DNA of 43,330 bases from an uncultured Rhizobiaceae bacterium. Its GTDB lineage: Bacteria > Pseudomonadota > Alphaproteobacteria > UBA828. Below are positions 1 through 43,330 of this stretch, piece after piece. The notes below the pieces were generated by a model, which searched no databases, was not told the origin of the DNA, and saw only the letters and a list, made by a program, of their open reading frames with translations. Both the position numbers and the translations under genes were made by a program. Numbering within the stretch: the stretch's first letter is position 1; each line of letters opens with the position of its first letter. The stretch lies in assembly GCA_964623955.1 (NCBI GenBank), contig CAZUVO010000005.1:1-43330 (forward strand), read 5' to 3'.

Positions 1-233
1 TGGCGCGCGAGCAGGTGAGTTTCGCGGCAACCCGGAAAGAGAAGATCGCCCGCATCGAGGCCCTCGCATGCGGCCATTTCATCGACGATCTCAGCGAAGT
101 GTTCGATCATCCGGAATTTCCCTCCGGCGTCGAGAAAATGCTGTTCGACCGAAGCCGCGCCGCGTCCGACCCGGCGACCGGCGCGTTCGCCAATTGGCAC
201 GACATGACGGATTATCTCCTTGGCGATGACTGA
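1..233 (+). CDS. 3' end of an unidentified CDS entering from upstream of the window
   Basis: The frame starting at nt 3 is open to TGA 231-233, and the listed ORF 15..233 is its tail. GC-rich third positions match the neighbours. The stop overlaps the next start (ATGACTGA). No recognisable motif. Confidence 0.35.
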   Translation, partial: AREQVSFAATRKEKIARIEALACGHFIDDLSEVFDHPEFPSGVEKMLFDRSRAASDPATGAFANWHDMTDYLLGDD

Positions 234-1296
234 ACCAGCCCTTGAGCCGGACGGCACGGCCGAAGCCGCGGCCGAGGCGGTGACGCGCTTGCTCGCGCTC
301 GATGTCACGGGCGTCCGCCGCATGGCCGGCGGCGGCAACAACAAGCTCTGCCGGGTCGAGACGCGGGCGGGAGAAACCCTCGTGACGAAGCATTATTTCC
401 GCCAGCCCTCGGACAATCGCGATCGTCTCGGCGCGGAATTCGACGGTCTGGATTTTCTGTGGCGGAACGGCGTGCGGCAGATCGCCCGGCCTCGCGCTTG
501 CGACCGGGAAAAGGGAATTGGCGTTTACGATCATGTCGCCGGCGAAGCCGCCGGCAACGTCGCGGCCTCCGCCGGCGATGTTCGCCAGGCGGTGCAGTTT
601 CTTGGCCGGCTCAAGGAGCTGACGAATTTGCTTGAGGCAGAGGCGCTGCCGGAAGCCTCGGAGGCCGGCTTCTCCCTCGACGCGCTGCTCGACATCTTGC
701 GCGGCCGGCTGGAGCGGCTCCGCGAGGTCGCACCGGATTCGCCACTGCAAAAAGAGTTCTGCGCTCTTCGCGACGAGCGGATCGCGCCGGCCCTGGAGCG
801 GATCGCGGAATCCGCCCGGTCGCGGCGGTCGGGGGACGGTCATCCGCCGGAGGCGCCCTTGGAGCCCGCCCGGAGAAATCTGAGCTCGTCGGATTTCGGG
901 TTTCACAACGCCATCCGCCGGCCCGATGGCGAGTTGATTTTCGTGGACTTCGAATATTTCGGTTGGGATGATCCGGCCAAGACGGTTTCGGATTTCCTGC
1001 TGCATCCGGCGATGGCGCTGGAGCCCGCGCGGGGTAAGGCGTTTGTCGCGGCCAGCCTGGAGGCGTTCGGCGATGACGATCTCGCCAACCGGCTGCGCGC
1101 CTATTTTCCCCTATTCGGGTTGAAATGGACGATGATTGTGCTGAACGAGTTTCTCCCCGGCGGTTGGAAGCGGCGTCTCTTCTCGGGCGCCGACGCCGAG
1201 AACGAAGAGGCGTATTTGCACGGGCAATTGCATAAGGCCACGGCATTTTTGGAGGGCGCGCTTCGCGCCGACGCGGAATTTCCCTATGGTGCGTAG
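226..1296 (+). CDS. Phosphotransferase-family (APH/choline-kinase-like) small-molecule kinase
   Basis: ORF 220..1296 (TTG 220 or ATG 226). The kinase catalytic segment 'SSDFGFHNAIRRPDGELIFVDFEYFGWDDP' is typical of the aminoglycoside/choline/homoserine-kinase-II fold. Its stop overlaps the next gene by 11 nt. Confidence 0.6.
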   Translation: MTEPALEPDGTAEAAAEAVTRLLALDVTGVRRMAGGGNNKLCRVETRAGETLVTKHYFRQPSDNRDRLGAEFDGLDFLWRNGVRQIARPRACDREKGIGVYDHVAGEAAGNVAASAGDVRQAVQFLGRLKELTNLLEAEALPEASEAGFSLDALLDILRGRLERLREVAPDSPLQKEFCALRDERIAPALERIAESARSRRSGDGHPPEAPLEPARRNLSSSDFGFHNAIRRPDGELIFVDFEYFGWDDPAKTVSDFLLHPAMALEPARGKAFVAASLEAFGDDDLANRLRAYFPLFGLKWTMIVLNEFLPGGWKRRLFSGADAENEEAYLHGQLHKATAFLEGALRADAEFPYGA

Positions 1297-2116
1297 CAAT
1301 TCGCAACTGCCGCTCGATGCCCGCTCGAAGGAGTTGCGGCGCATCGTGCTGCGCATGCTCGAAGCCGGCGACCGCGGTCATCTCGGCGCCGCCTTCTCCA
1401 TGGTCGAGATTTTCCGCGTGCTCTATGACGATGTGCTCAGCTATGAGAGCGCCGAGCCCGACTGGCCGGAGCGCGACCGCTGCATCCTCTCGAAGGGCCA
1501 TGGCTGTCTCGCGCTCTACGCCATCCTCGCCGACAAGGGCTTCTTCCCGGAGAGCGAGCTCGACAAGTTCTGCGCCGTCGACGGCATCCTCGGTGGCCAT
1601 CCCGATGCCGGCAAGGTGCCCGGCGTCGAGGCCTCGACCGGCGCGCTCGGCCACGGCGTCTCCATCGGCGTCGGCATGGCGCTTTCGGCGCGGCTCGACG
1701 GCTCCGGGCGGCGCGTCTATGTCGTCACCGGCGACGGCGAGATCAATGAGGGCGCGGTGTGGGAGGCGGCGATGAGCGCCGCCAAGCACCGCCTCGACAA
1801 TCTCACCGTGCTGGTCGATTACAACAAGCTGCAATCTTACGGCGCGACCAGCGAGGTGCTCGACCTTGAGCCCCTGGCCGACAAATGGGCGGCCTTCGGT
1901 TTCGCCGTCGCCGAGATCGACGGCCACAACGTCGGCGAATTGCAGGACGCGCTCGCGCCCAAGCCCTTCGCGCCCGACAAGCCGCTCGCGATCATCTGCC
2001 ATACCGTGAAGGGCCGCGGCGTCCATTTCGCCGAGAACAATCCCAAATGGCATCACCAAAGTAAGATCGGGCCCGACGGCATGAAGCGCCTGCATGACGG
2101 GCTGGACGCCGCCTGA
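1286..2116 (+). CDS. Transketolase, N-terminal (ThDP-binding) subunit of a split transketolase
   Basis: 'GHLGAAFSMVEI', 'SKGHGCLALYA', 'STGALGHG', and the ThDP motif 'VVTGDGEINEGAVWEAAMSAAKHRLDNLTVLVDYN'. At 276 aa it is the size of a split-type N subunit. Confidence 0.9.
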   Translation: MVRSNSQLPLDARSKELRRIVLRMLEAGDRGHLGAAFSMVEIFRVLYDDVLSYESAEPDWPERDRCILSKGHGCLALYAILADKGFFPESELDKFCAVDGILGGHPDAGKVPGVEASTGALGHGVSIGVGMALSARLDGSGRRVYVVTGDGEINEGAVWEAAMSAAKHRLDNLTVLVDYNKLQSYGATSEVLDLEPLADKWAAFGFAVAEIDGHNVGELQDALAPKPFAPDKPLAIICHTVKGRGVHFAENNPKWHHQSKIGPDGMKRLHDGLDAA

Positions 2117-3069
2117 TGCGCAAGACCAGCCTCAACCAGGTTTATGAGCATGCACTCAAGGACGAGCGCATCGTCTTCATCGGCTCCGATCTCGGCGCCG
2201 GCACCCTCGACGATTTCAAACGCGACATGCCCGAGCGTTTCTTCATGGAAGGCGTCAGCGAATCCCATATCGTCGGCATGGCGACCGGCCTCGCGATGGA
2301 CGGCAAGATCGTCTATGTCAACACCATCGCGACCTTCCTCACCCGGCGCTGCTTCGAGCAGCTGGTCAATGATGCCTGCCTGCACGAAGCCAAGGTGCGC
2401 CTCATCGCCAATGGCGGCGGGCTGGTCTACGCGCCTCTCGGCCCGACCCATTTGGCGACGGACGATATCGCCATCCTGCGCGCCATTCCCAATATGACCA
2501 TCGTGGCGCCGTCGGACGCCGAAGAGATGAAGCGCCTCATCCCGCAAACCATCGACTGGCCGGGCCCGCTCTATATCCGCCTGGCGAAAGGCGGCGACAA
2601 GGTGGTGAGCCGCGACGATCTGCCGTTCGAAATCGGCCGCGCCATCGAGCTGAGGCCGGGCGGCGATGTCACCCTGGTGACCACCGGCGTGACCTTGCAG
2701 GTCGCTCTCGATGCGGCGGCTCGGCTCGCGGGTGAAGGCATTGATGCCGGCGTGCTGCATATGCACACAATCAAGCCGCTCGACGCGGCGGCACTGATGG
2801 AGAGACTCTCGAAGGTGCCGGCCATGGTAACGATCGAGGAACATTCCCTGATGGGCGGGCTCGGCAGCGCGGTGGCGGAGCTGATCGCGGAATCCGACAT
2901 GGCGGTGAGTTTCCGCCGCATCGGCATCCCGGACGTCTTCCCCCATCAATATGGCCGCCAGGAGGATCTGATGCGCACTTACGGCATCACGCCGGAGAAC
3001 GTCGCGGCGGTGGCGGCGGATATGCTGGGCGCCGCGCCGCAAGCCGGCGCCAAGGCGGAAAGCGGCTAG
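2116..3069 (+). CDS. Transketolase, C-terminal (pyrimidine-binding) subunit
   Basis: 'RFFMEGVSESHIVGMATGLAMDGKIVYVNTIATFL', 'GPTHLATDDIAILRAIPNMTIVAPSD'. The ATG shares 1 nt with the upstream TGA (2114-2116). Confidence 0.9.
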   Translation: MRKTSLNQVYEHALKDERIVFIGSDLGAGTLDDFKRDMPERFFMEGVSESHIVGMATGLAMDGKIVYVNTIATFLTRRCFEQLVNDACLHEAKVRLIANGGGLVYAPLGPTHLATDDIAILRAIPNMTIVAPSDAEEMKRLIPQTIDWPGPLYIRLAKGGDKVVSRDDLPFEIGRAIELRPGGDVTLVTTGVTLQVALDAAARLAGEGIDAGVLHMHTIKPLDAAALMERLSKVPAMVTIEEHSLMGGLGSAVAELIAESDMAVSFRRIGIPDVFPHQYGRQEDLMRTYGITPENVAAVAADMLGAAPQAGAKAESG

Positions 3070-3077
3070 GCGGCGCC

Positions 3078-3914
3078 ATGACCTCCACCATTCTCACCGG
3101 TCTCGACGGCAATGCGTTTCTCTCGCCGGAGGAAATCGCGCTCTCGAAGCAGTTTATCGAGCAGGGCTATTGCATCATTCCCGTCGAGGACAAGGCGGGT
3201 CTCGACCGCATCCGTGGCGCCATCGCCGGGCTTGCGGCCGCCGGTCTGAAAGGCGATGCGCCGGCCGAACCCGGCGCTTATCTCAATGGCGTCCATGCGG
3301 AGATCGGGCCGGATGGGCTCAATGAATTCCGCCTCGCCATCATCCGCGACATCAACCGCGAGGACTGGCTGCGCCCGACTTATTTCGGCCTGGCGCGCGC
3401 CGCGCTGCAAGCCATCGTCGGCAACGAGCTGGCGATGCAGCGGCGCATCAATCTCAGCATTCAATTGCCCGGCGACGACGGCTCGCTGCTGCCGATTCAT
3501 TGCGATGTGTGGGCCGGCGATTCACCGTTCGAGGCGGTGTTGTGGCTGCCGCTGGTGGATTGCGCCGGGACCAAATCGATGTTCATCGTCCCGCCCGAGG
3601 CCAATGCGGAGATCCAATCCCGGCTCAACGAGTTCAGCACCCGCAGCAGCGAGGATCTGTTCGCCGAAGTGGCGCCGCATCTCGAATGGATCGACATCCG
3701 CTATGGCGAGGCGCTGCTGTTCAATCAGAATCTCATGCATGGCAATCGGATCAACGAGACCAATGAGACCCGCTGGAGCATGAATTGCCGCTTCAAGGGT
3801 GCGTTCACGCCCTATGCGGAAAAGAATCTCGGCGAGTTTTTCGAGCCCATTACCTTGCGCGCGGCATCGCGCATCGGTCTTTCCTACGAGCTGCCCGATG
3901 GCTTCGACAGCTAA
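3078..3914 (+). CDS. 2-oxoglutarate/Fe(II)-dependent oxygenase (PhyH-like), carbohydrate-cluster type
   Basis: Candidate facial triad: 'LLPIHCDVW' (HxD) plus distal His in 'NLMHGN'. A candidate 2OG-binding Arg lies in 'ETRWSMNCRF'. From memory it resembles proteins annotated as 'sporadic carbohydrate cluster 2OG-Fe(II) oxygenase'. Confidence 0.65.
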   Translation: MTSTILTGLDGNAFLSPEEIALSKQFIEQGYCIIPVEDKAGLDRIRGAIAGLAAAGLKGDAPAEPGAYLNGVHAEIGPDGLNEFRLAIIRDINREDWLRPTYFGLARAALQAIVGNELAMQRRINLSIQLPGDDGSLLPIHCDVWAGDSPFEAVLWLPLVDCAGTKSMFIVPPEANAEIQSRLNEFSTRSSEDLFAEVAPHLEWIDIRYGEALLFNQNLMHGNRINETNETRWSMNCRFKGAFTPYAEKNLGEFFEPITLRAASRIGLSYELPDGFDS

Positions 3915-4323
3915 ACGGTCCGGCTATCGCGGCTATATCGGCAGCCGGCCCTTTATGGGCGAGAACGCCACCCAGCAGGTGCAGAATATCGTCATCGTCA
4001 ATTATGCCGAGCGCGAGAAACTGCATTATCTGTTGAGCGCGACGGAATATGCCATGCCCGACTGCATGATGATGCTGGAACAGGTGATCGACGAGCTGCC
4101 GCAATTGGAGGGCGCGATCTGCTATTCCCTGTTCATGCTGCCGCGCCAGGCCGAACGCCGCCAGCGGGTCTATCAATCGGTTATCGATTCCGGAGCGGAG
4201 ATGCATTTTGCCGTCGAGCGCACGGTTCTCCGCCACGAAGAAGATATTCCCGGCATCGAAGCGCTCTGGCTCATGCGCCGCGCCCTGCCGCATTGTCCGA
4301 AGGAGCTGCCGGCATGGAACTGA
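3898..4323 (+). CDS. Small conserved protein of unknown function that accompanies carbohydrate clusters
   Basis: In-frame ATG at 3898 within ORF 3799..4323, a 17-nt overlap with the upstream gene. The N-terminus 'GYRGYIGSRPFMGENATQQVQNIVIVNYAEREKL' resembles, from memory, the 'sporadic carbohydrate cluster protein' family. No catalytic motif recognised. Confidence 0.45.
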   Translation: MASTAKRSGYRGYIGSRPFMGENATQQVQNIVIVNYAEREKLHYLLSATEYAMPDCMMMLEQVIDELPQLEGAICYSLFMLPRQAERRQRVYQSVIDSGAEMHFAVERTVLRHEEDIPGIEALWLMRRALPHCPKELPAWN

Positions 4324-4979
4324 TCGATTTCGTCGGCCCGGTGCACCGCAGCACCGCGCGCGATTACGTCGCCCGGGTGACCGAGCATGACAAGGCGGAA
4401 TGCGCCACGATCGCCAAGCGCTTCGACAAGGACTATTGGGACGGTGCGCGGCATTTCGGCTATGGCGGCTATTCCTATGACGGGCGCTGGCGCCCGGTGG
4501 CCGAGCGCATGGCCGAGCATTACGGCCTCAAGGCCGGCGACCGCGTGCTCGATGTCGGCTGCGGCAAGGCCTATATGCTCTATGAGCTGACCCAGGCGGT
4601 GCCCGGGCTCGAAGTGGCGGGCGTCGATATTTCCGAATATGGCCTCGCCAACGCCAAGGAAGAGGTGCGCGACCATCTGCAGCTCGCCGGCGCGACCGAG
4701 CTGCCCTTCGCCGACGGCGCGTTCGACATGGCTTTCTCGCTCGCCACCTTTCACAATTTCTATGTCTTCGACGCCATCCAGGCGCTGCGCGAAATCCAGC
4801 GCGTCTGCCCGGGGCCGAAGAAATATGTCATGGTCGAGTCCTATCGCAACGAGCGCGAGAAGGCGAACCTGCTCTATTGGCAGCTCACCTGCGAAAGCTT
4901 CTTCACCCCTGACGAATGGAAATGGTGCTTCGATCAGGCCGGATATGATGGCGATTACGGCTTCATCTATTTCGAATAG
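4314..4979 (+). CDS. Class I SAM-dependent methyltransferase
   Basis: Motif I 'VLDVGCGKAYMLYEL', then 'VAGVDISEYGL' and 'LPFADGAFDMAFS'. The start is ATG 4314 (ATGGAACTGA overlap); 4293 is an alternative. Confidence 0.8.
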   Translation: MELIDFVGPVHRSTARDYVARVTEHDKAECATIAKRFDKDYWDGARHFGYGGYSYDGRWRPVAERMAEHYGLKAGDRVLDVGCGKAYMLYELTQAVPGLEVAGVDISEYGLANAKEEVRDHLQLAGATELPFADGAFDMAFSLATFHNFYVFDAIQALREIQRVCPGPKKYVMVESYRNEREKANLLYWQLTCESFFTPDEWKWCFDQAGYDGDYGFIYFE

Positions 4980-4988
4980 GCCCGGCCG

Positions 4989-5921
4989 ATGACCGCGCCG
5001 CAAGCCGCCGGCGATCTGCTCGTGCTCGGCGGCTCGAGTTATGTCGGCCGGCATCTGTTGCCGCGGCTGGTGGCCGGCCGCCATGTCGCGACCTATGCCG
5101 CGAATCCGTTTCCGGGCGGGGAGCATTTCGATTGCGCCGCAATGCGCCTCGCGGATTCAGGGATCGGCGATCTCGCGCGCTTCGACAGCGCGCTTCTCCT
5201 GCTCGGCGATACGGAGCCCAATTCCTGCGTGCGCGATCCGGCGCGCTCGCAGGCGGTCAATGTCGATGGCATCAAAGCGGTGATCGACGACCTCGCCGCC
5301 GCCGGGGTGCGGCCGGTCTTCGTTTCGAGCGAATTCCTGTTCGACGGGCGCGGCGGGCCCTATAGCGAATCCGATCCGCCCAATCCGATTCTTCTCTATG
5401 GCAGGCAAAAGCTCGAGATCGAGCGCCATCTTGAAGCGGTGCTGGAGGATTACGCCATCCTGCGCCTGGCCAAGGTCTATGGCGAGACGCCGGGCGACGG
5501 TACCTTGTTCACCAATTGGCTGGCGCCGGTCGCCGAGGGTGGCCATCTCAAATGCGCGAGCGATCAGTTTTTCTCGCCGATCTTCGTCGATGATGTGGTC
5601 GATGCCCTGCTATTGGCGGCGGACCGCCGCATTCGCGGCACGTTCCACCTCGGCGGCCCGCAAAGGCTGAGCCGCATGGCCTGCCTGCAGGCGCTGATCG
5701 ATGCGGCCAGCGCGCTGCGGCCGGTCGATCTCGCGATCGAGCCCTGCGGGATCAATGATTTCGATTTTCCCGAGGACCGCCCGCTCGATGTCAGCCTGCG
5801 GATCGACAAGCTCGCCGGTGCGGTGGATTTCCGTCCGCTCGACGTCGCGGCGTTCTGCCGCCGCCTCGCCGCCGCTCATTTTGGCGCCGGTAACGCGCGG
5901 GCGAGCGGGGCGCCGGCATGA
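4989..5921 (+). CDS. NAD(P)-dependent SDR, RmlD-like sugar 4-ketoreductase/epimerase family
   Basis: Rossmann start 'LLVLGGSSYVGRHL'. Catalytic YxxxK in 'LYGRQKLEIE'. 'FHLGGPQRLSRMACL' is typical of the RmlD substrate-binding domain. Confidence 0.65.
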   Translation: MTAPQAAGDLLVLGGSSYVGRHLLPRLVAGRHVATYAANPFPGGEHFDCAAMRLADSGIGDLARFDSALLLLGDTEPNSCVRDPARSQAVNVDGIKAVIDDLAAAGVRPVFVSSEFLFDGRGGPYSESDPPNPILLYGRQKLEIERHLEAVLEDYAILRLAKVYGETPGDGTLFTNWLAPVAEGGHLKCASDQFFSPIFVDDVVDALLLAADRRIRGTFHLGGPQRLSRMACLQALIDAASALRPVDLAIEPCGINDFDFPEDRPLDVSLRIDKLAGAVDFRPLDVAAFCRRLAAAHFGAGNARASGAPA

Positions 5922-6472
5922 AACTCTCCGCCATATCCCTGCTGGCGCCGGATGCGGCGAAGCTGCGCGAGGACACCGGCGCGAAATCGGTCTCCTTCTT
6001 CTGTATCGAGCGGCCGGTGCGCATCGATCGGCTGCTGCTCGACGAGATGAAACAGGTCTCCGCCCAGCGCGGCGGGCGCAATGTGCGCATCTGCCTCCAT
6101 AGCGCGCCGGAGGACGATCACCACGACATGGTCGTGCTTGAGCGCAGCGGCAATTACTACCGCCCGCACAAACATGCGGCGAAGGGCGAGTGTTTCCATG
6201 TGATGGACGGCAAACTCGGCCTGCTGGCCTTCGACGAAGCCGGCCAGGTGGTCGACGCGGCGGTGCTCGAAGCCGGCGAGGTCTACCGCATCGCCGTCGG
6301 CATGTATCACGCGGTGATGCCGATGAGCGACCCGGTGATCTATCATGAATCGAAGCCCGGCCCTTTTCTCGGCGAGGGCGATAGCATATACCCCGATTGG
6401 GCGCCGCCCGAGGAAGACGAAGACGCGGTGGCGGCGTTCAACAAGATGGCGCGAGCCAATCTTACGGACTGA
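5918..6472 (+). CDS. WbuC-family cupin-fold protein
   Basis: 'NVRICLHSAPEDDHHDMVVLERSGNYYRPHKHAAKGECFHVMDGKLGLLAFDEAG' matches the WbuC cupin pattern as I recall it. ATGA overlap with the upstream SDR. Confidence 0.6.
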   Translation: MKLSAISLLAPDAAKLREDTGAKSVSFFCIERPVRIDRLLLDEMKQVSAQRGGRNVRICLHSAPEDDHHDMVVLERSGNYYRPHKHAAKGECFHVMDGKLGLLAFDEAGQVVDAAVLEAGEVYRIAVGMYHAVMPMSDPVIYHESKPGPFLGEGDSIYPDWAPPEEDEDAVAAFNKMARANLTD

Positions 6473-6488
6473 GCGGAAAAACAGGCGT

Positions 6489-7529
6489 ATGAGCATGGCA
6501 ATCGAAATCGCGGGGCGAAAAATCGGCGCGGGCCATCCGGTCTTCATCGTCGCCGAAGCCTGCGACAATCATCTCGGCAATACGGAGGCGGCGCGCGAGA
6601 TGATCACCCGGGCGCATGCCGCCGGCGCGGATGCGGTCAAGTTTCAGCATCACCTGCCGGACGAGGAAATGCTGCCGGACGCGCCCATGTCGGACAATTT
6701 CGAAGAGCCGCTCTACGAGTTTCTCAAGAAATACGCCCTCACCCTCGATCAGCACCGCGAGCTCAAATCCTTCTGCGAGGAGACCGGCATTCTCTATATG
6801 TGCACGCCCTTTAGCTACGCCGCGGCCGAGGAGCTGAACAGTCTCGGCGTCTCCGCCTACAAGATCGGCTCCGGCGAGATGACCGACGTGCCCTCGCTCG
6901 AGCGGATCGCCGATTTCGGCCAGCCAATGATCGTCTCCACCGGCATGTGCACCCTCGATGAGATCGAGCGCACCTACCGCGCCGTGGTCGCGCGCAACCC
7001 GGCGCTCGCGCTCTTGAACTGCGTGAGCGAATATCCGCCGGCCTATGAGGATATCAATCTCGACGTTATCACCGTCATGCGGGAGCGTTTTCCCGAGGCG
7101 GTGATCGGCCATTCCGACCACACGCCGGATCTCTTCACCTGCTTCGCCGCCGTCACCCTGGGCGCGGCGATCATCGAAAAGCATGTCATCCTCGATAAGG
7201 CGCAGCCCGGGCCGGATCAGTCGGTGTCGATCGATTTCGACGACCTCGCCACCCTCGTCGACGGCATCCGTAAGATCGAGGCGGCGCGCGGCGACAGCCG
7301 TGAAGTGCACGGCTTGGAGCAGCCGATCCGCACCTGGGCCTTCCGCAGCCTGGTGACCACGCGCGCGGTGAAAAGCGGCGAAGTGATTTCCGAGGACATG
7401 ATCTGGTCGAAACGGCCGGGCACAGGCATTCCGTCGCACCGCATGGCCGAGGTGATCGGCCGCCGCGCCGCCCGCGATCTCGGCGAGAATATCCTTCTCA
7501 GCTGGGACGATTTCGAATCCGCCTCATGA
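6489..7529 (+). CDS. neuB: N-acetylneuraminate (nonulosonate) synthase family, NeuB/LegI/PseI-like
   Basis: The true start is ATG 6489 ('MSMAIEIAGRKIGAGHPVFIVAEACDNHLGN'). Also 'AGADAVKFQHH', 'YKIGSGEMTD', and a C-terminal SAF-like domain 'RAVKSGEVISEDMIWSKRPGTGI'. Confidence 0.9.
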   Translation: MSMAIEIAGRKIGAGHPVFIVAEACDNHLGNTEAAREMITRAHAAGADAVKFQHHLPDEEMLPDAPMSDNFEEPLYEFLKKYALTLDQHRELKSFCEETGILYMCTPFSYAAAEELNSLGVSAYKIGSGEMTDVPSLERIADFGQPMIVSTGMCTLDEIERTYRAVVARNPALALLNCVSEYPPAYEDINLDVITVMRERFPEAVIGHSDHTPDLFTCFAAVTLGAAIIEKHVILDKAQPGPDQSVSIDFDDLATLVDGIRKIEAARGDSREVHGLEQPIRTWAFRSLVTTRAVKSGEVISEDMIWSKRPGTGIPSHRMAEVIGRRAARDLGENILLSWDDFESAS

Positions 7530-8659
7530 AACTGCTCTTTCTCACCGGCTCACGCAGCGAGTGGGGCTATATCCGCCCCATCCTCCGCCTGTGTGAAAAA
7601 CGCGGCGTCGAATACGATATTTGCGCCACCAATATGCTGCTGCTGCCGGCTTACGGCACGCTGGTCGACGAGATCCGCAATGACGGCTTCACGGTCTCCG
7701 ACGAGCTCTATATGGCGATGGAGGGGCACAATCATTACTCCATGTCCAAATCGCTCGGCGTCTTCCTGAGCTCCTTCGTCGATACCCTGAACCGGGTGCG
7801 CCCAACCTGGGTGGTGCTGTCCGGCGACCGGGCGGAGCAGCTCATGGGCGCGGTCGCCGCCGCCTATACCTATACGCCGGTGGCCCATATTCAGGCCGGC
7901 GAGCGCTCGGGCAATATCGACGGGGTGAGCCGGCATGCCATCGGCAAGCTGGTGCATCTCCATTTCGCCGCCAATGAGGACGCCGCCACGCGGCTGCGCA
8001 ATCTCGGCGAGGAGGATTTCCGTATCCAAAATGTCGGCGCGCCGCAATTGGATGAAATCGTCGATGGCGGCTTTCCCCGCCGCGAGGATTTGGCGCGTAA
8101 ATACGGCATCGATCTCGCCCGGCCCTATCTTCTCGTCGTACAGCATCCGGTCACCGAAGAGATGGACAGTGCTTATGACCAGACCATGACTCTGGGCCAG
8201 GCGCTGGAGGGTATGGATATCCAGAAGATCTGGGTGCTGCCCAACAATGATGCCGGCGCGGGCGCGGTCAGGCGCGCGCTGTTCAAATTCCGCGCCGGCG
8301 ACACGCAAATGTTCGACAATCTGTCGCGCGGCGATTATCTCGGCTTTCTTGCGGGCGCCGCCGCGATCGTCGGCAATTCGAGCTCCGGCATTCTCGAGGC
8401 GCCCACCCTCAAGGTCGCCGCGGTCAATATCGGCCGCCGCCAGCTCGACCGGGTGCGCGGCGCCAATGTGATCGACGTGCCCGTCGGTTTCGAGGCAATA
8501 CAACAAGGCGTGACACAGGCGCTGTCGGATGAATTTCAGGCGCAGCTCAATTCCTGCGCCAACCCCTATGGCGACGGAAAATCCTCGGGCCGTATCATCG
8601 ATTGCCTGGCGAACACAGCGGTCGATGACCGGCTGTTGATCAAGCGACTGACCCTTTAA
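7526..8659 (+). CDS. neuC: UDP-N-acetylglucosamine 2-epimerase, hydrolysing (NeuC/LegG-like)
   Basis: 'MKLLFLTGSRSEWGYIRPIL', 'VLSGDRAEQLMGAVAAAY', 'HIQAGERSGNIDG', 'IVGNSSSGILEAP'. ATGA overlap with neuB. Confidence 0.85.
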   Translation: MKLLFLTGSRSEWGYIRPILRLCEKRGVEYDICATNMLLLPAYGTLVDEIRNDGFTVSDELYMAMEGHNHYSMSKSLGVFLSSFVDTLNRVRPTWVVLSGDRAEQLMGAVAAAYTYTPVAHIQAGERSGNIDGVSRHAIGKLVHLHFAANEDAATRLRNLGEEDFRIQNVGAPQLDEIVDGGFPRREDLARKYGIDLARPYLLVVQHPVTEEMDSAYDQTMTLGQALEGMDIQKIWVLPNNDAGAGAVRRALFKFRAGDTQMFDNLSRGDYLGFLAGAAAIVGNSSSGILEAPTLKVAAVNIGRRQLDRVRGANVIDVPVGFEAIQQGVTQALSDEFQAQLNSCANPYGDGKSSGRIIDCLANTAVDDRLLIKRLTL

Positions 8660-8665
8660 TGCAAA

Positions 8666-9055
8666 TTGGCGGATTGGACCCGGCAGATGGCAAATGATTT
8701 TTCGGACTATGTCGTTGCCCATGGCGCCACGTTGTTGGACGCGGCGGAAGTCATCGAACACAGTCACAGCCGAAGCGCGGTCGTTGTCGAAGGCGAAAAG
8801 GTTGTCGGCATAATCAGCGAGGGCGATATTCTGCGTGCGCTTTTGCACGGGGTCGGCGTGCGCGCGCCGCTCGCCGATTTCGTCAATCACGGTTTTAAGT
8901 TCCTCGACGCGCCGGACGAAGCGCGCGCCCTCGAACTGTTCAGGGATTTCGGCATCGCCCTCATTCCCGTGCTCGATTCCGAGTTTCGTCTGACCGGTGT
9001 GGTGACGCTGCAGGAAACTCTGAAGTCGGTGGAACTGACTGTTTCGAAATCTTGA
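8666..9055 (+). CDS. CBS-domain pair protein
   Basis: 'AVVVEGEKVVGIISEGDILRALL' and 'LIPVLDSEFRLTGVVTLQETL' are two CBS motifs. TTG 8666 or ATG 8687 start. TTGA overlap with neuA. Confidence 0.7.
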   Translation: MADWTRQMANDFSDYVVAHGATLLDAAEVIEHSHSRSAVVVEGEKVVGIISEGDILRALLHGVGVRAPLADFVNHGFKFLDAPDEARALELFRDFGIALIPVLDSEFRLTGVVTLQETLKSVELTVSKS

Positions 9056-9759
9056 TCACAATTATTCCCGCGAGAGGCGGCTCCAAGCGGCTGCCGCGAA
9101 AAAACATCCGCCCGCTCGGCGGCAAACCGCTGCTGGCCTACACCATCGAAGCGGCGCTGGAGGCCGGGGTTGCGGCGCCGCTCATCGTCTCGACGGATGA
9201 TGACGAGATTGCCGAGACCGCGAGGCGATATGGCGCGGAGGCGATCCTGCGGCCCGCCGAGCTGGCGGCGGACGACAGCCCGACGGAGGCGGCCCTGCTC
9301 CACGTTCTTGACAGCAAAGAGGGGCTCGACAGCACAGAGGGTGAAGGCGTGGCGGCGGCGTGGGTCATGACCCTGGCGCCGACCTCGCCGTTTCGCACCG
9401 GCGCGACAATCCGCAAGTTCCACGATGCCGCGCTGGCCGGCGGCGATGATGTCGATTGTTATATGGCCGTCACCGAAGACCGCGGCGATTTTTGGCTGTT
9501 GCAGGAGGATGGCTGCGGCCGGCGGCTGTTCCCCGATGCGCCGCGCCGCCAGCAATCGCGCGCACCGCTCTATGAAGAAAACAGCGCCATCTATGTGAGC
9601 CGGGTGAGCGCGCTGCGCCGCAGCGGGATCATCCTCGGCGACAAGGTAAAGCCGCTCGCCATCGATCCCTTCGAGGCGCTCGACATCAACACGGCCTATG
9701 ATTTCTGGCTGGCGGAATCGCTGATCCTGAACGCAACCGCCCGGCCGGCGTCATCATAG
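9052..9759 (+). CDS. neuA: Acylneuraminate (nonulosonate) cytidylyltransferase
   Basis: 'ITIIPARGGSKRLPRKNIRPLGGKPLLAYTI', a CMP-NeuAc/CMP-Kdo synthetase-type N-terminus. 235 aa. Confidence 0.85.
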   Translation: MITIIPARGGSKRLPRKNIRPLGGKPLLAYTIEAALEAGVAAPLIVSTDDDEIAETARRYGAEAILRPAELAADDSPTEAALLHVLDSKEGLDSTEGEGVAAAWVMTLAPTSPFRTGATIRKFHDAALAGGDDVDCYMAVTEDRGDFWLLQEDGCGRRLFPDAPRRQQSRAPLYEENSAIYVSRVSALRRSGIILGDKVKPLAIDPFEALDINTAYDFWLAESLILNATARPASS

Positions 9760-9816
9760 CGGTGAACTGGCCCTCTCCATGACCCTGCAGACAGCCTCTC
9801 CACGACGGGTGAATTT

Positions 9817-11514
9817 GTGGCGCTAGGCCGGCAAACCTTGGCGCGCGCCAGGCTGGCGATGGTGCAGAGTTTTCCGCCGCTCGCGTGGCTCGACGACAGC
9901 TTGCGGGCGATGCGCGATCCGGCCTATGGCAAGCGGATCGGCGAGGAGGCGGCGGCGCTCCAGCGCCTGAAGGCGAAACTCGGCGGCCGGTTCGCGGGCC
10001 GGACGCCGGCGCGCGGCGGGAAATCCGCCATCATGTTCGGTTTTGGTCGCGTCGATATGGCGCTTCTCGAGCGTATCGTCACGGCGGGATTCGAACATGC
10101 CGGCATGGTGCCGGTGATGGTCGGGCCGTGGCATTCGCACGGCGCGGCGGCTTATCGGCAGCTCGGCCTCGGGCGCCTCAACCCCCTGACCTCTCATGTC
10201 GGTACGGCCGCGCGGGACGCCGCCGCCCGGGCGATCGCCGGCATGACCCGAAAGGCCGAACTGCATGCCTTCGACTATGACGGCGTGCCCTGCGGCAAGA
10301 TCGCCATGTCGTCGCTTATGCGCAACCAAAGGCGGGGCCGGTTCGATTTTGGCGACAATGCGACGCGCCGTATCCTGGCCGATGCGCTGGCGCGCTCGAT
10401 CGCCGCCGTCGAAGCGGCGCGGGAATTGCTGCACAAGCACCGTCCGGCGGCGGTCGTGCTGTCCGATCGCGGATACACGCCGTTCGGCGAGATATCCTAT
10501 CTCTGCACCGAGGGCGGCATTCCGGTTTATACCTGGAACGTGGCGCATCGCTATGGGCTGATCGTGATGAAGCGCTTCAGCAAACACAACACCCATCTAC
10601 ATCATCATTCCCTGTCGAGCGAAAGCTGGCGGAAAATCTCACAACTGAATTGGTGCGACGCCTATCAAGCGGCGAGCGAGCGCGAACTGACCGACAGCTA
10701 TACGAGCGGCGAGTGGTATGGCGAGGTGGGTACGCAATTTCATGTGTCGTCGGTCGAAAAGCAGGCCCTGATCGAGCGCCTCAACCTCGATCCCGACAAA
10801 AAGACCGCGGTTCTCTTCCCGCATATTTTCTGGGACGGCACCTTCTTCTGGGGCGAAGACCTGTTCGACGATTATGAGCAATGGTATTGCGAGGTATTGA
10901 AGGTCGCGCGCGAGAACACCCGGCTCAATTGGGTCATCAAGATTCATCCGGCCAACATCGTCAAGGATGTGCGGGACAAACATTCGGCGGAGCATTCCGA
11001 AGTGACCGCCATGCGCCGGGTGCTCGGCGAGACGCCGTCGCATATCCACCTTGTCGAGGCGTCGAGCGACATCAGCACGCTGTCGCTCTTCTCGATCATG
11101 GATTATTGCCTGACCGTGCGCGGCACCATCGGAATCGAGGCCGCCTATCGCGGCATCCCGGTGCTGACGGCCGGCACCGGGCGCTATGACCGGCTTGGCT
11201 TTACGGTGGATTTCGACGACCGGGATTCTTATCTCGCCCGGTTGCAACGCCTGGAAACGGTGCCGCCGCTCACACCCGCCGAGTGGGACCTGGCGAAGAA
11301 ATATGCCTTCGGCACCTTTGCGCTGCGGCCGACGCCGCTCTCCAGCGTGCAATTTTCCTTCCGCAAGGATGCGGTGGCGAGCTTGGAGGCGTCGCTCACC
11401 GTGGCGGATGGCGCGGCGCTCGGAGCAGCGCCGGATATCGCGTCGCTCGGCGCCTGGATTCGTTCCGGTGAGGACGATTACTGCAATTGGGCCATGGCCG
11501 AACGGATCGGATAA
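9817..11514 (+). CDS. Large uncharacterised protein with a capsule-biosynthesis (KpsC/KpsS-like) C-terminal region; candidate glycosyltransferase
   Basis: 'KKTAVLFPHIFWDGTFFWGEDLFDDYEQWYCEVLKVARENTRLNWVIKIHPAN' resembles the 'LfPLQ...D.q ... iK.HP' layout of Capsule_synth-type proteins. GTG 9817 start; ATG 9859 is an alternative. Confidence 0.45.
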   Translation: MALGRQTLARARLAMVQSFPPLAWLDDSLRAMRDPAYGKRIGEEAAALQRLKAKLGGRFAGRTPARGGKSAIMFGFGRVDMALLERIVTAGFEHAGMVPVMVGPWHSHGAAAYRQLGLGRLNPLTSHVGTAARDAAARAIAGMTRKAELHAFDYDGVPCGKIAMSSLMRNQRRGRFDFGDNATRRILADALARSIAAVEAARELLHKHRPAAVVLSDRGYTPFGEISYLCTEGGIPVYTWNVAHRYGLIVMKRFSKHNTHLHHHSLSSESWRKISQLNWCDAYQAASERELTDSYTSGEWYGEVGTQFHVSSVEKQALIERLNLDPDKKTAVLFPHIFWDGTFFWGEDLFDDYEQWYCEVLKVARENTRLNWVIKIHPANIVKDVRDKHSAEHSEVTAMRRVLGETPSHIHLVEASSDISTLSLFSIMDYCLTVRGTIGIEAAYRGIPVLTAGTGRYDRLGFTVDFDDRDSYLARLQRLETVPPLTPAEWDLAKKYAFGTFALRPTPLSSVQFSFRKDAVASLEASLTVADGAALGAAPDIASLGAWIRSGEDDYCNWAMAERIG

Positions 11515-11527
11515 TTTTGCGCAAGAG

Positions 11528-12868
11528 ATGCTGAAACCGGTCAAATCGGCGCTCCGTCTGCCAATCATTCTCCTTTCCATGCTGCTCGCCAGCTGCATCG
11601 GCGTTGCCGTTTTGCTCAAACATTGGCGAAAAATCGCCGCAGCGGATTTGGTGATGGTTCACGCCACTGGCGGCTTCGGTTACACCATCACCTCGCCCGA
11701 TATCTTGCGCCGCGACCGGGCCGGGCAGCGCATCGTCATCCTGTTCGCCTATATTCCGGGAACCCATAATCGCTTTATCGGCCGGATTTGGCCGGATATC
11801 GACTTGCTGTTCATTCCCATCGCGTTTCGCCGGCCGTTCGTCCGGCAATTCCACCCTTATGACGAACATGCGCGAACCATCGCTCTCTTCCCTTACTGGG
11901 ATCCATGGCGCTATATCCTATTCGCTCTGATCGGCGCTTTTCTTCGCTTCGTGCTGCCGTCCGGGCGTGTGATCACCGACGAAACCTATTACAAAGCCAT
12001 CCCCGAATGTCGCGTCCCGGATGGGCGCCCGCCCTTGGACCAGTGGCATCCGTTCTATTTCCGCCTGCTGCGCGAAGTGCCGGCAAAGCCCCTCAGGCTG
12101 CCGGAAACGGACAGGCGCGTCATCGGCGACGCCGTGCAGCGGGCCGCGGGCGGGACGCACAAGCTCTGCTGTCTCTATTTGCGTCTGCGCGCATCGAAAG
12201 AACTGCCGGATGCCTATCTCAGATCGGGCAGCGATGTCGCGTCCTATATGCGGGCGGTGCGCCGCCTCAACGAGCGCGGCTACCAGGTCCTGTTGGTGGG
12301 CGACCGAAACCTGCCGCCCGGCATGGCGGATGACTTAAACGGCATGCTCGTCGATGCCGCGAGCCTCAATGTTTCGGAACATATTTTTTACCTCTATGCC
12401 GCGACGGAGAGCCACATCGCCATCGGCGAGTGTGGCGGCGGATTTTGGATCGGTCCGATCAACGGCATCCCCAGCATGATGATAAACAATTATCCGTTTC
12501 ATACCGGTTGGCACGAGATGGCGATTCATTTCAAGGTTCTGCAGGATTCCGACGGCAACCTCGTTCCGGCCGAGACCATTTTGTCGCAATATGGCGAGGC
12601 GGTCGTCCACACCAATCCGAAAGTTCTGGAGAGTGGCGCCGCCGAGCTTGAAGCGGCGATCACCCACTTCGCCGACAGTGTGGCAAATGGGGCGCCGCTC
12701 GGCGTTCCGGCGATGGACGTGGCCGGTATGAAGGCGCATTTTTGGAGCGCCGAGGGCCGCGGCTATATCTCGCCGGTTTGGCTCGAGCTCTATGCCACCG
12801 ACCGGCCGATGCCGGCCGAAGGGCGGGAAGCGCGCGCGGAAGAGATTCTGCGCCGGCGCGGCGCTTAG
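11528..12868 (+). CDS. Uncharacterised protein with an N-terminal membrane anchor; possible glycosyltransferase
   Basis: ATG 11528 within ORF 11186..12868, giving 'MLKPVKSALRLPIILLSMLLASCIGVAVLL' (signal-anchor-like). No catalytic motif recognised. Coding bias is consistent with the neighbours. Confidence 0.4.
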   Translation: MLKPVKSALRLPIILLSMLLASCIGVAVLLKHWRKIAAADLVMVHATGGFGYTITSPDILRRDRAGQRIVILFAYIPGTHNRFIGRIWPDIDLLFIPIAFRRPFVRQFHPYDEHARTIALFPYWDPWRYILFALIGAFLRFVLPSGRVITDETYYKAIPECRVPDGRPPLDQWHPFYFRLLREVPAKPLRLPETDRRVIGDAVQRAAGGTHKLCCLYLRLRASKELPDAYLRSGSDVASYMRAVRRLNERGYQVLLVGDRNLPPGMADDLNGMLVDAASLNVSEHIFYLYAATESHIAIGECGGGFWIGPINGIPSMMINNYPFHTGWHEMAIHFKVLQDSDGNLVPAETILSQYGEAVVHTNPKVLESGAAELEAAITHFADSVANGAPLGVPAMDVAGMKAHFWSAEGRGYISPVWLELYATDRPMPAEGREARAEEILRRRGA

Positions 12869-12893
12869 GCGTCGATCGGCCGGGGCGACAGCG

Positions 12894-14714
12894 ATGTGCG
12901 GCATTGTTGGCATTCATGGCGATCAGGATCCCGACTGGATCCATGCCATGAACGCACGGATCGATCATCGCGGGCCGGACGACAGCGGTGTGCGGAGCTT
13001 CGCCGAAGACCGCCTGTCGATCGCCATGCGGCGCCTGGCGATCATCGATATGGATGGCGGCAGCCAGCCCATGGCGACGGCGGATGGGCGCTACACCATT
13101 ATCTTCAATGGCGAGATTTTCAACGCGCCGGAATTGCGCAAGGAGCTCGAAGCGCGCGGCGTCGTCTTTGCCAGCGATCATTCCGACACAGAGATCGTGC
13201 TGCACTCTTACGCACTGGAGGGTGCGTCGATGCTGGCGCGGCTGAACGGCATGTTCGCCTTCGCCATTTACGACGAGACGGAAAAAACCCTCTTTTGCGC
13301 GCGCGACCGCTTCGGCATCAAGCCGCTCTATTACTATGCCGACGGCGCGCGCTTCGCGTTCGCCTCCGAGCTCAAAGCGCTGATGGCTCTGCCGTTCGTC
13401 GACCGCGGCCTCAATGCCGAGGGCCTTTTTCACTATGTCAGCCTGATGTTCGTGCCGGGGCCGGCGTCCATCATCGAGGCGGTGCGCAAACTGCCGCCGG
13501 CGCACGCCCTGCATTACGATCTGACGACGCGCGAGCTGGAGATAACGCGCTGGTGGCGTGCCCGCTTCGGCACCGAGCGCCCGGCGCCGGCGGAGGCCGA
13601 GGCGCGCATTCGCGAGAGCCTCGCCGACGCGGTGGACCGCTGGACGCTGTCCGACGTTCCCGTTGCCTGCTCATTGTCCGGCGGGCTCGATTCGTCATCG
13701 ATCGCCGCCTTGCTGGCCGAGCGGGGGCAAACGGTTCGGACCTATTCCGTCGGTTTCACCGGCCCGGGCGAGGAGGAGTGGAACGAATTGCCGCTCGCCC
13801 GCGAGCTCGCCCGCAAGATCGGCGCGGCGCATCATGAGATCGTTATCGACCCGGAAAGCCTGATTGAAGACTTGCCGAAAATGACCTGGCATCTCGACGA
13901 GCCCTATGGCGGCGGCCTACCGTCCTGGGCGGTATTCAAATTCATGAGCGAGGAGGTCAAGGTCGGGCTGACCGGAATCGGCGGCGACGAGATATTCGGC
14001 GATTATCTGCGCTGGCGCCATTTTGAGGGCCGCGCCCTGCCGGCGCCGCGCACCCGGAAGCGTTTCGCACGGGAATATTTCGACCGCCATTATTATATGA
14101 GCGACAGCGAGAAGCGCCGCGCCGTGCTGGAGCCGCATATGCTGCCCGAGAGCGGCACCGCGGACCTTCTCTATGAGACGTTCCGCGCGGCGCCGGCGCC
14201 TTCCGTGCGGGACGGCATTACGCGCATGGATATGGAGACCCAGCTCGCCGAGGAATTTCTGCTGATGACCGACCGGCTCTCCATGGCCCATTCCCTCGAG
14301 GTGCGCACGCCGTTCCTCGATCATGAATTCGTCGAGACCGTGTTCGCCATGGCCGCCGGCTTGCGCACCGGCTTTAGGCCGTATAAGCGCATGCTGCGGA
14401 ACGCCCTGGCGCCGCTTCTGCCCAAATCATTATTGGACGCGCCGAAAAAGGGTTTCGTCATTCCGCTCAAGCTGTGGCTCAGGGGCCCGTTGCGCGACAT
14501 GGCCGGCGATCTGCTGAGCCCGGCGCGGCTCTCGGACCAGGGATATTTCCGCGCCGATTTTCATGACCGCTATGTGCGCCCCCATATCGACGGGCGGGCG
14601 GACAACACCAATCTCGTTTGGGGCGCCCTGATGTTTCAGCTATGGCATCAGGAGTTTATCGAGGCGCGTCCGCTGCGGGGCGCGCCGGAGATGCGCCGGG
14701 AGGCGGCACGGTGA
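12894..14714 (+). CDS. Asparagine synthase (glutamine-hydrolysing) family amidotransferase
   Basis: N-terminal nucleophile 'MCGIVGI'. Also 'RLAIIDMDGGSQPM', 'IFNGEIFN', and the PP-loop 'ACSLSGGLDSSSIAALLA'. Confidence 0.9.
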   Translation: MCGIVGIHGDQDPDWIHAMNARIDHRGPDDSGVRSFAEDRLSIAMRRLAIIDMDGGSQPMATADGRYTIIFNGEIFNAPELRKELEARGVVFASDHSDTEIVLHSYALEGASMLARLNGMFAFAIYDETEKTLFCARDRFGIKPLYYYADGARFAFASELKALMALPFVDRGLNAEGLFHYVSLMFVPGPASIIEAVRKLPPAHALHYDLTTRELEITRWWRARFGTERPAPAEAEARIRESLADAVDRWTLSDVPVACSLSGGLDSSSIAALLAERGQTVRTYSVGFTGPGEEEWNELPLARELARKIGAAHHEIVIDPESLIEDLPKMTWHLDEPYGGGLPSWAVFKFMSEEVKVGLTGIGGDEIFGDYLRWRHFEGRALPAPRTRKRFAREYFDRHYYMSDSEKRRAVLEPHMLPESGTADLLYETFRAAPAPSVRDGITRMDMETQLAEEFLLMTDRLSMAHSLEVRTPFLDHEFVETVFAMAAGLRTGFRPYKRMLRNALAPLLPKSLLDAPKKGFVIPLKLWLRGPLRDMAGDLLSPARLSDQGYFRADFHDRYVRPHIDGRADNTNLVWGALMFQLWHQEFIEARPLRGAPEMRREAAR

Positions 14715-16018
14715 GGGAGGGAACGCTCTCCATCCTCCATTTCTCGACGGCGGATATTCTCGGCGGCTCGGCAAAGGCGGCCCTGCGCATTCATCATGGC
14801 CTCGCCGCGGAGGGTCACCGCTCGCGCATGCTGGTGCGCCACAAGCAAACCGACGACGAGACGATCGAGAGCATCTGGCCGCGCGGCCCGGCCCGCCTGT
14901 GGGACCGCGCCTGGGAGGCCTTTTCGACCCGCAGCGGGCTGCAATATGCTTACGTGCCCGCTTCAGCCCGGGCGTTGCGTCACCGCTGGGTGAGCGAGGC
15001 GGATATCATTCAGCTCTACAATATTCATGGCGGATATCTCTCGCCCGCCGCGCTGCCGCGCTTGTCGCGCCAGGCGCCGCTGGTGTGGCGGCTCTCGGAC
15101 ATCTGGCCGGCGACCGGACATTGCGCCTATTCGGGCGATTGCGAGCGTTGGCGGGAGGGCTGCGGCCAGTGCCCCGATCTCGGCGCCTATCCGCCGGTGC
15201 GCCGCGATGCGACCGCGTTTCTCTGGCGCCGCAAGCGGGCGGCCTATGGCAAGAGCGATATCACCCTCGTCGCGCCGTCGAGCTGGATGGAAGGCATCGT
15301 TCGCGCCAGCCCCTTGCTGCGGGATTTCCCCTGCGAGCGCATCGCCACCGGCGTCGATGCGGCGCTGTTCAACATGGCCGAGGCCGACGCCGCCCGCGCC
15401 GCCGCCCGGGCCGAGTTGAATATTGCCGAGGACACCACCGTCATTTTGTTTGCCGCCCATATTCTCGATGCGAATCCGCGTAAGGGCGGGCAGCATCTTC
15501 GGGCCGCGCTCAACTTGCTGGGGCCGATGCCGAATTGCGTGCTGCTTCTCGCCGGCGTCGGTGGCGAAAGCTGGCGGGGCGCGCAGCCGCTCGAGCTTCG
15601 TCTCGCCGGCTACCGTGCGGCGCCCGGCGATATGGCGAAAATCTATGCCGCCGCCGATTTCTCCGTCACCCCCTCGCTCGATGAAAACCTCGCCAATTCG
15701 GTGCTCGAATCCATGGCCTGCGGCCGTCCCGTTGTCGCCTTCGATGCCGGCGGCACGCGCGACGCGGTACACCACATGGAAACCGGCTACCTCGCCGCCG
15801 CCGGAGACGATGCGGCGCTGGCCGAGGGGATCAAACAGTTCGTGGACTCCGGGCCATTGCGTCAGCGGATCGGCCGGGCCGGCGGCGATCTCATTTCCCG
15901 CGAATTCGGCCTGACTCGCCAAATCGAGCGGCTCAACAACCTCTATCATGACATCCTGGCGCGGCGGCGAAACACCGGCCCGGCGTCTTCGGCCCTATCG
16001 GCGCAGAGCCATGTCTAG
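14711..16018 (+). CDS. Glycosyltransferase family 4 (GT-B)
   Basis: GTG 14711 (GTGA overlap). 'LSILHFSTADILGGSAKAA'. EX7E motif in 'DENLANSVLESMACGRPVVAFDAGG'. Internal 4-Cys cluster at 15122-15172. Confidence 0.85.
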   Translation: MREGTLSILHFSTADILGGSAKAALRIHHGLAAEGHRSRMLVRHKQTDDETIESIWPRGPARLWDRAWEAFSTRSGLQYAYVPASARALRHRWVSEADIIQLYNIHGGYLSPAALPRLSRQAPLVWRLSDIWPATGHCAYSGDCERWREGCGQCPDLGAYPPVRRDATAFLWRRKRAAYGKSDITLVAPSSWMEGIVRASPLLRDFPCERIATGVDAALFNMAEADAARAAARAELNIAEDTTVILFAAHILDANPRKGGQHLRAALNLLGPMPNCVLLLAGVGGESWRGAQPLELRLAGYRAAPGDMAKIYAAADFSVTPSLDENLANSVLESMACGRPVVAFDAGGTRDAVHHMETGYLAAAGDDAALAEGIKQFVDSGPLRQRIGRAGGDLISREFGLTRQIERLNNLYHDILARRRNTGPASSALSAQSHV

Positions 16019-16087
16019 CGACCAAGCCGCAAACCCCTTGCCGGCGCGTGGGCCCCGCGTCGCGCTCCTGGCACAAGCGAGAATTCA

Positions 16088-17680
16088 ATGTCGCAAATAG
16101 CTGATCTATTGGAGGCGTATTACAGAATCGGGCAGCGGAGGTCCGAATCGCCCACTGCGCTATTTCCGTCCCAGAGATCCGATGTATCGCAAGAACTAAA
16201 CCGGCTTTGGGGAAAATATTCTCAGGAATTAAAAATTCTTTCGGATCATTTGGGCACGCAATATAAAAAGAAGATGCCCCAGGGTTTGTCGGGAGGATGC
16301 GGTGATCTGGAAGGGGAATTGCTGTATATATTGATTCGGAAATTGAAGCCTGAACTCATTTATGAGATATCGCCAAATACGGGATTTTCGACGAATTATT
16401 TACTTGCAGCGGTTACGGAAAATAAGTCAGGCCGGATAGAGGGGTTTGAAATAATTGAAGAAATAGATGGCGTATCGATAAATGAAATTGTATATGGGAA
16501 ATTATTACCGATATGCGACAAAGAGAGATATCACCTTAATGTCGGAGACGCTCGAATCAACTCGCTAGAACGTATTACACAGCAAGCGCCGGATTTTACT
16601 TTGATCGATTCCTGCCATGACGATTTTTTTGCAGAATTTTATGTGAAGGAATTATTTCCTCGCTGCTGCGGAACAATTGTCATGCAGGATATTGCTCACT
16701 TCGATCCGCGGCCGGAATGGTCGACAGAAGCCTATTATGTTCTTTCCTATTTGCAAAAAACCGCCAGCGAGTATCTGTTGTTCGGCGACTATGAAGATGC
16801 GTTGTTTAACAATAGCGCTCGCGACGAATTCTCCGTTCGCCGCCCCTGCAGAAGCAATTGCATCGTCGTCTCGCTCGGCGACGCGCCGGTGACGTCGGAG
16901 CCGGCGGAAAGATTTCTCGGCTATCTAAGTGGCGAGTCGGAGCCGGGCGATGGCATGGCGTCCGCATACCCTCTGACTTTCGAAATTCTTGGGGGAACGT
17001 TGCGCCGATCGTTCCCGTCGGAAGATGCACGGCCCGAGGACGATTATGTCGCCGCGATGACGGCCGATCAGTGGCGCGCCGGCAGCCCGGCATTCGCGGA
17101 TATGCTCGCTCTCTCGCTGGGCCGAACGTCACTGAAGGGGGCGCCTCCGGGAGAATTGGCCCAGGCGGCGCAATCCTTCGATGCCACCCAGCGCGTATTG
17201 GCGCTCGAAGCTTTGGCACGCGCGGGCGCGCGGGACGATATGAAGACGATCCTCTCCACGGTCGAGAATGACCCGCCGCGCGGGGGTGAGTTGCACCTGC
17301 GCATCGCGGAGACCGCATTGCGGCTCGGGTATCGTGCCGAGGCCGAGCGTTGGGCGGAGCGGGCGCATGAGAATTCGAAGGATTTAAGCCTGGCGGTCGG
17401 TTATCGTCATTCGATGCAGGCGGCGCGCATATTGTTGCGTTTGGGCCAAGCGGCGAGGGCGCGCAGTTTTTTCAGAGAAGCGCTGGAAGGATTGACCCGG
17501 CGCCATGACGACGTCATGGCGAAGGCCAGCGCGGAGGCTTTTGCGATCGCGCTGCGCCATCCCGTCTTTCTGCCCATCGCTCTCGGATCCGGCATCGATA
17601 AAGGCGCTATCATGGTGGCGGCGAAATCCCTTATCCGATCGATTGCGCGAAAGGTCGCGAGAAAAATTCTTGCCGCATGA
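16088..17680 (+). CDS. Fusion protein: N-terminal class I SAM methyltransferase-like domain (Methyltransf_24/CmcI-like) plus C-terminal Ala/Arg-rich helical-repeat (TPR-like) domain
   Basis: 'LIYEISPNTGFSTNYLLAAVTENKSGRIEGFEI' and 'LIDSCHDDFFAEFYVKELFPRCCGTIVMQDI'. C-terminal part: 'LRIAETALRLGYRAEAERWAERAHE...LLRLGQAARARSFFREALE'. Base composition switches from AT-rich to GC-rich near 16850. Confidence 0.55.
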   Translation: MSQIADLLEAYYRIGQRRSESPTALFPSQRSDVSQELNRLWGKYSQELKILSDHLGTQYKKKMPQGLSGGCGDLEGELLYILIRKLKPELIYEISPNTGFSTNYLLAAVTENKSGRIEGFEIIEEIDGVSINEIVYGKLLPICDKERYHLNVGDARINSLERITQQAPDFTLIDSCHDDFFAEFYVKELFPRCCGTIVMQDIAHFDPRPEWSTEAYYVLSYLQKTASEYLLFGDYEDALFNNSARDEFSVRRPCRSNCIVVSLGDAPVTSEPAERFLGYLSGESEPGDGMASAYPLTFEILGGTLRRSFPSEDARPEDDYVAAMTADQWRAGSPAFADMLALSLGRTSLKGAPPGELAQAAQSFDATQRVLALEALARAGARDDMKTILSTVENDPPRGGELHLRIAETALRLGYRAEAERWAERAHENSKDLSLAVGYRHSMQAARILLRLGQAARARSFFREALEGLTRRHDDVMAKASAEAFAIALRHPVFLPIALGSGIDKGAIMVAAKSLIRSIARKVARKILAA

Positions 17681-17729
17681 GAAGCTTCCGGCGACGAACC
17701 GTCGAAGACCAACTTAAATATAGGGGTAC

Positions 17730-17760
17730 GGGCTAAGGTTCCGGCTACGGAATTTAGCCC
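17730..17760 (+). terminator. Stable hairpin 50 nt after the fusion gene stop (terminator-like, no U-tract)
   Basis: GGGCTAAGGTTCCG-GCTA-CGGAATTTAGCCC forms 7 bp, a G.U pair and 5 bp with one bulged G and a 4-nt loop. Confidence 0.3.
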
Positions 17761-17805
17761 AACAATAAATTCGGCCAGTTGTTACGTTTTCTTGAGGTTA
17801 AACAA

Positions 17806-18783
17806 ATGCCAAGAAGAATAATTGGATATTTAAAACTTAAGATATCCCAGAGTTCGTATAAATTTCTTACCGGATTGGCCCGCCAGCAAAAGATAAAAGC
17901 ATTGGCGCCTTCTTTCTTACGCAAGTTTGTTTCTAAACACATTGTCAAAAAAGTGGTCGATATTTACGATCGCGAGCGGCTGCTGCAACGGGTCGACGAG
18001 AAGACAATTTTGCTCGCCGATTACCCACGCTGCGGCATCGCATGGGTGCGTTTCACCATGGCGACGGTCTTGCATTACCGTACGAATAATGAATTCCGAA
18101 AATTGACGTTTCCGGAATTGGGAAGTTATTGTCCCACTATTCACAGCCATGGCGAGTTCGACCCTATTTATTTTAATGACGGGGTCAGCTTCATAAGGAC
18201 CCATTCGCACTATTATCCGGAATATCGCCGCGCGATCATGATTTATAGAGATCCGTTCGAGGCGATCAAATCGCTTCATACCCATGAAAGCTATACCCTT
18301 GACGATGTTGATTTTGAGCTGTCCTACGTGTCCAGGCGGGAGGGGCATGTGCTTTCGGGTGAAAAATATGAAGGCTTGTCGGAGGACGAATCATTTCTCG
18401 TCTATTGGAGCAACCAGTATGTGATTCATCATGAAACATGGATTACGGCAATTAACCCACGCCCGGACGATTTTCTGATTGTCAAATATGAGGATATGCT
18501 TGAGCGGTGCGCCGACCTACTGCCTGCCATGATTTCGTTTTCGGGGCTTGACCAGCCGCCTTTGACGCAAGATCAGATATCCACGCTTGCCGGCATGTAC
18601 ACCCGGCGCCACGCCAATTGGAGATCGGATGACGATATCGCCTATCGCGACAAGAATTTTCACCGGCTTGAGAACATCATGTGTCTCAGCGAATTGGAGC
18701 GATTAAATCAGGGCCTTGCACGCCGGATCGAGAATATTTTCGCGCAACTTGACGCGCTGCGCCATCGGCCGCGGCAGGGCTGA
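17806..18783 (+). CDS. Sulfotransferase-like protein, paralogue 1
   Basis: 5'-PSB-like loop 'YPRCGIAW' (cf. PKSGTTW). 3'-PB-like 'IRTHSH...IMIYRDPFEAIKSL' (cf. RNPxDxxxS). 'VKYEDMLERCADLLPAMISFSGL' (cf. YEDL....FLG). AT-rich codon usage. Confidence 0.6.
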   Translation: MPRRIIGYLKLKISQSSYKFLTGLARQQKIKALAPSFLRKFVSKHIVKKVVDIYDRERLLQRVDEKTILLADYPRCGIAWVRFTMATVLHYRTNNEFRKLTFPELGSYCPTIHSHGEFDPIYFNDGVSFIRTHSHYYPEYRRAIMIYRDPFEAIKSLHTHESYTLDDVDFELSYVSRREGHVLSGEKYEGLSEDESFLVYWSNQYVIHHETWITAINPRPDDFLIVKYEDMLERCADLLPAMISFSGLDQPPLTQDQISTLAGMYTRRHANWRSDDDIAYRDKNFHRLENIMCLSELERLNQGLARRIENIFAQLDALRHRPRQG

Positions 18784-18839
18784 CAATCGCGGAACCTATC
18801 GTATGGCAGTCGAAGCAACGTGAAAGCCCGGCAGGTAGA

Positions 18840-19841
18840 ATGATAAGGTTTCTCATACGCGGCATTACCAGGCGTCTCTATTTCCTCCTCATGAGGGCCG
18901 CCCATCAACAGAGGTTGAAGGCCGCGGCGCCCCGGTTTGTGCGCAAATTTATTTCGCGCATTGTCGTCAGGGCCGTCGTCGACACCTATGACCGCGAGCG
19001 GCGGCTGCAGCGGGTGGATGACGACACCATATTGCTGGCTGATTTTCGCCGCTGCGGCGTGGCGTGGTTGCGATTTGTCCTGACCACCGTGTTGCACTAT
19101 CGCGCCACGGGGGAATTCCGCAAACTTGCGCATCAGGAGTTGGAAAACTACTGCGCCACGATTCATGGCCACGAGAAGTTTTCCCCTTATTACTTCAACG
19201 ACGGCACTTCTTTTCTAAAAACCCATTCTCATTTTTATCCTGAATTCCGCCGGGCGATCATGATTTATCGTAACTCTTATGAGGCGATAAAATCGCTTTA
19301 TACCCAAGAGAGCTACACGCTAAACAATATTTCCCAAATGTATAATTTTGACCTGTTTCGCGGCACGGACCGCGAGAAAGTGCCGCTATCGGGTGACAAA
19401 TATGAAGGCCTTTCGGTGGATGAATCATTTCTGGTCTATTGGTCGGCGGAATATGTCAGGCATCACGAGACCTGGCTCGCGGCGATTCGAGAGCGTCCCG
19501 ACGATTTTCTCGTGTTCAAATATGAAGACATGCTCGACAATTGCGCGGCGCTTCTGCCGGCAATGATTTCCTTTGCAAAATTGGATGCGCCGCCTCTGAC
19601 CGGGGAGCAAATATCGGCGCTTGCCGGCATGTATACGAGAAAATACAGCAATTGGCCGAAGGACGAAGACTTGAGCTATCGCGACAATAAATTTTCCGAA
19701 CTTGAAAACGTTATCAGCCCGCGCGAATTAAACCGTCTCAACGCAGCACTTGCGCGGCGCATCGAAGAAATCCATGCCGAGCTCGACGATGTGCGGCAGC
19801 CGATAATGGCCTGTTCCCCGGCGATGACCGCGCAACATTGA
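18840..19841 (+). CDS. Sulfotransferase-like protein, paralogue 2 (tandem duplicate)
   Basis: Collinear with paralogue 1 over nearly the full length: 'FRRCGVAW', 'LKTHSH...IMIYRNSYEAIKSL', 'FKYEDMLDNCAALLPAMISFAKL'. By eye roughly 60% identical. Confidence 0.6.
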   Translation: MIRFLIRGITRRLYFLLMRAAHQQRLKAAAPRFVRKFISRIVVRAVVDTYDRERRLQRVDDDTILLADFRRCGVAWLRFVLTTVLHYRATGEFRKLAHQELENYCATIHGHEKFSPYYFNDGTSFLKTHSHFYPEFRRAIMIYRNSYEAIKSLYTQESYTLNNISQMYNFDLFRGTDREKVPLSGDKYEGLSVDESFLVYWSAEYVRHHETWLAAIRERPDDFLVFKYEDMLDNCAALLPAMISFAKLDAPPLTGEQISALAGMYTRKYSNWPKDEDLSYRDNKFSELENVISPRELNRLNAALARRIEEIHAELDDVRQPIMACSPAMTAQH

Positions 19842-19880
19842 TGGCCCAACGCAATCTCTGACGACTATCCCAGAATTCTC

Positions 19881-21185
19881 GTGCTGGCGCGCATGCCCTT
19901 CAACACGCAGGACGGCACGGGCATCGCCTTGAGTGCGCTCTTTCACGGCTGGCCGAAAGACCGCATCGCCCAACTCTGCGGCGAAGGTGCTATTGCCATG
20001 GCGGACAGAAACATCTGCGAAACCTATTACGGGCTGGGCGCGGCGGAGTTGCGCCGGGCCTGGCCGCTTAGACTGCGCGATGCCTTGCGCGGCAAGCCGG
20101 CGGCGGGCGCTCCCGGCGGCACGGCTCCCCCGGGCGGCGGCGCCGCTCAATCCGGACCGGCGGCGGCGTTCCGGCGCTATCTCCATGGGCGCGGCTGGCT
20201 CTATCCGGTCGATTCGCGCCTCAGTGCCGGCTTGCAGCGGTTTCTCAACGCGTTCTCGCCCGATCTGATCTATGCCGCGCCGGCGGAATTCGCCATGGTC
20301 CGCCTCACCCGGCAAATCGGCTGCCATCTCGGCGCGCCGGTCGCCGTGCAAGTATGGGACAATTGGATGAGCATGCATTACCGCAAGGGCGCCGGCGCCG
20401 CGGGTAAACGCCGCCGGCTCGACGCCGAGCTCCGCGCCCTCTTTGGCGAGGCGGCGCTCCGTTTCGGCATCAGCGAGCCCATGTGCGACGCTTATGGAAC
20501 GGCCTATGGCCAGCCCTTTCTGCCGCTTCCGGTCTCTGTCGATGTTGCCGAATGGCACCGCCAGTTCGCCGAGCGCGGCGCGCCGGGCGAGCCCTTCACC
20601 ATTCTCTATGCCGGAACGATTCACCAACACGCCGCCTATGCCGGCCTTGCGGATATGAGCCGCGCGGTGGAGGCGCTGAATGCGGCGGGCCTCGCGGCGC
20701 GCTTCAAGATCCTCGCCGCGTCCCCACCGCCTGCCGGGCAGATATCCGAGCTCGGCGGCCGGTTCACCGAATTCGCGACCGCCGCCGGCCGCACGGAACT
20801 TATCGCCGAGACCGGCGCCGCCGATCTTCTCTTTCTGCCGGTCGCGTTCGACGCCGAGAGCCGCGACCTCATCAAATATTCCCTGCCGGCGAAGAGCGCC
20901 GCCTATATGGCGAGCGGCACGCCGATACTGGTCTACGCCCCTGCCGACCTGCCGATCGCTATTGAGGCGGCACGCCACGGCATCGCCCATGCGGTTACCG
21001 AGCGGGATATCGGCCACCTGGCGGAAGGCGTGCGTCATATGCTGAGCGATCGAGCGGCGCGTGCCGCGGTCTCCGAAGCGGCGCTTCGCCGCGCCCGCGA
21101 GGCTTACGACCGGCCCGTGCTGCAGGAATGCACCCGCCGGCTCTTCGCGGACGCCATTTCGCACCAACAGGGCACCGGCGTCTGA
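19881..21185 (+). CDS. GT-B-fold glycosyltransferase-like protein
   Basis: The C-terminal half, 'FTILYAGTI...LLFLPVAFDAESRDLIKYSLPAKSAAYMASGTPILVYAP', resembles GT4-like donor-binding domains. GTG start. High GC. Confidence 0.5.
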   Translation: MLARMPFNTQDGTGIALSALFHGWPKDRIAQLCGEGAIAMADRNICETYYGLGAAELRRAWPLRLRDALRGKPAAGAPGGTAPPGGGAAQSGPAAAFRRYLHGRGWLYPVDSRLSAGLQRFLNAFSPDLIYAAPAEFAMVRLTRQIGCHLGAPVAVQVWDNWMSMHYRKGAGAAGKRRRLDAELRALFGEAALRFGISEPMCDAYGTAYGQPFLPLPVSVDVAEWHRQFAERGAPGEPFTILYAGTIHQHAAYAGLADMSRAVEALNAAGLAARFKILAASPPPAGQISELGGRFTEFATAAGRTELIAETGAADLLFLPVAFDAESRDLIKYSLPAKSAAYMASGTPILVYAPADLPIAIEAARHGIAHAVTERDIGHLAEGVRHMLSDRAARAAVSEAALRRAREAYDRPVLQECTRRLFADAISHQQGTGV

Positions 21186-22345
21186 TGGTTGCGAGCAAGC
21201 GCAAAATTCTCCTCGCCGTCGGAACCCGGCCCGAAGCGCTCAAGCTGGCGCCGGTGGTGCACGCCTTGCGCGCGCGCCCCGAGGCGTTTGACGTCAAACT
21301 CTGCGCCACGGGCCAGCACCGCGAAATGCTCGACCAGGCGCTTCAATTCATGTCGGTCGCGCCGGCTTACGATCTCGATATCATGGCGGCGGATCAGGGG
21401 CCGTCCGATGTGGCGGCGCGCGTCCTGCTCGGCATGCAGGAGATCTTCGCCAGCGAAACGCCGGAGCTGGTCATCGTCCAGGGCGACACGACCAGCGCGC
21501 TGGCCGCCGCCCTTGCCGCTTATTACCGGCGCATCCCCGTCGGCCATGTCGAGGCCGGGCTCCGCACCGGCGACACTTACGCGCCCTGGCCGGAGGAGGG
21601 CAATCGCCGCCTGCTGGCAGGCTTGGCGCGGTATCATTTCGCCCCCACAGAGGCCGCGCGCGGCAATCTGTTGCGCGAAGGGATCGCCGAGGCCGAGATA
21701 CACGTCACCGGCAACACCATCGTCGATGCGCTCGCCGATATCACCGGCCGGTTCGAGCGCGACGATGCGATGCGGCAGGAAAAGGCGCGGGAATTCTCCT
21801 ATCTCGATTCCGCCAAGCGGCTCATTCTCGTCACCAGCCACCGGCGGGAAAATTTCGGCGCGCCGATGGAGCGGGTTTGCCGCGCGCTGCGTGCCATCGT
21901 CACCGATCACGCGGATACGGAGCTTCTGTTTCCCGTCCATCTCAATCCCAATGTACGCGGGACGGTTCATGATATATTAGGCGCCCTCGACGGGCCGGTC
22001 GCGGAGCGGGTTCACCTGATCGAGCCGGTCGATTATTTTTCCTTCGTCTATCTCATGATGCGAGCGCATATCATCCTTACCGATTCCGGCGGCATCCAGG
22101 AAGAGAGCCCGACCCTGGGCGTGCCGACCCTGGTGCTGCGCGAAGCCACGGAGCGGCCCGAGGCCGTGGCGGCCGGCTGCGCTCTCTTGGTGGGCACGGA
22201 TGAAGAGAAAATCGTCCGCGAAGCCGATCGCCTGCTCAGCGACGGCGCCCATCGCGGTGCGATGAGCCGCGCGGTAAGCCCGTTCGGCGATGGCGAGGCG
22301 GGCCGGCGCATCGCCGAGATCCTCGCGGCGGAAGACTGGGCATGA
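21185..22345 (+). CDS. wecB: UDP-N-acetylglucosamine 2-epimerase (non-hydrolysing)
   Basis: 'KILLAVGTRPEALKLAPVV', 'VQGDTTSALAAALAAYY', 'VGHVEAGLRT', 'ILTDSGGIQEESPTLGVPTLVLREATERPE'. Confidence 0.9.
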   Translation: MVASKRKILLAVGTRPEALKLAPVVHALRARPEAFDVKLCATGQHREMLDQALQFMSVAPAYDLDIMAADQGPSDVAARVLLGMQEIFASETPELVIVQGDTTSALAAALAAYYRRIPVGHVEAGLRTGDTYAPWPEEGNRRLLAGLARYHFAPTEAARGNLLREGIAEAEIHVTGNTIVDALADITGRFERDDAMRQEKAREFSYLDSAKRLILVTSHRRENFGAPMERVCRALRAIVTDHADTELLFPVHLNPNVRGTVHDILGALDGPVAERVHLIEPVDYFSFVYLMMRAHIILTDSGGIQEESPTLGVPTLVLREATERPEAVAAGCALLVGTDEEKIVREADRLLSDGAHRGAMSRAVSPFGDGEAGRRIAEILAAEDWA

Positions 22346-23595
22346 AGGTCTGCGTTCTCGGCCTCGGCTATGTCGGCCTGCCGACCGGCGCGCTGCTCGC
22401 GGCCAAGGGCATGCGGGTCCATGGCGTCGATACCGATTCGGCGCTGACCGAGGCGATCAATGGCGGCACCTTCACTTCGGTCGAACCGGACCTCGACCTG
22501 CTGGTGAAATCCGCTGTCCGCGATGGCAATCTGGCGGCTTCCGGCGAGCCGGCGGCGGCGGATGTGTTCGTCCTCGCGGTGCCGACACCGGTACTGGCCG
22601 ACAGAAGCGGCGCCGATCTCTCGGCCATCGAAGCCGCCTGCAAGGCGCTCGCTGGTCATCTCGCGCCGGGCAATCTGATCATCCTCGAATCCACCGTGCC
22701 CATCGGCACGACGGAACGGATGGCGGCGTGGATCGGTGAATCCCGCCCCGATCTCACCTTCCGCGAGAGCGACGAGGGCGCAAATGACGGCAACCGTGTC
22801 TATCTCGCCCATTGTCCCGAGCGCGTGCTGCCCGGGCGGCTGATGCAGGAGCTGATCGAGAACGACCGCACGGTCGGCGGCATCGACCGGCCCTCCGCCG
22901 AGCGCGCGCGGGATTTCTACGCCGGCTTCGTGCAGGGCGCCATCGCCCTCAGCAATGCGCGCACGGCGGAGCTGTCGAAGCTGATCGAGAACGCCTATCG
23001 CGACGTCAATATCGCCTTCGCCAACGAGCTCTCCATGATCTGCGACGGGCTGGATATCGATGTCTGGGAAGTGATCGAGCTGGCCAATCAGCATCCACGG
23101 GTGAATGTGCTGACGCCGAGCGCCGGCGTCGGCGGCCATTGCATCGCCGTCGATCCCTGGTTCATCGTCGCCTCGGCGCCAGAGCAAGCCAATTTGATCC
23201 GCGCCGCGCGCGCGGTGAACGATGCCAAACCGGTCCATGTCGCGGCGCGGGTGCACGCGGCGCTGGCGGACCGGGAAGGCGCCACGATCGCCTGCCTCGG
23301 CATCGCCTTCAAACCGGATGTCGACGATCTCCGCGGCAGCCCGGCGCTGGAAATCGTCGCGAGCTTGGCGGCGGACGATGCTCTCACCGCGCTCGTCGTC
23401 GAGCCCCATGTCGAGGAATTGCCGCCTGGCCTGGCGGGTCTCGGCAATGTGGAATTGGTCGGGCTGGACGAAGCGCTCGGGCGGGCCGATGTTATCGCCC
23501 TTCTGGTTGGCCACCGGCCGTTTCGCGACATCGACCGCGCGCGCCTGGCGGAGAAGCCGGTCGTCGATTGCACGGGCGCATGGCGCGTTCCTTGA
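22342..23595 (+). CDS. wecC: UDP-N-acetyl-D-mannosamine dehydrogenase
   Basis: 'MKVCVLGLGYVGLPTGALLA', 'SKLIENAYRDVNIAFANEL', 'GVGGHCIAVDPWF', 'GIAFKPDVDDLRGSPA'. ATGA overlap with wecB. Confidence 0.9.
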   Translation: MKVCVLGLGYVGLPTGALLAAKGMRVHGVDTDSALTEAINGGTFTSVEPDLDLLVKSAVRDGNLAASGEPAAADVFVLAVPTPVLADRSGADLSAIEAACKALAGHLAPGNLIILESTVPIGTTERMAAWIGESRPDLTFRESDEGANDGNRVYLAHCPERVLPGRLMQELIENDRTVGGIDRPSAERARDFYAGFVQGAIALSNARTAELSKLIENAYRDVNIAFANELSMICDGLDIDVWEVIELANQHPRVNVLTPSAGVGGHCIAVDPWFIVASAPEQANLIRAARAVNDAKPVHVAARVHAALADREGATIACLGIAFKPDVDDLRGSPALEIVASLAADDALTALVVEPHVEELPPGLAGLGNVELVGLDEALGRADVIALLVGHRPFRDIDRARLAEKPVVDCTGAWRVP

Positions 23596-24302
23596 CGGAG
23601 GAGCCGGCGGTGTCTCCACCACGCTCGGTACAATCCTATTTCGACGGCGTCGCCGGGCGCTGGAGCGCTAATTACGCGCCGGGCGGCGTCATGCGGGCGC
23701 GAATCGAACGGTTCATCGATGCCTGCGCAAAGAGCGCCGCGCCCGATATGCGGGTGCTCGATTTCGGTTGCGGCAGCGGCGAGCTGGCCCGCGCCATGGC
23801 CGCGCGGGGCTGGCGCGTGACGGGCTGCGACATGTCGCGCGAAATGCTGCGCATCGCCGAGTCCGCGCCGGGCGGCGGTACGGTCGAGTGGCGCGCGGTT
23901 CAGCCGGCGGCGAAACTGCCCTTCGCCGATGATTCATTCGCCATCGCCACCGCCTCCAGCGTGTTCGAATATATTCCCCAGCCCGCGGCGTCGCTGAAAG
24001 AACTGCATCGGGTTTTGCTTCCCCAGGGGCGGATATTGCTGACGGTTCCGGATATGCGCCATGCCGTGCGCATCGCCGAGGAAAAAAACCGCCACAGCCT
24101 GCGCGGGCACATCATGCGCTGGGCGAGACGTGTTTGGGCGCGGGGAGAAGATATCGACTATCTGCCCTATTCGCTCTCTCGTCCCACGCCGGAGGGCTGG
24201 CTCGAGCTGCTGCGCGACTGCGCCTTCACTCCGGACCCGTTGCCGGATTGCAGCGACCCGCTCCTGCTCCTGGAGGCGGCCAAAAGCGACATGCGTCGCT
24301 AG
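23580..24302 (+). CDS. Class I SAM-dependent methyltransferase
   Basis: ATG 23580 within ORF 22812..24302. Motif I 'VLDFGCGSGELARAMAARGWRVTGCDMS', then 'LPFADDSFAIATASSVFEYI', 'LLPQGRILLTVP'. Confidence 0.8.
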   Translation: MARSLTEEPAVSPPRSVQSYFDGVAGRWSANYAPGGVMRARIERFIDACAKSAAPDMRVLDFGCGSGELARAMAARGWRVTGCDMSREMLRIAESAPGGGTVEWRAVQPAAKLPFADDSFAIATASSVFEYIPQPAASLKELHRVLLPQGRILLTVPDMRHAVRIAEEKNRHSLRGHIMRWARRVWARGEDIDYLPYSLSRPTPEGWLELLRDCAFTPDPLPDCSDPLLLLEAAKSDMRR

Positions 24303-24470
24303 CTCATGCTGCGGTTCCATCCCCGGTCCGCGGCAGTTTTCCGGAAATTATGGTGGTTGCGCGGACCGATCGGGTATGTAGGGTTACCGGCGCGCCGTTT
24401 CGCGGATCTTGTCGCCTCGGACAGCGCCGCCGCAGGTAGGAAATCATTCAATTCGGTTCGTTGGATATAA

Positions 24471-25436
24471 ATGACAGAAGATAATTACGGCCTCCCGCCC
24501 GAGCGGCTCATCGCGCTCTATAGATCCGTCGTTCGGATTCGCCGGGTGGAAGAGGAAACCGCCAAAATCTATCCGAGCGATCTGGTCAAAAGCCCCATTC
24601 ATTTGTCGATCGGCCAGGAGGCGGTGTCCGTCGGCGTGTGCGATATTCTCGAGCCCGAGGATATCGCTTACGGGACCTATCGCGGGCACGCGCTTTATCT
24701 CGCCAAGGGCGGCGACCTGAAGGCGATGGTCGCGGAATTGTTCGGCCGTGAAACAGGCTGCGCCGGCGGCAAGGCGGGTTCCATGCACCTGGTCGATCCC
24801 GCCGCCAATGTGATGGGCATGTCGGCCATCGTCGCCACCCATATACCGCTCGCGGTGGGCCACGCCTTCGCCGTCAAGTCGAGGGGTCTGGCGGCGATCG
24901 TGGTTTGCTTTTTCGGCGAAGGCGCCGCCGACGAGGGCGCGTTTCACGAAGCGATGAATTTCGCCGCCCTGAAAAACCTGCCGCTGCTGTTCGTCTGCGA
25001 AAACAATCGGCTGGCCATCCATTCGCCGGCCGAGGACAGAATGGCGGGCCCGGGATTGGCGGCGCGGTTTTCATCCTACGGTGTCGCGGGGCGCAACATC
25101 GACGACGAGAACATTTTCTCGATCCGCGCCGCCGCCGAAGACCTGGTGGGTGAGATTCGCGGCGGCGGCGGCCCGCGCTATCTCGAATGCAGAACCTCCC
25201 GCTGGCGCGAGCATGTCGGCCCGGCGGAGGATTGGGATGCGGCTTACCGCGACGCGGCGGAAGAGCGCGCGCGGTCGGCCAAGGATCCGGTGGCGTTTCT
25301 CGCCGCGCTGTTGGATGCCGAGACGCGGGCGGCCCTGGACAGCGAAATCGCGGCGGAAATAAGCGAGGCCTTTAAATTGGCCGAGGCCGCGCCCTATCCG
25401 CCGGCGGACGCGTTGAACCATCATGTGTTCGGATAG
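24471..25436 (+). CDS. ThDP-dependent 2-oxoacid dehydrogenase E1 component, alpha subunit-like
   Basis: 'SPIHLSIGQEAVSVG', 'GKAGSMH', and the ThDP motif 'FFGEGAADEGAFHEAMNFAALKNLPLLFVCENN' (GEG in place of the usual GDG). Confidence 0.85.
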   Translation: MTEDNYGLPPERLIALYRSVVRIRRVEEETAKIYPSDLVKSPIHLSIGQEAVSVGVCDILEPEDIAYGTYRGHALYLAKGGDLKAMVAELFGRETGCAGGKAGSMHLVDPAANVMGMSAIVATHIPLAVGHAFAVKSRGLAAIVVCFFGEGAADEGAFHEAMNFAALKNLPLLFVCENNRLAIHSPAEDRMAGPGLAARFSSYGVAGRNIDDENIFSIRAAAEDLVGEIRGGGGPRYLECRTSRWREHVGPAEDWDAAYRDAAEERARSAKDPVAFLAALLDAETRAALDSEIAAEISEAFKLAEAAPYPPADALNHHVFG

Positions 25437-26487
25437 TTCCGCCGTGCGCGAGATCACCTACGGCCAAGCCCTGTTCGAGGCGACGCGCCAGGAAATGGCG
25501 CGCGACGATAGCGTCTTCGTGTTCGGCCAAGGGGTCGACGACCATAAGGGCCATTACGGCACCACGCTCAACCTGCACCGGGAATTCGGCGCCGAGCGCT
25601 GCTTCGACACGCCGCTCGCCGAGGACGCGATGACCGGCATGGCGGTGGGTGCCGCGCTTGCCGGCATGCGGCCGATCCATGTCCATCAGCGCATGGATTT
25701 CCTGCTGCTGTGCATGAACCAGCTCATCAATATGGCGGCGAAATTCTCCTATATGTTCAACGGAACCTACCGCGTGCCGCTGGTCGTCCGCGCCTCCATC
25801 GGGCGAAGCTGGGGGCAGGGGCCGCAGCATTCGCAGGCCCTGCATGCCATGTTCATGCATGTGCCCGGCTTGAAAGTCGTCGCGCCGACCACGGCGCATG
25901 ATGCCAAGGGCTGCCTCACAGCGGCGATCCGCGACAACAACCCGGTCGTCTTTATCGAGCATCGCATGCTCTATGGGCTGTCGGGTCATGTCGCGGAAGA
26001 GAGCTACGAAATCCCCTTCGGGCAGGCGCGCCGATTGACCGAGGGCGGTGATATCACCATCGTTGCGATCAGCCATATGGCGGTCGAGGCGCTGCGCGCG
26101 AGACACCATCTGCAATCCGTCGGAATATCCGCCGAAATCATCGATCCGGTCAGCCTCAGCCCGATCGATTGGGATACCATCCTGACGTCGGTGGAAAAGA
26201 CCGGGAGACTGCTGGTTGTCGACAATGGCTGGCTCAGTTGCGGCGCCTCGGCGGAAATCGTCGCGGAGACCGTCGAACGGCTGCAGGGCAGACGCGGCAT
26301 CACCGTCGGCCGGATGGGCTTTTCGCCATCGCCCTGCCCGACAACGCGGCCGCTTGAGCGCCTGTTTTATCCCAATGACCGGACCATCGCCGCGCGCGCC
26401 CACCGGCTGGTGAAGGGTGGCGACGAGTCCTGGATGCCGGCGGGCGGCGACTCCGCGGAAATCACGGAATTTCGCGGGCCGTTTTGA
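25423..26487 (+). CDS. ThDP-dependent 2-oxoacid dehydrogenase E1 component, beta subunit-like
   Basis: 'ITYGQALFEATRQEMARDDSVFVFGQGV', 'RCFDTPLAEDAMTGMAVGAALAGMRPI', 'PGLKVVAPTTAHDAKG'. 14-nt overlap with the alpha subunit. Confidence 0.85.
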   Translation: MCSDSSAVREITYGQALFEATRQEMARDDSVFVFGQGVDDHKGHYGTTLNLHREFGAERCFDTPLAEDAMTGMAVGAALAGMRPIHVHQRMDFLLLCMNQLINMAAKFSYMFNGTYRVPLVVRASIGRSWGQGPQHSQALHAMFMHVPGLKVVAPTTAHDAKGCLTAAIRDNNPVVFIEHRMLYGLSGHVAEESYEIPFGQARRLTEGGDITIVAISHMAVEALRARHHLQSVGISAEIIDPVSLSPIDWDTILTSVEKTGRLLVVDNGWLSCGASAEIVAETVERLQGRRGITVGRMGFSPSPCPTTRPLERLFYPNDRTIAARAHRLVKGGDESWMPAGGDSAEITEFRGPF

Positions 26488-26523
26488 GCATATAATAATA
26501 AGACAATCGGTGAGGTAGCGGCT

Positions 26524-27816
26524 TTGTCTTCAGACAGGAAATCGGACGACGCCCGGGCGGCGGCGCGGGACGCGCTGCGCGGCGCCATCGAACGGGGCTG
26601 GCGGCTCGAGAAGGAAAAGTTGGCCGCGGCGCGCGGCAAGCGGTTCAAGCTGCATGAGCCGACCTTCGGGGTCGATGAAATACTCGCCGCCGTCGATTGC
26701 ATGCTGACCTCCTACGTGACGATGGGAAAGCGCGTCGCGCAATTGGAGCGAATGTTCGCCGAGGTGATCGGCGTGCCGGAGGGCATCTCCTGCAATTCCG
26801 GCTCGTCGGCCAATTTGTTGGCGATCGGCGCCTTGGCGAACGGTCACACCAAGGACGGCTTGCGCCCGGGCGACGAGGTCATCGTGCCGGCGCTGGCCTG
26901 GTCGACGACGATCTGGCCGCTGGTGCAGCACGGGCTCGTGCCGGTCATCGTCGATATCGATCCGCTGACCTTGAACATCGATCCGAACGAGGCGGCGCGG
27001 GCGGTGAGCGACAAGACCCGCGCGATTCTGCCGGTGCATGTCTATGGCAATCCGTGCGACATGGATGCGCTGCAAGCCCTATGCGACCGCCACGATTTGA
27101 TCCTCATCGAAGATGTCTGCGAGGCCATGGGCGGAAGTTATAAAGGCCGGGCGCTTGGCCAGTTCGGACGGGTGTCGACCTTCAGCTTCTATTTCTCCCA
27201 TCACATCACCACCTTCGAAGGCGGCATGTGCCTGACCGGCGACGATGCGCTCGGCGATACGATGCGGATCCTGCGCTCCCATGGCTGGATTCGGGAGGCC
27301 AAGGACCAAGCGCGTTACACCGAACGCCATCCCGGCATCGATCCGCGCTTTCTCTTCGTCAATACCGGTTACAATTTGCGTTTGACGGAAGTCCAGGCGG
27401 CGGTCGGCCTCGAGCAGGTGCCGAAGCTGGACGGATTTCTGGCGCAGCGGCGGGAGGCCGCCGCCCTCTGGGAAGGCGTCTTCGCCGCCCATTGCGAGAC
27501 CCTGCAAACCCAGCGCGAGACGCCGGGCGGCGGCCATGCCTGGTTCGGCTTCCCGGTGACGGTCAAGCCCGGCGCGCCCTATTCCTGCGCGGCGGTCAGA
27601 AAGCATTTGGATGATTCCGGGGTCGAGACCCGGCCGATCATATGCGGCAATATCGCGCTACAGCCGGGCCTGCATGATTACGATTTTCGCACGGTGGGCG
27701 ATCTGGCCGCCGCCACCAACGTCATGCAAAACAGCTTTTCGATCGGCAATCATCATGCGGTCGGCGGCGAAGATGTGGACTGGGTGCGCGATCTGCTCAA
27801 TACCCTGCCGCACTGA
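26524..27816 (+). CDS. PLP-dependent nucleotide-sugar 3-dehydratase of the DegT/DnrJ/EryC1 superfamily (ColD/RfbH-E1 type)
   Basis: 'GKRVAQLERMFAEVIGVPEGISCNSGSSANLLAI', 'ILPVHVYGNPCDMD'. The active-site segment 'STFSFYFSHHITTFEGG' has His (codon 27199-27201) where aminotransferases carry the Schiff-base Lys. TTG start, uncertain. Confidence 0.75.
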   Translation: MSSDRKSDDARAAARDALRGAIERGWRLEKEKLAAARGKRFKLHEPTFGVDEILAAVDCMLTSYVTMGKRVAQLERMFAEVIGVPEGISCNSGSSANLLAIGALANGHTKDGLRPGDEVIVPALAWSTTIWPLVQHGLVPVIVDIDPLTLNIDPNEAARAVSDKTRAILPVHVYGNPCDMDALQALCDRHDLILIEDVCEAMGGSYKGRALGQFGRVSTFSFYFSHHITTFEGGMCLTGDDALGDTMRILRSHGWIREAKDQARYTERHPGIDPRFLFVNTGYNLRLTEVQAAVGLEQVPKLDGFLAQRREAAALWEGVFAAHCETLQTQRETPGGGHAWFGFPVTVKPGAPYSCAAVRKHLDDSGVETRPIICGNIALQPGLHDYDFRTVGDLAAATNVMQNSFSIGNHHAVGGEDVDWVRDLLNTLPH

Positions 27817-27845
27817 TCCGGGGCCGTGGACTCCGCGCCGACCGC

Positions 27846-28562
27846 TTATTCAAGAACGAATTTCTGGGCCGCTTGGTAATCTTCCGGCACGCCGATATCG
27901 AGGAATCGTCCGTCTTGGCGATGGCCATAAAGGCCCTTGCCGATCAGGGAGGGGAAAATTTCAGTTTCAAGGGAAAGCGGGCGATGAGGCGGAAATCCGT
28001 CGAGCAGGTTTCGGCGAAGCAAATATACGCCGGCATTGATCCAATCGCTCGACCGGCTGCCTTTTTCGTCGAACCTGGTGACCCGGCCGGCATCGTCCGT
28101 CGTGACGCCGCCATAGCGCTCGGCCTCGGGAAACGGCGCCAGGGCGAGACAGGCGCGGAGGTCTTTTTTGCCGGCGCTCCAATCGAGAAAGGCCGGCAAA
28201 TCAAGATCGAACAAAGTATCGCCGTTCATCGCCAAGGCGAATTCGGAATGCCACTGGGCGGCGCTGAGGGCAAGCGCGCCGGCGGTGCCGAGCGATCGGT
28301 CCTCGCGCGAATAACCGATCGCGATCTCTTCGAACTCGCCGCCGATGGTTTGCCGGATCTCCTCTGCGCCATGGCCGGTGCAACAGATCGCCCGGCGAAT
28401 GCCCGCTTTGTTCAACCGGGCGAGCAAATGATGCAGAAACGGCCGGCCGGCGACCGGCACGATCGCCTTCGGCGTATCGCCCGTCGCCGCGCGCAAGCGG
28501 GTGCCGAGCCCGCCGGCGAGAATGACGGCGGGCAGCTCGGATGGAGGCGGTAATCTCGTCAT
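27846..28562 (-). CDS. hddC: Sugar-1-phosphate nucleotidylyltransferase (D-glycero-D-manno-heptose-1-P guanylyltransferase-like)
   Basis: ATG at 28562 within ORF 27846..28718. 'AVILAGGLGTRLRAATGDTPKAIVPVAGRPFLHHLL', 'LGTAGAL'. The symbol rests on context (an HddA-like kinase in the same module). Confidence 0.65.
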   Translation of the reverse strand: MTRLPPPSELPAVILAGGLGTRLRAATGDTPKAIVPVAGRPFLHHLLARLNKAGIRRAICCTGHGAEEIRQTIGGEFEEIAIGYSREDRSLGTAGALALSAAQWHSEFALAMNGDTLFDLDLPAFLDWSAGKKDLRACLALAPFPEAERYGGVTTDDAGRVTRFDEKGSRSSDWINAGVYLLRRNLLDGFPPHRPLSLETEIFPSLIGKGLYGHRQDGRFLDIGVPEDYQAAQKFVLE

Positions 28563-28686
28563 TTGGTATCTCGCGGTATCTCGCGGTTGGGGGCGGCGGG
28601 CCGGCAGGGCGGGGCAGGCGAAAAAATCGCCGGCCGGACTTGGTAAGCTTAGCGTTCGTCCGCGAAAAAGGGTATATGCAGGGACC
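28563..28686. promoter_or_regulatory. Divergent intergenic control region between the hddC-like (-) and Gmd-family (+) genes
   Basis: This is one of only two divergent intergenic junctions in the window (the other is 39722-40129). It contains a tandem decamer and a G-tract block (see findings). No confident -35/-10 assignment. Confidence 0.5.
28565..28587. repeat. Tandem direct repeat GGTATCTCGC x2.3
   Basis: GGTATCTCGC at 28565-28574 and 28575-28584, followed by GGT. Lies immediately 5' of the hddC-like start codon on the - strand. Confidence 0.9.
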
Positions 28687-29649
28687 ATGAAGATACTGAT
28701 TACCGGCGTCACCGGCATGGTTGGAAGCCACCTCGCCGACTATGTTCTCGCCAATCACCCCGATGTCGAAATCCACGCCTCGGTTCGCTGGCGCAGCCCG
28801 CGCGACAATATCGGCGATATCCTGGATCAGATTCATTTACACGCCGCCGATTTGCACGATCTCGGTTCGCTGATCCGGCTCATGCGGGATTTGCAGCCCG
28901 CCCGCATCTTCCATTTGGCGGCGCAATCCTATGTCGTCGACAGCTTCTCCCTGCCCGCCGATACGATCCATATCAACACCATCGGCACGACCAATTTGCT
29001 CGAGGCGGTGCGCCTGTCGGAAGTGGATCCCTTGATCCACATCTGTTCATCCTCCGAGGTGTACGGCCAGGTGCGCGAGGACGAAGTGCCGATCCGGGAG
29101 GACAATCCCTTCCGCCCGGCGAGCCCCTACGCGGTATCGAAGGTCGGCGAGGATATGATCGCGCTGCAATATTTTCTGTCCTACGGTATCCGCACGATCC
29201 GCACGCGCATGTTCACCCATACCGGGCCGCGCCGCGGCGATGTGTTCGCGGAAAGCGCCTTCGCCCGGCAGATCGCCAGGATCGAGGCGGGGTTGACCGA
29301 GGACAATGTCGTGCGGGTGGGAAATCTCGACAGCATCCGGACCTTTGCCGATGTGCGCGATGCGGTGCGCGCCTATTGGCTGTTGCTGGAAAAATGCGAA
29401 CCCGGCGAGGTCTACAATATCGGCGGCGACCGGACGGCAACCATCGGCGAGATGTTGGAAATCCTGAAATCGCGGGCGAATTGCGAGATCCGTCATGAAG
29501 TGTCGGAGGATTTGCTCCGGCCGTCGGACGTGACCCTGCAGATTCCCGATACCGGCAAATTCCGCGGCGCGACCGGCTGGCAATCCGAAGTGCCGCTCGA
29601 GCAAACCATGGAAGATTTGTTGAACTACCACCGGGCCAGGCTCGCCTGA
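28687..29649 (+). CDS. GDP-mannose 4,6-dehydratase-family SDR (Gmd/Rmd/heptose 4,6-dehydratase-like)
   Basis: ATG 28687 within ORF 28501..29649. 'MKILITGVTGMVGSHLADYVL', 'IFHLAAQSYV', 'SSSEVYG', catalytic 'YAVSKVGEDM'. Confidence 0.75.
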   Translation: MKILITGVTGMVGSHLADYVLANHPDVEIHASVRWRSPRDNIGDILDQIHLHAADLHDLGSLIRLMRDLQPARIFHLAAQSYVVDSFSLPADTIHINTIGTTNLLEAVRLSEVDPLIHICSSSEVYGQVREDEVPIREDNPFRPASPYAVSKVGEDMIALQYFLSYGIRTIRTRMFTHTGPRRGDVFAESAFARQIARIEAGLTEDNVVRVGNLDSIRTFADVRDAVRAYWLLLEKCEPGEVYNIGGDRTATIGEMLEILKSRANCEIRHEVSEDLLRPSDVTLQIPDTGKFRGATGWQSEVPLEQTMEDLLNYHRARLA

Positions 29650-29663
29650 CACGGAACCGCTTC

Positions 29664-30683
29664 ATGACAGCAACAGAAGATTTTTTTCACGACAAAACCG
29701 TACTGGTCACCGGCGGCACCGGGCTGATCGGCCAGCCCCTGGTGAGTTTGCTGGTCGCGGCGGGCGCTAAGGTGAAGGTGGTGTCGCTCGACCCGCCGTC
29801 CCGCGCGCCTGAGGGCGCCGAATTCGTTCGCGCCGATCTCCGCGATCTGGCGGCCTGCGAAAAGGTCTGCGCCGGTAGCGATCTCGTGTTTCATCTCGCC
29901 GGCGTCAAGGGCTCTCCCGCGGTCACCGCGACGCGCCCGGCGACGTTTTTCGTCCCCACCCTCATGTTCAGCATCAATATGATGGAGGCCGCGCGCCGCG
30001 CCGGCGTCGCGCGCTATCTCTTCGCCAGCAGTGTCGGCGTCTATGCGCCGGCGGCGTTGTTTCGCGAGGACGATGTCTGGCAGACCTTCCCGTCCGACAA
30101 TGACAAATTCGCCGGCTGGGCCAAACGCATGGGCGAGCTGCAGGCCGAGGCCTATAGGATCGAATATGACTGGGACAAGATTTCCATCGTCCGCCCGGCC
30201 AATGTCTACGGGCCCTATGACAATTTCGACGATGAAAATGCGATGGTCATCCCGTCGCTCATCCGCCGCGCGCTATCCGGCGAAAATCCGATGGCGATCT
30301 GGGGCGACGGCTCGCCGATCCGGGATTTTATTTTTGCCGAGGATGTCGCCCGCGGCATGATGCTGATGATGGCCAAGGGCGTCTCCGAGCCGGTGAATTT
30401 GGGCAGCGGCCGGCCGGTTTCGATCCGCGAATTGGTGGAGGTCATTCTGGCTTGTCTCGACGATGCGCCCGACGTCGCCTGGGATGCCTCGAAACCGAGC
30501 GGCGATAAAGAGCGCCTGATGTGCATGGAACGGGCGGGCAGCTATGGCTTCGAGCCGCGGGTCTCGCTCGCCGACGGAATCGCCCGGACGATCGCCTGGT
30601 ACCGCCAACACAAAGCCGTGCCGGACAAGGGCTATAACGCCTTTACAGATCCGGCGCTGACCCCGGACCGCGCGGGATCGTGA
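29664..30683 (+). CDS. NAD-dependent epimerase/reductase, GDP-L-fucose-synthase-like (paralogue 1)
   Basis: 'VLVTGGTGLIGQPL', 'FASSVGVYAP', 'FAGWAKRMGELQ', 'IVRPANVYGPYDNFDDENAMVIPSLI' (cf. Fcl 'NLYGPxDNF...SHVIPAL'). Confidence 0.7.
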   Translation: MTATEDFFHDKTVLVTGGTGLIGQPLVSLLVAAGAKVKVVSLDPPSRAPEGAEFVRADLRDLAACEKVCAGSDLVFHLAGVKGSPAVTATRPATFFVPTLMFSINMMEAARRAGVARYLFASSVGVYAPAALFREDDVWQTFPSDNDKFAGWAKRMGELQAEAYRIEYDWDKISIVRPANVYGPYDNFDDENAMVIPSLIRRALSGENPMAIWGDGSPIRDFIFAEDVARGMMLMMAKGVSEPVNLGSGRPVSIRELVEVILACLDDAPDVAWDASKPSGDKERLMCMERAGSYGFEPRVSLADGIARTIAWYRQHKAVPDKGYNAFTDPALTPDRAGS

Positions 30684-31426
30684 GCCGGATGCAACGCGCA
30701 GCGATCGTCACCGGCGCGAGCCGCGGCATCGGCGCGGCGGTTGCAACGGTCTTGGCGGGCCAAGGCTATGCGGTCTGCGTCAACTATCTGCGCGACACGG
30801 AAGCCGCCGACCGGGTGGTCGCGGATATCGCCGGCGCCGGCGGCACCGCGCGGGCGGTCCAGGCGGATATCGCCGAACCGGACCAAATCGCCCGCCTGTT
30901 CCGGAGCGTGGACGAAATGGACGCGCCGCTCGGCGCGCTGGTGAACAATGCCGGGTTTAGCGGCGGGCGAAAGAAATTCACCGATCTCGGGGTCGAGGAT
31001 TTCAATGCGGCGCTCGGGGTGCATTTGATCGGCCCGGCCCTCTGCACCCAGGAAGCGGTCAAACGCATGGCGACGAGCCAAGGTGGAAACGGCGGCGCGA
31101 TCGTCAATGTGACATCGCAGGCGGCGGTGACCGGCGGCCGGCGGCTTCTGCCCTATGCGGCGGCGAAGGCGGGCCTCGCCGTCATGACCCTGGCCCTGGC
31201 GCATGAGCTCGCGGCCGAGGGTATTCGGGTCAACGGCGTCAGCCCGGGCGTGATCGAAACCGATTTGGCGTCCGCCGATCACGCGGACCGCGACGCAATC
31301 GAAAAAACCATCGCCCTCGGGCGCCTCGGCCAACCGCGGGAAGTCGCCGATACGGTGGCCTGGCTATTGTCCGACAAGGCGTCCTATGTGACCGGCATTA
31401 CCGTCCCGGTCACCGGCGGGCGTTGA
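30680..31426 (+). CDS. Classical SDR oxidoreductase (FabG-like ketoreductase)
   Basis: 'AAIVTGASRGIGAAVA', 'LVNNAG', 'NVTSQAA', 'YAAAKAGL', 'RVNGVSPGVIETD'. Confidence 0.8.
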   Translation: MSRMQRAAIVTGASRGIGAAVATVLAGQGYAVCVNYLRDTEAADRVVADIAGAGGTARAVQADIAEPDQIARLFRSVDEMDAPLGALVNNAGFSGGRKKFTDLGVEDFNAALGVHLIGPALCTQEAVKRMATSQGGNGGAIVNVTSQAAVTGGRRLLPYAAAKAGLAVMTLALAHELAAEGIRVNGVSPGVIETDLASADHADRDAIEKTIALGRLGQPREVADTVAWLLSDKASYVTGITVPVTGGR

Positions 31427-32406
31427 TTGAGGAGCGCGCGCAACCCGTGAGCGAACGCAAAACACTCATCATCTGCGGCGCGACCGGATTTATCGGGCGC
31501 AATCTGGTCGAGGCCTATGCCGGCGATCCGGCATTTCGCGTCATCGCCGTGTGGCATCTGGAGCCGCCCTTCGACATGGACGGCGTCGAATGGCGGCAAG
31601 CGGATTTGACGGATGCCGCGGATGTCGCGGATTGTCTCGCCGGCGTCGATATCGTCCTTCAGGCGGCGGCGACGACCTCCGGGTCCAAAGACATCGTTTC
31701 CCGGCCGCATATTCATGTCACCGACAATGCGGTGATGAATTCGCTGCTGCTGCGCGCTGTGCACGATCTGGGTGTGGCGCACTTCGTGTTTTTCAGTTGC
31801 ACGGTCATGTATCAAAGTTCCGAGACACCGCTCGGCGAATCCGATTTCGACGAATCGGTGCCGCTCCATCCCAATTATTTCGGCGTCGGCTGGACCAAGG
31901 TTTATGTCGAAAAGATGTGTGAGTTTTATTCCCGCCAGGGAGAGACGAAATTCACCATTATCCGCCATTCCAATATTTACGGGCCGCACGACAAGTTCGA
32001 CCTGGAAAAATCGCATGTCTTCGGCGCGACCATGACCAAGGTCTGCACCGCGTCGGACGGCAAGGTGAGCGTGTGGGGGACCGGCGAGGAATCGCGCGAC
32101 CTGCTCTATGTCGGCGATTTGGTGGATTTCGTGCGCCGCGCGGTCGCCGGTCAGGCCGTACAATACGGGCTATACAATTGCGGCGCCGGGCAGGCGGTGA
32201 CGATCCGCCGCCTCGTCGAAATGATCGTGGCCGCGGAAAATCCCGGCCTTGCCATCGAACATGACCTCTCCAAGCCGACCATCAAGACGTCTCTGTCGCT
32301 GGACTGTACCAAGGCAAGCGACGAGCTGGGCTGGCGGCCGCAAATATCGCTCGCCGAGGGGATTGGTGAAACCCTTCGCTGGTGGCATGCTCACATTGGA
32401 ACCTAA
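31423..32406 (+). CDS. NAD-dependent epimerase/reductase, GDP-L-fucose-synthase-like (paralogue 2)
   Basis: 'LIICGATGFIGRNL', 'FFSCTVMY', 'GWTKVYVEKM', 'IIRHSNIYGPHDKFDLEKSHVFGA'. TTG 31423 or GTG 31447 start. Confidence 0.7.
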   Translation: MIEERAQPVSERKTLIICGATGFIGRNLVEAYAGDPAFRVIAVWHLEPPFDMDGVEWRQADLTDAADVADCLAGVDIVLQAAATTSGSKDIVSRPHIHVTDNAVMNSLLLRAVHDLGVAHFVFFSCTVMYQSSETPLGESDFDESVPLHPNYFGVGWTKVYVEKMCEFYSRQGETKFTIIRHSNIYGPHDKFDLEKSHVFGATMTKVCTASDGKVSVWGTGEESRDLLYVGDLVDFVRRAVAGQAVQYGLYNCGAGQAVTIRRLVEMIVAAENPGLAIEHDLSKPTIKTSLSLDCTKASDELGWRPQISLAEGIGETLRWWHAHIGT

Positions 32407-32468
32407 CGGCGCGCTATGTTGTTATCCCTGGCGCGGCGGAATCTTTTCTCAGTGAATTCAGGTAGCGA

Positions 32469-33572
32469 ATGAGCTTCGACGCAGTTCTCACGACAACGAT
32501 CCATGTCCCGACTTTTTTCGAAGGCGTTTGTGCGAACGCTCGCGACCATGGGCATGAAAATATCAGATTTTATGTCATCGGCGATCATAAGACGCCCGCC
32601 GGGGCCGGCGAGTTCTGTGCCTCGATGGAGAAGAAGTTCGGGCTTGAGTTTCAATATTACGACGTGCCCCAACAGGTCGCGGTCGTCGAGAAAATCCCCG
32701 GCGCCGAGCGAATCCTTCCCTACAATTGGGGCGGGCGCAAAATGCTCGCCAACATTCTCGCCTATCGCGACGGCGCCGAACGCCTGATCATGCTGGACGA
32801 CGATAATTTCATGACCGGCTCGGACTTTTTCGGCGGGTACGGCGCGGTGGGGCGCGAGAGCGAGTTGAATTTGGTGTCTTCGGAAAGCGGCTGGTTCAAT
32901 ATCTACCGTGGCGTGGTCGAGGAGAAAGCGCTGCCGATTTACCCGCGCGGCTATCCCTGGAGCAAGCGGTTCGGCGCGGACGAGGATTGGCGGATGAAGC
33001 CGGCGCGCGGCACCGTCGCCGCGCTCAACGGATTCGTTTTGGGAGACCCGGATATCGACGCCATCACCCGCTTGTTTTCGCCGATTCGGGTTCAGGCCAT
33101 GGCAGCGGAATTCGCCCCCGGATTTGCCCTCGCGCCCGGGACCTGGTCGTCCTGGAACAATCAGAACACGGCGCTCTCGCGCGCCGCCGCGCCGGCCTAT
33201 TTCACGCCGCCGGCGGCCGGGCGGAATTCCGATATATGGGCGGCCTTCGTCATCTGCAAACTCTCCGCCCATTTTGATGAACTGGTGGCATTCGGCGAGC
33301 CGCTGGTCGAGCAGGTGCGAAATCCACATAATCTGTGGCGCGACCTTGAGGACGAACTGCCCAACAACAAGGCCAACGAGTATTTTCTCGATATTCTACG
33401 CACGGCGGAACTGAGCGGCGAAGATTACCTGGCGGCTCTCGCTTCCCTGATCGAGCACGCTCTCGCCGGCACCGAGGCGGGCGGCAACATGCCCGACAAT
33501 GCGCGACGCGAGATCGCCGGATTTTTTGAGGAATACCAAATCTGGCACGGCATTATGGCCGCGCTCTCATGA
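32469..33572 (+). CDS. Reversibly-glycosylated-polypeptide / UDP-arabinopyranose-mutase-like (GT75-like) protein
   Basis: Collinear matches to plant RGP/UAM as I remember it: 'LIMLDDDNF' (cf. IFTIDDDCF), 'IYPRGYPWSKR' (cf. DFVRGYPFSLR), 'NGFVLGDPDIDAITRL' (cf. HGLWLNIPDYDAPTQL), 'RNSDIWAAFVICKL' (cf. RYDDMWAGWCVKVI). Confidence 0.55.
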   Translation: MSFDAVLTTTIHVPTFFEGVCANARDHGHENIRFYVIGDHKTPAGAGEFCASMEKKFGLEFQYYDVPQQVAVVEKIPGAERILPYNWGGRKMLANILAYRDGAERLIMLDDDNFMTGSDFFGGYGAVGRESELNLVSSESGWFNIYRGVVEEKALPIYPRGYPWSKRFGADEDWRMKPARGTVAALNGFVLGDPDIDAITRLFSPIRVQAMAAEFAPGFALAPGTWSSWNNQNTALSRAAAPAYFTPPAAGRNSDIWAAFVICKLSAHFDELVAFGEPLVEQVRNPHNLWRDLEDELPNNKANEYFLDILRTAELSGEDYLAALASLIEHALAGTEAGGNMPDNARREIAGFFEEYQIWHGIMAALS

Positions 33573-34561
33573 TCATCAGCCGGACCCCGTTTCGTATTTC
33601 CTTCTTCGGCGGCGGCACGGATTATCCGCAATGGTACCGCGAGCATGGCGGCTCGGTCATCAACACGACGATCAATAAATATTCCTTCATCACGGCCCGC
33701 CTGCTGCCGCCCTTCTTCGACTACCGCTACCGCATTCGTTATTACGAAACCGAGGAAATTTCCGCCGTCGAGGAAATCCGCCATCCCTCCGCGCGGGAAT
33801 GCCTCAAGCTCTGTGACTTTGGCGACGGCCTGGAGATCGTGCACCATGCCGACCTGCCGGCGCGCTCGGGCCTCGGCTCGAGCTCGACCTTCACGGTCGG
33901 ACTGCTGAACGCGCTGGCCGGTCTCGACAACCAGATGATGAGCAAGAAGGAGCTTGCGCTGCGCGCCATTCATGTCGAGCAGGATCTGATCGGCGAGGCG
34001 GTTGGGTCGCAGGATCAGACCGCCGCTGCGTTCGGCGGCTTCAACCGAATCGATTTTCGCGCCGAGCATGACATCACCGTGACGCCGATCTTGATGTCGC
34101 CCGAGCGCCGGCAGGAGCTGGAAGACCATCTGATGCTGATATTCACCGGTTTCGCCCGCAACGCGCCCGAAATTGCCGCAAATCAGATAAACGAGATGAA
34201 GAACAAGCAAACCGAGCACGCCGCGATCCAGACCTTGACCGAGGAGGCGTTCCGGCTGTTTGCCGCCGACGGCTGGAGCGTCGCGGAATTTGGCCGGCTG
34301 TTGCATGAGCAGTGGATGATCAAACGGGGAATCACCTCGCAAATCGCCAATGAATTCATCGACGAAATTTATCAGGCGGGGCGAAGCGCGGGTGCGATGG
34401 GCGGCAAACTGCTCGGCGCCGGCGGAGGCGGGTTCATGGCCTTCGTCGCCAAGCCCGAGGATCAGGCGAACATACGGCAGAAACTGGAAAAGCTGCTATA
34501 TGTGCCATTCCGCTTCGAAAGCTCGGGCAGCCAGATCGTTTACTATGCGAACCATGCGTGA
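33569..34561 (+). CDS. hddA: GHMP-family sugar kinase (D-glycero-D-manno-heptose-7-phosphate kinase-like)
   Basis: 'MIISRTPFRISFFGGGTDYPQWYREHGGSVINTTINKYSFI', GHMP motif 'DLPARSGLGSSSTFTVGLL', 'GGKLLGAGGGGFMAF'. Confidence 0.75.
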   Translation: MIISRTPFRISFFGGGTDYPQWYREHGGSVINTTINKYSFITARLLPPFFDYRYRIRYYETEEISAVEEIRHPSARECLKLCDFGDGLEIVHHADLPARSGLGSSSTFTVGLLNALAGLDNQMMSKKELALRAIHVEQDLIGEAVGSQDQTAAAFGGFNRIDFRAEHDITVTPILMSPERRQELEDHLMLIFTGFARNAPEIAANQINEMKNKQTEHAAIQTLTEEAFRLFAADGWSVAEFGRLLHEQWMIKRGITSQIANEFIDEIYQAGRSAGAMGGKLLGAGGGGFMAFVAKPEDQANIRQKLEKLLYVPFRFESSGSQIVYYANHA

Positions 34562-34651
34562 CGGGGATTGCCCGCGCGTGGCGCGAGCGGCGGATATGTT
34601 TTCTGTTCGAATCCCGGTTTGCCCGAACGCCGGGCCGTGCAATCTGAATCG

Positions 34652-36001
34652 ATGAATATCCTGATCCTCTCGGAAGATATTCCCTTCGAGACCGTTAAGC
34701 GCAAAGGGATATCGGCGGTAAATATTCAACTGTTCCTCATCGCGCGCGAATTATCCGAGTTGGGCAACAAGGTTGCTTTCTTGTCGCTGGAGCGAAATGA
34801 GAAAGCGAGCTCCGGCGATCGGTGCGCCGATCCGGATGTGATCGATGCCGGCAAGAGTGGCAAATTCGAAATTTTGCCGCCCCTCTATGTTGCCTCTCGC
34901 GACTCATCCGCCGAGCGGTCGAAATTCTTGGCGCGCCTCAAGCGCATAGTGATGGGCATTTTCGGAACGATTCCGGCGAAGGAATTTTATCCCTCAATTC
35001 AAATGGGAGGCGGCGTTACCCGGCGGGCGGACGAATTTGGCGCCGATGTCCTTCTCGCCTTTGTGAGCCCCCTTGCGGCCGGCGCCATGGCCACGGCGTC
35101 GAACTATCCGAAAATCATATTCCAGGGAAATCTCGATCACATAACCGATCGCCTGCGCCTCGATTTCGATTATCTGTTCGCCAAATCGCCCGCTTCTTCC
35201 GGTTGGCTGGGCATCCGTCCTCATCTGTCGCGCTACATTCGCGAAAAATATGTACAAAGATATGAGGCCTCCCACGGCCGGATATCCTTATGCGCCGATG
35301 CCGTGGCCAATACCGCGGCGTGCAACAATCGTTTCTATGAGGATATCGGCCACCCGCGAACGGTCTATGTCGGGACGACCTGGTCGGATCGTCCTCCGGT
35401 TTCGGTCGATCGGGAGACGGAAGTTGAGCGCGACGGTAGCGCTGAGCACCCCTATAAGATCATCGGCCATGTCGGCTTGCTGAATATGACGGCCTCCACC
35501 TTCGGTCTGGCCTATCTTCTGCAAGAGGTGATGCCGGCATTGCGCCGGGAAATGCAGGATCATAGATTCGAGGTCCATGTCATCGGCGACGGCGCGCCGG
35601 TCGAGCCGTTGCGGCCCTATTTAACGCAGGAAAACTTGCATGTTCGCGGATATGTCGAAGACCTCGATTCCGAGCTGCACGATTGCGATGTTTTTCTGTT
35701 CCTCAATAATGCCGGGCCGCTCAAGGCGATATTCAGCCGTCAAATCATGTCCTGGGCTATGGGACTGTGCCTGATCGCCCATGCGGGCAGCCGGGAAGCG
35801 CTGCCGGAGCTTGCCCATGGCGACAATGCCCTTATCGGGACGACACCGGATGAATTGGCGGAATTGGTAGCGCAGGCATGCCTCGACGGGGATTTGAATC
35901 GCAAGTTGCGGCAGGGCGGAAGGGCCACCTATGAAAATAATTTTTCGCCGACCGCGCTGTCCAAAAAATTGGTATCCATAATGGAAGAAGTTATTTCTTA
36001 G
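34652..36001 (+). CDS. GT-B-like glycosyltransferase (divergent)
   Basis: ATG 34652 within ORF 34568..36001. 'MNILILSEDIPFE...NIQLFLIARELSELGNKVAFLS', and a C-terminal region 'YKIIGHVG...FEVHVIGDG...DVFLFLNN...HGDNALIG'. Intermediate GC. No clean EX7E. Confidence 0.45.
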   Translation: MNILILSEDIPFETVKRKGISAVNIQLFLIARELSELGNKVAFLSLERNEKASSGDRCADPDVIDAGKSGKFEILPPLYVASRDSSAERSKFLARLKRIVMGIFGTIPAKEFYPSIQMGGGVTRRADEFGADVLLAFVSPLAAGAMATASNYPKIIFQGNLDHITDRLRLDFDYLFAKSPASSGWLGIRPHLSRYIREKYVQRYEASHGRISLCADAVANTAACNNRFYEDIGHPRTVYVGTTWSDRPPVSVDRETEVERDGSAEHPYKIIGHVGLLNMTASTFGLAYLLQEVMPALRREMQDHRFEVHVIGDGAPVEPLRPYLTQENLHVRGYVEDLDSELHDCDVFLFLNNAGPLKAIFSRQIMSWAMGLCLIAHAGSREALPELAHGDNALIGTTPDELAELVAQACLDGDLNRKLRQGGRATYENNFSPTALSKKLVSIMEEVIS

Positions 36002-36051
36002 CTCGACCGTACCATGGCTATCTGTCGCATAACCTGAAGAGAATCCGTTCC

Positions 36052-37125
36052 ATGTCATATCCCAATGTTTGGTTGCACGTTCTGAACAATGTGGCGGATC
36101 TGATCCGAAAGCCGGCCGGGGAGGCCGGCAACGAGAATTATTCCGTCGCCGCGACGGGCGCGCATGATGTTCTGTTTACCCGCAAATATCTTCGAAAGTA
36201 CGGTATTCAGACAATTTCAGACGAAGAAATGGCTACGCATATGTGTGCCGACACGGCCGAGTATCATCGGTCGAGCAGCAGACTCGCGGCACAAGTCCTC
36301 AAGGCCTATGGATATGACAGTTACGCCGATATCGATATTTACGACCGGGCCAAAATTGTTTGCGACTTGTCGGTACCCATATCGGATGAACATCATCAGA
36401 AATATGATCTCGTGATGGATATTACTTCCACTTACGTGACGAACATTATTCAATCGTACAGCAATACGTCCAGAATGACCAAAGTCGGGGGGACGAAGAT
36501 TGTCGTCACGACAATCGGCGATCACACAAATCGGTTCGAGTTAAATCCGTCGCCGAATTTCCTAGTGGATTTCCATTTGGGCAATGGATTTAGTTTTGCG
36601 CGTGGGTTCATGATCAATCCAAAAGGAACGATCCTGCCGTATCAACGCTTTGCGACTAAAGGAACGCCGGCATTTGTGCTGCTTCCGTTCGTCGATTGGT
36701 TTTTGACACTTCTGAAAACTTTAAACGCCGTGCGCATTATGCGTTCGACTATCAGAAAGGGCGAACGCATTGATTATCCTGCGCGGCAGGGAGACAGAGA
36801 ATTACCGCAGCCGGCCGAGGCAGCGAATTCAACTGACGTTGAAAAAGATTATATTGCTAGCCAGACCAATTCGGTTCCCGGATTGAGGGCAAAAACCAAG
36901 AATCATTTGAAGGCTGTTCTCGGAGATTCAATGTTCGCAAATTTTATCAGAGCGAACAGGAAATTCAGATATTTACGACGCGCCTTCCTGCACGATAATT
37001 TATGTCACGAATGGTACGCATATTTTGTATTTCATAAAATTTCCGAGGTGGATAACGCTTTCATTCACATAACTTCACACTATGAAGATCTCGATCAAAC
37101 TAAAGATAACGCCGGCAATAATTGA
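36052..37125 (+). CDS. Orphan protein, weakly methyltransferase-fold-like
   Basis: Long AT-rich ORF with a good coding look. 'YDSYADIDIYDRAKIVCDLSVPISDEHHQKYDLVMDITSTYVTNIIQSYSNTSRMTKVGGTKIVV' recalls MTase motifs II-IV, but no Gly-rich motif I is visible. Confidence 0.35.
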   Translation: MSYPNVWLHVLNNVADLIRKPAGEAGNENYSVAATGAHDVLFTRKYLRKYGIQTISDEEMATHMCADTAEYHRSSSRLAAQVLKAYGYDSYADIDIYDRAKIVCDLSVPISDEHHQKYDLVMDITSTYVTNIIQSYSNTSRMTKVGGTKIVVTTIGDHTNRFELNPSPNFLVDFHLGNGFSFARGFMINPKGTILPYQRFATKGTPAFVLLPFVDWFLTLLKTLNAVRIMRSTIRKGERIDYPARQGDRELPQPAEAANSTDVEKDYIASQTNSVPGLRAKTKNHLKAVLGDSMFANFIRANRKFRYLRRAFLHDNLCHEWYAYFVFHKISEVDNAFIHITSHYEDLDQTKDNAGNN

Positions 37126-37197
37126 TCCGACATTGCAAGAGTTTCTCTTCCAAATCATCGATAAATGAACAAAATGACTTCAATTGGTAATAAGTAA

Positions 37198-38559
37198 ATG
37201 TCAAGCGACGCCAGGACTTACTATTTTGAGCGTTTTACACCGCAGATTCTGGTGATCTCGGCGTTTGGGCCATTGTTAATCCCGAGTATGGGAGTTCGAA
37301 TAGACCAGCTGTTATTGTACGGTTTTTTGCCAATAGCGATTGGATTATTTTGTGTTGGCCGGAGATCTTTATTGTCGAAAACCACAATCTTATCGATTCT
37401 TTTCATTTTCGTTTTCATCACGGTCTGGACGCTCATTGTGACATTGGGAGGCGTGCCGGATCATGTCGGGGCATCTTATCGGACAATCGGAGATGAATTG
37501 GCATCATTTGAAAATTACCTTCAAACGATAGCTCTCATTATCGTATTGGGAGTTGCGGTAGATATTAAGAACGGACCGAAGAGTACATATCTTCTCGATA
37601 AAGTTGGATATATTTTAATCATATTTATGTGTTTAAATGCACTTGTCGCCATCAGTACTATCTTCTTTGGCCCTTCGGCTTTCGCCAAATACTTCGTGCC
37701 CGGTTATACGGGAAGTGGCGACACACCATTTGAATTGATCGCTAACAAAGGCAGGTTCACCGGAATTTTTGACGTTCCTTCGGCGGCGGGATCCGCCTAT
37801 ACAATTGCTCTAATTATTTGGGCATATCTGACTCGCAAATCAAAAATAGATTCAATTAAAAATTATATATTGGGAGGATTCTTAATCATAGGGGGAACAC
37901 TCACGATATCGAAAATATTTATTTTTGGCGGTATACCGCTGTTTATTATTTACTGGCTATTACCGGGCCGCATTAGTTCGCGCATGACATTGAAGCTTTT
38001 GGCTGTTCTGATCGCGGCCGTAGTAGCAGTAATTATTCTGGCCGAATTATGGATCGGACTTTCAACTATAGACGATCTGTTTGTAGCAAACGAAAACTAC
38101 AGACCGTCTGATTTATTATTTCATTTTATTCAAGCTCGCTACGGAACCGGAGAAAATGCATTAATTGGTGGACTCTTCTCCTATATTTGGGATGTGTCGC
38201 CCGTTCAAGGATTGGGATTTGCTTATTTAGGAGTCGCCGATAGTGCTTATCTGTTATATTTCATGGAAGGAGGCATGATCTCGCTCGTGCTTTATGGCGG
38301 TTTTATCGGTTTCGTAATTTTCCTCGGAGTGGAAGAGTGGTACCGCGGTAACGAAATCGGGCGATTGTTAGCGATCCTTGGTGGATTTGTGCTTCTGGCC
38401 GGAGTCGGAGCTCCGATCATAACGATGCCGCGGGTCGGTGTAATATTTTGGACAATAATAATTTTAGGATTGGCAGTGCGTGCGGAATCACATGCGCCGC
38501 GAAAACGAGACACTCCCCCTGCTATACAAATTGGAAACGCCAATAAGGCGCGTATATAA
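37198..38559 (+). CDS. Polytopic membrane protein, O-antigen polymerase/ligase-like (Wzy-type)
   Basis: At least 10 hydrophobic spans, e.g. 'ILVISAFGPLLIPSMGV', 'ILSILFIFVFITVWTLIVTL', 'GYILIIFMCLNALVAISTIFF', 'IFIFGGIPLFIIYWLL', 'LLAVLIAAVVAVIILAELWI', 'LLAILGGFVLLAGVGAPIIT'. AT-rich, as is typical for wzy. Confidence 0.6.
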   Translation: MSSDARTYYFERFTPQILVISAFGPLLIPSMGVRIDQLLLYGFLPIAIGLFCVGRRSLLSKTTILSILFIFVFITVWTLIVTLGGVPDHVGASYRTIGDELASFENYLQTIALIIVLGVAVDIKNGPKSTYLLDKVGYILIIFMCLNALVAISTIFFGPSAFAKYFVPGYTGSGDTPFELIANKGRFTGIFDVPSAAGSAYTIALIIWAYLTRKSKIDSIKNYILGGFLIIGGTLTISKIFIFGGIPLFIIYWLLPGRISSRMTLKLLAVLIAAVVAVIILAELWIGLSTIDDLFVANENYRPSDLLFHFIQARYGTGENALIGGLFSYIWDVSPVQGLGFAYLGVADSAYLLYFMEGGMISLVLYGGFIGFVIFLGVEEWYRGNEIGRLLAILGGFVLLAGVGAPIITMPRVGVIFWTIIILGLAVRAESHAPRKRDTPPAIQIGNANKARI

Positions 38560-38722
38560 ACATAATTACAGAATCAGAGATGTGTTTCTCTCGAACGACA
38601 CCGTGAAAGAGGGACTAAAACTCATATAACCACTGATAGAATCAGAGCGATAATCACGAAATTATTTGGAACCGGGTGTCGTTACGCAACGAGAAAAATC
38701 GGCATAGCTCTTTTGGATAATC

Positions 38723-39721
38723 CTAAGCGCGAGATGAACGACGTTTGATATTTACGATCAAAATGACGATCGCGTAGATGGCAAACGAAATTCCCAACCA
38801 GATGAGAGTTTGTTCCGGCATGAAAACCGTCAATATCCCACCGGCCGCGATGACCGACAATATGGCCGGCACCACGAAAGCGTGCGGCAAAAGCGTCGAC
38901 AGGTAATGATGAAAATGATTGTTGTCCGGTGTAAGCGGTGACACTCGCGTGGCGACGCGCATCAGGATAAGCCGCAAACAATCAAGAACCGGAAACAACA
39001 GCCAAACGACAATCGTATCGGCTTTGAGATTAGGCGTATGATTATAATTGTAAATAATCATCAGACCGAAAATGATAGATAGCGCATAGGCGCCGGAATC
39101 CCCAAGAAACAGTTTTTTGGCGAGGTTGAACCAAAACGTGACCGCCAATGCTGCGGCAAGGGTAATCAGATACCAATCCAACTCGCCAAGGTTGGTGAGG
39201 AGTAAAAGTATCGTCCAGATCAAGCCTTGTCCGATGGCCAGCCCGTCCATGCCGTCCGTCATATTGAAGGCGTAAACAAAGCCGACCGTGGCGACCATGG
39301 TAAAGGGCCAGGCCCACGATCCCAGGCTCAAGGAATAATGTTCCCAGGAGGAATGCAGAATTCCGATAATAAGCTGCGAGTCGCCGGAAAATACGCCGAG
39401 GCAGAGGGCGAAGGACAGGAACAGCCGTAGCGTCGGGCTTAAATCATGGCGGTCATCGGCGAAACCGATGAGGAAGGCGACCGCAATGGCAATGCTCAGC
39501 CTGACAAAGAAGCCCGAATCCCCATCGCTCATGGAGAGAAACAGCCCCATTCCCACCATGGGAACCGCTATCGCCAAACCACCGATCAAAGGCGTCGGTG
39601 CCTTGTGGCGTTTGCGCACGCCGTCCGGGACATCCATGATCCTGAGTTTCATGGCCAATGGCTTGGCCAGCAGGCAAATGGCGAGCGTTGCCAGAGCAGC
39701 GAGAATCGGCGCCACATACAT
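38723..39721 (-). CDS. Polyprenyl-phosphate HexNAc-1-phosphate transferase (MraY/WecA/WbpL family), initiating transferase
   Basis: 'VRKRHKAPTPLIGGLAI', 'FNMTDGMDGLAIGQGL', 'KKLFLGDSGAYALS'. Roughly 10 TM spans. Confidence 0.85.
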   Translation of the reverse strand: MYVAPILAALATLAICLLAKPLAMKLRIMDVPDGVRKRHKAPTPLIGGLAIAVPMVGMGLFLSMSDGDSGFFVRLSIAIAVAFLIGFADDRHDLSPTLRLFLSFALCLGVFSGDSQLIIGILHSSWEHYSLSLGSWAWPFTMVATVGFVYAFNMTDGMDGLAIGQGLIWTILLLLTNLGELDWYLITLAAALAVTFWFNLAKKLFLGDSGAYALSIIFGLMIIYNYNHTPNLKADTIVVWLLFPVLDCLRLILMRVATRVSPLTPDNNHFHHYLSTLLPHAFVVPAILSVIAAGGILTVFMPEQTLIWLGISFAIYAIVILIVNIKRRSSRA

Positions 39722-40129
39722 CGTCGCTACCTTGATACGATATTGCGGGTGGGTTTCGGGCTCACGGCAAATGCGCCAAATTTCAAAATCATCGGACTTA
39801 AATCACACTATATTCTTAGGGGCTTATGGGAACCCACACAAACTGTCCCTGATTAGTCTACAACATTATCGCAAAATCTTCCTACGGCGCCCATATTTCT
39901 ATGGCAAAGGAAGCGTGTTTCCTGGTACGGATTGCCGAGGCTTATAAACTCTTGATTGAAATGTATATCACAATACGCTCACAAGATGGCGATCCCCGGA
40001 CCCTTCCGCCGCTGGGATCCAGTATCTTGGTTTCCTTACTGCGGGAACATGATAAACTTGCACTTATGGGCTGTCCCATGGTTCCGTCGAAAAGCGCCGC
40101 ATTCCAAAGGCTAACGGTTACTAGGTAAA
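39722..40129. promoter_or_regulatory. 408-bp divergent intergenic region (wecA-family gene to the left, radical SAM gene to the right)
   Basis: Longest non-coding stretch in the window, AT-rich, and must hold both promoters. Contains a doubtful 75-codon ORF (39901-40128) ending 1 nt before the radical SAM ATG. Confidence 0.45.
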
Positions 40130-42253
40130 ATGACCATAAGAATCATACTGTGTGATCTTACCTACACCCAGCAAACCATATCATCCGATGTAATGCCGGC
40201 CGCAATCGGCAGTATCGCGGCTTATCTACAGGATAGTTTGGATGAGACGGTAGAAATAAAACTATTCAAGTACCCACAGGATCTTTCGAATTATCTGCAA
40301 ACAGCTAAAGCCGATGAATGGTCTATTAATATAGCGGGTTTCTCACACTATGTTTGGAATCGAAATTTATCATTGTCCTTCGCGAACATTATAAAGAAGA
40401 ATTTTGAAGATTCCGTAATTATTTTTGGCGGTCCTAATTTCCCCACGGATTTATCCGAACAGGAAGGATTCTTGAGGAAGAATCCGATTATTGACTTTCA
40501 TATCGTCAAGGAAGGAGAAAAGCCGTTCCGTCATCTCGTAGAAAATCTCATTAAATACGATTTTGATACGGAAAAGATTAGTGTCGACCAATCCAATTTA
40601 GTGTTTATCGATGGTGACGGATTATTCCAAGCAAGCGAAAAAGTCGAAAGAACATTGAATTTGGAGGAACTGCCCTCTCCCTATCTGTCCGGGTTGATGG
40701 ACGAGTTCTTTGACGGCAAGCTATTGCCTATCATTCAAACGAATCGGGGTTGCCCTTTCAAATGCACCTTCTGTACGGAAGGCATGAATCATTGGAACAA
40801 AGTCTATGCCAGCAGCCAAAACAAGATAGATAGCGAAATATACTATATATCTAAAAAAATGGTTTCCTTGGGCAGTTCCTCTCGGAGCGATTTGCATATC
40901 GCAGATTCAAATTTCGGAATGTACAAACAGGATGTGGATACTGCAAACACCTTGAGACAATCCCAGGACTTATATGATTATCCGCGCTACATAAATGTCG
41001 CGACAGGAAAAAACAAGAAGGAGCGCGTCTTAGAAGTCGCAAGAATTGTAAATGGCGCGATGAAATTAGCTGGATCCGTGCAAAGCCTGGATGAAACGGT
41101 ACTAAAGAATATTAAGCGATCGAATATTGGCGTTGACGAAATAATTGAATTGGGCAACAGCGCGGATCAGATTGGCGCGAACAGTTATAGCGAAGTTATT
41201 TTGGGGCTTCCGGGCGATACGTTAACGTCGCATTTCTCCACGATCGAGACACTCGTGGATGCTGGGTTTAATACAATTTGTATGTATCAATTTATGATAT
41301 TGCCGGGCACGGAATCGGGGTCTTTCGCGGCTCAGGAAGATTTTCAAATGGAAACGCGGTGGCGTTTGTTACCCCGTTGTTATGGCTATTTCGATGTTTT
41401 GGGTGATCAGGTAAATGTTGGCGAGGCGGAAGAAATCTGCGTCTCAACGAATAGTTTGAGCTTCGATGATTATTTAAACTGCCGAAAAATGAATTTAATT
41501 GTAAACGTATTCTATAATGATGGCGTTTTTCGGGAGCTTTTGAAATTTCTTAAATTAGAGGGAGTTTCAATTTGGGATTGGCTTCTCAGAATTTATCAAG
41601 GGATGGAAAAGCACAAACTATGGAATGCGACTCTAGAGAAATTCTTAGATGAGACAAAACAAGAATTATGGATGGATAAAGAGTCGCTGTTGGATAGCGT
41701 ACAGGATCGGGAGAATATCACCAAATATATTGAAGGGCAATTAGGTGGAAATCTCATGTTCAAATATAAGGGATTAAGTATGACCAATTGCCTGAGCGAC
41801 GTGGCCGATATCGCTCAGGAGGCGGCCATCGATGTCCTCAAGGAAACATCCCGTTGTACGCCCGATAAAGAGGCCTTTGTCGATGATATTGTGAATTATA
41901 ATTTGTGCCGGATGACCGATATCTTCGTCTTCGATCCGCAACCCACCAGTCATCGTTTTGATTTCGACATTAACAGGTTTTCCGAAGATGAATATCCGAA
42001 AGAAATTTCCGATTATCGCTATGCCGAGCCTCGGGAGATCCATTTCGAATTCGATGGTGAGCAGGTTAATGAGCTGCAGAATTACCAGAAATTATTTGGA
42101 ATATCCGAACATGGAATAAGCAGAATATTGTCCCGCGTCTATATTCGAAAAATGTTTAGACGGGCGCAGTCGGATGAAACGGGATCAGAGCAGGAAAGAT
42201 TTCTTTTGATCAAGGGGCAGGCAACATTGAGTGGTCTAAACGAGTTTGATTGA
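40130..42253 (+). CDS. B12-binding-domain radical SAM enzyme (class B-like), 707 aa
   Basis: N-terminal cobalamin-domain layout: 'IILCDLTY...IGSIAAYL...NIAGFSHYVWNRNLSLSFANIIKKNFEDSVIIFGGPNFP'. CxxxCxxC 'RGCPFKCTFC' at 40751-40774. Long C-terminal extension of about 300 aa. Very AT-rich. Confidence 0.85.
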   Translation: MTIRIILCDLTYTQQTISSDVMPAAIGSIAAYLQDSLDETVEIKLFKYPQDLSNYLQTAKADEWSINIAGFSHYVWNRNLSLSFANIIKKNFEDSVIIFGGPNFPTDLSEQEGFLRKNPIIDFHIVKEGEKPFRHLVENLIKYDFDTEKISVDQSNLVFIDGDGLFQASEKVERTLNLEELPSPYLSGLMDEFFDGKLLPIIQTNRGCPFKCTFCTEGMNHWNKVYASSQNKIDSEIYYISKKMVSLGSSSRSDLHIADSNFGMYKQDVDTANTLRQSQDLYDYPRYINVATGKNKKERVLEVARIVNGAMKLAGSVQSLDETVLKNIKRSNIGVDEIIELGNSADQIGANSYSEVILGLPGDTLTSHFSTIETLVDAGFNTICMYQFMILPGTESGSFAAQEDFQMETRWRLLPRCYGYFDVLGDQVNVGEAEEICVSTNSLSFDDYLNCRKMNLIVNVFYNDGVFRELLKFLKLEGVSIWDWLLRIYQGMEKHKLWNATLEKFLDETKQELWMDKESLLDSVQDRENITKYIEGQLGGNLMFKYKGLSMTNCLSDVADIAQEAAIDVLKETSRCTPDKEAFVDDIVNYNLCRMTDIFVFDPQPTSHRFDFDINRFSEDEYPKEISDYRYAEPREIHFEFDGEQVNELQNYQKLFGISEHGISRILSRVYIRKMFRRAQSDETGSEQERFLLIKGQATLSGLNEFD

Positions 42254-42399
42254 GCCACGGTTGGGACAACAAGCTGCGGACCGAGTTCCGTACCGGTCAA
42301 ATGGGACCGTGACAACCCAGTGGCCATTGATCCCATCGCCCAGGGACGCAAATACGGGAAAATTCCGGCCTTGACCGGCCCGTCACCACTTGATCGCCT

Positions 42400-43165
42400 C
42401 TAATCGCGTGTCTGGGACTCCGGCAATAGATTTTGGCTTCTCATCCAAGCGATCGTCTGCTCGACGCCATCCGCCAAATTTGCCGGAAGTGGGCCCGCCA
42501 CCGCCTCGATGGGCTCGAAGGGATATCGCCCGCCGTTCATCATATTGTTGAGGCGAAAACTCGTCAGATAGGGCTCCTTCCAGCCGAGTAGTTTCGCGAC
42601 GTCACCGCAGAGTGCCGCCGTTTTGAGAACCGGCATGGGAACCGACCATAGGGGCTTGCCGCCCACGGCTGTGCGAATCGTTTCGGCCCATTGCCGCGTG
42701 GTATGTTCGGGATAGTCGACGAGATAAAAGACTTTGCCGTGGACCTTTTCCGGCGGCGCCTGAAAAAGCTTATCCATCATATAGGCGCCATTGCCGACGA
42801 AGCAGGTCGGCTTAACGATATTTACTCCGCCCGGATGAAAATAGAGACCGCGAGCGACAAGCTGAAAAAAGTGAAGATAGCCTAATTCGAACCAAGGGCC
42901 CCAGGTGGAGGACGGGCGAAAGATGGACCAGGTGAAGGCGTCCCCGGCGGTGCTCCGGACGATCCGTACGCCTTCGGCCTTGCTCTCGCCATATATATTG
43001 TCCGGACAATATACATCATTCCGCGCGGGTATGTAGCCGTTGCTGCAAACCAGGGGAGATGAACCGAACAGAACGCGTTTCACGCTTGGCGTTTCTCTTG
43101 CGGCATGAACCGGCCAGGCCCCGAGAGATTGGCCTCGGGACGCAACTCGAATAGGAGCGCTCCCG
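42400..43165 (-). pseudogene. 5'-truncated NAD-dependent sugar epimerase/dehydratase remnant
   Basis: ORF 42400..43083 (GTG) begins inside the conserved core: 'KRVLFGSS...NIYGESKAEGVRIV...IFRPSSTWGPW...'. The N-terminal GxxGxxG Rossmann segment (about 90-100 aa) is absent. Weak in-frame similarity continues about 20 codons upstream without any start codon. An unrelated CDS ends at 43166. Confidence 0.55.
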
Positions 43166-43330
43166 TCAATTGCTAATGGCGTACCAGGCCCGGCCGATCC
43201 ATTCCCTCAATGCGAGAGCGGTGCCATGCATCGCATTTGCGCGCGGCAATAAATCCAGCCCTTCAAATTCGGTCTCGCCTTGAATGATCGTCGGCGCGGG
43301 AATGGCATGAAATCCGGCTTGTCGAAATGA
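43166..43330 (-). CDS. 3' end of an unidentified CDS entering from beyond the window end
   Basis: My own reverse-complement translation gives an open frame '...FRQAGFHAIPAPTIIQGETEFEGLDLLPRANAMHGTALALREWIGRAWYAISN*' with stop at 43168-43166. Function unknown. Confidence 0.3.
   Translation of the reverse strand, partial: SFRQAGFHAIPAPTIIQGETEFEGLDLLPRANAMHGTALALREWIGRAWYAISN

Follow-up and report, generated by a model that had tools for sequence, protein, structure and literature searches.

Why do a small-molecule kinase and a two-part transketolase stand at the head of a glycan locus, running directly into genes for sialic acid synthesis? The question arose from a 43,330-nucleotide stretch of DNA of an uncultured Rhizobiaceae bacterium, called the window below. 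An earlier note on this DNA had suggested that the transketolase supplies a C2 unit to the neighbouring nonulosonate, extends, shortens or substitutes a sugar, or provides sedoheptulose-7-P to a heptose pathway. The genes concerned are the following.

3-233, forward strand: HAD-fold phosphatase, 3′ end (76 codons), from reading frame, motifs and structure model
226-1296, forward strand: APH/choline-kinase-fold small-molecule kinase, 356 aa, assigned from its homologues' Pfam domain, invariant residues and an AlphaFold model
1286-2116, forward strand: transketolase-like N subunit (TK-N; ThDP diphosphate-binding domain), 276 aa, PF00456
2116-3069, forward strand: transketolase-like C subunit (TK-C; pyrimidine-binding and C-terminal domains), 317 aa, PF02779 and PF02780, substrate pocket remodelled

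The kinase and the two transketolase subunits had been described as translationally coupled, and the reading frames bear this out. The kinase extends from ATG 226 to TAG 1294-1296 and TK-N begins at ATG 1286, an overlap of 11 nt; TK-N ends with TGA 2114-2116 and TK-C begins at ATG 2116, the shared TGATG giving an overlap of 1 nt. TK-C is closed by TAG 3067-3069, and the ATG of the following gene lies at 3078. A fourth coupled gene, absent from the earlier note, precedes these three: the stop codon of the HAD phosphatase (TGA 231-233) overlaps the kinase start at 226 (ATGACTGA). In Pfam searches TK-N matched PF00456 (8e-45), and TK-C matched PF02779 (7e-29) and PF02780 (9e-29).

The kinase had no Pfam or NCBIfam match, even at E=10. 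Its fold was assigned through its homologues and a structure model once these direct profile searches had come up empty. PF01636 is present in most of more than 2900 kinase homologues, and the AlphaFold model (pLDDT 92) matches APH(9)-Ia, LicA and choline kinases, with a Foldseek probability of 1.0 for APH(9)-Ia and LicA. Asp223, Asn228 and Asp241, which correspond to the catalytic Asp and Asn and the metal-binding Asp of the APH fold, are invariant in the family. Judged by homologues and model, the protein is an APH-fold kinase despite the lack of a Pfam match of its own. The full HAD phosphatase is about 211 aa long, residues 1-131 being encoded on another contig (C231, 396-4, reverse strand) and the remainder in the window. 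Its motifs DxDxT, S, K and DD are invariant, and its model (pLDDT 96) shows a C1-capped HAD fold. Such a cap is of the type found in phosphatases of small phosphoesters, and the model accordingly favours a small phosphoester over an NDP-sugar phosphate as substrate.

The pair is not the organism's only transketolase. The same genome carries a canonical Tkt on contigs C137 and C119 as well as a further split pair on C31, in agreement with the proposal of a dedicated, non-housekeeping enzyme in the glycan locus. Across phyla the cassette subunits share 54-72% identity, against only 51% and 39% with their paralogue in this genome. In a quick tree, the TK-C sequences of the cassette grouped as a single clade with a long branch (SH-aLRT 98). 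Natural fusions also occur, as HAD::kinase, kinase::TK-N and HAD::kinase::TK-N; those of kinase to TK-N make up 24 protein clusters of about 625-643 aa with transketolase-N Pfam domains.

To read the active site, the pair was aligned with the canonical Tkt of this genome and with the active split transketolase of C. hydrogenoformans (PDB 6YAK/6YAJ); residue numbers are those of E. coli TktA. The C. hydrogenoformans enzyme has the same two-subunit build and is the best solved match (E 3.5e-75 and 7.6e-60). Its ThDP-binding and catalytic residues are shared by the window enzyme, in which His26, His66, His100, His261, GDG...N, Glu411, His473 and Arg358 are all retained. The conserved motifs for ThDP and metal binding and for catalysis (GHLG, SKGHG, GGHP, GDGE..NEG, DYNK, KWHH, GVSES, GPTH) are likewise present, so that the cofactor and catalytic set of a canonical transketolase (EC 2.2.1.1), namely GDG...N, the activating Glu and the catalytic His, is complete. 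The sugar-phosphate and acceptor site is not: of its five residues only Arg358 is kept. In TK-C, His461 is replaced by Gly, Asp469 by Leu, Ser385 by Gly in a shortened loop, and Arg520 by Lys, four positions that are His, Asp, Ser and Arg in the C. hydrogenoformans enzyme. This four-residue replacement is invariant across the cassette family, whose TK-C signatures GGxVYAPLGPTH and RLxKG have positions conserved to at least 95% in 70 members; the window TK-C carries both, as NGGGLVYAPLGPTH and YIRLAKGG. The equivalog models for whole transketolases gave scores below their cut-offs, with the N half at 249.5 bits plus the C half at 194.9 bits for NF004559 (cut-off 488), and 150 and 44.6 bits respectively for TIGR00232 (cut-off 682).

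Going by these residues, the pair should still be able to form glycolaldehyde-ThDP and, since the residues that hold this intermediate are intact, C2 transfer that extends or branches a sugar is plausible. That part of the earlier proposal is supported; of its two targets, the nonulosonate is not supported and plain sedoheptulose-7-P is disfavoured. The pocket changes resemble those reportedly introduced into E. coli transketolase by engineering, for the acceptance of non-phosphorylated or non-hydroxylated aldehydes. Loss of the phosphate-binding residues is equally compatible with an acceptor that is bulky and carries a nucleotide.

A pair devoted to providing heptose modules with ordinary sedoheptulose-7-P would fit the position of the pair beside heptose-pathway paralogues, the GDP-heptose-like module in the window and the occurrence of the cassette in DPANN archaea of reduced metabolism. 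We nevertheless disfavour it and consider it improbable, because the sugar-phosphate pocket is remodelled: the four substrate-binding residues common to this genome's canonical Tkt and the C. hydrogenoformans enzyme are replaced family-wide. In addition, a canonical Tkt is already available in the genome, and the fused kinase and phosphatase would be left unexplained.

The earlier note had proposed to map which genes always accompany the kinase and the split transketolase. This was done on 80 species-level loci (571 matches were confirmed among the first 598 pattern matches listed), partners being counted within 10 kb of the kinase. Cassette kinase loci occur in at least 17 phyla, including DPANN archaea; cultured carriers include Crocosphaera watsonii WH 8501 (plasmid pCW1) and Microcoleus. 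Among the 80 loci from the matches listed, the HAD phosphatase was present in 76, TK-N in 75, TK-C in 71 and a methyltransferase in 64, the latter directly after TK-C in most loci. A reversed, domain-swapped HldE-like enzyme was found in 56 of these loci and an SDR (SDR2) in 58; GmhA-like and GmhB-like proteins were found in 37 and 15. HAD phosphatase, kinase, TK-N and TK-C thus make up the invariant core of a sugar cassette that is widespread and uncharacterised; a methyltransferase usually follows them, and divergent paralogues of the ADP-heptose pathway are conserved partners. Literature searches on transketolases in polysaccharide, O-antigen, heptose and glycosylation-island contexts returned no description of it.

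This survey bears directly on the link to the nonulosonate genes. In the window, as in an 81%-identical relative, the cassette runs directly into neuB, neuC and neuA. This arrangement would be expected if the pair donated a glycolyl (C2) unit, by a quinocarcin-like route, to make a sialic acid of the N-glycolyl or hydroxyacetyl type. NeuB, however, lay within 10 kb of the kinase in only 4 of the 80 loci among the matches listed, and the conserved partners are heptose-pathway paralogues instead. Moreover, NeuB, NeuC and NeuA suffice to make CMP-Neu5Ac. The known two-component transketolases of this route, NapB/NapD/NapC and QncN/L/M, likewise take C2 from a ketose phosphate, but they need a dedicated ACP, a second subunit of 754 aa (NapD/DinS) and an NRPS setting (PMC7570522), none of which the window offers. 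No ACP gene is present in the window, the only PF00550 (PP-binding) match of the genome being on contig C24, and TK-C, at 317 aa, consists of Transket_pyr and Transketolase_C with no lipoyl or E2-type extension. The quinocarcin/naphthyridinomycin-type route that had been suggested was accordingly rejected, and we regard a role as donor to the nonulosonate as very improbable.

Enzyme families of the ADP-L-glycero-beta-D-manno-heptose pathway (GmhA, HldE, GmhB, HldD) surround the cassette core, but the cassette enzymes diverge from those of that pathway. In the HldE-like protein the nucleotidyltransferase is N-terminal and the PfkB kinase C-terminal, the reverse of the HldE order. Scores fall well short of the equivalog cut-offs throughout, the HldE-like enzyme reaching 112.8 bits for a cut-off of 345 and 111.8 bits for one of 181.5. 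Nine of nine GmhA-like proteins reach 69-123 bits for a cut-off of 209, which is weak evidence because true GmhAs of other phyla also miss that mark. The canonical ADP-heptose pathway is not known to include a transketolase, an APH-fold kinase or a methyltransferase. The HAD phosphatase is not simply a substitute for GmhB, because the two occur together in 15 of the 80 loci among the matches listed. Activation of the HddA/HddC type in place of the reversed HldE was also considered and rejected, as its matches were confined to 5 loci, all of which carry the reversed HldE as well.

In this genome the series HAD phosphatase, APH-fold kinase, TK-N, TK-C opens the window, and a methyltransferase lies close by. 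The upstream half is on contig C231 (reverse strand), which adjoins the beginning of the window and breaks off within the HAD gene that continues there. This contig carries the reversed HldE-like fusion and two extended SDRs, with 88-92% identity to another locus, L081. No GmhA-like gene belongs to this copy of the cassette, the sole one in the genome being on contig C13. Downstream of TK-C the following genes are found, with frequencies among the 80 loci from the matches listed.

3078-3914, forward strand: TIGR04324 "sporadic carbohydrate cluster" 2OG-Fe(II) oxygenase (312.6 bits, cut-off 150; 17 of 80 loci among the matches listed)
3898-4323, forward strand: LIC12192-family small protein (TIGR04323; 139.5 bits, cut-off 55; start inferred from the 141-aa homologue in L081)
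4293-4979, forward strand: class I SAM methyltransferase of the cassette (64 of 80 loci among the matches listed)
4989-5921, forward strand: RmlD-like reductase, a frequent accessory (20 of 80 loci among the matches listed)
5918-6472, forward strand: WbuC-family cupin, a frequent accessory (24 of 80 loci among the matches listed)

The oxygenase and the LIC12192 protein, both above their curated cut-offs, are adjacent and overlap at about 3898-3914. This pair displaces the methyltransferase from its usual place; the oxygenase gene is an accessory that marks one variant of the cassette, and it was never found alongside the Zn-ADH variant.

What, then, does the cassette make? The product is probably an unusual higher sugar, activated by a nucleotide and meant for the cell surface, and the cassette probably serves neither the neighbouring sialic acid genes nor central metabolism. 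Our preferred reading, held tentatively, is that the transketolase pair extends a non-standard acceptor by a C2 unit and so feeds a heptose-like activation line, as in the GDP-octose pathway of lincomycin. There, the transaldolase LmbR is followed by isomerase (LmbN), kinase (LmbP), phosphatase (LmbK) and guanylyltransferase (LmbO) to yield GDP-octose (PMC4351081). In both systems a C-C enzyme of the pentose-phosphate type heads a row of heptose-pathway paralogues that leads to a nucleotide-activated higher-carbon sugar. They differ in that lincomycin uses a transaldolase (C3 transfer) and the cassette a split transketolase (C2 transfer), in the domain-swapped HldE-like activation fusion and extra APH-fold kinase of the cassette, and in setting, an actinomycete antibiotic cluster on one side and surface glycan loci of many phyla on the other.

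Under this preferred scheme, glycolaldehyde-ThDP would be formed by the transketolase pair and handed to a non-standard aldehyde acceptor, while the kinase would put on a phosphate handle that the phosphatase takes off. The product would be a non-standard higher ketose phosphate, a modified heptulose or octulose; plant transketolases do produce octulose-8-P (PMC5854111). The heptose-like enzymes would go on to isomerise this ketose phosphate, phosphorylate it at C1, dephosphorylate it and attach a nucleotide, and tailoring by the SDRs, the oxygenase/LIC12192 pair, the methyltransferase, the RmlD-like reductase and the cupin would follow. The final sugar would be distinct from the CMP-sialic acid of the downstream NeuB, NeuC and NeuA and would join it as a second sugar in one polysaccharide.

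Alternatively, the transketolase might act after activation. An ordinary NDP-heptose would be made by the heptose-like enzymes and oxidised by an SDR to a keto- or aldehydo-sugar, and the transketolase would put a hydroxyacetyl (C2) group on the carbonyl to give a branched or extended nucleotide sugar, kinase and phosphatase forming a transient phosphorylation cycle. We know of no precedent for a phosphorylated NDP-heptose intermediate. The scheme would account for the extended SDR directly upstream of the core, strongly conserved at 50-74% identity (58 of the 80 loci among the matches listed), for the accessory genes seen at cassette loci (DegT, radical SAM, RmlD-like, WbuC), which are typical of NDP-keto-sugar tailoring, and for the joint presence of GmhB-like and HAD phosphatases noted above. 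It also agrees with a pocket widened by the His to Gly change and the shortened Ser385 loop, and with the loss of Asp469, which reads the 2-OH of the acceptor. On the other hand, the transketolase funnel is narrow, TK-N shares about 55% identity with an active split transketolase of the ordinary kind, and the C1-capped phosphatase suits a small phosphoester better than an NDP-sugar phosphate. A precedent is the attachment of hydroxyacetyl to a keto sugar that is proposed for split transketolases on the way to miharamycin and amipurimycin, a step never shown in vitro (PMC12247030). On balance we hold action after activation, the main rival, to be somewhat less likely than the preferred reading.

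The split transketolases of azinomycin (AziC5/C6) and, as proposed, those of miharamycin and amipurimycin (Mih/Apm) direct C2 to a non-standard acceptor. That of AziC5/C6 is a non-phosphorylated aldehyde, extended by two carbons (PMC9570651), and the keto-sugar acceptor of Mih/Apm is only proposed. They belong to Streptomyces antibiotic clusters, and the texts consulted mention no kinase or phosphatase fused to them, in contrast to the natural fusions of the cassette.

The loci may, with a likelihood that we put just short of even, encode an undescribed class of nucleotide-activated C8/C9 or C2-branched sugars. These would be destined for the surface glycans of hundreds of species in at least 17 phyla, DPANN archaea included, and made by a transketolase re-tooled away from ordinary sugar phosphates and complexed, or sometimes fused, with its own kinase and phosphatase. 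If the cassette acts as its anatomy suggests, glycan chemistry has so far missed a sugar of very wide distribution, along with a transketolase specificity that would be new. The natural enzymes could also serve as biocatalysts, given the likeness of their pocket changes to those reportedly engineered into E. coli transketolase. Among ThDP enzymes, those known for remodelling the sugars of surface glycans belong to the YerE type. For transketolases such a role has only been proposed, in a few Streptomyces antibiotics, and a 2025 review lists them as uncharacterised (PMC12247030).

A second ThDP enzyme pair, pointed out earlier at 24471-26487, turned out to be of the PDH-E1 alpha/beta kind (276 and 289 bits). 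Three or more unusual sugars probably come from this locus: the cassette product, sialic acid and an E1-branched heptose. A GDP-heptose-like module is found further along the window.

The kinase and split transketolase at 226-3069, which an earlier note had read as possibly serving a nonulosonate or heptose pathway, were re-examined. Reading frames confirmed the coordinates and overlaps of the three genes, and a fourth coupled gene, for a HAD phosphatase, was found upstream of the kinase.

3-233, + strand: 3′ end of the HAD phosphatase gene (last 76 residues); its stop overlaps the kinase start
226-1296, + strand: APH-fold kinase, from ATG at 226 to a TAG stop ending at 1296
1286-2116, + strand: TK-N, the N subunit of the split transketolase (PF00456 match), overlapping the kinase by 11 nt
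2116-3069, + strand: TK-C, the C subunit (PF02779 and PF02780 matches), with a one-base overlap with TK-N (TGATG)

The following gene begins at 3078. The window is an entire contig and starts mid-cassette; on its reverse strand, contig C231 of the same genome encodes a reversed HldE-like protein and two extended SDRs, together with the HAD protein's residues 1-131. The C231 genes are 81-92% identical to those of a Rhizobiaceae MAG locus (L081), where all are contiguous.

The window kinase gave no Pfam or NCBIfam match even at E=10, so that its “APH-like” label needed testing. The label was borne out: PF01636 is present in most of more than 2900 kinase homologues, an AlphaFold model (pLDDT 92) matches APH(9)-Ia, LicA and choline kinases, and catalytic Asp223 and Asn228 and metal-binding Asp241 are invariant. 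The HAD protein has its DxDxT, Ser, Lys and DD motifs all intact and a C1-capped fold, nearest to deoxyribonucleotidase-like and other small-substrate HADs.

To map co-occurrence, an alignment of kinase homologues was used to scan genomes, one per species. Among the matches listed, 571 of the first 598 pattern matches were confirmed, and 80 loci were retained, spanning at least 17 phyla, Woesearchaeota and Nanoarchaeia included.

Genes at most 10 kb from the kinase, among the 80 loci
HAD phosphatase: 76/80
TK-N: 75/80
TK-C: 71/80
Methyltransferase: 64/80
Conserved SDR (SDR2): 58/80
Reversed HldE-like: 56/80
GmhA-like isomerase: 37/80
Zn-ADH: 31/80
2OG oxygenase + LIC12192 pair: 17/80
GmhB-like: 15/80
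NeuB: 4/80

Usual partners of the kinase-transketolase trio are the HAD phosphatase, methyltransferase, HldE-like and SDR2 genes. With NeuB in only 4 loci, the nonulosonate link is a local adjacency and no conserved association. What stands of the earlier interpretation is a predicted dedicated C2-transferring enzyme in a glycan locus; the genes conserved around it are of the heptose-like activation kind, not nonulosonate genes. Where the Zn-dependent alcohol dehydrogenase or the oxygenase pair follows the transketolase, the two never occur together (Fisher p = 1.2e-4, 80 loci), so that the cassette seems to come in two chemical variants. The HldE-like protein carries a nucleotidyltransferase domain followed by a PfkB kinase domain, and scores far under the HldE cut-offs. 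All 9 of 9 cassette GmhA-like proteins also fall under the GmhA cut-off, a result of little weight, since genuine GmhAs from other phyla, in control genomes, miss it too.

One of the 80 loci lies on plasmid pCW1 of the cultured cyanobacterium Crocosphaera watsonii WH 8501, and another is from a MAG that bears the name Klebsiella pneumoniae; the binning of this MAG may be doubtful. The only GmhA-like isomerase of the window's own genome lies at C13:5353-5805 (− strand; 103 bits, under the cut-off), adjoining HAD hydrolase, SDR and GFO/IDH/MocA oxidoreductase genes, possibly another sugar module.

Natural fusions argue that the first three activities work together: HAD-kinase (558 aa), kinase-TK-N (about 625-643 aa; 24 protein clusters with transketolase-N Pfam domains) and HAD-kinase-TK-N (855 aa).

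Among solved structures, the window transketolase best matches the active split enzyme of C. hydrogenoformans (E-values 3.5e-75 and 7.6e-60). The pocket of the window enzyme was read by alignment with that structure and with the canonical Tkt of the window's genome, in E. coli TktA numbering. All ThDP-binding and catalytic residues are retained (His26, His66, His100, His261, His473, Glu411, GDG...N), as is Arg358. Replaced are His461 (Gly), Asp469 (Leu), Ser385 (Gly, in a shortened loop) and Arg520 (Lys), and these replacements are at least 95% conserved in 70 family members. We infer that the enzyme still forms glycolaldehyde-ThDP but does not use ordinary aldose phosphates. Plain supply of sedoheptulose-7-P seems improbable.

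Nor is the pair the organism's only transketolase:

C31:23016-24883, − strand: second split pair (loci L087, L089)
C137:9570-10118 and C119:7-1407: canonical housekeeping Tkt (TIGR00232 positions 2-186 and 189-652), in two pieces through an assembly break at contig ends, not a split gene

The C31 pair shares only 51% and 39% identity with the window subunits and, like them, lacks His461 and Asp469 equivalents ('AAASGISLGVSGGTH'); it adjoins SMP-30/gluconolactonase-like and DSBA-like genes, not a glycan locus. Cassette subunits are 54-72% identical between phyla, and in a quick tree cassette TK-C forms one long-branched clade separate from both paralogues (SH-aLRT 98). Both the window and its Rhizobiaceae relative fall within a well-supported clade whose members come mostly from other phyla; most of the other alphaproteobacterial oxygenase-type loci lie elsewhere in the tree. 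This placement hints that the cassette is a mosaic or was acquired by horizontal transfer.

We tentatively propose that kinase, transketolase and phosphatase together make a non-standard higher ketose phosphate, which the divergent GmhA-like and HldE-like enzymes would isomerise and activate as a nucleotide sugar. Tailoring of the product would fall to the SDRs, oxygenase, methyltransferase, reductase and cupin. Precedents are the lincomycin GDP-octose line, where a transaldolase acts first, then isomerase, kinase, phosphatase and guanylyltransferase (PMC4351081), octulose-8-P made by plant transketolases (PMC5854111), and the split transketolase AziC5/C6, which adds two carbons to a non-phosphorylated aldehyde (PMC9570651). 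The main rival, rather unlikely in our judgement, is C2 branching of an NDP-keto-heptose: a conserved SDR adjoins the core and the accessory genes are of NDP-keto-sugar type, the precedent being an unproven proposal for miharamycin/amipurimycin; a 2025 review of ThDP enzymes has transketolase-type sugar branching as an untested proposal only, in Streptomyces (PMC12247030). A quinocarcin-like glycolyl donor for sialic acid is very improbable, because the window has neither an ACP gene nor an extended transketolase subunit. Literature searches found no paper describing a HAD-kinase-split-transketolase cassette.

Elsewhere in the window, the NeuB reading frame (6345-7529) has 48 codons ahead of the point where its 346-aa homologue (L081) starts. 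These extra codons overlap the WbuC cupin gene, and translation of NeuB probably begins near 6489. Two stretches of the glycan locus, 16000-20000 and 36000-43330, have a low G+C (about 0.52 and 0.42-0.49, where the rest has 0.62-0.68) and look like separately acquired inserts.

Follow-up and report, generated by a model that had tools for sequence, protein, structure and literature searches.

Within a 43,330-nucleotide stretch of DNA from an uncultured Rhizobiaceae bacterium (hereafter the window), two overlapping genes for proteins resembling the alpha and beta subunits of 2-oxoacid dehydrogenase E1 lie among genes of nucleotide-sugar metabolism, which raises the question of what such a pair could do in a sugar locus. 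Branched-chain sugars are rare, immunodominant determinants on bacterial surfaces, and an earlier note on this DNA proposed that the pair acts as a stand-alone carboligase installing a two-carbon branch on a keto-sugar made by the adjacent gene products. The genes considered here are as follows.

23580..24302, + strand: class I SAM-dependent methyltransferase (Pfam Methyltransf_23/11/25, 1e-19 to 1e-21; start coordinate as called in the identical contig L001)
24471..25436, + strand: E1 alpha-like ThDP subunit (E1a), 321 aa, ATG start (Pfam E1_dh, 9.2e-52)
25423..26487, + strand: E1 beta-like subunit (E1b), 354 aa, ATG start (Pfam Transket_pyr, 2.1e-37; Transketolase_C, 7.8e-26)
26524..27816, + strand: putative ColD-type PLP/PMP-dependent NDP-4-keto-6-deoxy-sugar C3-dehydratase of the DegT type, with His at the position of the Schiff-base Lys (motif SHHI)
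27846..28562, - strand: HddC-like sugar-1-phosphate guanylyltransferase (Pfam NTP_transferase), convergent with the E1ab-DegT operon
28687..29649, + strand: GDP-D-glycero-D-manno-heptose 4,6-dehydratase-like SDR (best PDB match 7us5, 3e-79)
29664..30683, + strand: GDP-L-fucose-synthase-like extended SDR, epimerase/reductase (Pfam Epimerase, 2e-51)
30680..31426, + strand: classical, FabG-like SDR (Pfam adh_short_C2, 7.6e-54)
31423..32406, + strand: second GDP-L-fucose-synthase-like extended SDR (Pfam Epimerase, 5e-40)
32469..33572, + strand: conserved protein of 367 aa with an LDDDN motif, between the SDRs and the kinase
33569..34561, + strand: HddA-like GHMP sugar kinase, similar to D-glycero-D-manno-heptose 7-phosphate kinase (Pfam GHMP_kinases_N, _C)

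The reading frames of E1a and E1b overlap by 14 nt and are exactly those given in the earlier note, whose assignment of the two subunits agrees with the Pfam domains; the neighbours that it named (a SAM methyltransferase, a sugar 3-dehydratase and sugar-tailoring genes) are likewise present as described. The best PDB match of E1a was human PDH E1a (1e-46, with about one-third identity as judged by eye), and that of E1b was the E1b of G. stearothermophilus (1e-63). The ThDP/Mg-binding motif of E1a reads GEGAADEG...CENN, that is G-E-G...E-N-N as against the family pattern G-D-G-X(24-27)-N-N, so that the Mg-binding Asp is replaced by Glu, a change common to a conserved sub-clade. The active-site His of E1a is kept within 'REHVGP', the REH of which aligns with the PDH E1 catalytic position, and E1b keeps DTPLAE and QHS, aligned with the activating Glu and the active-site His of PDH E1, respectively. 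By domains and motifs the pair belongs to the heterotetrameric 2-oxoacid dehydrogenase E1 superfamily, and judging from these alignments its domains and catalytic residues are intact. Comparison with the orthologues of one related locus (L007, 81-91% identical) gave dN/dS values of 0.13 for E1a, 0.06 for E1b and 0.08 for the DegT gene; all three genes are under purifying selection. The only ThDP proteins present in the window are the pair and a split transketolase, and none of the window ORFs scanned displayed the single-chain TPP_enzyme_N/_M/_C architecture characteristic of YerE-type enzymes.

Is the pair then a component of a dehydrogenase complex? Taking a score at or above the curated NCBIfam equivalog/subfamily cut-off (TIGR03182 for E1a, PRK09212 for E1b) as the mark of a housekeeping PDH E1, we found both subunits below it (275.6 bits against 393.85 and 289.1 bits against 321, respectively), so in this profile comparison the pair falls outside housekeeping PDH. 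Among 38 long, coding-like ORFs of the 43-kb window, a Pfam scan yielded no Biotin_lipoyl, 2-oxoacid_dh, E3_binding or Pyr_redox_2 domain, and two bona fide E2 proteins used as tblastn queries detected no E2 in the window, in line with the earlier statement that neither E2 nor E3 is encoded in the stretch. The same type of search detected no E2 homologue in any of 80 related loci, whose recurrent neighbours likewise included no E3-like gene. In PLSDB, homologues with 43-52% identity (A. lipoferum 4B, S. magneticus RS-1, A. oryzae) sit in a sugar context, and those with 38-41% identity are E2-linked. E2-linked pairs were thus encountered among homologues of 41% identity or less, while relatives with 43-58% identity never stand beside E2. 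In the three sugar-context PLSDB replicons the PGAP name of the beta subunit goes no further than 'transketolase C-terminal domain-containing protein'. A further pair in S. griseofuscus, about 50% identical over three-quarters of E1a, lies in a PKS/NRPS-like cluster without sugar genes, which indicates that identity alone does not fix the reaction of an E1ab enzyme.

The beta subunit carries a C-terminal extension of about 28 aa ending in ...EFRGPF. This tail, with its terminal F-[KR]-G-P-F, is kept in all 59 of the 59 clade members and is absent from the E2-linked homologues examined; within this small sample, tail and E2-independent context go together. It could be a mark of E1 enzymes that work without E2, in which case E2-independent E1 carboligases at large would be recognisable by it from their sequence.

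The gene neighbourhood is conserved far beyond the window. More than 80 genomes, spread over many phyla, contain relatives with 43-58% identity; those bearing names are mostly alphaproteobacteria, and carriers of the cassette belong to the Alphaproteobacteria (cultured Azospirillum among them), Planctomycetota, Cyanobacteria, Myxococcota, Nitrospirota, Chloroflexota, Acidobacteriota and others. The gene order is almost always kinase - SDR - E1a - E1b - DegT, and E2 never adjoins it. Where 3 kb or more of sequence follow downstream, as in 64 related loci, tblastn counts gave E1b in 62 and DegT in 57, and among the 42 loci flanked by at least 6 kb on each side the nucleotidyltransferase was found in 24 and the kinase in 31, the kinase orthologues being 46-54% identical to that of the window. 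The tight co-occurrence of the pair with a His-type 3-dehydratase that the earlier note anticipated is therefore borne out (57/64 loci, against E2 in 0/80), and the linkage of E1ab to this dehydratase and to the probable heptose-activation genes is obligate. Recurrent neighbours, delineated with a GC3-weighted ORF caller, include GmhA-like SIS proteins (GmhA-type in 17 loci), GmhB-like HAD phosphatases (GmhB-type in 11 loci), aldo/keto reductases, SDRs, glycosyltransferases and Wzm/Wzt transporters; A. lipoferum 4B possesses an NTP-transferase::HAD fusion. Neither an aldolase nor any other 2-oxo-acid-forming gene was recurrent in the 80 loci, and no ACP, acyltransferase or Fe-S/flavin reductase recurred beside the pair in related loci. 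Around the operon of the window, a sequence scan picked up no promoter-like site, and its terminator-like sites did not exceed chance level.

The DegT protein encoded directly downstream of E1b has ColD (2gms, 6.2e-74) as its best PDB match. Its SHHI motif aligns with S-H188-H-I of ColD, in which the H188N and H188K mutant entries pinpoint the His, and this residue marks the protein, as far as homology can tell, as a C3-dehydratase. In related loci every usable-length DegT directly downstream of E1b carries the ColD-type His in place of Lys, while in three of these loci (L030, L035, L065) a DegT paralogue elsewhere clearly keeps the Lys. The protein scored 323.6 bits with the NCBIfam RfbH model, below its cut-off of 423, and 252.6 bits against ColD compared with 237 against the Fe-S E1 dehydrase; owing to this slightly higher ColD score and the lack of a gene for an E3-type reductase, a ColD-like, reductase-independent mechanism is preferred. 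A role of DegT as an aminotransferase acting on an acetyl branch, as in kibdelomycin, was considered and rejected, since every E1b-adjacent DegT examined has the ColD His and is devoid of the Schiff-base Lys.

Which sugar the cassette handles is suggested by the remaining genes. The guanylyltransferase is most similar, among NCBIfam models, to Man1P guanylyltransferase and HddC, and its best PDB match is 6jq8 (a '6-deoxy-D-mannoheptose pathway protein', 1.5e-31), so that its substrate is probably heptose-1-phosphate. The 4,6-dehydratase matched the GDP-D-glycero-D-manno-heptose 4,6-dehydratase 7us5 at 3e-79 versus 8e-43 for the GDP-mannose 4,6-dehydratase 1db3, and the kinase matched best the heptose kinases 3k85, 4n3o and 4usk (1e-35 to 1e-40), with 144 bits against the NCBIfam HddA cut-off of 600. 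For all three enzymes, then, the best PDB matches are heptose-specific and the NCBIfam scores stay below the equivalog cut-offs. Most likely, the sugar of the pathway is a GDP-heptose derivative rather than a hexose, and since the kinase, the nucleotidyltransferase and the 4,6-dehydratase all best match GDP-D-glycero-D-manno-heptose enzymes, the likely acceptor of the pair is GDP-3,6-dideoxy-4-keto-heptose. The window has no gene for GmhA or GmhB, which would be encoded outside it.

As for the tailoring genes, the extended SDR at 29664..30683 matched GDP-L-fucose synthase best in the PDB (6e-31) and has variant-A orthologues 60-67% identical to it; the second one, at 31423..32406, scored 123.8 bits with GDPFucSynFcl of NCBIfam, below the cut-off of 500, and its variant-A orthologues are 58-65% identical. 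The classical SDR between them, with orthologues of 43-51% identity in four loci (L013, L017, L020, L031), is by analogy with YerF and Pau7 a candidate ketoreductase for an acetyl branch. The methyltransferase, situated directly upstream of E1a also in L007 and L008, probably performs O- or C-methylation of the sugar. The 367-aa protein, which matched no Pfam or NCBIfam family, is encoded in these two loci as well.

Considering these data, we interpret the pair as a dedicated E2/E3-independent ThDP enzyme with the alpha2beta2 E1 fold, engaged in GDP-heptose tailoring and not a component of a dehydrogenase complex, a reading to which we assign a probability of about 0.6. By analogy with characterised branching systems, its most likely action is to attach a two-carbon branch to a deoxygenated C7 sugar bound for the cell surface. 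The 4,6-dehydratase would yield GDP-6-deoxy-4-keto-D-lyxo-heptose, from which the ColD-type His-dehydratase would take off the C3 hydroxyl, giving GDP-3,6-dideoxy-4-keto-D-threo-heptose. E1ab would then decarboxylate pyruvate to hydroxyethylidene-ThDP and add it to the C4 ketone, and the product would be a tertiary alcohol with a 4-C-acetyl branch, which the adjacent SDRs and the methyltransferase could reduce, epimerise or methylate before glycosyl transfer. Up to GDP-3,6-dideoxy-4-keto-heptose, an experimentally proven metabolite of C. jejuni (PMC10440746), the proposed route rests on homology to biochemically characterised enzymes; the branching step and the later SDR and methyltransferase steps are modelled on YerE/YerF and the actinomycete E1ab branchers, and we infer the carboligase activity and the C2 donor pyruvate from AviB1/B2, AlmDI/DII and KbDH. 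The earlier proposal of a stand-alone C2-branching carboligase thus holds as to the PDH profiles, the synteny and the E2-free context, but has to be modified as to the acceptor, which is likely a GDP-heptose derivative and not a hexose.

The branch may differ from a simple C2 unit if the enzyme, while still a ThDP carboligase, takes 2-oxoglutarate, hydroxypyruvate, a longer hydroxylated 2-oxo acid or, in a transketolase-like manner, a ketose as the donor. The YerE homologues ErwE and MyGE do use C4-C8 2-oxo acids (PMC9306805), and 2-oxoglutarate is produced stoichiometrically by ColD-type enzymes (PMC10440746); we nevertheless regard another donor as unlikely, because the alphaKADH2 branchers described so far all give C2 branches from pyruvate (PMC12247030) and because no gene forming a 2-oxo acid, aldolase included, recurs in the 80 loci. 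The order of the two steps could also be reversed: branching would occur on GDP-6-deoxy-4-keto-heptose with the C3 hydroxyl retained, after which DegT would form a ketimine with the new acetyl carbonyl and the tertiary C4 hydroxyl would be lost, leading to a 4-C-acetyl-4,6-dideoxy sugar. In the ColD mechanism the hydroxyl that is lost lies next to the ketimine carbon, which is chemically analogous to this step (PMC10440746), the C4-branched sugar of R. palustris keeps an oxygen at C3 (PMC9912281), and the genes run E1a-E1b-DegT in nearly all loci. Gene order, however, does not indicate reaction order; moreover, the characterised His-type DegT enzymes (ColD, E1/DdhC, C. jejuni HS:5) are all C3-dehydratases acting on ring 4-keto sugars (PMC10440746), and YerE-type branching takes a 3-deoxy-4-keto acceptor (PMC9306805), which makes the reversed order quite unlikely.

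In some natural-product pathways E1-like pairs load carrier proteins with C2 units, and the PKS/NRPS-like context in S. griseofuscus fits such delivery. A non-branching role in the window, in which the pair would turn a 2-oxo acid by decarboxylation into an aldehyde or acyl unit for O-/N-acylation or acetal formation, or would take the part of an E3-type reductase and supply the PMP-dehydratase with reducing equivalents, could in addition explain why no reductase partner, as required by RfbH/E1-type dehydratases, is encoded there. We consider it distinctly improbable, given that the neighbourhoods offer no recurrent ACP, acyltransferase or Fe-S/flavin reductase and that DegT is slightly nearer to the reductase-free ColD than to the Fe-S enzyme. 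A further possibility is a common catabolic or housekeeping E1, of a 2-oxoacid or acetoin dehydrogenase, whose genes lie by chance in a glycan locus and whose E2/E3 are encoded elsewhere. In its favour, both subunits resemble PDH E1 over their full length, PDH E1 provides the closest solved structures, and the active-site His residues for reductive acylation are kept. With scores under the PDH equivalog cut-offs, sugar-gene synteny kept across phyla and never including E2, E2-linked homologues that are at most 41% identical and lack the beta tail, and a PGAP name for the clade beta subunit that invokes no dehydrogenase, this explanation is very hard to sustain.

If the preferred reading, a branching enzyme of GDP-heptose, is true, a second enzyme family performs sugar branching in the surface glycans of many phyla, and hundreds of genes carry a wrong label, be it 'pyruvate/acetoin dehydrogenase E1' or 'transketolase C-terminal domain-containing protein'. 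The hypothesis would be directly testable, as the heptose scaffold is already enzymatically accessible via the C. jejuni enzymes, and further biocatalysts for asymmetric tertiary-alcohol synthesis would become available. With slightly less than even confidence we extend it to the cassette of E1ab, His-dehydratase and heptose activation as a whole, as a widespread, cross-phylum and unrecognised route to C4-acyl-branched 3,6-dideoxy-heptoses, a nine-carbon class undescribed in any glycan, whose product a conserved B12-radical-SAM enzyme would elaborate further in most loci; this new sugar class would be predicted in the glycans of Azospirillum and marine alphaproteobacteria. It is a matter of speculation whether bradyrhizose and the C4-branched sugar of R. 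palustris correspond to such a product via C7 + C2 + C1 = C10, the papers on them being without gene-level detail.

Among known systems, the dehydrogenase E1 enzymes of alpha2beta2 type (PDH, branched-chain 2-oxoacid and acetoin dehydrogenases) share with the window pair the fold, the ThDP-Mg motif, the activating Glu of the beta subunit and the active-site His; unlike them, the pair scores below the family cut-offs, has no E2/E3 and bears the extra F-[KR]-G-P-F beta tail. A possible occurrence of E1ab-like genes in the O-antigen region of Coxiella burnetii was dropped from the comparison, as two Coxiella LPS papers make no mention of them.

E1ab-type branchers are already known from actinomycete antibiotics, of which the literature makes them a speciality: these alphaKADH2 enzymes branch keto-sugars with pyruvate, KbDH-alpha/beta having been tested in vitro (PMC12247030). 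The set comprises AviB1/AviB2 (avilamycin), AlmDI/DII (aldgamycin), Pau11/Pau12 (paulomycin) and KbDH-alpha/beta (kibdelomycin), for which acetyl addition from pyruvate to an NDP-keto-sugar, yielding a tertiary alcohol, is proposed and, in the case of KbDH, demonstrated in vitro (PMC12247030, PMC4753412). Likened by gene content, the window pair shares with the set a two-subunit E1 fold with ThDP, the lack of E2/E3 and a position among NDP-keto-deoxysugar genes, in synteny kept in 57-62 of 64 loci. In contrast to the set, encoded in secondary-metabolite clusters, it lies in a polysaccharide/glycan locus, its clade extends across many phyla, and it stands in obligate association with a ColD-type C3-dehydratase and probable GDP-heptose activation genes, owing to which the acceptor would be a 3,6-dideoxy-4-keto-heptose. 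The earlier claim that E1ab-type branchers are uncharacterised in Gram-negative glycans accords with PMC4753412 and PMC12247030, the sources of this comparison.

The branched sugars of Gram-negative LPS are assigned in the literature to YerE-type enzymes. In yersiniose A biosynthesis YerE and YerF (cf. ErwE, MyGE) follow the same logic of NDP-sugar, 4,6-dehydratase, His-type PMP C3-dehydratase, ThDP-dependent acyl-anion addition at C4 and ketoreduction, YerE taking as its acceptor the CDP analogue of the 3,6-dideoxy-4-keto compound proposed here (PMC9306805). YerE, however, is a single-chain, FAD-binding protein of the acetolactate-synthase/decarboxylase fold with a CDP-hexose substrate, whereas the enzyme of the window is heteromeric, with E1 alpha and beta chains and GDP-heptose as its presumed substrate; the two would work alike while belonging to different families. 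The closest counterpart of the preceding steps is found in C. jejuni HS:5/HS:11, where a GDP-heptose 4,6-dehydratase followed by a ColD-like PLP C3-dehydratase produces GDP-3,6-dideoxy-4-keto-D-threo-heptose (Ghosh, Xiang & Raushel 2023; PMC10440746), and it is this enzyme set that the dehydratase, the kinase and the guanylyltransferase of the window match best. The C. jejuni pathway takes its 4-keto intermediate through epimerisation and reduction only, with no ThDP enzyme involved, whereas in the window E1ab is encoded immediately upstream of the C3-dehydratase.

The window is a GC-rich glycan-biosynthesis locus (GC 0.60-0.69) interrupted by two low-GC islands at 16000-20000 and 36000-42300 (GC 0.40-0.57). 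Two ORFs sharing 14 nt were found exactly where the earlier note had placed an orphan ThDP enzyme pair, and Pfam assigns them E1 alpha and E1 beta domains. These genes (E1a and E1b, together E1ab) and their neighbours are as follows.

Upstream of E1ab: WecB, WecC and a SAM methyltransferase.
24471-25436, + strand: E1a, 321 aa; E1_dh, 9.2e-52.
25423-26487, + strand: E1b, 354 aa; Transket_pyr, 2.1e-37, and Transketolase_C, 7.8e-26.
26524-27816: DegT-family protein, immediately downstream of E1b; best solved relative ColD, 6.2e-74.
27846-28562, - strand (convergent): nucleotidyltransferase, next after the DegT gene; best match 6jq8, HddC-type '6-deoxy-D-mannoheptose pathway protein', 1.5e-31.
28687-29649: 4,6-dehydratase; best match 7us5, GDP-D-glycero-D-manno-heptose 4,6-dehydratase, 3e-79.
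Beyond the 4,6-dehydratase: two GDP-fucose-synthase-like SDRs, a classical SDR, an unknown protein, a GHMP kinase (downstream of the SDRs; best solved relatives the heptose kinases 3k85, 4n3o and 4usk, 1e-35 to 1e-40) and a glycosyltransferase.

Comparison with orthologues from L007, a metagenomic contig of 167 kb (amino-acid identity 81% for E1a, 91% for E1b and 87% for the DegT protein) gave dN/dS values of 0.13, 0.06 and 0.08, respectively, which indicates that all three are real genes under selection. The cofactor machinery of E1ab is intact, as judged from the conserved motifs: E1a carries the ThDP/Mg motif as G-E-G...E-N-N, the beta subunit keeps its activating Glu (DTPLAE) and its His (QHS), and the alpha subunit its His (REHVGP). 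At residues 149-151 of E1a (window 24915-24923) G-E-G replaces the near-universal G-D-G. Since this D-to-E change is common to the nearest relatives of the window protein and to a second sub-clade (proteins P0050, P0058 and P0103), it seems to be tolerated and not to abolish activity.

Among solved structures, those of pyruvate dehydrogenase come closest, namely human E1 alpha for E1a (1e-46) and G. stearothermophilus E1 beta for E1b (1e-63). A housekeeping identity of the pair was nevertheless rejected, as both subunits scored below the respective cut-offs (E1a, 275.6 bits vs 393.85 for TIGR03182; E1b, 289.1 bits vs 321 for PRK09212). The absence of E2 and E3 genes from the 43 kb, claimed on first reading, held up: Pfam detected neither a lipoyl nor a 2-oxoacid_dh, E3_binding or pyridine-nucleotide-disulphide oxidoreductase domain in 38 coding-like long ORFs scanned, the sequences of two genuine E2 proteins had no tblastn match in the window, and no E2 was found in any of 80 related loci. 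E1ab is almost certainly a dedicated sugar-pathway enzyme and not a component of a dehydrogenase complex.

Compared with canonical E1 beta, the beta subunits of the clade possess a C-terminal extension of about 28 residues ending in an invariant F-[KR]-G-P-F-COOH (59/59 full-length clade betas, L011-L090); the tail of the window protein (26400-26487) ends in ...EFRGPF. The same ending was observed in the betas of Azospirillum lipoferum and A. oryzae, and as the variant FAGPY in Streptomyces griseofuscus; it was absent from both E2-linked betas examined (n=2) and also from the sugar-linked beta of S. magneticus. When 1.84 billion representatives were searched exhaustively with HMMER, 57 of the best 150 matches had a G-P-[FY] end, fused alpha-beta proteins among them. 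In the E1 of G. stearothermophilus the C-terminus of the beta subunit is found where E2 docks, and the tail may reasonably be hypothesised to alter that docking surface.

The His-type dehydratase that the earlier note had inferred was borne out by the adjoining DegT protein, whose S-H-H-I aligns to S-H188-H-I of the GDP-4-keto-6-deoxymannose 3-dehydratase ColD; the H188N and H188K mutants of ColD in the PDB make this catalytic position unambiguous in alignments. Since the 4,6-dehydratase, the kinase and the nucleotidyltransferase all match heptose-specific proteins best (the 4,6-dehydratase matching GDP-mannose dehydratase 1db3 more weakly, at 8e-43), the nucleotide sugar is most likely GDP-D-glycero-D-manno-heptose rather than a hexose. 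Every NCBIfam score of the heptose-type enzymes was below the equivalog cut-off, and GmhA and GmhB are absent from the window. The ORF that separates the heptose-kinase-like gene from the SDRs (32469-33572, 367 aa, LDDDN motif), kept in L007 and in a second related locus, L008, gave no match to Pfam or NCBIfam.

Very many E1 relatives were present among 5.8 billion proteins, the best 120 being 53-100% identical and, where named, mostly from alphaproteobacterial MAGs. Scanning one genome per species yielded the 80 loci (45-58% identity), which include Alphaproteobacteria (among them cultured Azospirillum doebereinerae, A. halopraeferens, A. cavernae and Niveispirillum lacus), Planctomycetota, Cyanobacteria, Myxococcota, Nitrospirota, Chloroflexota, Acidobacteriota, Verrucomicrobiota, Poribacteria and Rickettsiales. 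By tblastn with the window proteins, E1b was found in 62 and the His-type DegT in 57 of the 64 loci that extend 3 kb or more downstream of E1a; the 42 loci flanked by 6 kb or more on either side contained E1b (41), the His-type DegT (38), the kinase (31) and the nucleotidyltransferase (24). The pair and the dehydratase thus co-occur tightly. In every DegT protein encoded directly 3' of E1b, His occupies the Schiff-base-lysine position, within (S/A/G)-H-H-(I/L/M/V) or A-H-x-I; additional paralogues in three of these loci (L030, L035 and L065) clearly have Lys.

Clustering of the remaining ORFs, with Pfam scanning of representatives, revealed as recurrent neighbours an extended SDR (40 loci), a B12-binding radical-SAM protein (33), a GmhA-like SIS protein (17), a GmhB-like HAD phosphatase (11) and an aldo/keto reductase (7), along with GT1, GT2 and GT41 glycosyltransferases and Wzm/Wzt transporters. 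An enzyme of the aldo/keto reductase type, Pau7, reduces the acetyl branch of paulomycose (PMC4753412). Eight loci (variant A, window-like) combine a ColD-like protein of at least 50% identity with a heptose-type 4,6-dehydratase, two GDP-fucose-synthase-like SDRs and a classical SDR; the commoner variant B (53 loci) has a different SDR and the radical-SAM enzyme. The latter, of about 510 aa, adjoins E1ab and the His-type DegT in L039 (13776-15311) and 32 other loci, and also in L009, L093 and L094; it often comes with a NUDIX hydrolase, does not belong to the cassette of the window itself, and may perform C-methylation or rearrangement of the branched sugar. One Planctomycetia MAG (L012:8149-11977) carries two adjacent E1 alpha/beta pairs within a single sugar locus, one a clade member (55% and 62% identity, GPF tail) and the other divergent (34% and 29%) and tailless.

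Among plasmids, matches at 43-52% identity lay in sugar contexts throughout, and those at 38-41% (Ralstonia wenshanensis, A. brasilense) had an E2 gene after them. Plasmid AZO_p6 of A. lipoferum 4B (L091, 31485-60417) carries SDR-E1a-E1b-His-DegT with an NTP-transferase::HAD fusion, surrounded by GT41/TPR proteins, sulfotransferases and a WavE-family gene; its beta subunit is annotated by PGAP just as 'transketolase C-terminal domain-containing protein'. This cultured model strain offers a genetically tractable test organism. Sugar-linked pairs also occur in S. magneticus RS-1 (pDMC1) and A. oryzae, the latter with an HldE-like kinase and a SIS protein. As an exception, the pair on S. griseofuscus pSGRIFU1 (L092:14007-16053), about 50% identical over 76% of E1a, adjoins a condensation-domain protein, ACPs and ketosynthases of a PKS/NRPS-like cluster that lacks neighbouring sugar genes. 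Stand-alone E1 pairs of this kin are therefore used in other pathways as well, and function should not be deduced from identity by itself.

Homology to characterised enzymes supports GDP-heptose activation, 4,6-dehydration and C3-deoxygenation, which would yield GDP-3,6-dideoxy-4-keto-heptose. E1ab would then decarboxylate pyruvate and add the hydroxyethylidene-ThDP carbanion to C4, after which the three SDRs could carry out ketoreduction or epimerisation and the upstream methyltransferase methylation. YerE performs the same acyl-anion addition at C4 on the CDP-hexose analogue of the predicted acceptor (PMC9306805), and E1ab-type 'alphaKADH2' enzymes carry out such an addition in aldgamycin, avilamycin, paulomycin and kibdelomycin biosynthesis; for KbDH-alpha/beta of the kibdelomycin pathway, sugar-like ketones have served as substrates of in vitro assays (PMC12247030). 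We assign a probability of about 0.6 to C4 acyl-branching as the specific function of E1ab. The carboligase interpretation proposed earlier is supported, and its acceptor is now read as a heptose derivative, as indicated by the best solved relatives. The predicted acceptor is already obtainable enzymatically, which makes a direct enzyme test straightforward.

The window contains a second orphan ThDP pair, a split transketolase at 1286-3069 (neighbours, 220-9759), encoded by the following ORFs.

1286-2116: Transketolase_N.
2116-3069: Transket_pyr and Transketolase_C.

Beside it lie a TIGR04324 'sporadic carbohydrate cluster 2OG-Fe(II) oxygenase' (312 bits, above the cut-off of 150), a methyltransferase, an RmlD-like reductase, a WbuC cupin, NeuB, a NeuC-like epimerase and a CMP-transferase, and the region may encode a transketolase-modified nonulosonic-acid pathway. 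The low-GC islands resemble serotype-specific genes gained by lateral transfer: an unknown 530-aa protein and two sulfotransferases are encoded in the first, and a Wzy/Wzx-like protein with about 10 TM segments (37198-38559) and a KedN5-family B12 radical-SAM C-methyltransferase (40130-42253) in the second.

The chemistry proposed for E1ab is that of YerE; the pair itself stands outside the YerE family because its fold differs, and as a protein family it resembles, by architecture and context, the actinomycete alphaKADH2 branchers. A survey of 2024 reportedly counted about 120 gene clusters with such branching enzymes. Gram-negative bacteria were said to rely on YerE, a single-chain enzyme, 'unlike gram positive bacteria' (PMC4753412), and E1ab branchers have been listed for secondary metabolites only (PMC12247030); an AKR-E1a-E1b block appears, without interpretation, in a table of the Crocosphaera watsonii EPS cluster (PMC3247675). 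From these known cases the window's clade differs in its coupling to a ColD-type enzyme, its probable GDP-heptose scaffold, the many phyla in which it occurs and the signature of its beta tail.

Follow-up and report, generated by a model that had tools for sequence, protein, structure and literature searches.

What does a gene resembling the plant reversibly glycosylated polypeptides (RGPs) and UDP-arabinopyranose mutases (UAMs) do inside a bacterial nucleotide-sugar operon? The gene lies in a stretch of 43,330 nucleotides from an uncultured Rhizobiaceae bacterium (the window), and an initial annotation, made from the sequence, had assigned it to the RGP/UAM (GT75) family on the strength of four motifs. 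By analogy with characterised relatives, we consider it probable that the gene product is an NDP-sugar pyranose-furanose mutase of the MtdL/Hyg20 type that needs a divalent cation but no flavin and likely acts on a GDP-6-deoxy-heptose-type sugar. The homology, the fold, the conservation of catalytic residues and the conserved gene module are observed. The open reading frame begins with ATG and encodes 367 amino acids:

32469..33572, + strand: GT75-family (MtdL-like) NDP-sugar pyranose/furanose mutase homologue (ORF, homology and predicted fold)

The four motifs named in the initial annotation are all present and collinear: DDDNF at residues 110-114 (32796-32810), PRGYPWS at residues 159-165 (32943-32963), PDIDAITRL at residues 194-202 (33048-33074), and DIWAA at residues 255-259 (33231-33245). 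When the 367-aa protein was shuffled 200,000 times with its composition preserved, the four patterns appeared at frequencies of 2e-4, 0, 0, and 5e-3; because they are also jointly collinear in the real protein, chance is excluded as their source. A phmmer comparison with MtdL gave an E-value of 2.4e-39 over residues 5-331, and a family profile built from 47 homologues matched MtdL over its full length (1e-97, residues 4-366) and rice UAM2 at 2.5e-6, which bears out the family membership. In the alignment of this profile with rice UDP-arabinopyranose mutase 2 (PDB 8CID), the same four motifs fall in register (DDDNf with DDNCL, ypRGfpwS with FVRGYPFS, DPDiDAitR with NADYDPMTH, and DIw with DVW).

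The AF2 model of the protein (pLDDT 95.7, pTM 0.94) was compared with known structures using Foldseek, a comparison that the initial annotation had proposed. MtdL was the best match (7XPS, TM 0.91, E 3.5e-35, 381 columns), rice UAM2 the second (E 7e-14), and generic GT-A folds followed with TM values of at most 0.45. In MtdL, a Rossmann-like GT-A region at the N terminus is followed by a unique beta-rich core and by a three-helix region at the C terminus (PMC9937993), and the secondary structure of the AF2 model fits all three. Pfam found no GLF or FAD-binding domain in the protein, the fold being GT-A and MtdL-like, and no FAD-type Glf mutase among the window ORFs scanned. The gene product belongs to the GT75 RGP/UAM superfamily and, within it, to a large bacterial branch, nearest to MtdL. 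The description "plant-type" is imprecise, as the closest relative is bacterial and the rice enzyme comes second. Related sequences form 4,324 clusters at 50% identity, and the homologues are labelled "hypothetical protein" where the sources give any name.

Pfam and NCBIfam scans of the 367-aa protein returned zero matches, and the Pfam RGP model PF03214, to which the initial annotation had looked for a hit, was silent even at E<=10. Since PF03214 does match 19 of the 47 homologues (best E 1.2e-17), we take its silence on the window protein to be a blind spot of the model; those matches and the match to MtdL led us to drop the Pfam and NCBIfam silence as evidence against GT75. The same silence is what one would expect if the motifs were a chance likeness in an unrelated GT-A protein or lay in a non-coding high-GC shadow ORF. 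That reading has a vanishingly small probability given the two MtdL E-values, the TM of 0.91, the 4,324 related clusters, and the orthologues of 81-85% identity in syntenic loci, and we rejected it on the MtdL homology, the fold match, and the shuffle test. On the opposite strand, a 308-aa ORF (32403-33329) is a high-GC shadow of the GT75 gene.

The initial annotation knew of no characterised bacterial member of the family, and here it was mistaken. MtdL from Marinactinospora thermotolerans (A201A pathway; PDB 7XPR/7XPS/7YUA) is a GT75 GDP-L-galactose/GDP-L-fucose pyranose-furanose mutase, and both MtdL and Hyg20 have been characterised with crystal structures and mutagenesis (PMC9937993). The characterised bacterial GT75 mutases come only from two actinomycete antibiotic pathways (PMC9937993). 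The MtdL work allows the active-site positions of the window protein to be located, where "invariant" means invariant across the alignment of 47 homologues:

32727..32735, + strand: Trp87-Gly88-Gly89 in place of the MtdL Ser86-Asp87-Asn88 sugar/base contact loop, a clade-specific pocket signature (alignment)
32796..32807, + strand: Asp110-Asp111-Asp112-Asn113, the DXD metal/nucleotide motif (MtdL D109-D111, N112), invariant, with its role taken from PMC9937993
32946..32948, + strand: Arg160, equivalent to MtdL Arg159 and to the auto-glycosylated arginine of plant RGPs, the proposed nucleophile, invariant
33051..33053, + strand: Asp195 (MtdL Asp195), which orients the catalytic arginine, invariant
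33162..33164, + strand: Gln232 (MtdL Gln229), contacting the beta-phosphate and the sugar C2-OH, invariant
33222..33233, + strand: Arg252 to Asp255 (MtdL Arg257 and Asp260), phosphate/O5 binding and proposed general base, invariant
33312..33329, + strand: Gln282-Val-Arg284-Asn-Pro-His287, equivalent to MtdL His287-Pro-Arg289-Asn-Glu-His292 (loop A) (alignment)

With the exception of D87, the positions at which mutation inactivates MtdL (D109, R159, D195, Q229, R257, and D260) are kept, as are the equivalents of its GDP-binding R289 and H292; the latter two, Arg284 and His287 of loop A, are invariant in the 47 homologues. These positions are sensitive ones: R159K abolished MtdL activity, and D195N, R257K, and D260N were inactive (PMC9937993). 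Thr9 corresponds to MtdL Thr13, a guanine-favouring residue whose place is taken by proline in the plant UDP-using enzymes (PMC9937993). The initial annotation had offered auto-glycosylation as an alternative to mutase activity; that opposition falls away, as the mechanism put forward for GT75 enzymes has the arginine-sugar adduct as its reaction intermediate (PMC9937993).

Two departures from MtdL stand out in the pocket. The equivalent of Asp87 is Gly88. In MtdL, D87 touches the sugar C4/C6-OH and S86 influences the choice of base; D87N and D87S are inactive, while active plant enzymes carry serine at that position (PMC9937993). The residue differs clade by clade, and the position behaves as one that sets specificity. 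The second departure is Gln282 in place of the Mn-ligand His287 of MtdL, with glutamine found in 42 of the 47 homologues and at 79 of 80 genomic loci. Loss of this histidine goes with loss of nucleotide binding in the inactive AtRGP5, and the active AtRGP1-3 retain a histidine metal ligand (PMC9937993). The conservation of glutamine in most bacterial members indicates selection rather than decay, and the Gln282 amide oxygen may still ligate the metal. Elsewhere, MtdL Asn42, Ser228, and Arg90 are replaced by Lys, Asn, and Lys.

These substitutions speak for a reading in which the protein transfers sugars as a GT-A glycosyltransferase, glycosylates itself, or is a non-catalytic partner akin to the plant class-2 RGPs (AtRGP5, OsUAM2) or to STELLO-like proteins, and for this reading we see only a slim chance. 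The Pfam STELLO model PF03385 weakly matches 18 of the 47 homologues, and GT75 enzymes also show arginine glycosyltransferase activity (PMC9937993). The inactive plant members, however, lose Arg257 besides the histidine (PMC9937993), and the corresponding Arg252 is kept here. The other catalytic and GDP-binding residues are invariant across a family of thousands, most bacterial members conserve the glutamine, and the gene sits among nucleotide-sugar tailoring enzymes, not beside an acceptor-specific partner. The plant structure matched by our model is that of OsUAM2, which we take to be an inactive plant member and which would favour the non-catalytic reading; yet the aligned rice protein lacks R257, R289, and H292, all three of which the window protein retains. 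Contraction of a neighbouring pathway product's ring, as proposed in the initial annotation, remains the best reading and would agree with the MtdL homology and the TM of 0.91.

The genes around the GT75 gene are as follows:

24471..26487, + strand: E1 alpha (24471-25436) and E1 beta (25423-26487) of a thiamine-diphosphate enzyme, a pair within a conserved module
26524..27816, + strand: DegT-family enzyme most similar to the PMP-dependent sugar 3-dehydrase RfbH (Pfam DegT; NCBIfam RfbH, 324 bits)
27846..28559, - strand: sugar-1-phosphate guanylyltransferase, HddC-like, start codon uncertain (HddC 5XHW/6JQ8; NCBIfam)
28687..29649, + strand: GDP-sugar 4,6-dehydratase, heptose-type (Pfam GDP_Man_Dehyd; 7US5, E 3e-79)
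29664..30683, + strand: Fcl-like extended SDR 1, in which Gly occupies the GFS Cys109 position and Tyr the His179 position
30680..31426, + strand: classical short-chain dehydrogenase, FabG-like (domain scans)
31423..32406, + strand: Fcl-like extended SDR 2, with the His179 equivalent kept and Val at the Cys109 position
33569..34561, + strand: GHMP sugar kinase closest to the HddA/WcbL heptose-7-phosphate kinases, with an ATGA overlap with the GT75 gene
34652..36001, + strand: GT4-type (GT-B) glycosyltransferase, a candidate user of the furanose donor (Pfam Glyco_trans_1_4)

The immediate surroundings are as initially described, with an Fcl-like reductase before the GT75 gene (31423-32406) and the kinase after it (33569-34561), the GT75 stop and the kinase start sharing the ATGA at 33569-33572. 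An Rfam scan of the window for rRNA gave no matches, and the taxonomic placement was read from the nearest loci, which belong to uncultured Rhizobiaceae MAGs. A promoter and terminator scan of the operon gave nothing beyond shuffle expectation.

The dehydratase is closest to the Campylobacter jejuni GDP-heptose 4,6-dehydratase (7US5, 270 bits, against 210 bits for Rmd and about 150 bits at most for the GDP-mannose dehydratases, Gmd). The kinase matched 3K85 at 8e-40, WcbL at 3e-35, and HddA at 2e-35, compared with 3e-20 for fucokinase. For the guanylyltransferase, Yersinia HddC (5XHW/6JQ8) gave 1.5e-31 and the mannose-1-phosphate guanylyltransferases 1e-26 to 1e-30; in NCBIfam, the mannose-1-phosphate guanylyltransferase model scored 169 bits and the HddC model 137 bits, both under the cut-off. 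Since the kinase and the guanylyltransferase fall below the NCBIfam equivalog cut-offs, they are HddA and HddC relatives rather than proven orthologues. Fcl-like SDR 1 lacks the GFS epimerisation dyad and is therefore probably a 4-ketoreductase only; because neither Fcl-like enzyme has the canonical dyad, no sugar configuration can be predicted from them.

Judged by this context, the co-transcribed enzymes most likely supply the mutase with a GDP-linked 6-deoxy sugar as its substrate, probably heptose-derived and possibly 3,6-dideoxy or C-branched. GmhA and GmhB were not found in the 43-kb window, either by Pfam over 37 ORFs or by tblastn with E. coli probes, nor were they found in L001, L002, L010, and L084, four other GT75 loci. 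The E. coli GmhA and GmhB probes were validated by strong matches in 12 other loci, and the two genes may lie outside the window in the same genome. With both genes absent from the window, a heptose origin of the substrate is something that we infer, and the initial designation of the kinase as a heptose kinase is plausible from its best relatives, HddA and WcbL. Complete sets of GmhA, GmhB, kinase, NTP-transferase, and dehydratase genes do flank GT75 homologues in at least nine other loci, one of which, L005, belongs to the window's own clade.

The absence of GmhA and GmhB from the window and those four loci also suits a mutase acting on a GDP-hexose of the GDP-L-fucose or GDP-L-galactose type, with the heptose-like kinase and guanylyltransferase activating a hexose. 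We judge this unlikely, though it has more in its favour than the non-mutase reading: the guanylyltransferase scores higher with the mannose-1-phosphate model, the two Fcl-like genes are akin to GDP-fucose synthase, and the known bacterial GT75 substrates are GDP-L-Fuc and GDP-L-Gal. Rhizobiaceae LPS cores, moreover, are generally without heptose. Against a hexose, the dehydratase is far nearer the GDP-heptose enzyme than the GDP-mannose dehydratases, and the kinase is nearer HddA/WcbL (1e-35 to 1e-40) than fucokinase (1e-20). Orthologues of both, at ~50% identity, occur in complete GmhA/GmhB clusters beside GT75 genes, and the sugar-pocket loop reads WGG where MtdL has SDN.

The association of the GT75 gene with these partners is conserved. 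A ten-gene module around GT75 recurs in distant bacteria at 37-69% identity, the members beside GT75 being the dehydratase, the two Fcl-like reductases, the SDR, the HddA-like kinase, the HddC-like guanylyltransferase, the RfbH-like enzyme, the E1 pair, and the GT4. It is also found, with syntenic orthologues of 81-85% identity, in two Rhizobiaceae MAGs (L001 and L002), as well as at L084 (52% identity) and at L085 and L086 (37-40% identity); most of it is present at L010 (41% identity, pocket motif TPD). By component, the E1 pair is conserved with GT75 in L002, L005, L010, and L084-L086, and the RfbH-like gene in L002 and L084-L086. The GT4 also directly follows the kinase in L001, L002, L081, and L084, and the FabG-like SDR accompanies GT75 in 7 of the 13 members of the window's clade. 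The context follows the pocket: clades with C[IV]Q and xGx/WGG pockets accompany heptose-type genes, and the SIQ clade accompanies a lone epimerase.

Set beside the known systems, the window protein shares with MtdL full-length homology (about 29-35% identity), the same three-region fold at TM 0.91, the DDD-N motif, the nucleophilic Arg, Asp195, Gln229, Arg257, Asp260, Arg289, His292, and Thr13, and GDP-sugar enzymes as neighbours. It differs in having Gln for the His287 Mn ligand and WGG for the SDN loop, with loss of the essential Asp87. The settings differ too: MtdL comes from an actinomycete antibiotic cluster, the window protein from the surface-polysaccharide locus of a proteobacterium resembling Rhizobiaceae. 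The partner of MtdL is a GDP-mannose 3,5-epimerase, unlike the heptose-type dehydratase and kinase, RfbH-like dehydrase, and thiamine E1 enzyme of the window. In the hygromycin pathway, the SDR Hyg26 oxidises the exocyclic C5-OH of a furanose, and the SDR conserved beside the GT75 gene is possibly its parallel. Hyg20 (Streptomyces hygroscopicus, hygromycin A), which we compared by description, is a bacterial GT75 GDP-L-fucose mutase whose GDP-6-deoxy-L-sugar substrate is made by a 4,6-dehydratase together with an Fcl-type reductase (PMC9937993); its context differs from the window as that of MtdL does. The plant enzymes (OsUAM1/3, AtRGP1-3; 8CID; PF03214) belong to the same superfamily, with collinear motifs and the same arginine, and are flavin-independent and divalent-cation dependent (PMC9937993). 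Rice UAM2 is remote (profile E 2.5e-6, TM about 0.6, 13% identity), and the plant enzymes use UDP-sugars, carrying Pro where MtdL has Thr13 and Asp where it has Ser86. A possible functional analogue is provided by the FADH2-dependent Glf/UGM mutases, which supply NDP-furanose donors, including 6-deoxy-heptofuranose donors, for capsule and O-antigen; their fold and cofactor are unrelated, with a flavin N5 nucleophile instead of an arginine nucleophile with Mn2+. In C. jejuni, this FADH2-dependent type includes HS10.16 and HS41.15, which are predicted mutases of GDP-6-deoxy-heptopyranose, together with HS15.16 (UDP-Arap) and HS41.17 (CDP-Fuc).

In the scheme that follows, the activity as a mutase, GDP as the nucleotide, the sugar acted on, and the sequence of steps are what we infer. 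The HddA-like kinase and the HddC-like guanylyltransferase would make the GDP-sugar, which would be tailored by the heptose-type 4,6-dehydratase, the RfbH-like 3-dehydrase, the E1 thiamine enzyme, the two Fcl-like reductases, and the SDR. If the mutase works as MtdL does, Mn2+ would be held against the diphosphate by the DDD motif together with Gln282. Arg160, deprotonated by Asp255, would attack C1 and displace GDP to give a covalent arginine-sugar adduct; the sugar ring would open and reclose via O4, and returning GDP would release the GDP-furanose. The downstream GT4 is the obvious candidate to use this donor for a surface polysaccharide of the Rhizobiaceae-like bacterium.

We also put forward, as a speculation that may well prove wrong, a role for the whole clade with the WGG pocket and Gln ligand: within the conserved ten-gene pathway, its enzymes would act without flavin as mutases of GDP-linked higher-carbon deoxy sugars (such as 6-deoxy- or 3,6-dideoxy-heptoses). 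Ring contraction would expose an exocyclic hydroxyl, the SDR would oxidise it, and the E1 enzyme would extend or branch the product, yielding an undescribed furanosidic C-branched heptose-type sugar of rhizobial and other bacterial surface glycans. If true, no earlier GT75 mutase would have been assigned to Gram-negative polysaccharide synthesis, and the WGG clade would stand as a non-homologous equivalent of the FADH2 heptofuranose mutases of Campylobacter.

The enzyme type itself is already known; its tie to heptose-type sugar pathways is undescribed, and no prior link of GT75 to heptose or of RGP to O-antigen was found in the literature searched. Furanoses of bacterial glycans are usually credited to flavin-dependent Glf-type mutases, and in the literature examined the pyranose/furanose mutases of bacterial polysaccharides, characterised or predicted, are all of that type. 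For annotation, the Pfam RGP model overlooks a family of about 4,300 clusters at 50% identity. The correlation of pocket motif with gene context yields testable specificity rules, and such enzymes could serve the enzymatic synthesis of rare GDP-furanoses. Our results suggest that arginine/Mn2+ chemistry extends to surface-polysaccharide loci, and for this organism the product of the pathway is likely a strain-specific surface antigen.

The ORF at 32469-33572 (+), which opens with ATG and encodes 367 aa, had been read in the initial annotation as a plant-type reversibly glycosylated polypeptide/UDP-arabinopyranose mutase (RGP/UAM)-like gene carrying four collinear motifs. A motif search recovered all four in order, and they were rare in 200,000 composition-preserving shuffles of the protein (frequency in brackets).

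aa 110-114: DDDNF (2e-4)
aa 159-165: PRGYPWS (0)
aa 194-202: PDIDAITRL (0)
aa 255-259: DIWAA (5e-3)

A 308-aa ORF on the opposite strand was rejected as a high-GC shadow ORF.

Pfam and NCBIfam scans of the window protein returned no match even at E<=10, and neither the Pfam RGP (PF03214) nor the STELLO (PF03385) model picked it up, a result that, taken alone, speaks against the proposed family. In contrast, the protein matched the solved structures 7XPR/7YUA (E 2.4e-39, residues 5-331) of MtdL, a GT75 enzyme of the A201A pathway that interconverts the pyranose and furanose forms of GDP-L-galactose/GDP-L-fucose (PMC9937993). A family profile built from an alignment of 47 database homologues gave a full-length match to MtdL at 1e-97 and a match to rice UDP-arabinopyranose mutase 2 (UAM2; 8CID) at 2.5e-6, with the four motifs in register with the rice enzyme. 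PF03214 did match 19 of the 47 homologues (best 1.2e-17) and PF03385 weakly matched 18; this branch is under-covered by the Pfam models. The AlphaFold2 model was very confident (pLDDT 95.7, pTM 0.94), and in Foldseek the best matches were to MtdL (TM 0.91, E 3.5e-35), then to rice UAM2 (E 7e-14, TM about 0.6) and then to generic GT-A transferases (TM <=0.45); the predicted structure did match a plant UAM, though behind MtdL.

Taken together, the MtdL, profile and fold matches make the GT75 assignment secure; a chance resemblance or an unrelated GT-A protein is refuted. The family proposed initially thus stands, whereas the nearest relative is the bacterial MtdL rather than a plant enzyme. Nor are characterised bacterial members lacking, although the initial annotation was aware of none: MtdL and the hygromycin A enzyme Hyg20 were described as the only two as of 2023 (PMC9937993). 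An exhaustive profile search returned 4,324 clusters at 50% identity (1,478 of them at E<=1e-30), scanning a single genome for each species gave 231 confirmed loci, and the family is common and essentially unannotated. Sources name relatives of the window protein 'hypothetical protein', an annotation blind spot despite about 4,300 clusters.

Residue roles known from MtdL crystallography and mutagenesis were transferred through a MAFFT alignment. The following are all kept in the window protein and invariant across the 47 homologues.

D110-D111-D112-N113 (MtdL D109-D111, N112): DXD motif
R160 (MtdL R159): nucleophilic, auto-glycosylated arginine
D195 (MtdL D195): helper aspartate
Q232 (MtdL Q229): beta-phosphate and sugar contact
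R252 (MtdL R257): beta-phosphate and O5 binding
D255 (MtdL D260): proposed general base
R284 (MtdL R289): GDP binding
H287 (MtdL H292): GDP binding

The guanine-binding Thr13, Ile15 and Asp40 of MtdL correspond to Thr9, Ile11 and Asp39; Pro replaces Thr13 in UDP-using plant enzymes (PMC9937993). Two sites differ from MtdL. The metal ligand His287, an Mn-binding residue also present in active plant enzymes (PMC9937993), is Gln282 in the window protein (33312-33314). Since Gln is found there in 42 of the 47 homologues, and at nearly all genomic loci, it is a family-wide trait rather than decay, and the bacterial branch as a whole may differ in its metal preference or geometry. The contact loop Ser86-Asp87-Asn88, which touches sugar and base, is Trp87-Gly88-Gly89; MtdL requires Asp87, a position occupied by Ser in active plant enzymes (PMC9937993). 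Across bacteria the loop is clade-dependent (SDN, SIQ, C[IV]Q, xGx, TPD or WGG) and behaves as a specificity determinant; the Gly-Gly pocket loop could accommodate a longer side chain. The His-to-Gln and Asp-to-Gly changes would fit a protein that is not a mutase, and instead a transferase, self-glycosylating or non-catalytic, but we regard this as very unlikely: every other catalytic residue is invariant, among them Arg252, whose counterpart is lost from inactive plant members.

The best reading of the window protein is an MtdL-like, Mn2+-dependent, flavin-independent mutase that would ring-contract a GDP-linked pyranose made by co-transcribed enzymes. Arg160, activated by Asp255, would attack C1 and expel GDP, which would be held by Mn2+, the DDD motif, Gln282, Arg252, Arg284 and His287; the ring would open and reclose through O4, and GDP would return. 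Ring contraction would free an exocyclic hydroxyl on which the conserved SDR may act, in parallel with Hyg26 of hygromycin A, which acts on such a hydroxyl.

The gene sits in a co-directional, tightly packed run in which no internal terminators were found above chance. The genes around it are:

24471-26487: thiamine E1 alpha/beta pair
26524-27816: RfbH-like DegT enzyme (NCBIfam sugar 3-dehydrase model, 324 bits)
27846-28559 (-): HddC-like guanylyltransferase (Yersinia HddC, 1.5e-31)
28687-29649 (+): heptose-type dehydratase
29664-30683: Fcl-like SDR 1
30680-31426: classical SDR
31423-32406: Fcl-like SDR 2
32469-33572 (+): GT75 gene (MtdL match)
33569-34561: GHMP kinase, closest to HddA/WcbL (1e-35 to 1e-40 vs 1e-20 for fucokinase)
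34652-36001: GT4 glycosyltransferase

The GT75 TGA stop overlaps the kinase ATG (ATGA, 33569-33572), and the window's Fcl-like enzymes lack the canonical GFS Cys/His dyad. By this gene context, a 6-deoxy, heptose-derived sugar is the leading candidate substrate, possibly 3,6-dideoxy or C-branched. An L-Fuc- or L-Gal-like GDP-hexose would agree with tblastn searches that found neither GmhA nor GmhB in the window or in L001, L002, L010 or L084 (L-numbers denote genomic loci with GT75 homologues; the probes were E. coli sequences, validated by strong matches elsewhere). However, the dehydratase and kinase are heptose-type and the sugar pocket is altered, and we consider a hexose unlikely. Complete sets of GmhA, GmhB, kinase, guanylyltransferase and dehydratase lie beside GT75 homologues in at least nine loci, including L005 of the window's own clade and eight of the C[IV]Q clade, with kinases and dehydratases about 46-53% identical to the window's.

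None of the 32 SIQ loci has heptose genes, and in over half of them an extended-SDR epimerase-like gene lies about 1 kb or less from the GT75 gene; they may be epimerase-mutase two-gene cassettes for a different NDP-furanose. This clade (32 of 80 loci; for example L013 9120-11077, L022 1828-3668 and L030 9213-11059) is mostly from Bryobacterales, Patescibacteria/CPR and Acidobacteriota.

The pathway module is conserved and undescribed. The nearest genomic relatives, uncultured Rhizobiaceae MAGs, are 81-85% identical and fully syntenic, and several metagenomes hold an identical protein. The module also recurs beside GT75 homologues of distant lineages. L084 (52% identity) has a fused E1, dehydratase, Fcl, SDR, Fcl, GT75, kinase, GT4 and DegT, with NTP-transferase, Wzx, CMP-transferase and NeuB nearby; L085 and L086 (37-40%) have the same module enzymes, with a HAD phosphatase plus a transaldolase as additions in L085. 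L010 (41%) has most of the module, without a GT4 or DegT match. Three further genes of L010 (5437-6075, 11905-12909, 14637-15155) have no counterpart in the window: one for a NUDIX hydrolase, one for a radical-SAM enzyme that immediately follows the GT75-SDR pair, and one for an RmlC-like 3,5-epimerase, placed between the two Fcl-like genes. In the window's clade (n=13, many on short contigs), GT75 occurs with SDR in 7, E1 beta in 6, kinase in 6 and dehydratase in 5.

The pyruvate-dehydrogenase-E1-like pair adjoins the RfbH-like PMP-dependent sugar 3-dehydrase gene (24471-27816). Both accompany GT75 in L002, L084, L085 and L086, and E1 genes also occur in L005 and L010; the pairing suggests yersiniose-like 3,6-dideoxy or two-carbon-branching chemistry on a GDP-sugar. 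In the WGG clade, L085 (937-3955) and L086 group a HAD phosphatase, a TAL_FSA transaldolase/aldolase and a GHMP kinase upstream of the module. This set resembles the lincomycin GDP-octose route (LmbR/LmbP/LmbK/LmbO), so the module might act on a sugar bigger than a hexose.

The window is a surface-polysaccharide locus, with NeuB, CMP-transferase, KpsS-like, WecB-like 2-epimerase and WbaP/WecA-type transferase genes elsewhere in it. The NeuB-family synthase, CMP-sugar cytidylyltransferase and KpsS-like capsule protein at 6345-11511 are nonulosonic-acid capsule genes; NeuB, CTP_transf_3 and Wzx also lie near the module in L084. A low-GC island at 16088-19841 (GC 0.49-0.57 vs about 0.63-0.67 in the flanks), with two ORFs weakly matching sulfotransferase domains and a third, of 530 aa, that matches no family, may be an acquired glycan-sulfation cassette. 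GC falls to 0.40-0.48 in 36000-42300, which encodes a 357-aa protein with no family match, kept in L001, L002 and L081; a 453-aa polytopic membrane protein with no family match, possibly a Wzy-like polymerase; a 707-aa B12-binding radical-SAM protein; and, on the minus strand, the WbaP/WecA-type Glycos_transf_4.

In the literature surveyed, bacterial polysaccharide pyranose/furanose mutases are all FADH2-type, including predicted C. jejuni GDP-6-deoxy-heptopyranose mutases, still uncharacterised in 2023, and no mention of GT75 together with heptose was found. The kind of enzyme is thus known, and the window protein is a new, divergent GT75 member with a plausible, putative new substrate class.

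Follow-up and report, generated by a model that had tools for sequence, protein, structure and literature searches.

Class-B (cobalamin-type) radical SAM methylases have been described in pathways to antibiotics, cofactors, and lipids. Members of the GenK/GenD1 type, in aminoglycoside pathways, methylate an unactivated sugar carbon and so lengthen or branch its skeleton, and HpnP and HpnR methylate isoprenoid lipids (hopanoids). The relatives that matter most below are TokK and ThnK, sequential methylases of the carbapenem C6 position (PDB 7KDX/7KDY), and CysS, the iterative O-alkyl methylase of the cystobactamid pathway (PDB 9N1B-D). In a class-1 cobalamin domain, the lower axial site is filled by the residue that follows strand 3; in TokK, Trp76 lies beneath the cobalt of a 4-coordinate, base-off, His-off cobalamin, and a hydrophobic Trp at this place is associated with radical methyl transfer. 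TokK also has an active-site Trp215 and an Arg280 that anchors the substrate carboxylate, and its substrate contacts are made by the C-terminal domain. The wider group includes other chemistry: two class-B paralogues encoded in the thienamycin cluster, ThnL and ThnP, have been shown or argued to be non-methylases, and ThnL forms a thioether. A large and broad subfamily devoted to cell-surface sugar pathways, often in sialic-acid-like operons, is undescribed in the literature searched, which also yielded nothing connecting radical SAM enzymes with nonulosonic acid (NulO), O-antigen, or capsule (co-mentions of pseudaminic, O-antigen, or neuB terms were incidental).

Here we consider a gene that appears to belong to such a subfamily, located in a 43,330-nt stretch of DNA from an uncultured Rhizobiaceae bacterium (hereafter, the window). 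We favor, with modest confidence, the reading that the gene was acquired laterally and that its product is a class-B radical SAM C-methylase acting on a nucleotide-activated sugar, which may be a nonulosonic acid. The gene and its divergent partner are laid out as follows:

38723..39721, minus strand: polyprenyl-phosphate sugar-1-phosphate transferase, PF00953 (GT4, WecA/MraY-type), with ~10 TM segments
39722..40129, no strand: divergent intergenic region of 408 bp common to the radical SAM and GT4 genes, with AGG 5-7 nt ahead of the ATG
40130..42253, plus strand: predicted class-B (cobalamin-type) radical SAM gene of a TokK/CysS-like unnamed family, ATG start, 707 aa

The open reading frame agrees exactly with that of the original prediction, as does its divergent pairing with an initiating transferase, which proves to be the PF00953 protein across the spacer. 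The database version of the protein is 686 aa and begins at Met22; because the family-invariant motif D9-L-T-Y-T-Q-Q15 lies N-terminal to that residue, we take 40130 as the true start. Promoter and terminator scans of 39500-42600 gave matches no more numerous than in shuffled sequence, and no Rfam elements were found in the window, including the 408-bp spacer.

An AF2 model of the 707-aa protein (pLDDT 85.4, pTM 0.86), together with profile matches and an alignment of 80 homologues, divides the product into the following parts:

40130..40639, plus strand: N-terminal cobalamin-binding domain, residues 1-170, a 5-stranded Rossmann fold plus beta-hairpin in the model
40355..40357, plus strand: Trp76 codon, aligned with TokK Trp76 in a HMMER alignment to 7kdx
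40718..41329, plus strand: radical SAM (beta/alpha)6 core, residues ~197-400 (PF04055, model, Foldseek)
40751..40774, plus strand: [4Fe-4S] cluster motif C208-x3-C212-x2-C215, present in 80/80 homologues
40778..40780, plus strand: Glu217 codon, in the place of the TokK active-site Trp215 (CysS also has Trp)
41330..42175, plus strand: C-terminal, mostly helical domain, residues 401-682, counterpart of the TokK/CysS substrate-tunnel domain (Foldseek)
42176..42250, plus strand: low-confidence C-terminal tail, residues 683-707, pLDDT < 50, ending GQAxLxGLNEF

The class-B radical SAM identity is supported in silico, as had been predicted. The Pfam Radical_SAM profile PF04055 spans residues 203-365 with 34.3 bits (cutoff 29.5), and the proposed cluster motif, the C208..C215 core of RGCPFKCTFC (residues 206-215), is the one conserved throughout the family. 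The N-terminal segment, described earlier as a B12-binding-like Rossmann segment ending in VIIFGGPNFP (residues 96-105), likewise stands: the model strands 3-8, 41-46, 68-72, 96-101, and 123-126, with a hairpin at 157-168, agree with the description of a class-1 cobalamin domain, and the domain contains an invariant D9-LTYTQQ loop, an S72-x-Y74 motif, and the pair G100-G101 (kept in 80/80 homologues). Trp76, which sits after strand 3 in the model, is found in all 80 homologues. A lack of profile support for the cobalamin region had been named as a finding that would speak against the prediction. Instead, four rescanned family members pass the cutoff of the B12-binding profile PF02310 (40.7-43.2 bits against 32.1), though the query itself stays below it, at 21.5 bits over residues 16-136, and a precomputed PF02310 match is present in most homologues. 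Divergent to one homologue, moreover, lies a TonB receptor gene with an AdoCbl-II riboswitch. Together with the Pfam matches, this is circumstantial support for the predicted use of cobalamin.

Searches by structure and by sequence lead to the same relatives. Foldseek matched the model to TokK (TM 0.71/0.76 over 705 columns) and CysS (TM 0.67/0.75), with alignments of ~705-725 columns, and OxsB (TM 0.48), TsrM, and MgmA were much poorer matches than these two; the top PDB sequence matches were TokK (E 2e-36) and then CysS (E 1.4e-27). Because the model superposes full-length on TokK and CysS, its C-terminal part is the usual substrate domain of the clade. The "C-terminal extension of about 300 aa" of the original prediction is therefore real as sequence but is no extension, since TokK and CysS possess the same domain, and novelty on this count is ruled out; the accompanying suggestion that it may bind the substrate gains by analogy with its substrate-contacting counterpart in TokK. 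Conservation of the tail is limited to one subclade of the family. The top NCBIfam profile was the KedN5 family of methylcobalamin-dependent C-methyltransferases (NF033712, E 2.3e-48). Membership in that family was rejected, at 164.9 bits against a curated cutoff of 700, and the match is confined to profile positions 11-386 of 624, so that the C-terminal domain is uncovered. Other named families (Sden_1168, HpnJ/HpnR, BchE, PhpK, GenK-like, and others) scored far under their cutoffs, and the profile scans found no family-specific Pfam or NCBIfam model. The protein thus falls in a large unnamed family, present in 258 of 185,579 species genomes. Its long members owe their extra length to N-terminal extensions or to an intein, and none has an informative fusion partner domain. 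A plasmid collection yielded one full-length member only (38% identity), carried by a plasmid of Azospirillum oryzae; the glycan cluster around it is of a heavily tailored heptose type and lacks NeuB. Culturable carriers of the family include A. oryzae KACC 14407 (HUE56_RS00900), Thalassospira lucentensis DSM 14000, Pelagibius sp. 7325, and Nisaea nitritireducens DSM 19540.

To place the family in its genomic setting, we surveyed 59 non-actinobacterial and 20 actinobacterial loci of homologues; the resulting counts come from a crude home-made gene caller and BLAST clustering. Recurrent sugar-pathway gene clusters occur in 53 of the 59 non-actinobacterial loci, and the most characteristic neighbors of the homologues are the NeuB, NeuC, and CMP-transferase families: at least one lies within 10 kb in 28/59 loci, at least two in 15 loci, and in 15 loci the radical SAM gene stands in one operon-like run with NulO genes. 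The commonest immediate neighbors are CMP-transferase, SQD1-like, NeuB, and SDR genes, with SQD1-like enzymes within 10 kb in 13 loci. Such NulO genes were absent within 10 kb at the five loci of the closest homologues (55-75% identity) and at all 20 actinobacterial loci, where actinomycetes show a TauD-like/rSAM/GT28 cassette; in a pooled scan, loci free of NulO markers had neighbors characteristic of sugar-nucleotide tailoring. A marine homologue is adjoined by sulfate-activation genes, and two sulfotransferase genes are present in the window. The "glycan locus" of the original prediction therefore holds for sugar loci across phyla but can be narrowed to nucleotide-sugar tailoring, with NulO operons in about half. 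The closest characterized relatives are C-methylases. Because homologues across many phyla lie in sugar loci, the objection raised at the outset, that homologues might be consistently associated with non-glycan pathways, does not apply; the two loci L005 and L009, discussed below, are the exceptions. In the window itself, the NulO genes lie ~30-34 kb from the radical SAM gene, whose immediate neighbors are the GT4 enzyme, a Wzy-like protein, and unknowns. They are:

6345-7529, plus strand: NeuB-family synthase, candidate pathway partner ~30-34 kb upstream
7526-8659, plus strand: NeuC (TIGR03568 passed), candidate partner
9052-9759, plus strand: PseF-like CMP-sugar cytidylyltransferase, candidate partner

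Since non-methylase relatives such as ThnL and ThnP exist, methylase activity is a prediction by analogy with the characterized relatives. The same fold might instead serve a glycan pathway with different chemistry: cobalamin and the 5'-deoxyadenosyl radical could bring about a rearrangement or epimerization of the sugar, its ring contraction or dehydration, or the formation of a C-S or C-C bond, and features of the active site speak for this alternative. The TokK-clade Trp two residues past the third cluster Cys is absent, its place being taken by Glu217 (across 80 homologues, E in 73, D in 3, and W in 1), and TokK Arg280 aligns with Asn289 at a position that is variable in the family (N/H/S/Q). 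The thioether formation of ThnL and the ring contraction of the structurally related OxsB offer precedents, the loci carry a recurrent sulfur theme (the SQD1-like and sulfate-activation genes and the window's sulfotransferases), and class-I methyltransferases of ordinary type are already frequent neighbors. We nonetheless judge such chemistry unlikely: the structurally close characterized relatives (TokK, ThnK, CysS, and the KedN5 family) are all methylases, the Trp beneath the cobalt that is tied to radical methyl transfer is invariant, and OxsB is a far poorer match. Glu217 in place of a hydrophobic Trp is also compatible with a polar sugar substrate.

A C-methylase could also act off the sugar ring. 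Its target might be a side chain, acyl or alkyl (N-acetyl, O-methyl), or a CoA-, ACP-, or pantetheine-tethered acyl group later joined to an amino sugar. TokK (methyl to ethyl to isopropyl) and CysS (methoxy to ethoxy, then isopropoxy and further) both build alkyl chains on small appendages and both use pantetheinylated substrates, and enzymes for making or transferring N-acyl groups (aminotransferases, GNAT or carbamoyl transferases, KAS III, and TPP enzymes) are often encoded in the family loci. Against this, the family does not retain the TokK residues that contact pantetheine and the carboxylate, no recurrent carrier-protein gene was found among the neighbor clusters, and the top immediate neighbors are the nucleotide-sugar genes given above, so that a side-chain substrate seems improbable. 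The loss of TokK's substrate-binding residues also means that its substrate is not transferable by homology.

The gene's composition raises a further question of whether it belongs to its locus. At 41.9% GC it is indeed, as first claimed, the most AT-rich gene of the window (lowest among 32 genes measured; runner-up 43.4%), against a backbone of 60-69%, and it is accompanied nearby by

36052..38559, plus strand: two low-GC genes (46% and 43% GC), assigned to one laterally acquired island with the radical SAM gene; they encode a 357-aa protein that matches no family and a 453-aa Wzy/ligase-like membrane protein with 10 TM segments

The radical SAM gene has 41-42% GC in the window and in two further glycan loci (L006 and L007), versus 52-63% for these loci, and 37% in L005 and L009, versus 39% there. 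The latter two carry the closest native-GC homologues (67% identity), and they are flanked not by glycan genes but by EamA transporter, GST, amidase, Rieske, and CMD genes. Glycan loci are known insertion hot spots. One might thus suppose that the window gene is a laterally transferred passenger unconnected to the polysaccharide locus, with the family's real role elsewhere. However, the low-GC gene sits in the glycan loci of three independent contigs (the window, L006, and L007) with syntenic GT1 and Wzy-like genes, the family's loci are sugar-type across phyla, and the family-invariant residues are all intact, which leaves the passenger explanation highly improbable. The 357-aa gene is syntenic with the radical SAM gene in L006, and the 10-TM membrane-protein gene in both L006 and L007. 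The best reading of these compositional patterns is that, in the window, the radical SAM gene belongs to a laterally acquired low-GC island.

Modification of the polyprenyl-phosphate carrier or a lipid-linked intermediate, suggested by the divergent GT4 pairing, the hopanoid precedent of HpnP/HpnR, and weak HpnJ/HpnR profile matches, is scarcely credible given that the pairing is confined to the window, L001-L003, and L007 rather than family-wide, that the protein is soluble with no predicted TM segment, that the family's neighbors are nucleotide-sugar enzymes, and that the HpnR/HpnJ scores are negligible against their cutoffs.

We return, then, to a cytoplasmic, laterally acquired C-methylase of nucleotide-activated sugars. 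Where the original prediction allowed C-methylation or another radical modification of either a sugar or the lipid carrier, the sugar context and the C-methylase relatives speak for the former and we found nothing for the carrier. By analogy with TokK and CysS, a first SAM would methylate cob(I)alamin to methylcobalamin, and a second would be cleaved at the cluster to yield a 5'-deoxyadenosyl radical, which would take hydrogen from the substrate at an unactivated sp3 carbon; the radical left there would then accept a methyl radical from methylcobalamin, possibly repeatedly. The substrate would be a nucleotide-activated sugar produced by the surrounding locus, with the family-wide context favoring as first candidate a CMP-nonulosonic acid or its precursor, the core genes for which are found in the window ~30 kb upstream. 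Here the radical SAM gene, probably acquired from a low-GC lineage, would serve as an add-on diversifying the surface glycan. The evidence overall suggests a carbon-methylation of surface sugars, by a radical SAM family, that has gone undescribed.

We note a more specific and rather doubtful extension, that the family is the missing enzyme for chain-extended or C-branched ulosonic acids, with radical, possibly iterative methylation of a CMP-NulO at an unactivated carbon (for example, the C9 methyl that ends a 9-deoxy NulO) leading to a "C10" product. Higher-carbon CMP-linked alpha-keto acids of unassigned structure and biosynthesis have been reported from Magnetospirillum gryphiswaldense (Kleikamp et al. 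2020, PMC8157484; SugarBase preprint 10.64898/2026.04.20.719630), and such a methylation would explain these orphans. The text and supplements of preprint 10.64898/2026.04.20.719630 mention no radical SAM or cobalamin genes, Magnetospirillum was not found among the best 80 of the 258 carrier species, and no Maf/Magnetospirillum link was found in the literature searched. The family supplies a concrete candidate gene for the unexplained higher-carbon ulosonic acids, and, if this extension held, sialic-acid-like sugars would be seen to vary in a new way that is widespread among environmental bacteria, SAR11 and SAR116 included.

Were the broader reading correct, C-methylation at unactivated carbons would join the toolkit by which bacteria diversify their surface glycans, with consequences for recognition by phages and the immune system, for serotyping, and for the hypervariable glycan islands found in abundant marine bacteria, and glycan structure would come to depend on vitamin B12 supply. 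The family also offers, for the biocatalytic alkylation of sugars, a new scaffold that is TokK-like and polar in its active site.

Set beside the known systems, the family is closest in build to TokK and ThnK, with which it shares three domains (including the class-1 cobalamin domain with its hairpin and the helical C-terminal domain) and, with TokK, the Trp beneath the cobalt. It differs from TokK in sequence (only ~20-30% identity), in the replacements Trp215 to Glu217 and Arg280 to Asn289, and in lacking the contacts for TokK's pantetheinylated substrate; the TokK and ThnK genes lie in a beta-lactam cluster, whereas those of the family lie in surface-glycan or nucleotide-sugar loci, and a gene of the ThnK type on the megaplasmid of S. 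cattleya has 27% identity over just 61% of the query. CysS has the same architecture and the Trp after strand 3 but carries Trp past the third Cys (C-F-W) where the family has Glu, and it acts on a pantetheinylated aminobenzoate in a natural-product cluster rather than in sugar loci. The KedN5 family is similar across the cobalamin and radical SAM domains, over which its profile matches. GenK and GenD1 act on antibiotic pseudo-oligosaccharides and belong to other class-B subfamilies, with similarity to the query undetected in profile scans. The functional analogue in glycan and deoxysugar loci is the TylC3-type NDP-hexose C-methyltransferase (Methyltransf_13/14), three genes of which directly adjoin family members: it, too, introduces C-methyl branches into nucleotide sugars, but with an unrelated fold and by polar chemistry at an activated carbon (alpha to a keto group), whereas class-B radical SAM enzymes can reach unactivated carbons.

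The radical SAM gene stands at the 3' end of the window, beside the gene for an initiating transferase:

40130-42253, plus strand: 707-aa class-B (cobalamin-type) radical SAM protein
38723-39721, minus strand: upstream neighbor, an initiating transferase of PF00953 (WecA/MraY-type) with 10 TM
42176-42250, plus strand: disordered C-terminal tail of the radical SAM protein (residues 683-707, pLDDT below 50), ending GQAxLxGLNEF

As the original prediction had it, the reading frame begins at 40130 and encodes 707 aa, the two genes are divergently paired (408 bp between them), and the radical SAM gene is the most AT-rich, its 41.9% GC being the lowest of 32 genes measured (next lowest 43.4%; backbone genes 60-69%). 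Both predicted motifs are likewise in place, 'VIIFGGPNFP' at residues 96-105 and 'RGCPFKCTFC' at residues 206-215, with 40751-40774 spanning the C208-x3-C212-x2-C215 core; the protein has no hydrophobic segments. The ATG at 40130 is the right start: the family-invariant D9-LTYTQQ-15 lies upstream of Met22, the start of the 686-aa database call. Public gene calls are N-terminally truncated (P0001, at L001 6344, 686 aa; P0007, at L006 10001, 595 aa); by tblastx and family alignment, P0001 and its 75%-identical relative P0007 are both full-length, at about 707 aa. The tail is strongly conserved in the window's subclade and missing from most of the wider family, actinomycete members included.

Pfam Radical_SAM is matched above its cutoff (34.3 versus 29.5 bits), and DUF4080 weakly. 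The predicted cobalamin-binding region found partial support from profiles: the query scores 21.5 bits, below the B12-binding cutoff of 32.1, whereas four family members pass that cutoff outright. In NCBIfam the query comes closest to the KedN5 family (E 2.3e-48), whose members are methylcobalamin-dependent radical SAM C-methyltransferases; all other named class-B families in the scan score far lower. Membership in KedN5 itself was rejected, at 165 bits against a 700-bit cutoff and with only the N-terminal 60% of the profile matched. Among solved structures, the only meaningful sequence matches are the sequential C-methylases TokK (E 2e-36, residues 67-493) and CysS (E 1.4e-27). AlphaFold2, given an alignment of 25 family sequences, produced a confident model (mean pLDDT 85.4, pTM 0.86), whose best Foldseek match is again TokK, over the full length (TM 0.71/0.76, 705 columns), followed by CysS (0.67/0.75), with OxsB, TsrM, MgmA and AprD4 far lower. 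This match is not memorized, since both structures were deposited after the AlphaFold2 training cutoff. The C-terminal sequence of about 300 aa noted earlier is present but is not an extension: because the model superposes on TokK and CysS throughout, it corresponds to the third, helical domain of their clade. In TokK, the C-terminal and cobalamin domains together form the substrate tunnel.

The N-terminal domain of the model, five Rossmann strands and a beta-hairpin, is a 'class 1' cobalamin domain as described for OxsB, TsrM and TokK. Just after strand 3 stands Trp76, which aligns with TokK Trp76, a residue 3.8 A under the cobalt that TokK has in common only with ThnK and CysS. W76, G100-G101 and the three cluster cysteines are kept in 80/80 homologs, distant actinobacterial ones included. 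In contrast, TokK active-site Trp215 (Trp in CysS too) is replaced here by Glu217 (E in 73/80 homologs, D in 3/80), and the TokK carboxylate anchor Arg280 by Asn289, at a position variable among homologs. Judged from these residues, the protein keeps the cofactor machinery of the sequential-methylase clade, and its predicted pocket is different and more polar.

A word-indexed search returned 3827 relatives at E<=1e-5. The top 120 are mostly about 700 aa, 44-75% identical, and unnamed or generically named, with query coverage of 78-100% (95% or more in all but two). When the 50%-identity representatives were searched exhaustively, 1151 clusters reached E<=1e-30; each of the best 150 is at E<=1.3e-94 or better, and most match essentially full-length. 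Two family-specific peptide patterns located relatives in 258/185,579 species genomes, among them SAR11, SAR116, many Rhodospirillales (Azospirillum, Thalassospira, Nisaea, Pelagibius, Tagaea, Telmatospirillum), Beta-, Gamma- and Deltaproteobacteria, Nitrospirae, Planctomycetes, Acidobacteria, Bacteroidetes, CPR bacteria, one archaeon and about 20 Streptomyces/Nocardia. In one member, P0222 (930 aa), an intein with an HNH endonuclease is inserted between the cobalamin domain and the radical SAM core.

About 80 loci (the best among 258 rather than a random sample) were gene-called, all neighbors within 10 kb clustered, and recurrent clusters annotated. Genes were called by a simple method based on ORFs and GC frame and clustered by BLAST, and the results were checked against database calls in three loci. 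Partner counts from the all-locus clustering, window included, were:

27 loci: NAD-dependent sugar epimerase/dehydratases
23 loci: PseF-like CMP-sugar cytidylyltransferase
20 loci: NeuB-family synthases
15 loci: radical SAM-SPASM proteins
14 loci: fused ABC exporter
13 loci: NeuC, passing TIGR03568
13 loci: SQD1-like enzyme
13 loci: PGDH-like 2-hydroxyacid dehydrogenase
13 loci (12/59 non-actinobacterial): second B12-binding radical SAM protein, unrelated to the family
12 loci: DegT aminotransferases

The association of homologs with glycan loci is thereby borne out: 53/59 non-actinobacterial loci hold at least one recurrent sugar-type cluster, 28/59 have a nonulosonic acid (NulO) marker (NeuB, NeuC or CMP-transferase) within 10 kb, 15 loci have at least two, and in 15/59 the radical SAM gene shares a same-strand run with such markers (gaps under 300 nt). 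The recurring order in alpha- and deltaproteobacteria is NeuB, NeuC, 2-hydroxyacid dehydrogenase, CMP-transferase, SQD1-like, radical SAM. Genomes carry at most a few NeuB-family genes, so a random 20-kb stretch would be expected to contain one roughly 1% of the time. In database annotation, the P0022 locus holds two NeuB, two CTP_transf_3, SPASM, radical SAM, DegT and glycosyltransferases; a planctomycete locus, heptose genes, epimerases, UDP-Glc dehydrogenase and a Wzx flippase; and the P0007 and P0002 loci, GT1, PMT_2, GT4 and epimerase. An Azospirillum oryzae plasmid locus has carbamoyltransferases, GNAT, three more radical SAM genes, methyltransferases and heptose genes. The 150 nearest neighbors pooled from loci without NulO markers are mainly radical SAM, class-I and TylC3-type sugar C-methyltransferases, SDR, RmlD/epimerase, DegT, NTP-transferase, carbamoyltransferase and TPP enzymes. 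Actinomycetes have the gene in a TauD-like/radical SAM/GT28 cassette, with no NulO genes in 20 actinobacterial loci. Clear exceptions are L005 and L009 (67% identity), whose neighbors are transporters, GSTs and an amidase. L009 (CAYRUX010000117.1) is labeled an uncultured Rhizobiaceae MAG, yet its 39% GC and near-synteny with the marine contig L005 indicate that it is probably mis-binned. A 475-aa protein without Pfam or NCBIfam match (L012 7311-8738) adjoins the radical SAM gene in 4 loci and occurs in 9 in all.

The entire window is one large glycan locus:

1286-3069: split transketolase
3078-3914: 2OG-Fe(II) oxygenase, 'sporadic carbohydrate cluster' (TIGR04324, 312 bits versus cutoff 150)
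5918-6472: WbuC cupin
6345-7529: NeuB, below equivalog cutoff
7526-8659: bona fide NeuC
9052-9759: PseF-like CMP-transferase, below equivalog cutoff
9817-11514: 565-aa soluble protein directly after it, no Pfam/NCBIfam match, family in 5 loci
16088-19841: low-GC patch (48-54%) with a 530-aa protein of unknown family and two tandem sulfotransferase-domain genes (17779-18783 and 18840-19841)
24471-27816: E1alpha/E1beta thiamine-diphosphate pair, then an RfbH-like DegT (323 bits versus 423 cutoff)

The 5' block (1286-9759) matches the NCBIfam 'sporadic carbohydrate cluster' and includes a class-I methyltransferase and an RmlD-like reductase; an AsnB-like protein and a GT1 follow the 565-aa protein at this end. 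The middle adds a GT1, WecB-like and UDP-sugar dehydrogenase genes, four SDR/epimerases and a GHMP kinase, and the 3' end a GT1, a 357-aa protein without assigned family, a 10-TM Wzy/ligase-like protein, the PF00953 transferase and the radical SAM gene. The low-GC patch points to a sulfated glycan and to a second lateral insertion, the 565-aa and 475-aa families may be NulO transferases or additional tailoring enzymes, and the E1a/TK-C/DegT/epimerase set could produce an N-acyl sugar that is branched or unusual. That set also occurs beside radical SAM homologs in about 7 other loci (L050, L075, L076, L083 and L087 among them). The contig L001, the same DNA as the window (2 mismatches in 9.5 kb), continues the locus with a 227-aa protein without family match, DUF218, an epimerase/dehydratase and a second B12-binding radical SAM gene. 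In the window and in L006 and L007 (loci 52-63%), the radical SAM gene has 41-42% GC, against 37% in L005/L009 (39% GC genome); the gene for the Wzy/ligase-like membrane protein (453 aa) accompanies it in both L006 and L007, as does the 357-aa gene in L006. This GC contrast and the co-travelling genes mark it as part of a laterally acquired island within the locus.

Two further features bear on cobalamin:

L092 2806-2884, minus strand: AdoCbl-II riboswitch (85.8 bits), preceding a TonB-dependent receptor
L001 11391-12947: second B12-binding radical SAM protein, 518 aa, HpnJ/BchE/ApyD-like

The latter lies about 2.9 kb past the window's 3' end, four genes downstream of the radical SAM gene. With such second enzymes in 12/59 loci and SPASM proteins in 15, radical SAM enzymes are unusually abundant in these glycan loci. 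In L092, the riboswitch-controlled receptor is divergent from a marine homolog, downstream of which lie cytidylate kinase, ATP sulfurylase, APS kinase, a sulfatase-like gene, GT61 and an ABC exporter. The UDP-sulfoquinovose-synthase-like (SQD1-like) enzyme (458 bits versus cutoff 575; L049 8719-9876) is the immediate neighbor in 5 of its 13 loci, within operons of NeuB, NeuC and CMP-transferase. This enzyme, the sulfotransferases and the sulfate-activation genes together form a sulfur theme around the family.

This sulfur theme speaks for the first rival to methylation, a non-methylase cobalamin-radical chemistry, as does the occurrence of such chemistry among relatives (ThnL/ThnP). A second rival keeps methylation, in the manner of CysS and TokK, and directs it to an appendage (acyl or alkyl) or to an acyl unit that is tethered; the sugar-pathway neighbors are to be set against it. 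A third, that the gene is a passenger without tie to the locus, has to be weighed against the 53/59 loci with sugar-type clusters. Modification of the lipid carrier, also proposed originally, found no support.

Computationally, the protein is soluble, has the cluster motif, cobalamin domain and architecture of its clade, and stands in a sugar-pathway context. These support the predicted radical modification of a sugar: very probably, the protein is a class-B enzyme tailoring a surface-glycan precursor. That it is a methylase we favor with less assurance, by analogy with TokK and CysS. SAM would methylate cob(I)alamin; a second SAM would yield a 5'-dA radical that abstracts H from an unactivated carbon; and the substrate radical would take CH3 from MeCbl, possibly repeatedly. 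From context, the substrate would be a nucleotide-activated sugar, with CMP-nonulosonic acid or one of its precursors the likeliest; a polar substrate would also agree with Glu217. For the window, whose NulO genes lie 30 kb from the radical SAM gene, a NulO-type substrate is a tentative assignment. The combined reading stands slightly better than an even chance.

Sugar C-methylation by class-B enzymes has a precedent in GenK of aminoglycoside pathways. In the literature searched, we found no paper tying radical SAM enzymes to nonulosonic acids, other co-mentions being incidental. Magnetospirillum gryphiswaldense is reported to contain CMP-linked alpha-keto acids whose marker fragment indicates a C10 backbone (Kleikamp et al., PMC8157484; SugarBase preprint). 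Their CMP-sugar masses, m/z 679.198, 693.214 and 707.230, differ by CH2 steps, and genes for their biosynthesis are not proposed there. A TokK-like methylase of NulO operons, common in Rhodospirillales, is a candidate for these acids, albeit an unlikely one, and a route from heptose plus PEP would account for them just as simply. As for known enzymes, its score below the KedN5 cutoff and its departures from the TokK active-site residues place the protein outside any named family, while in the proposed mechanism it would work like TokK and CysS.
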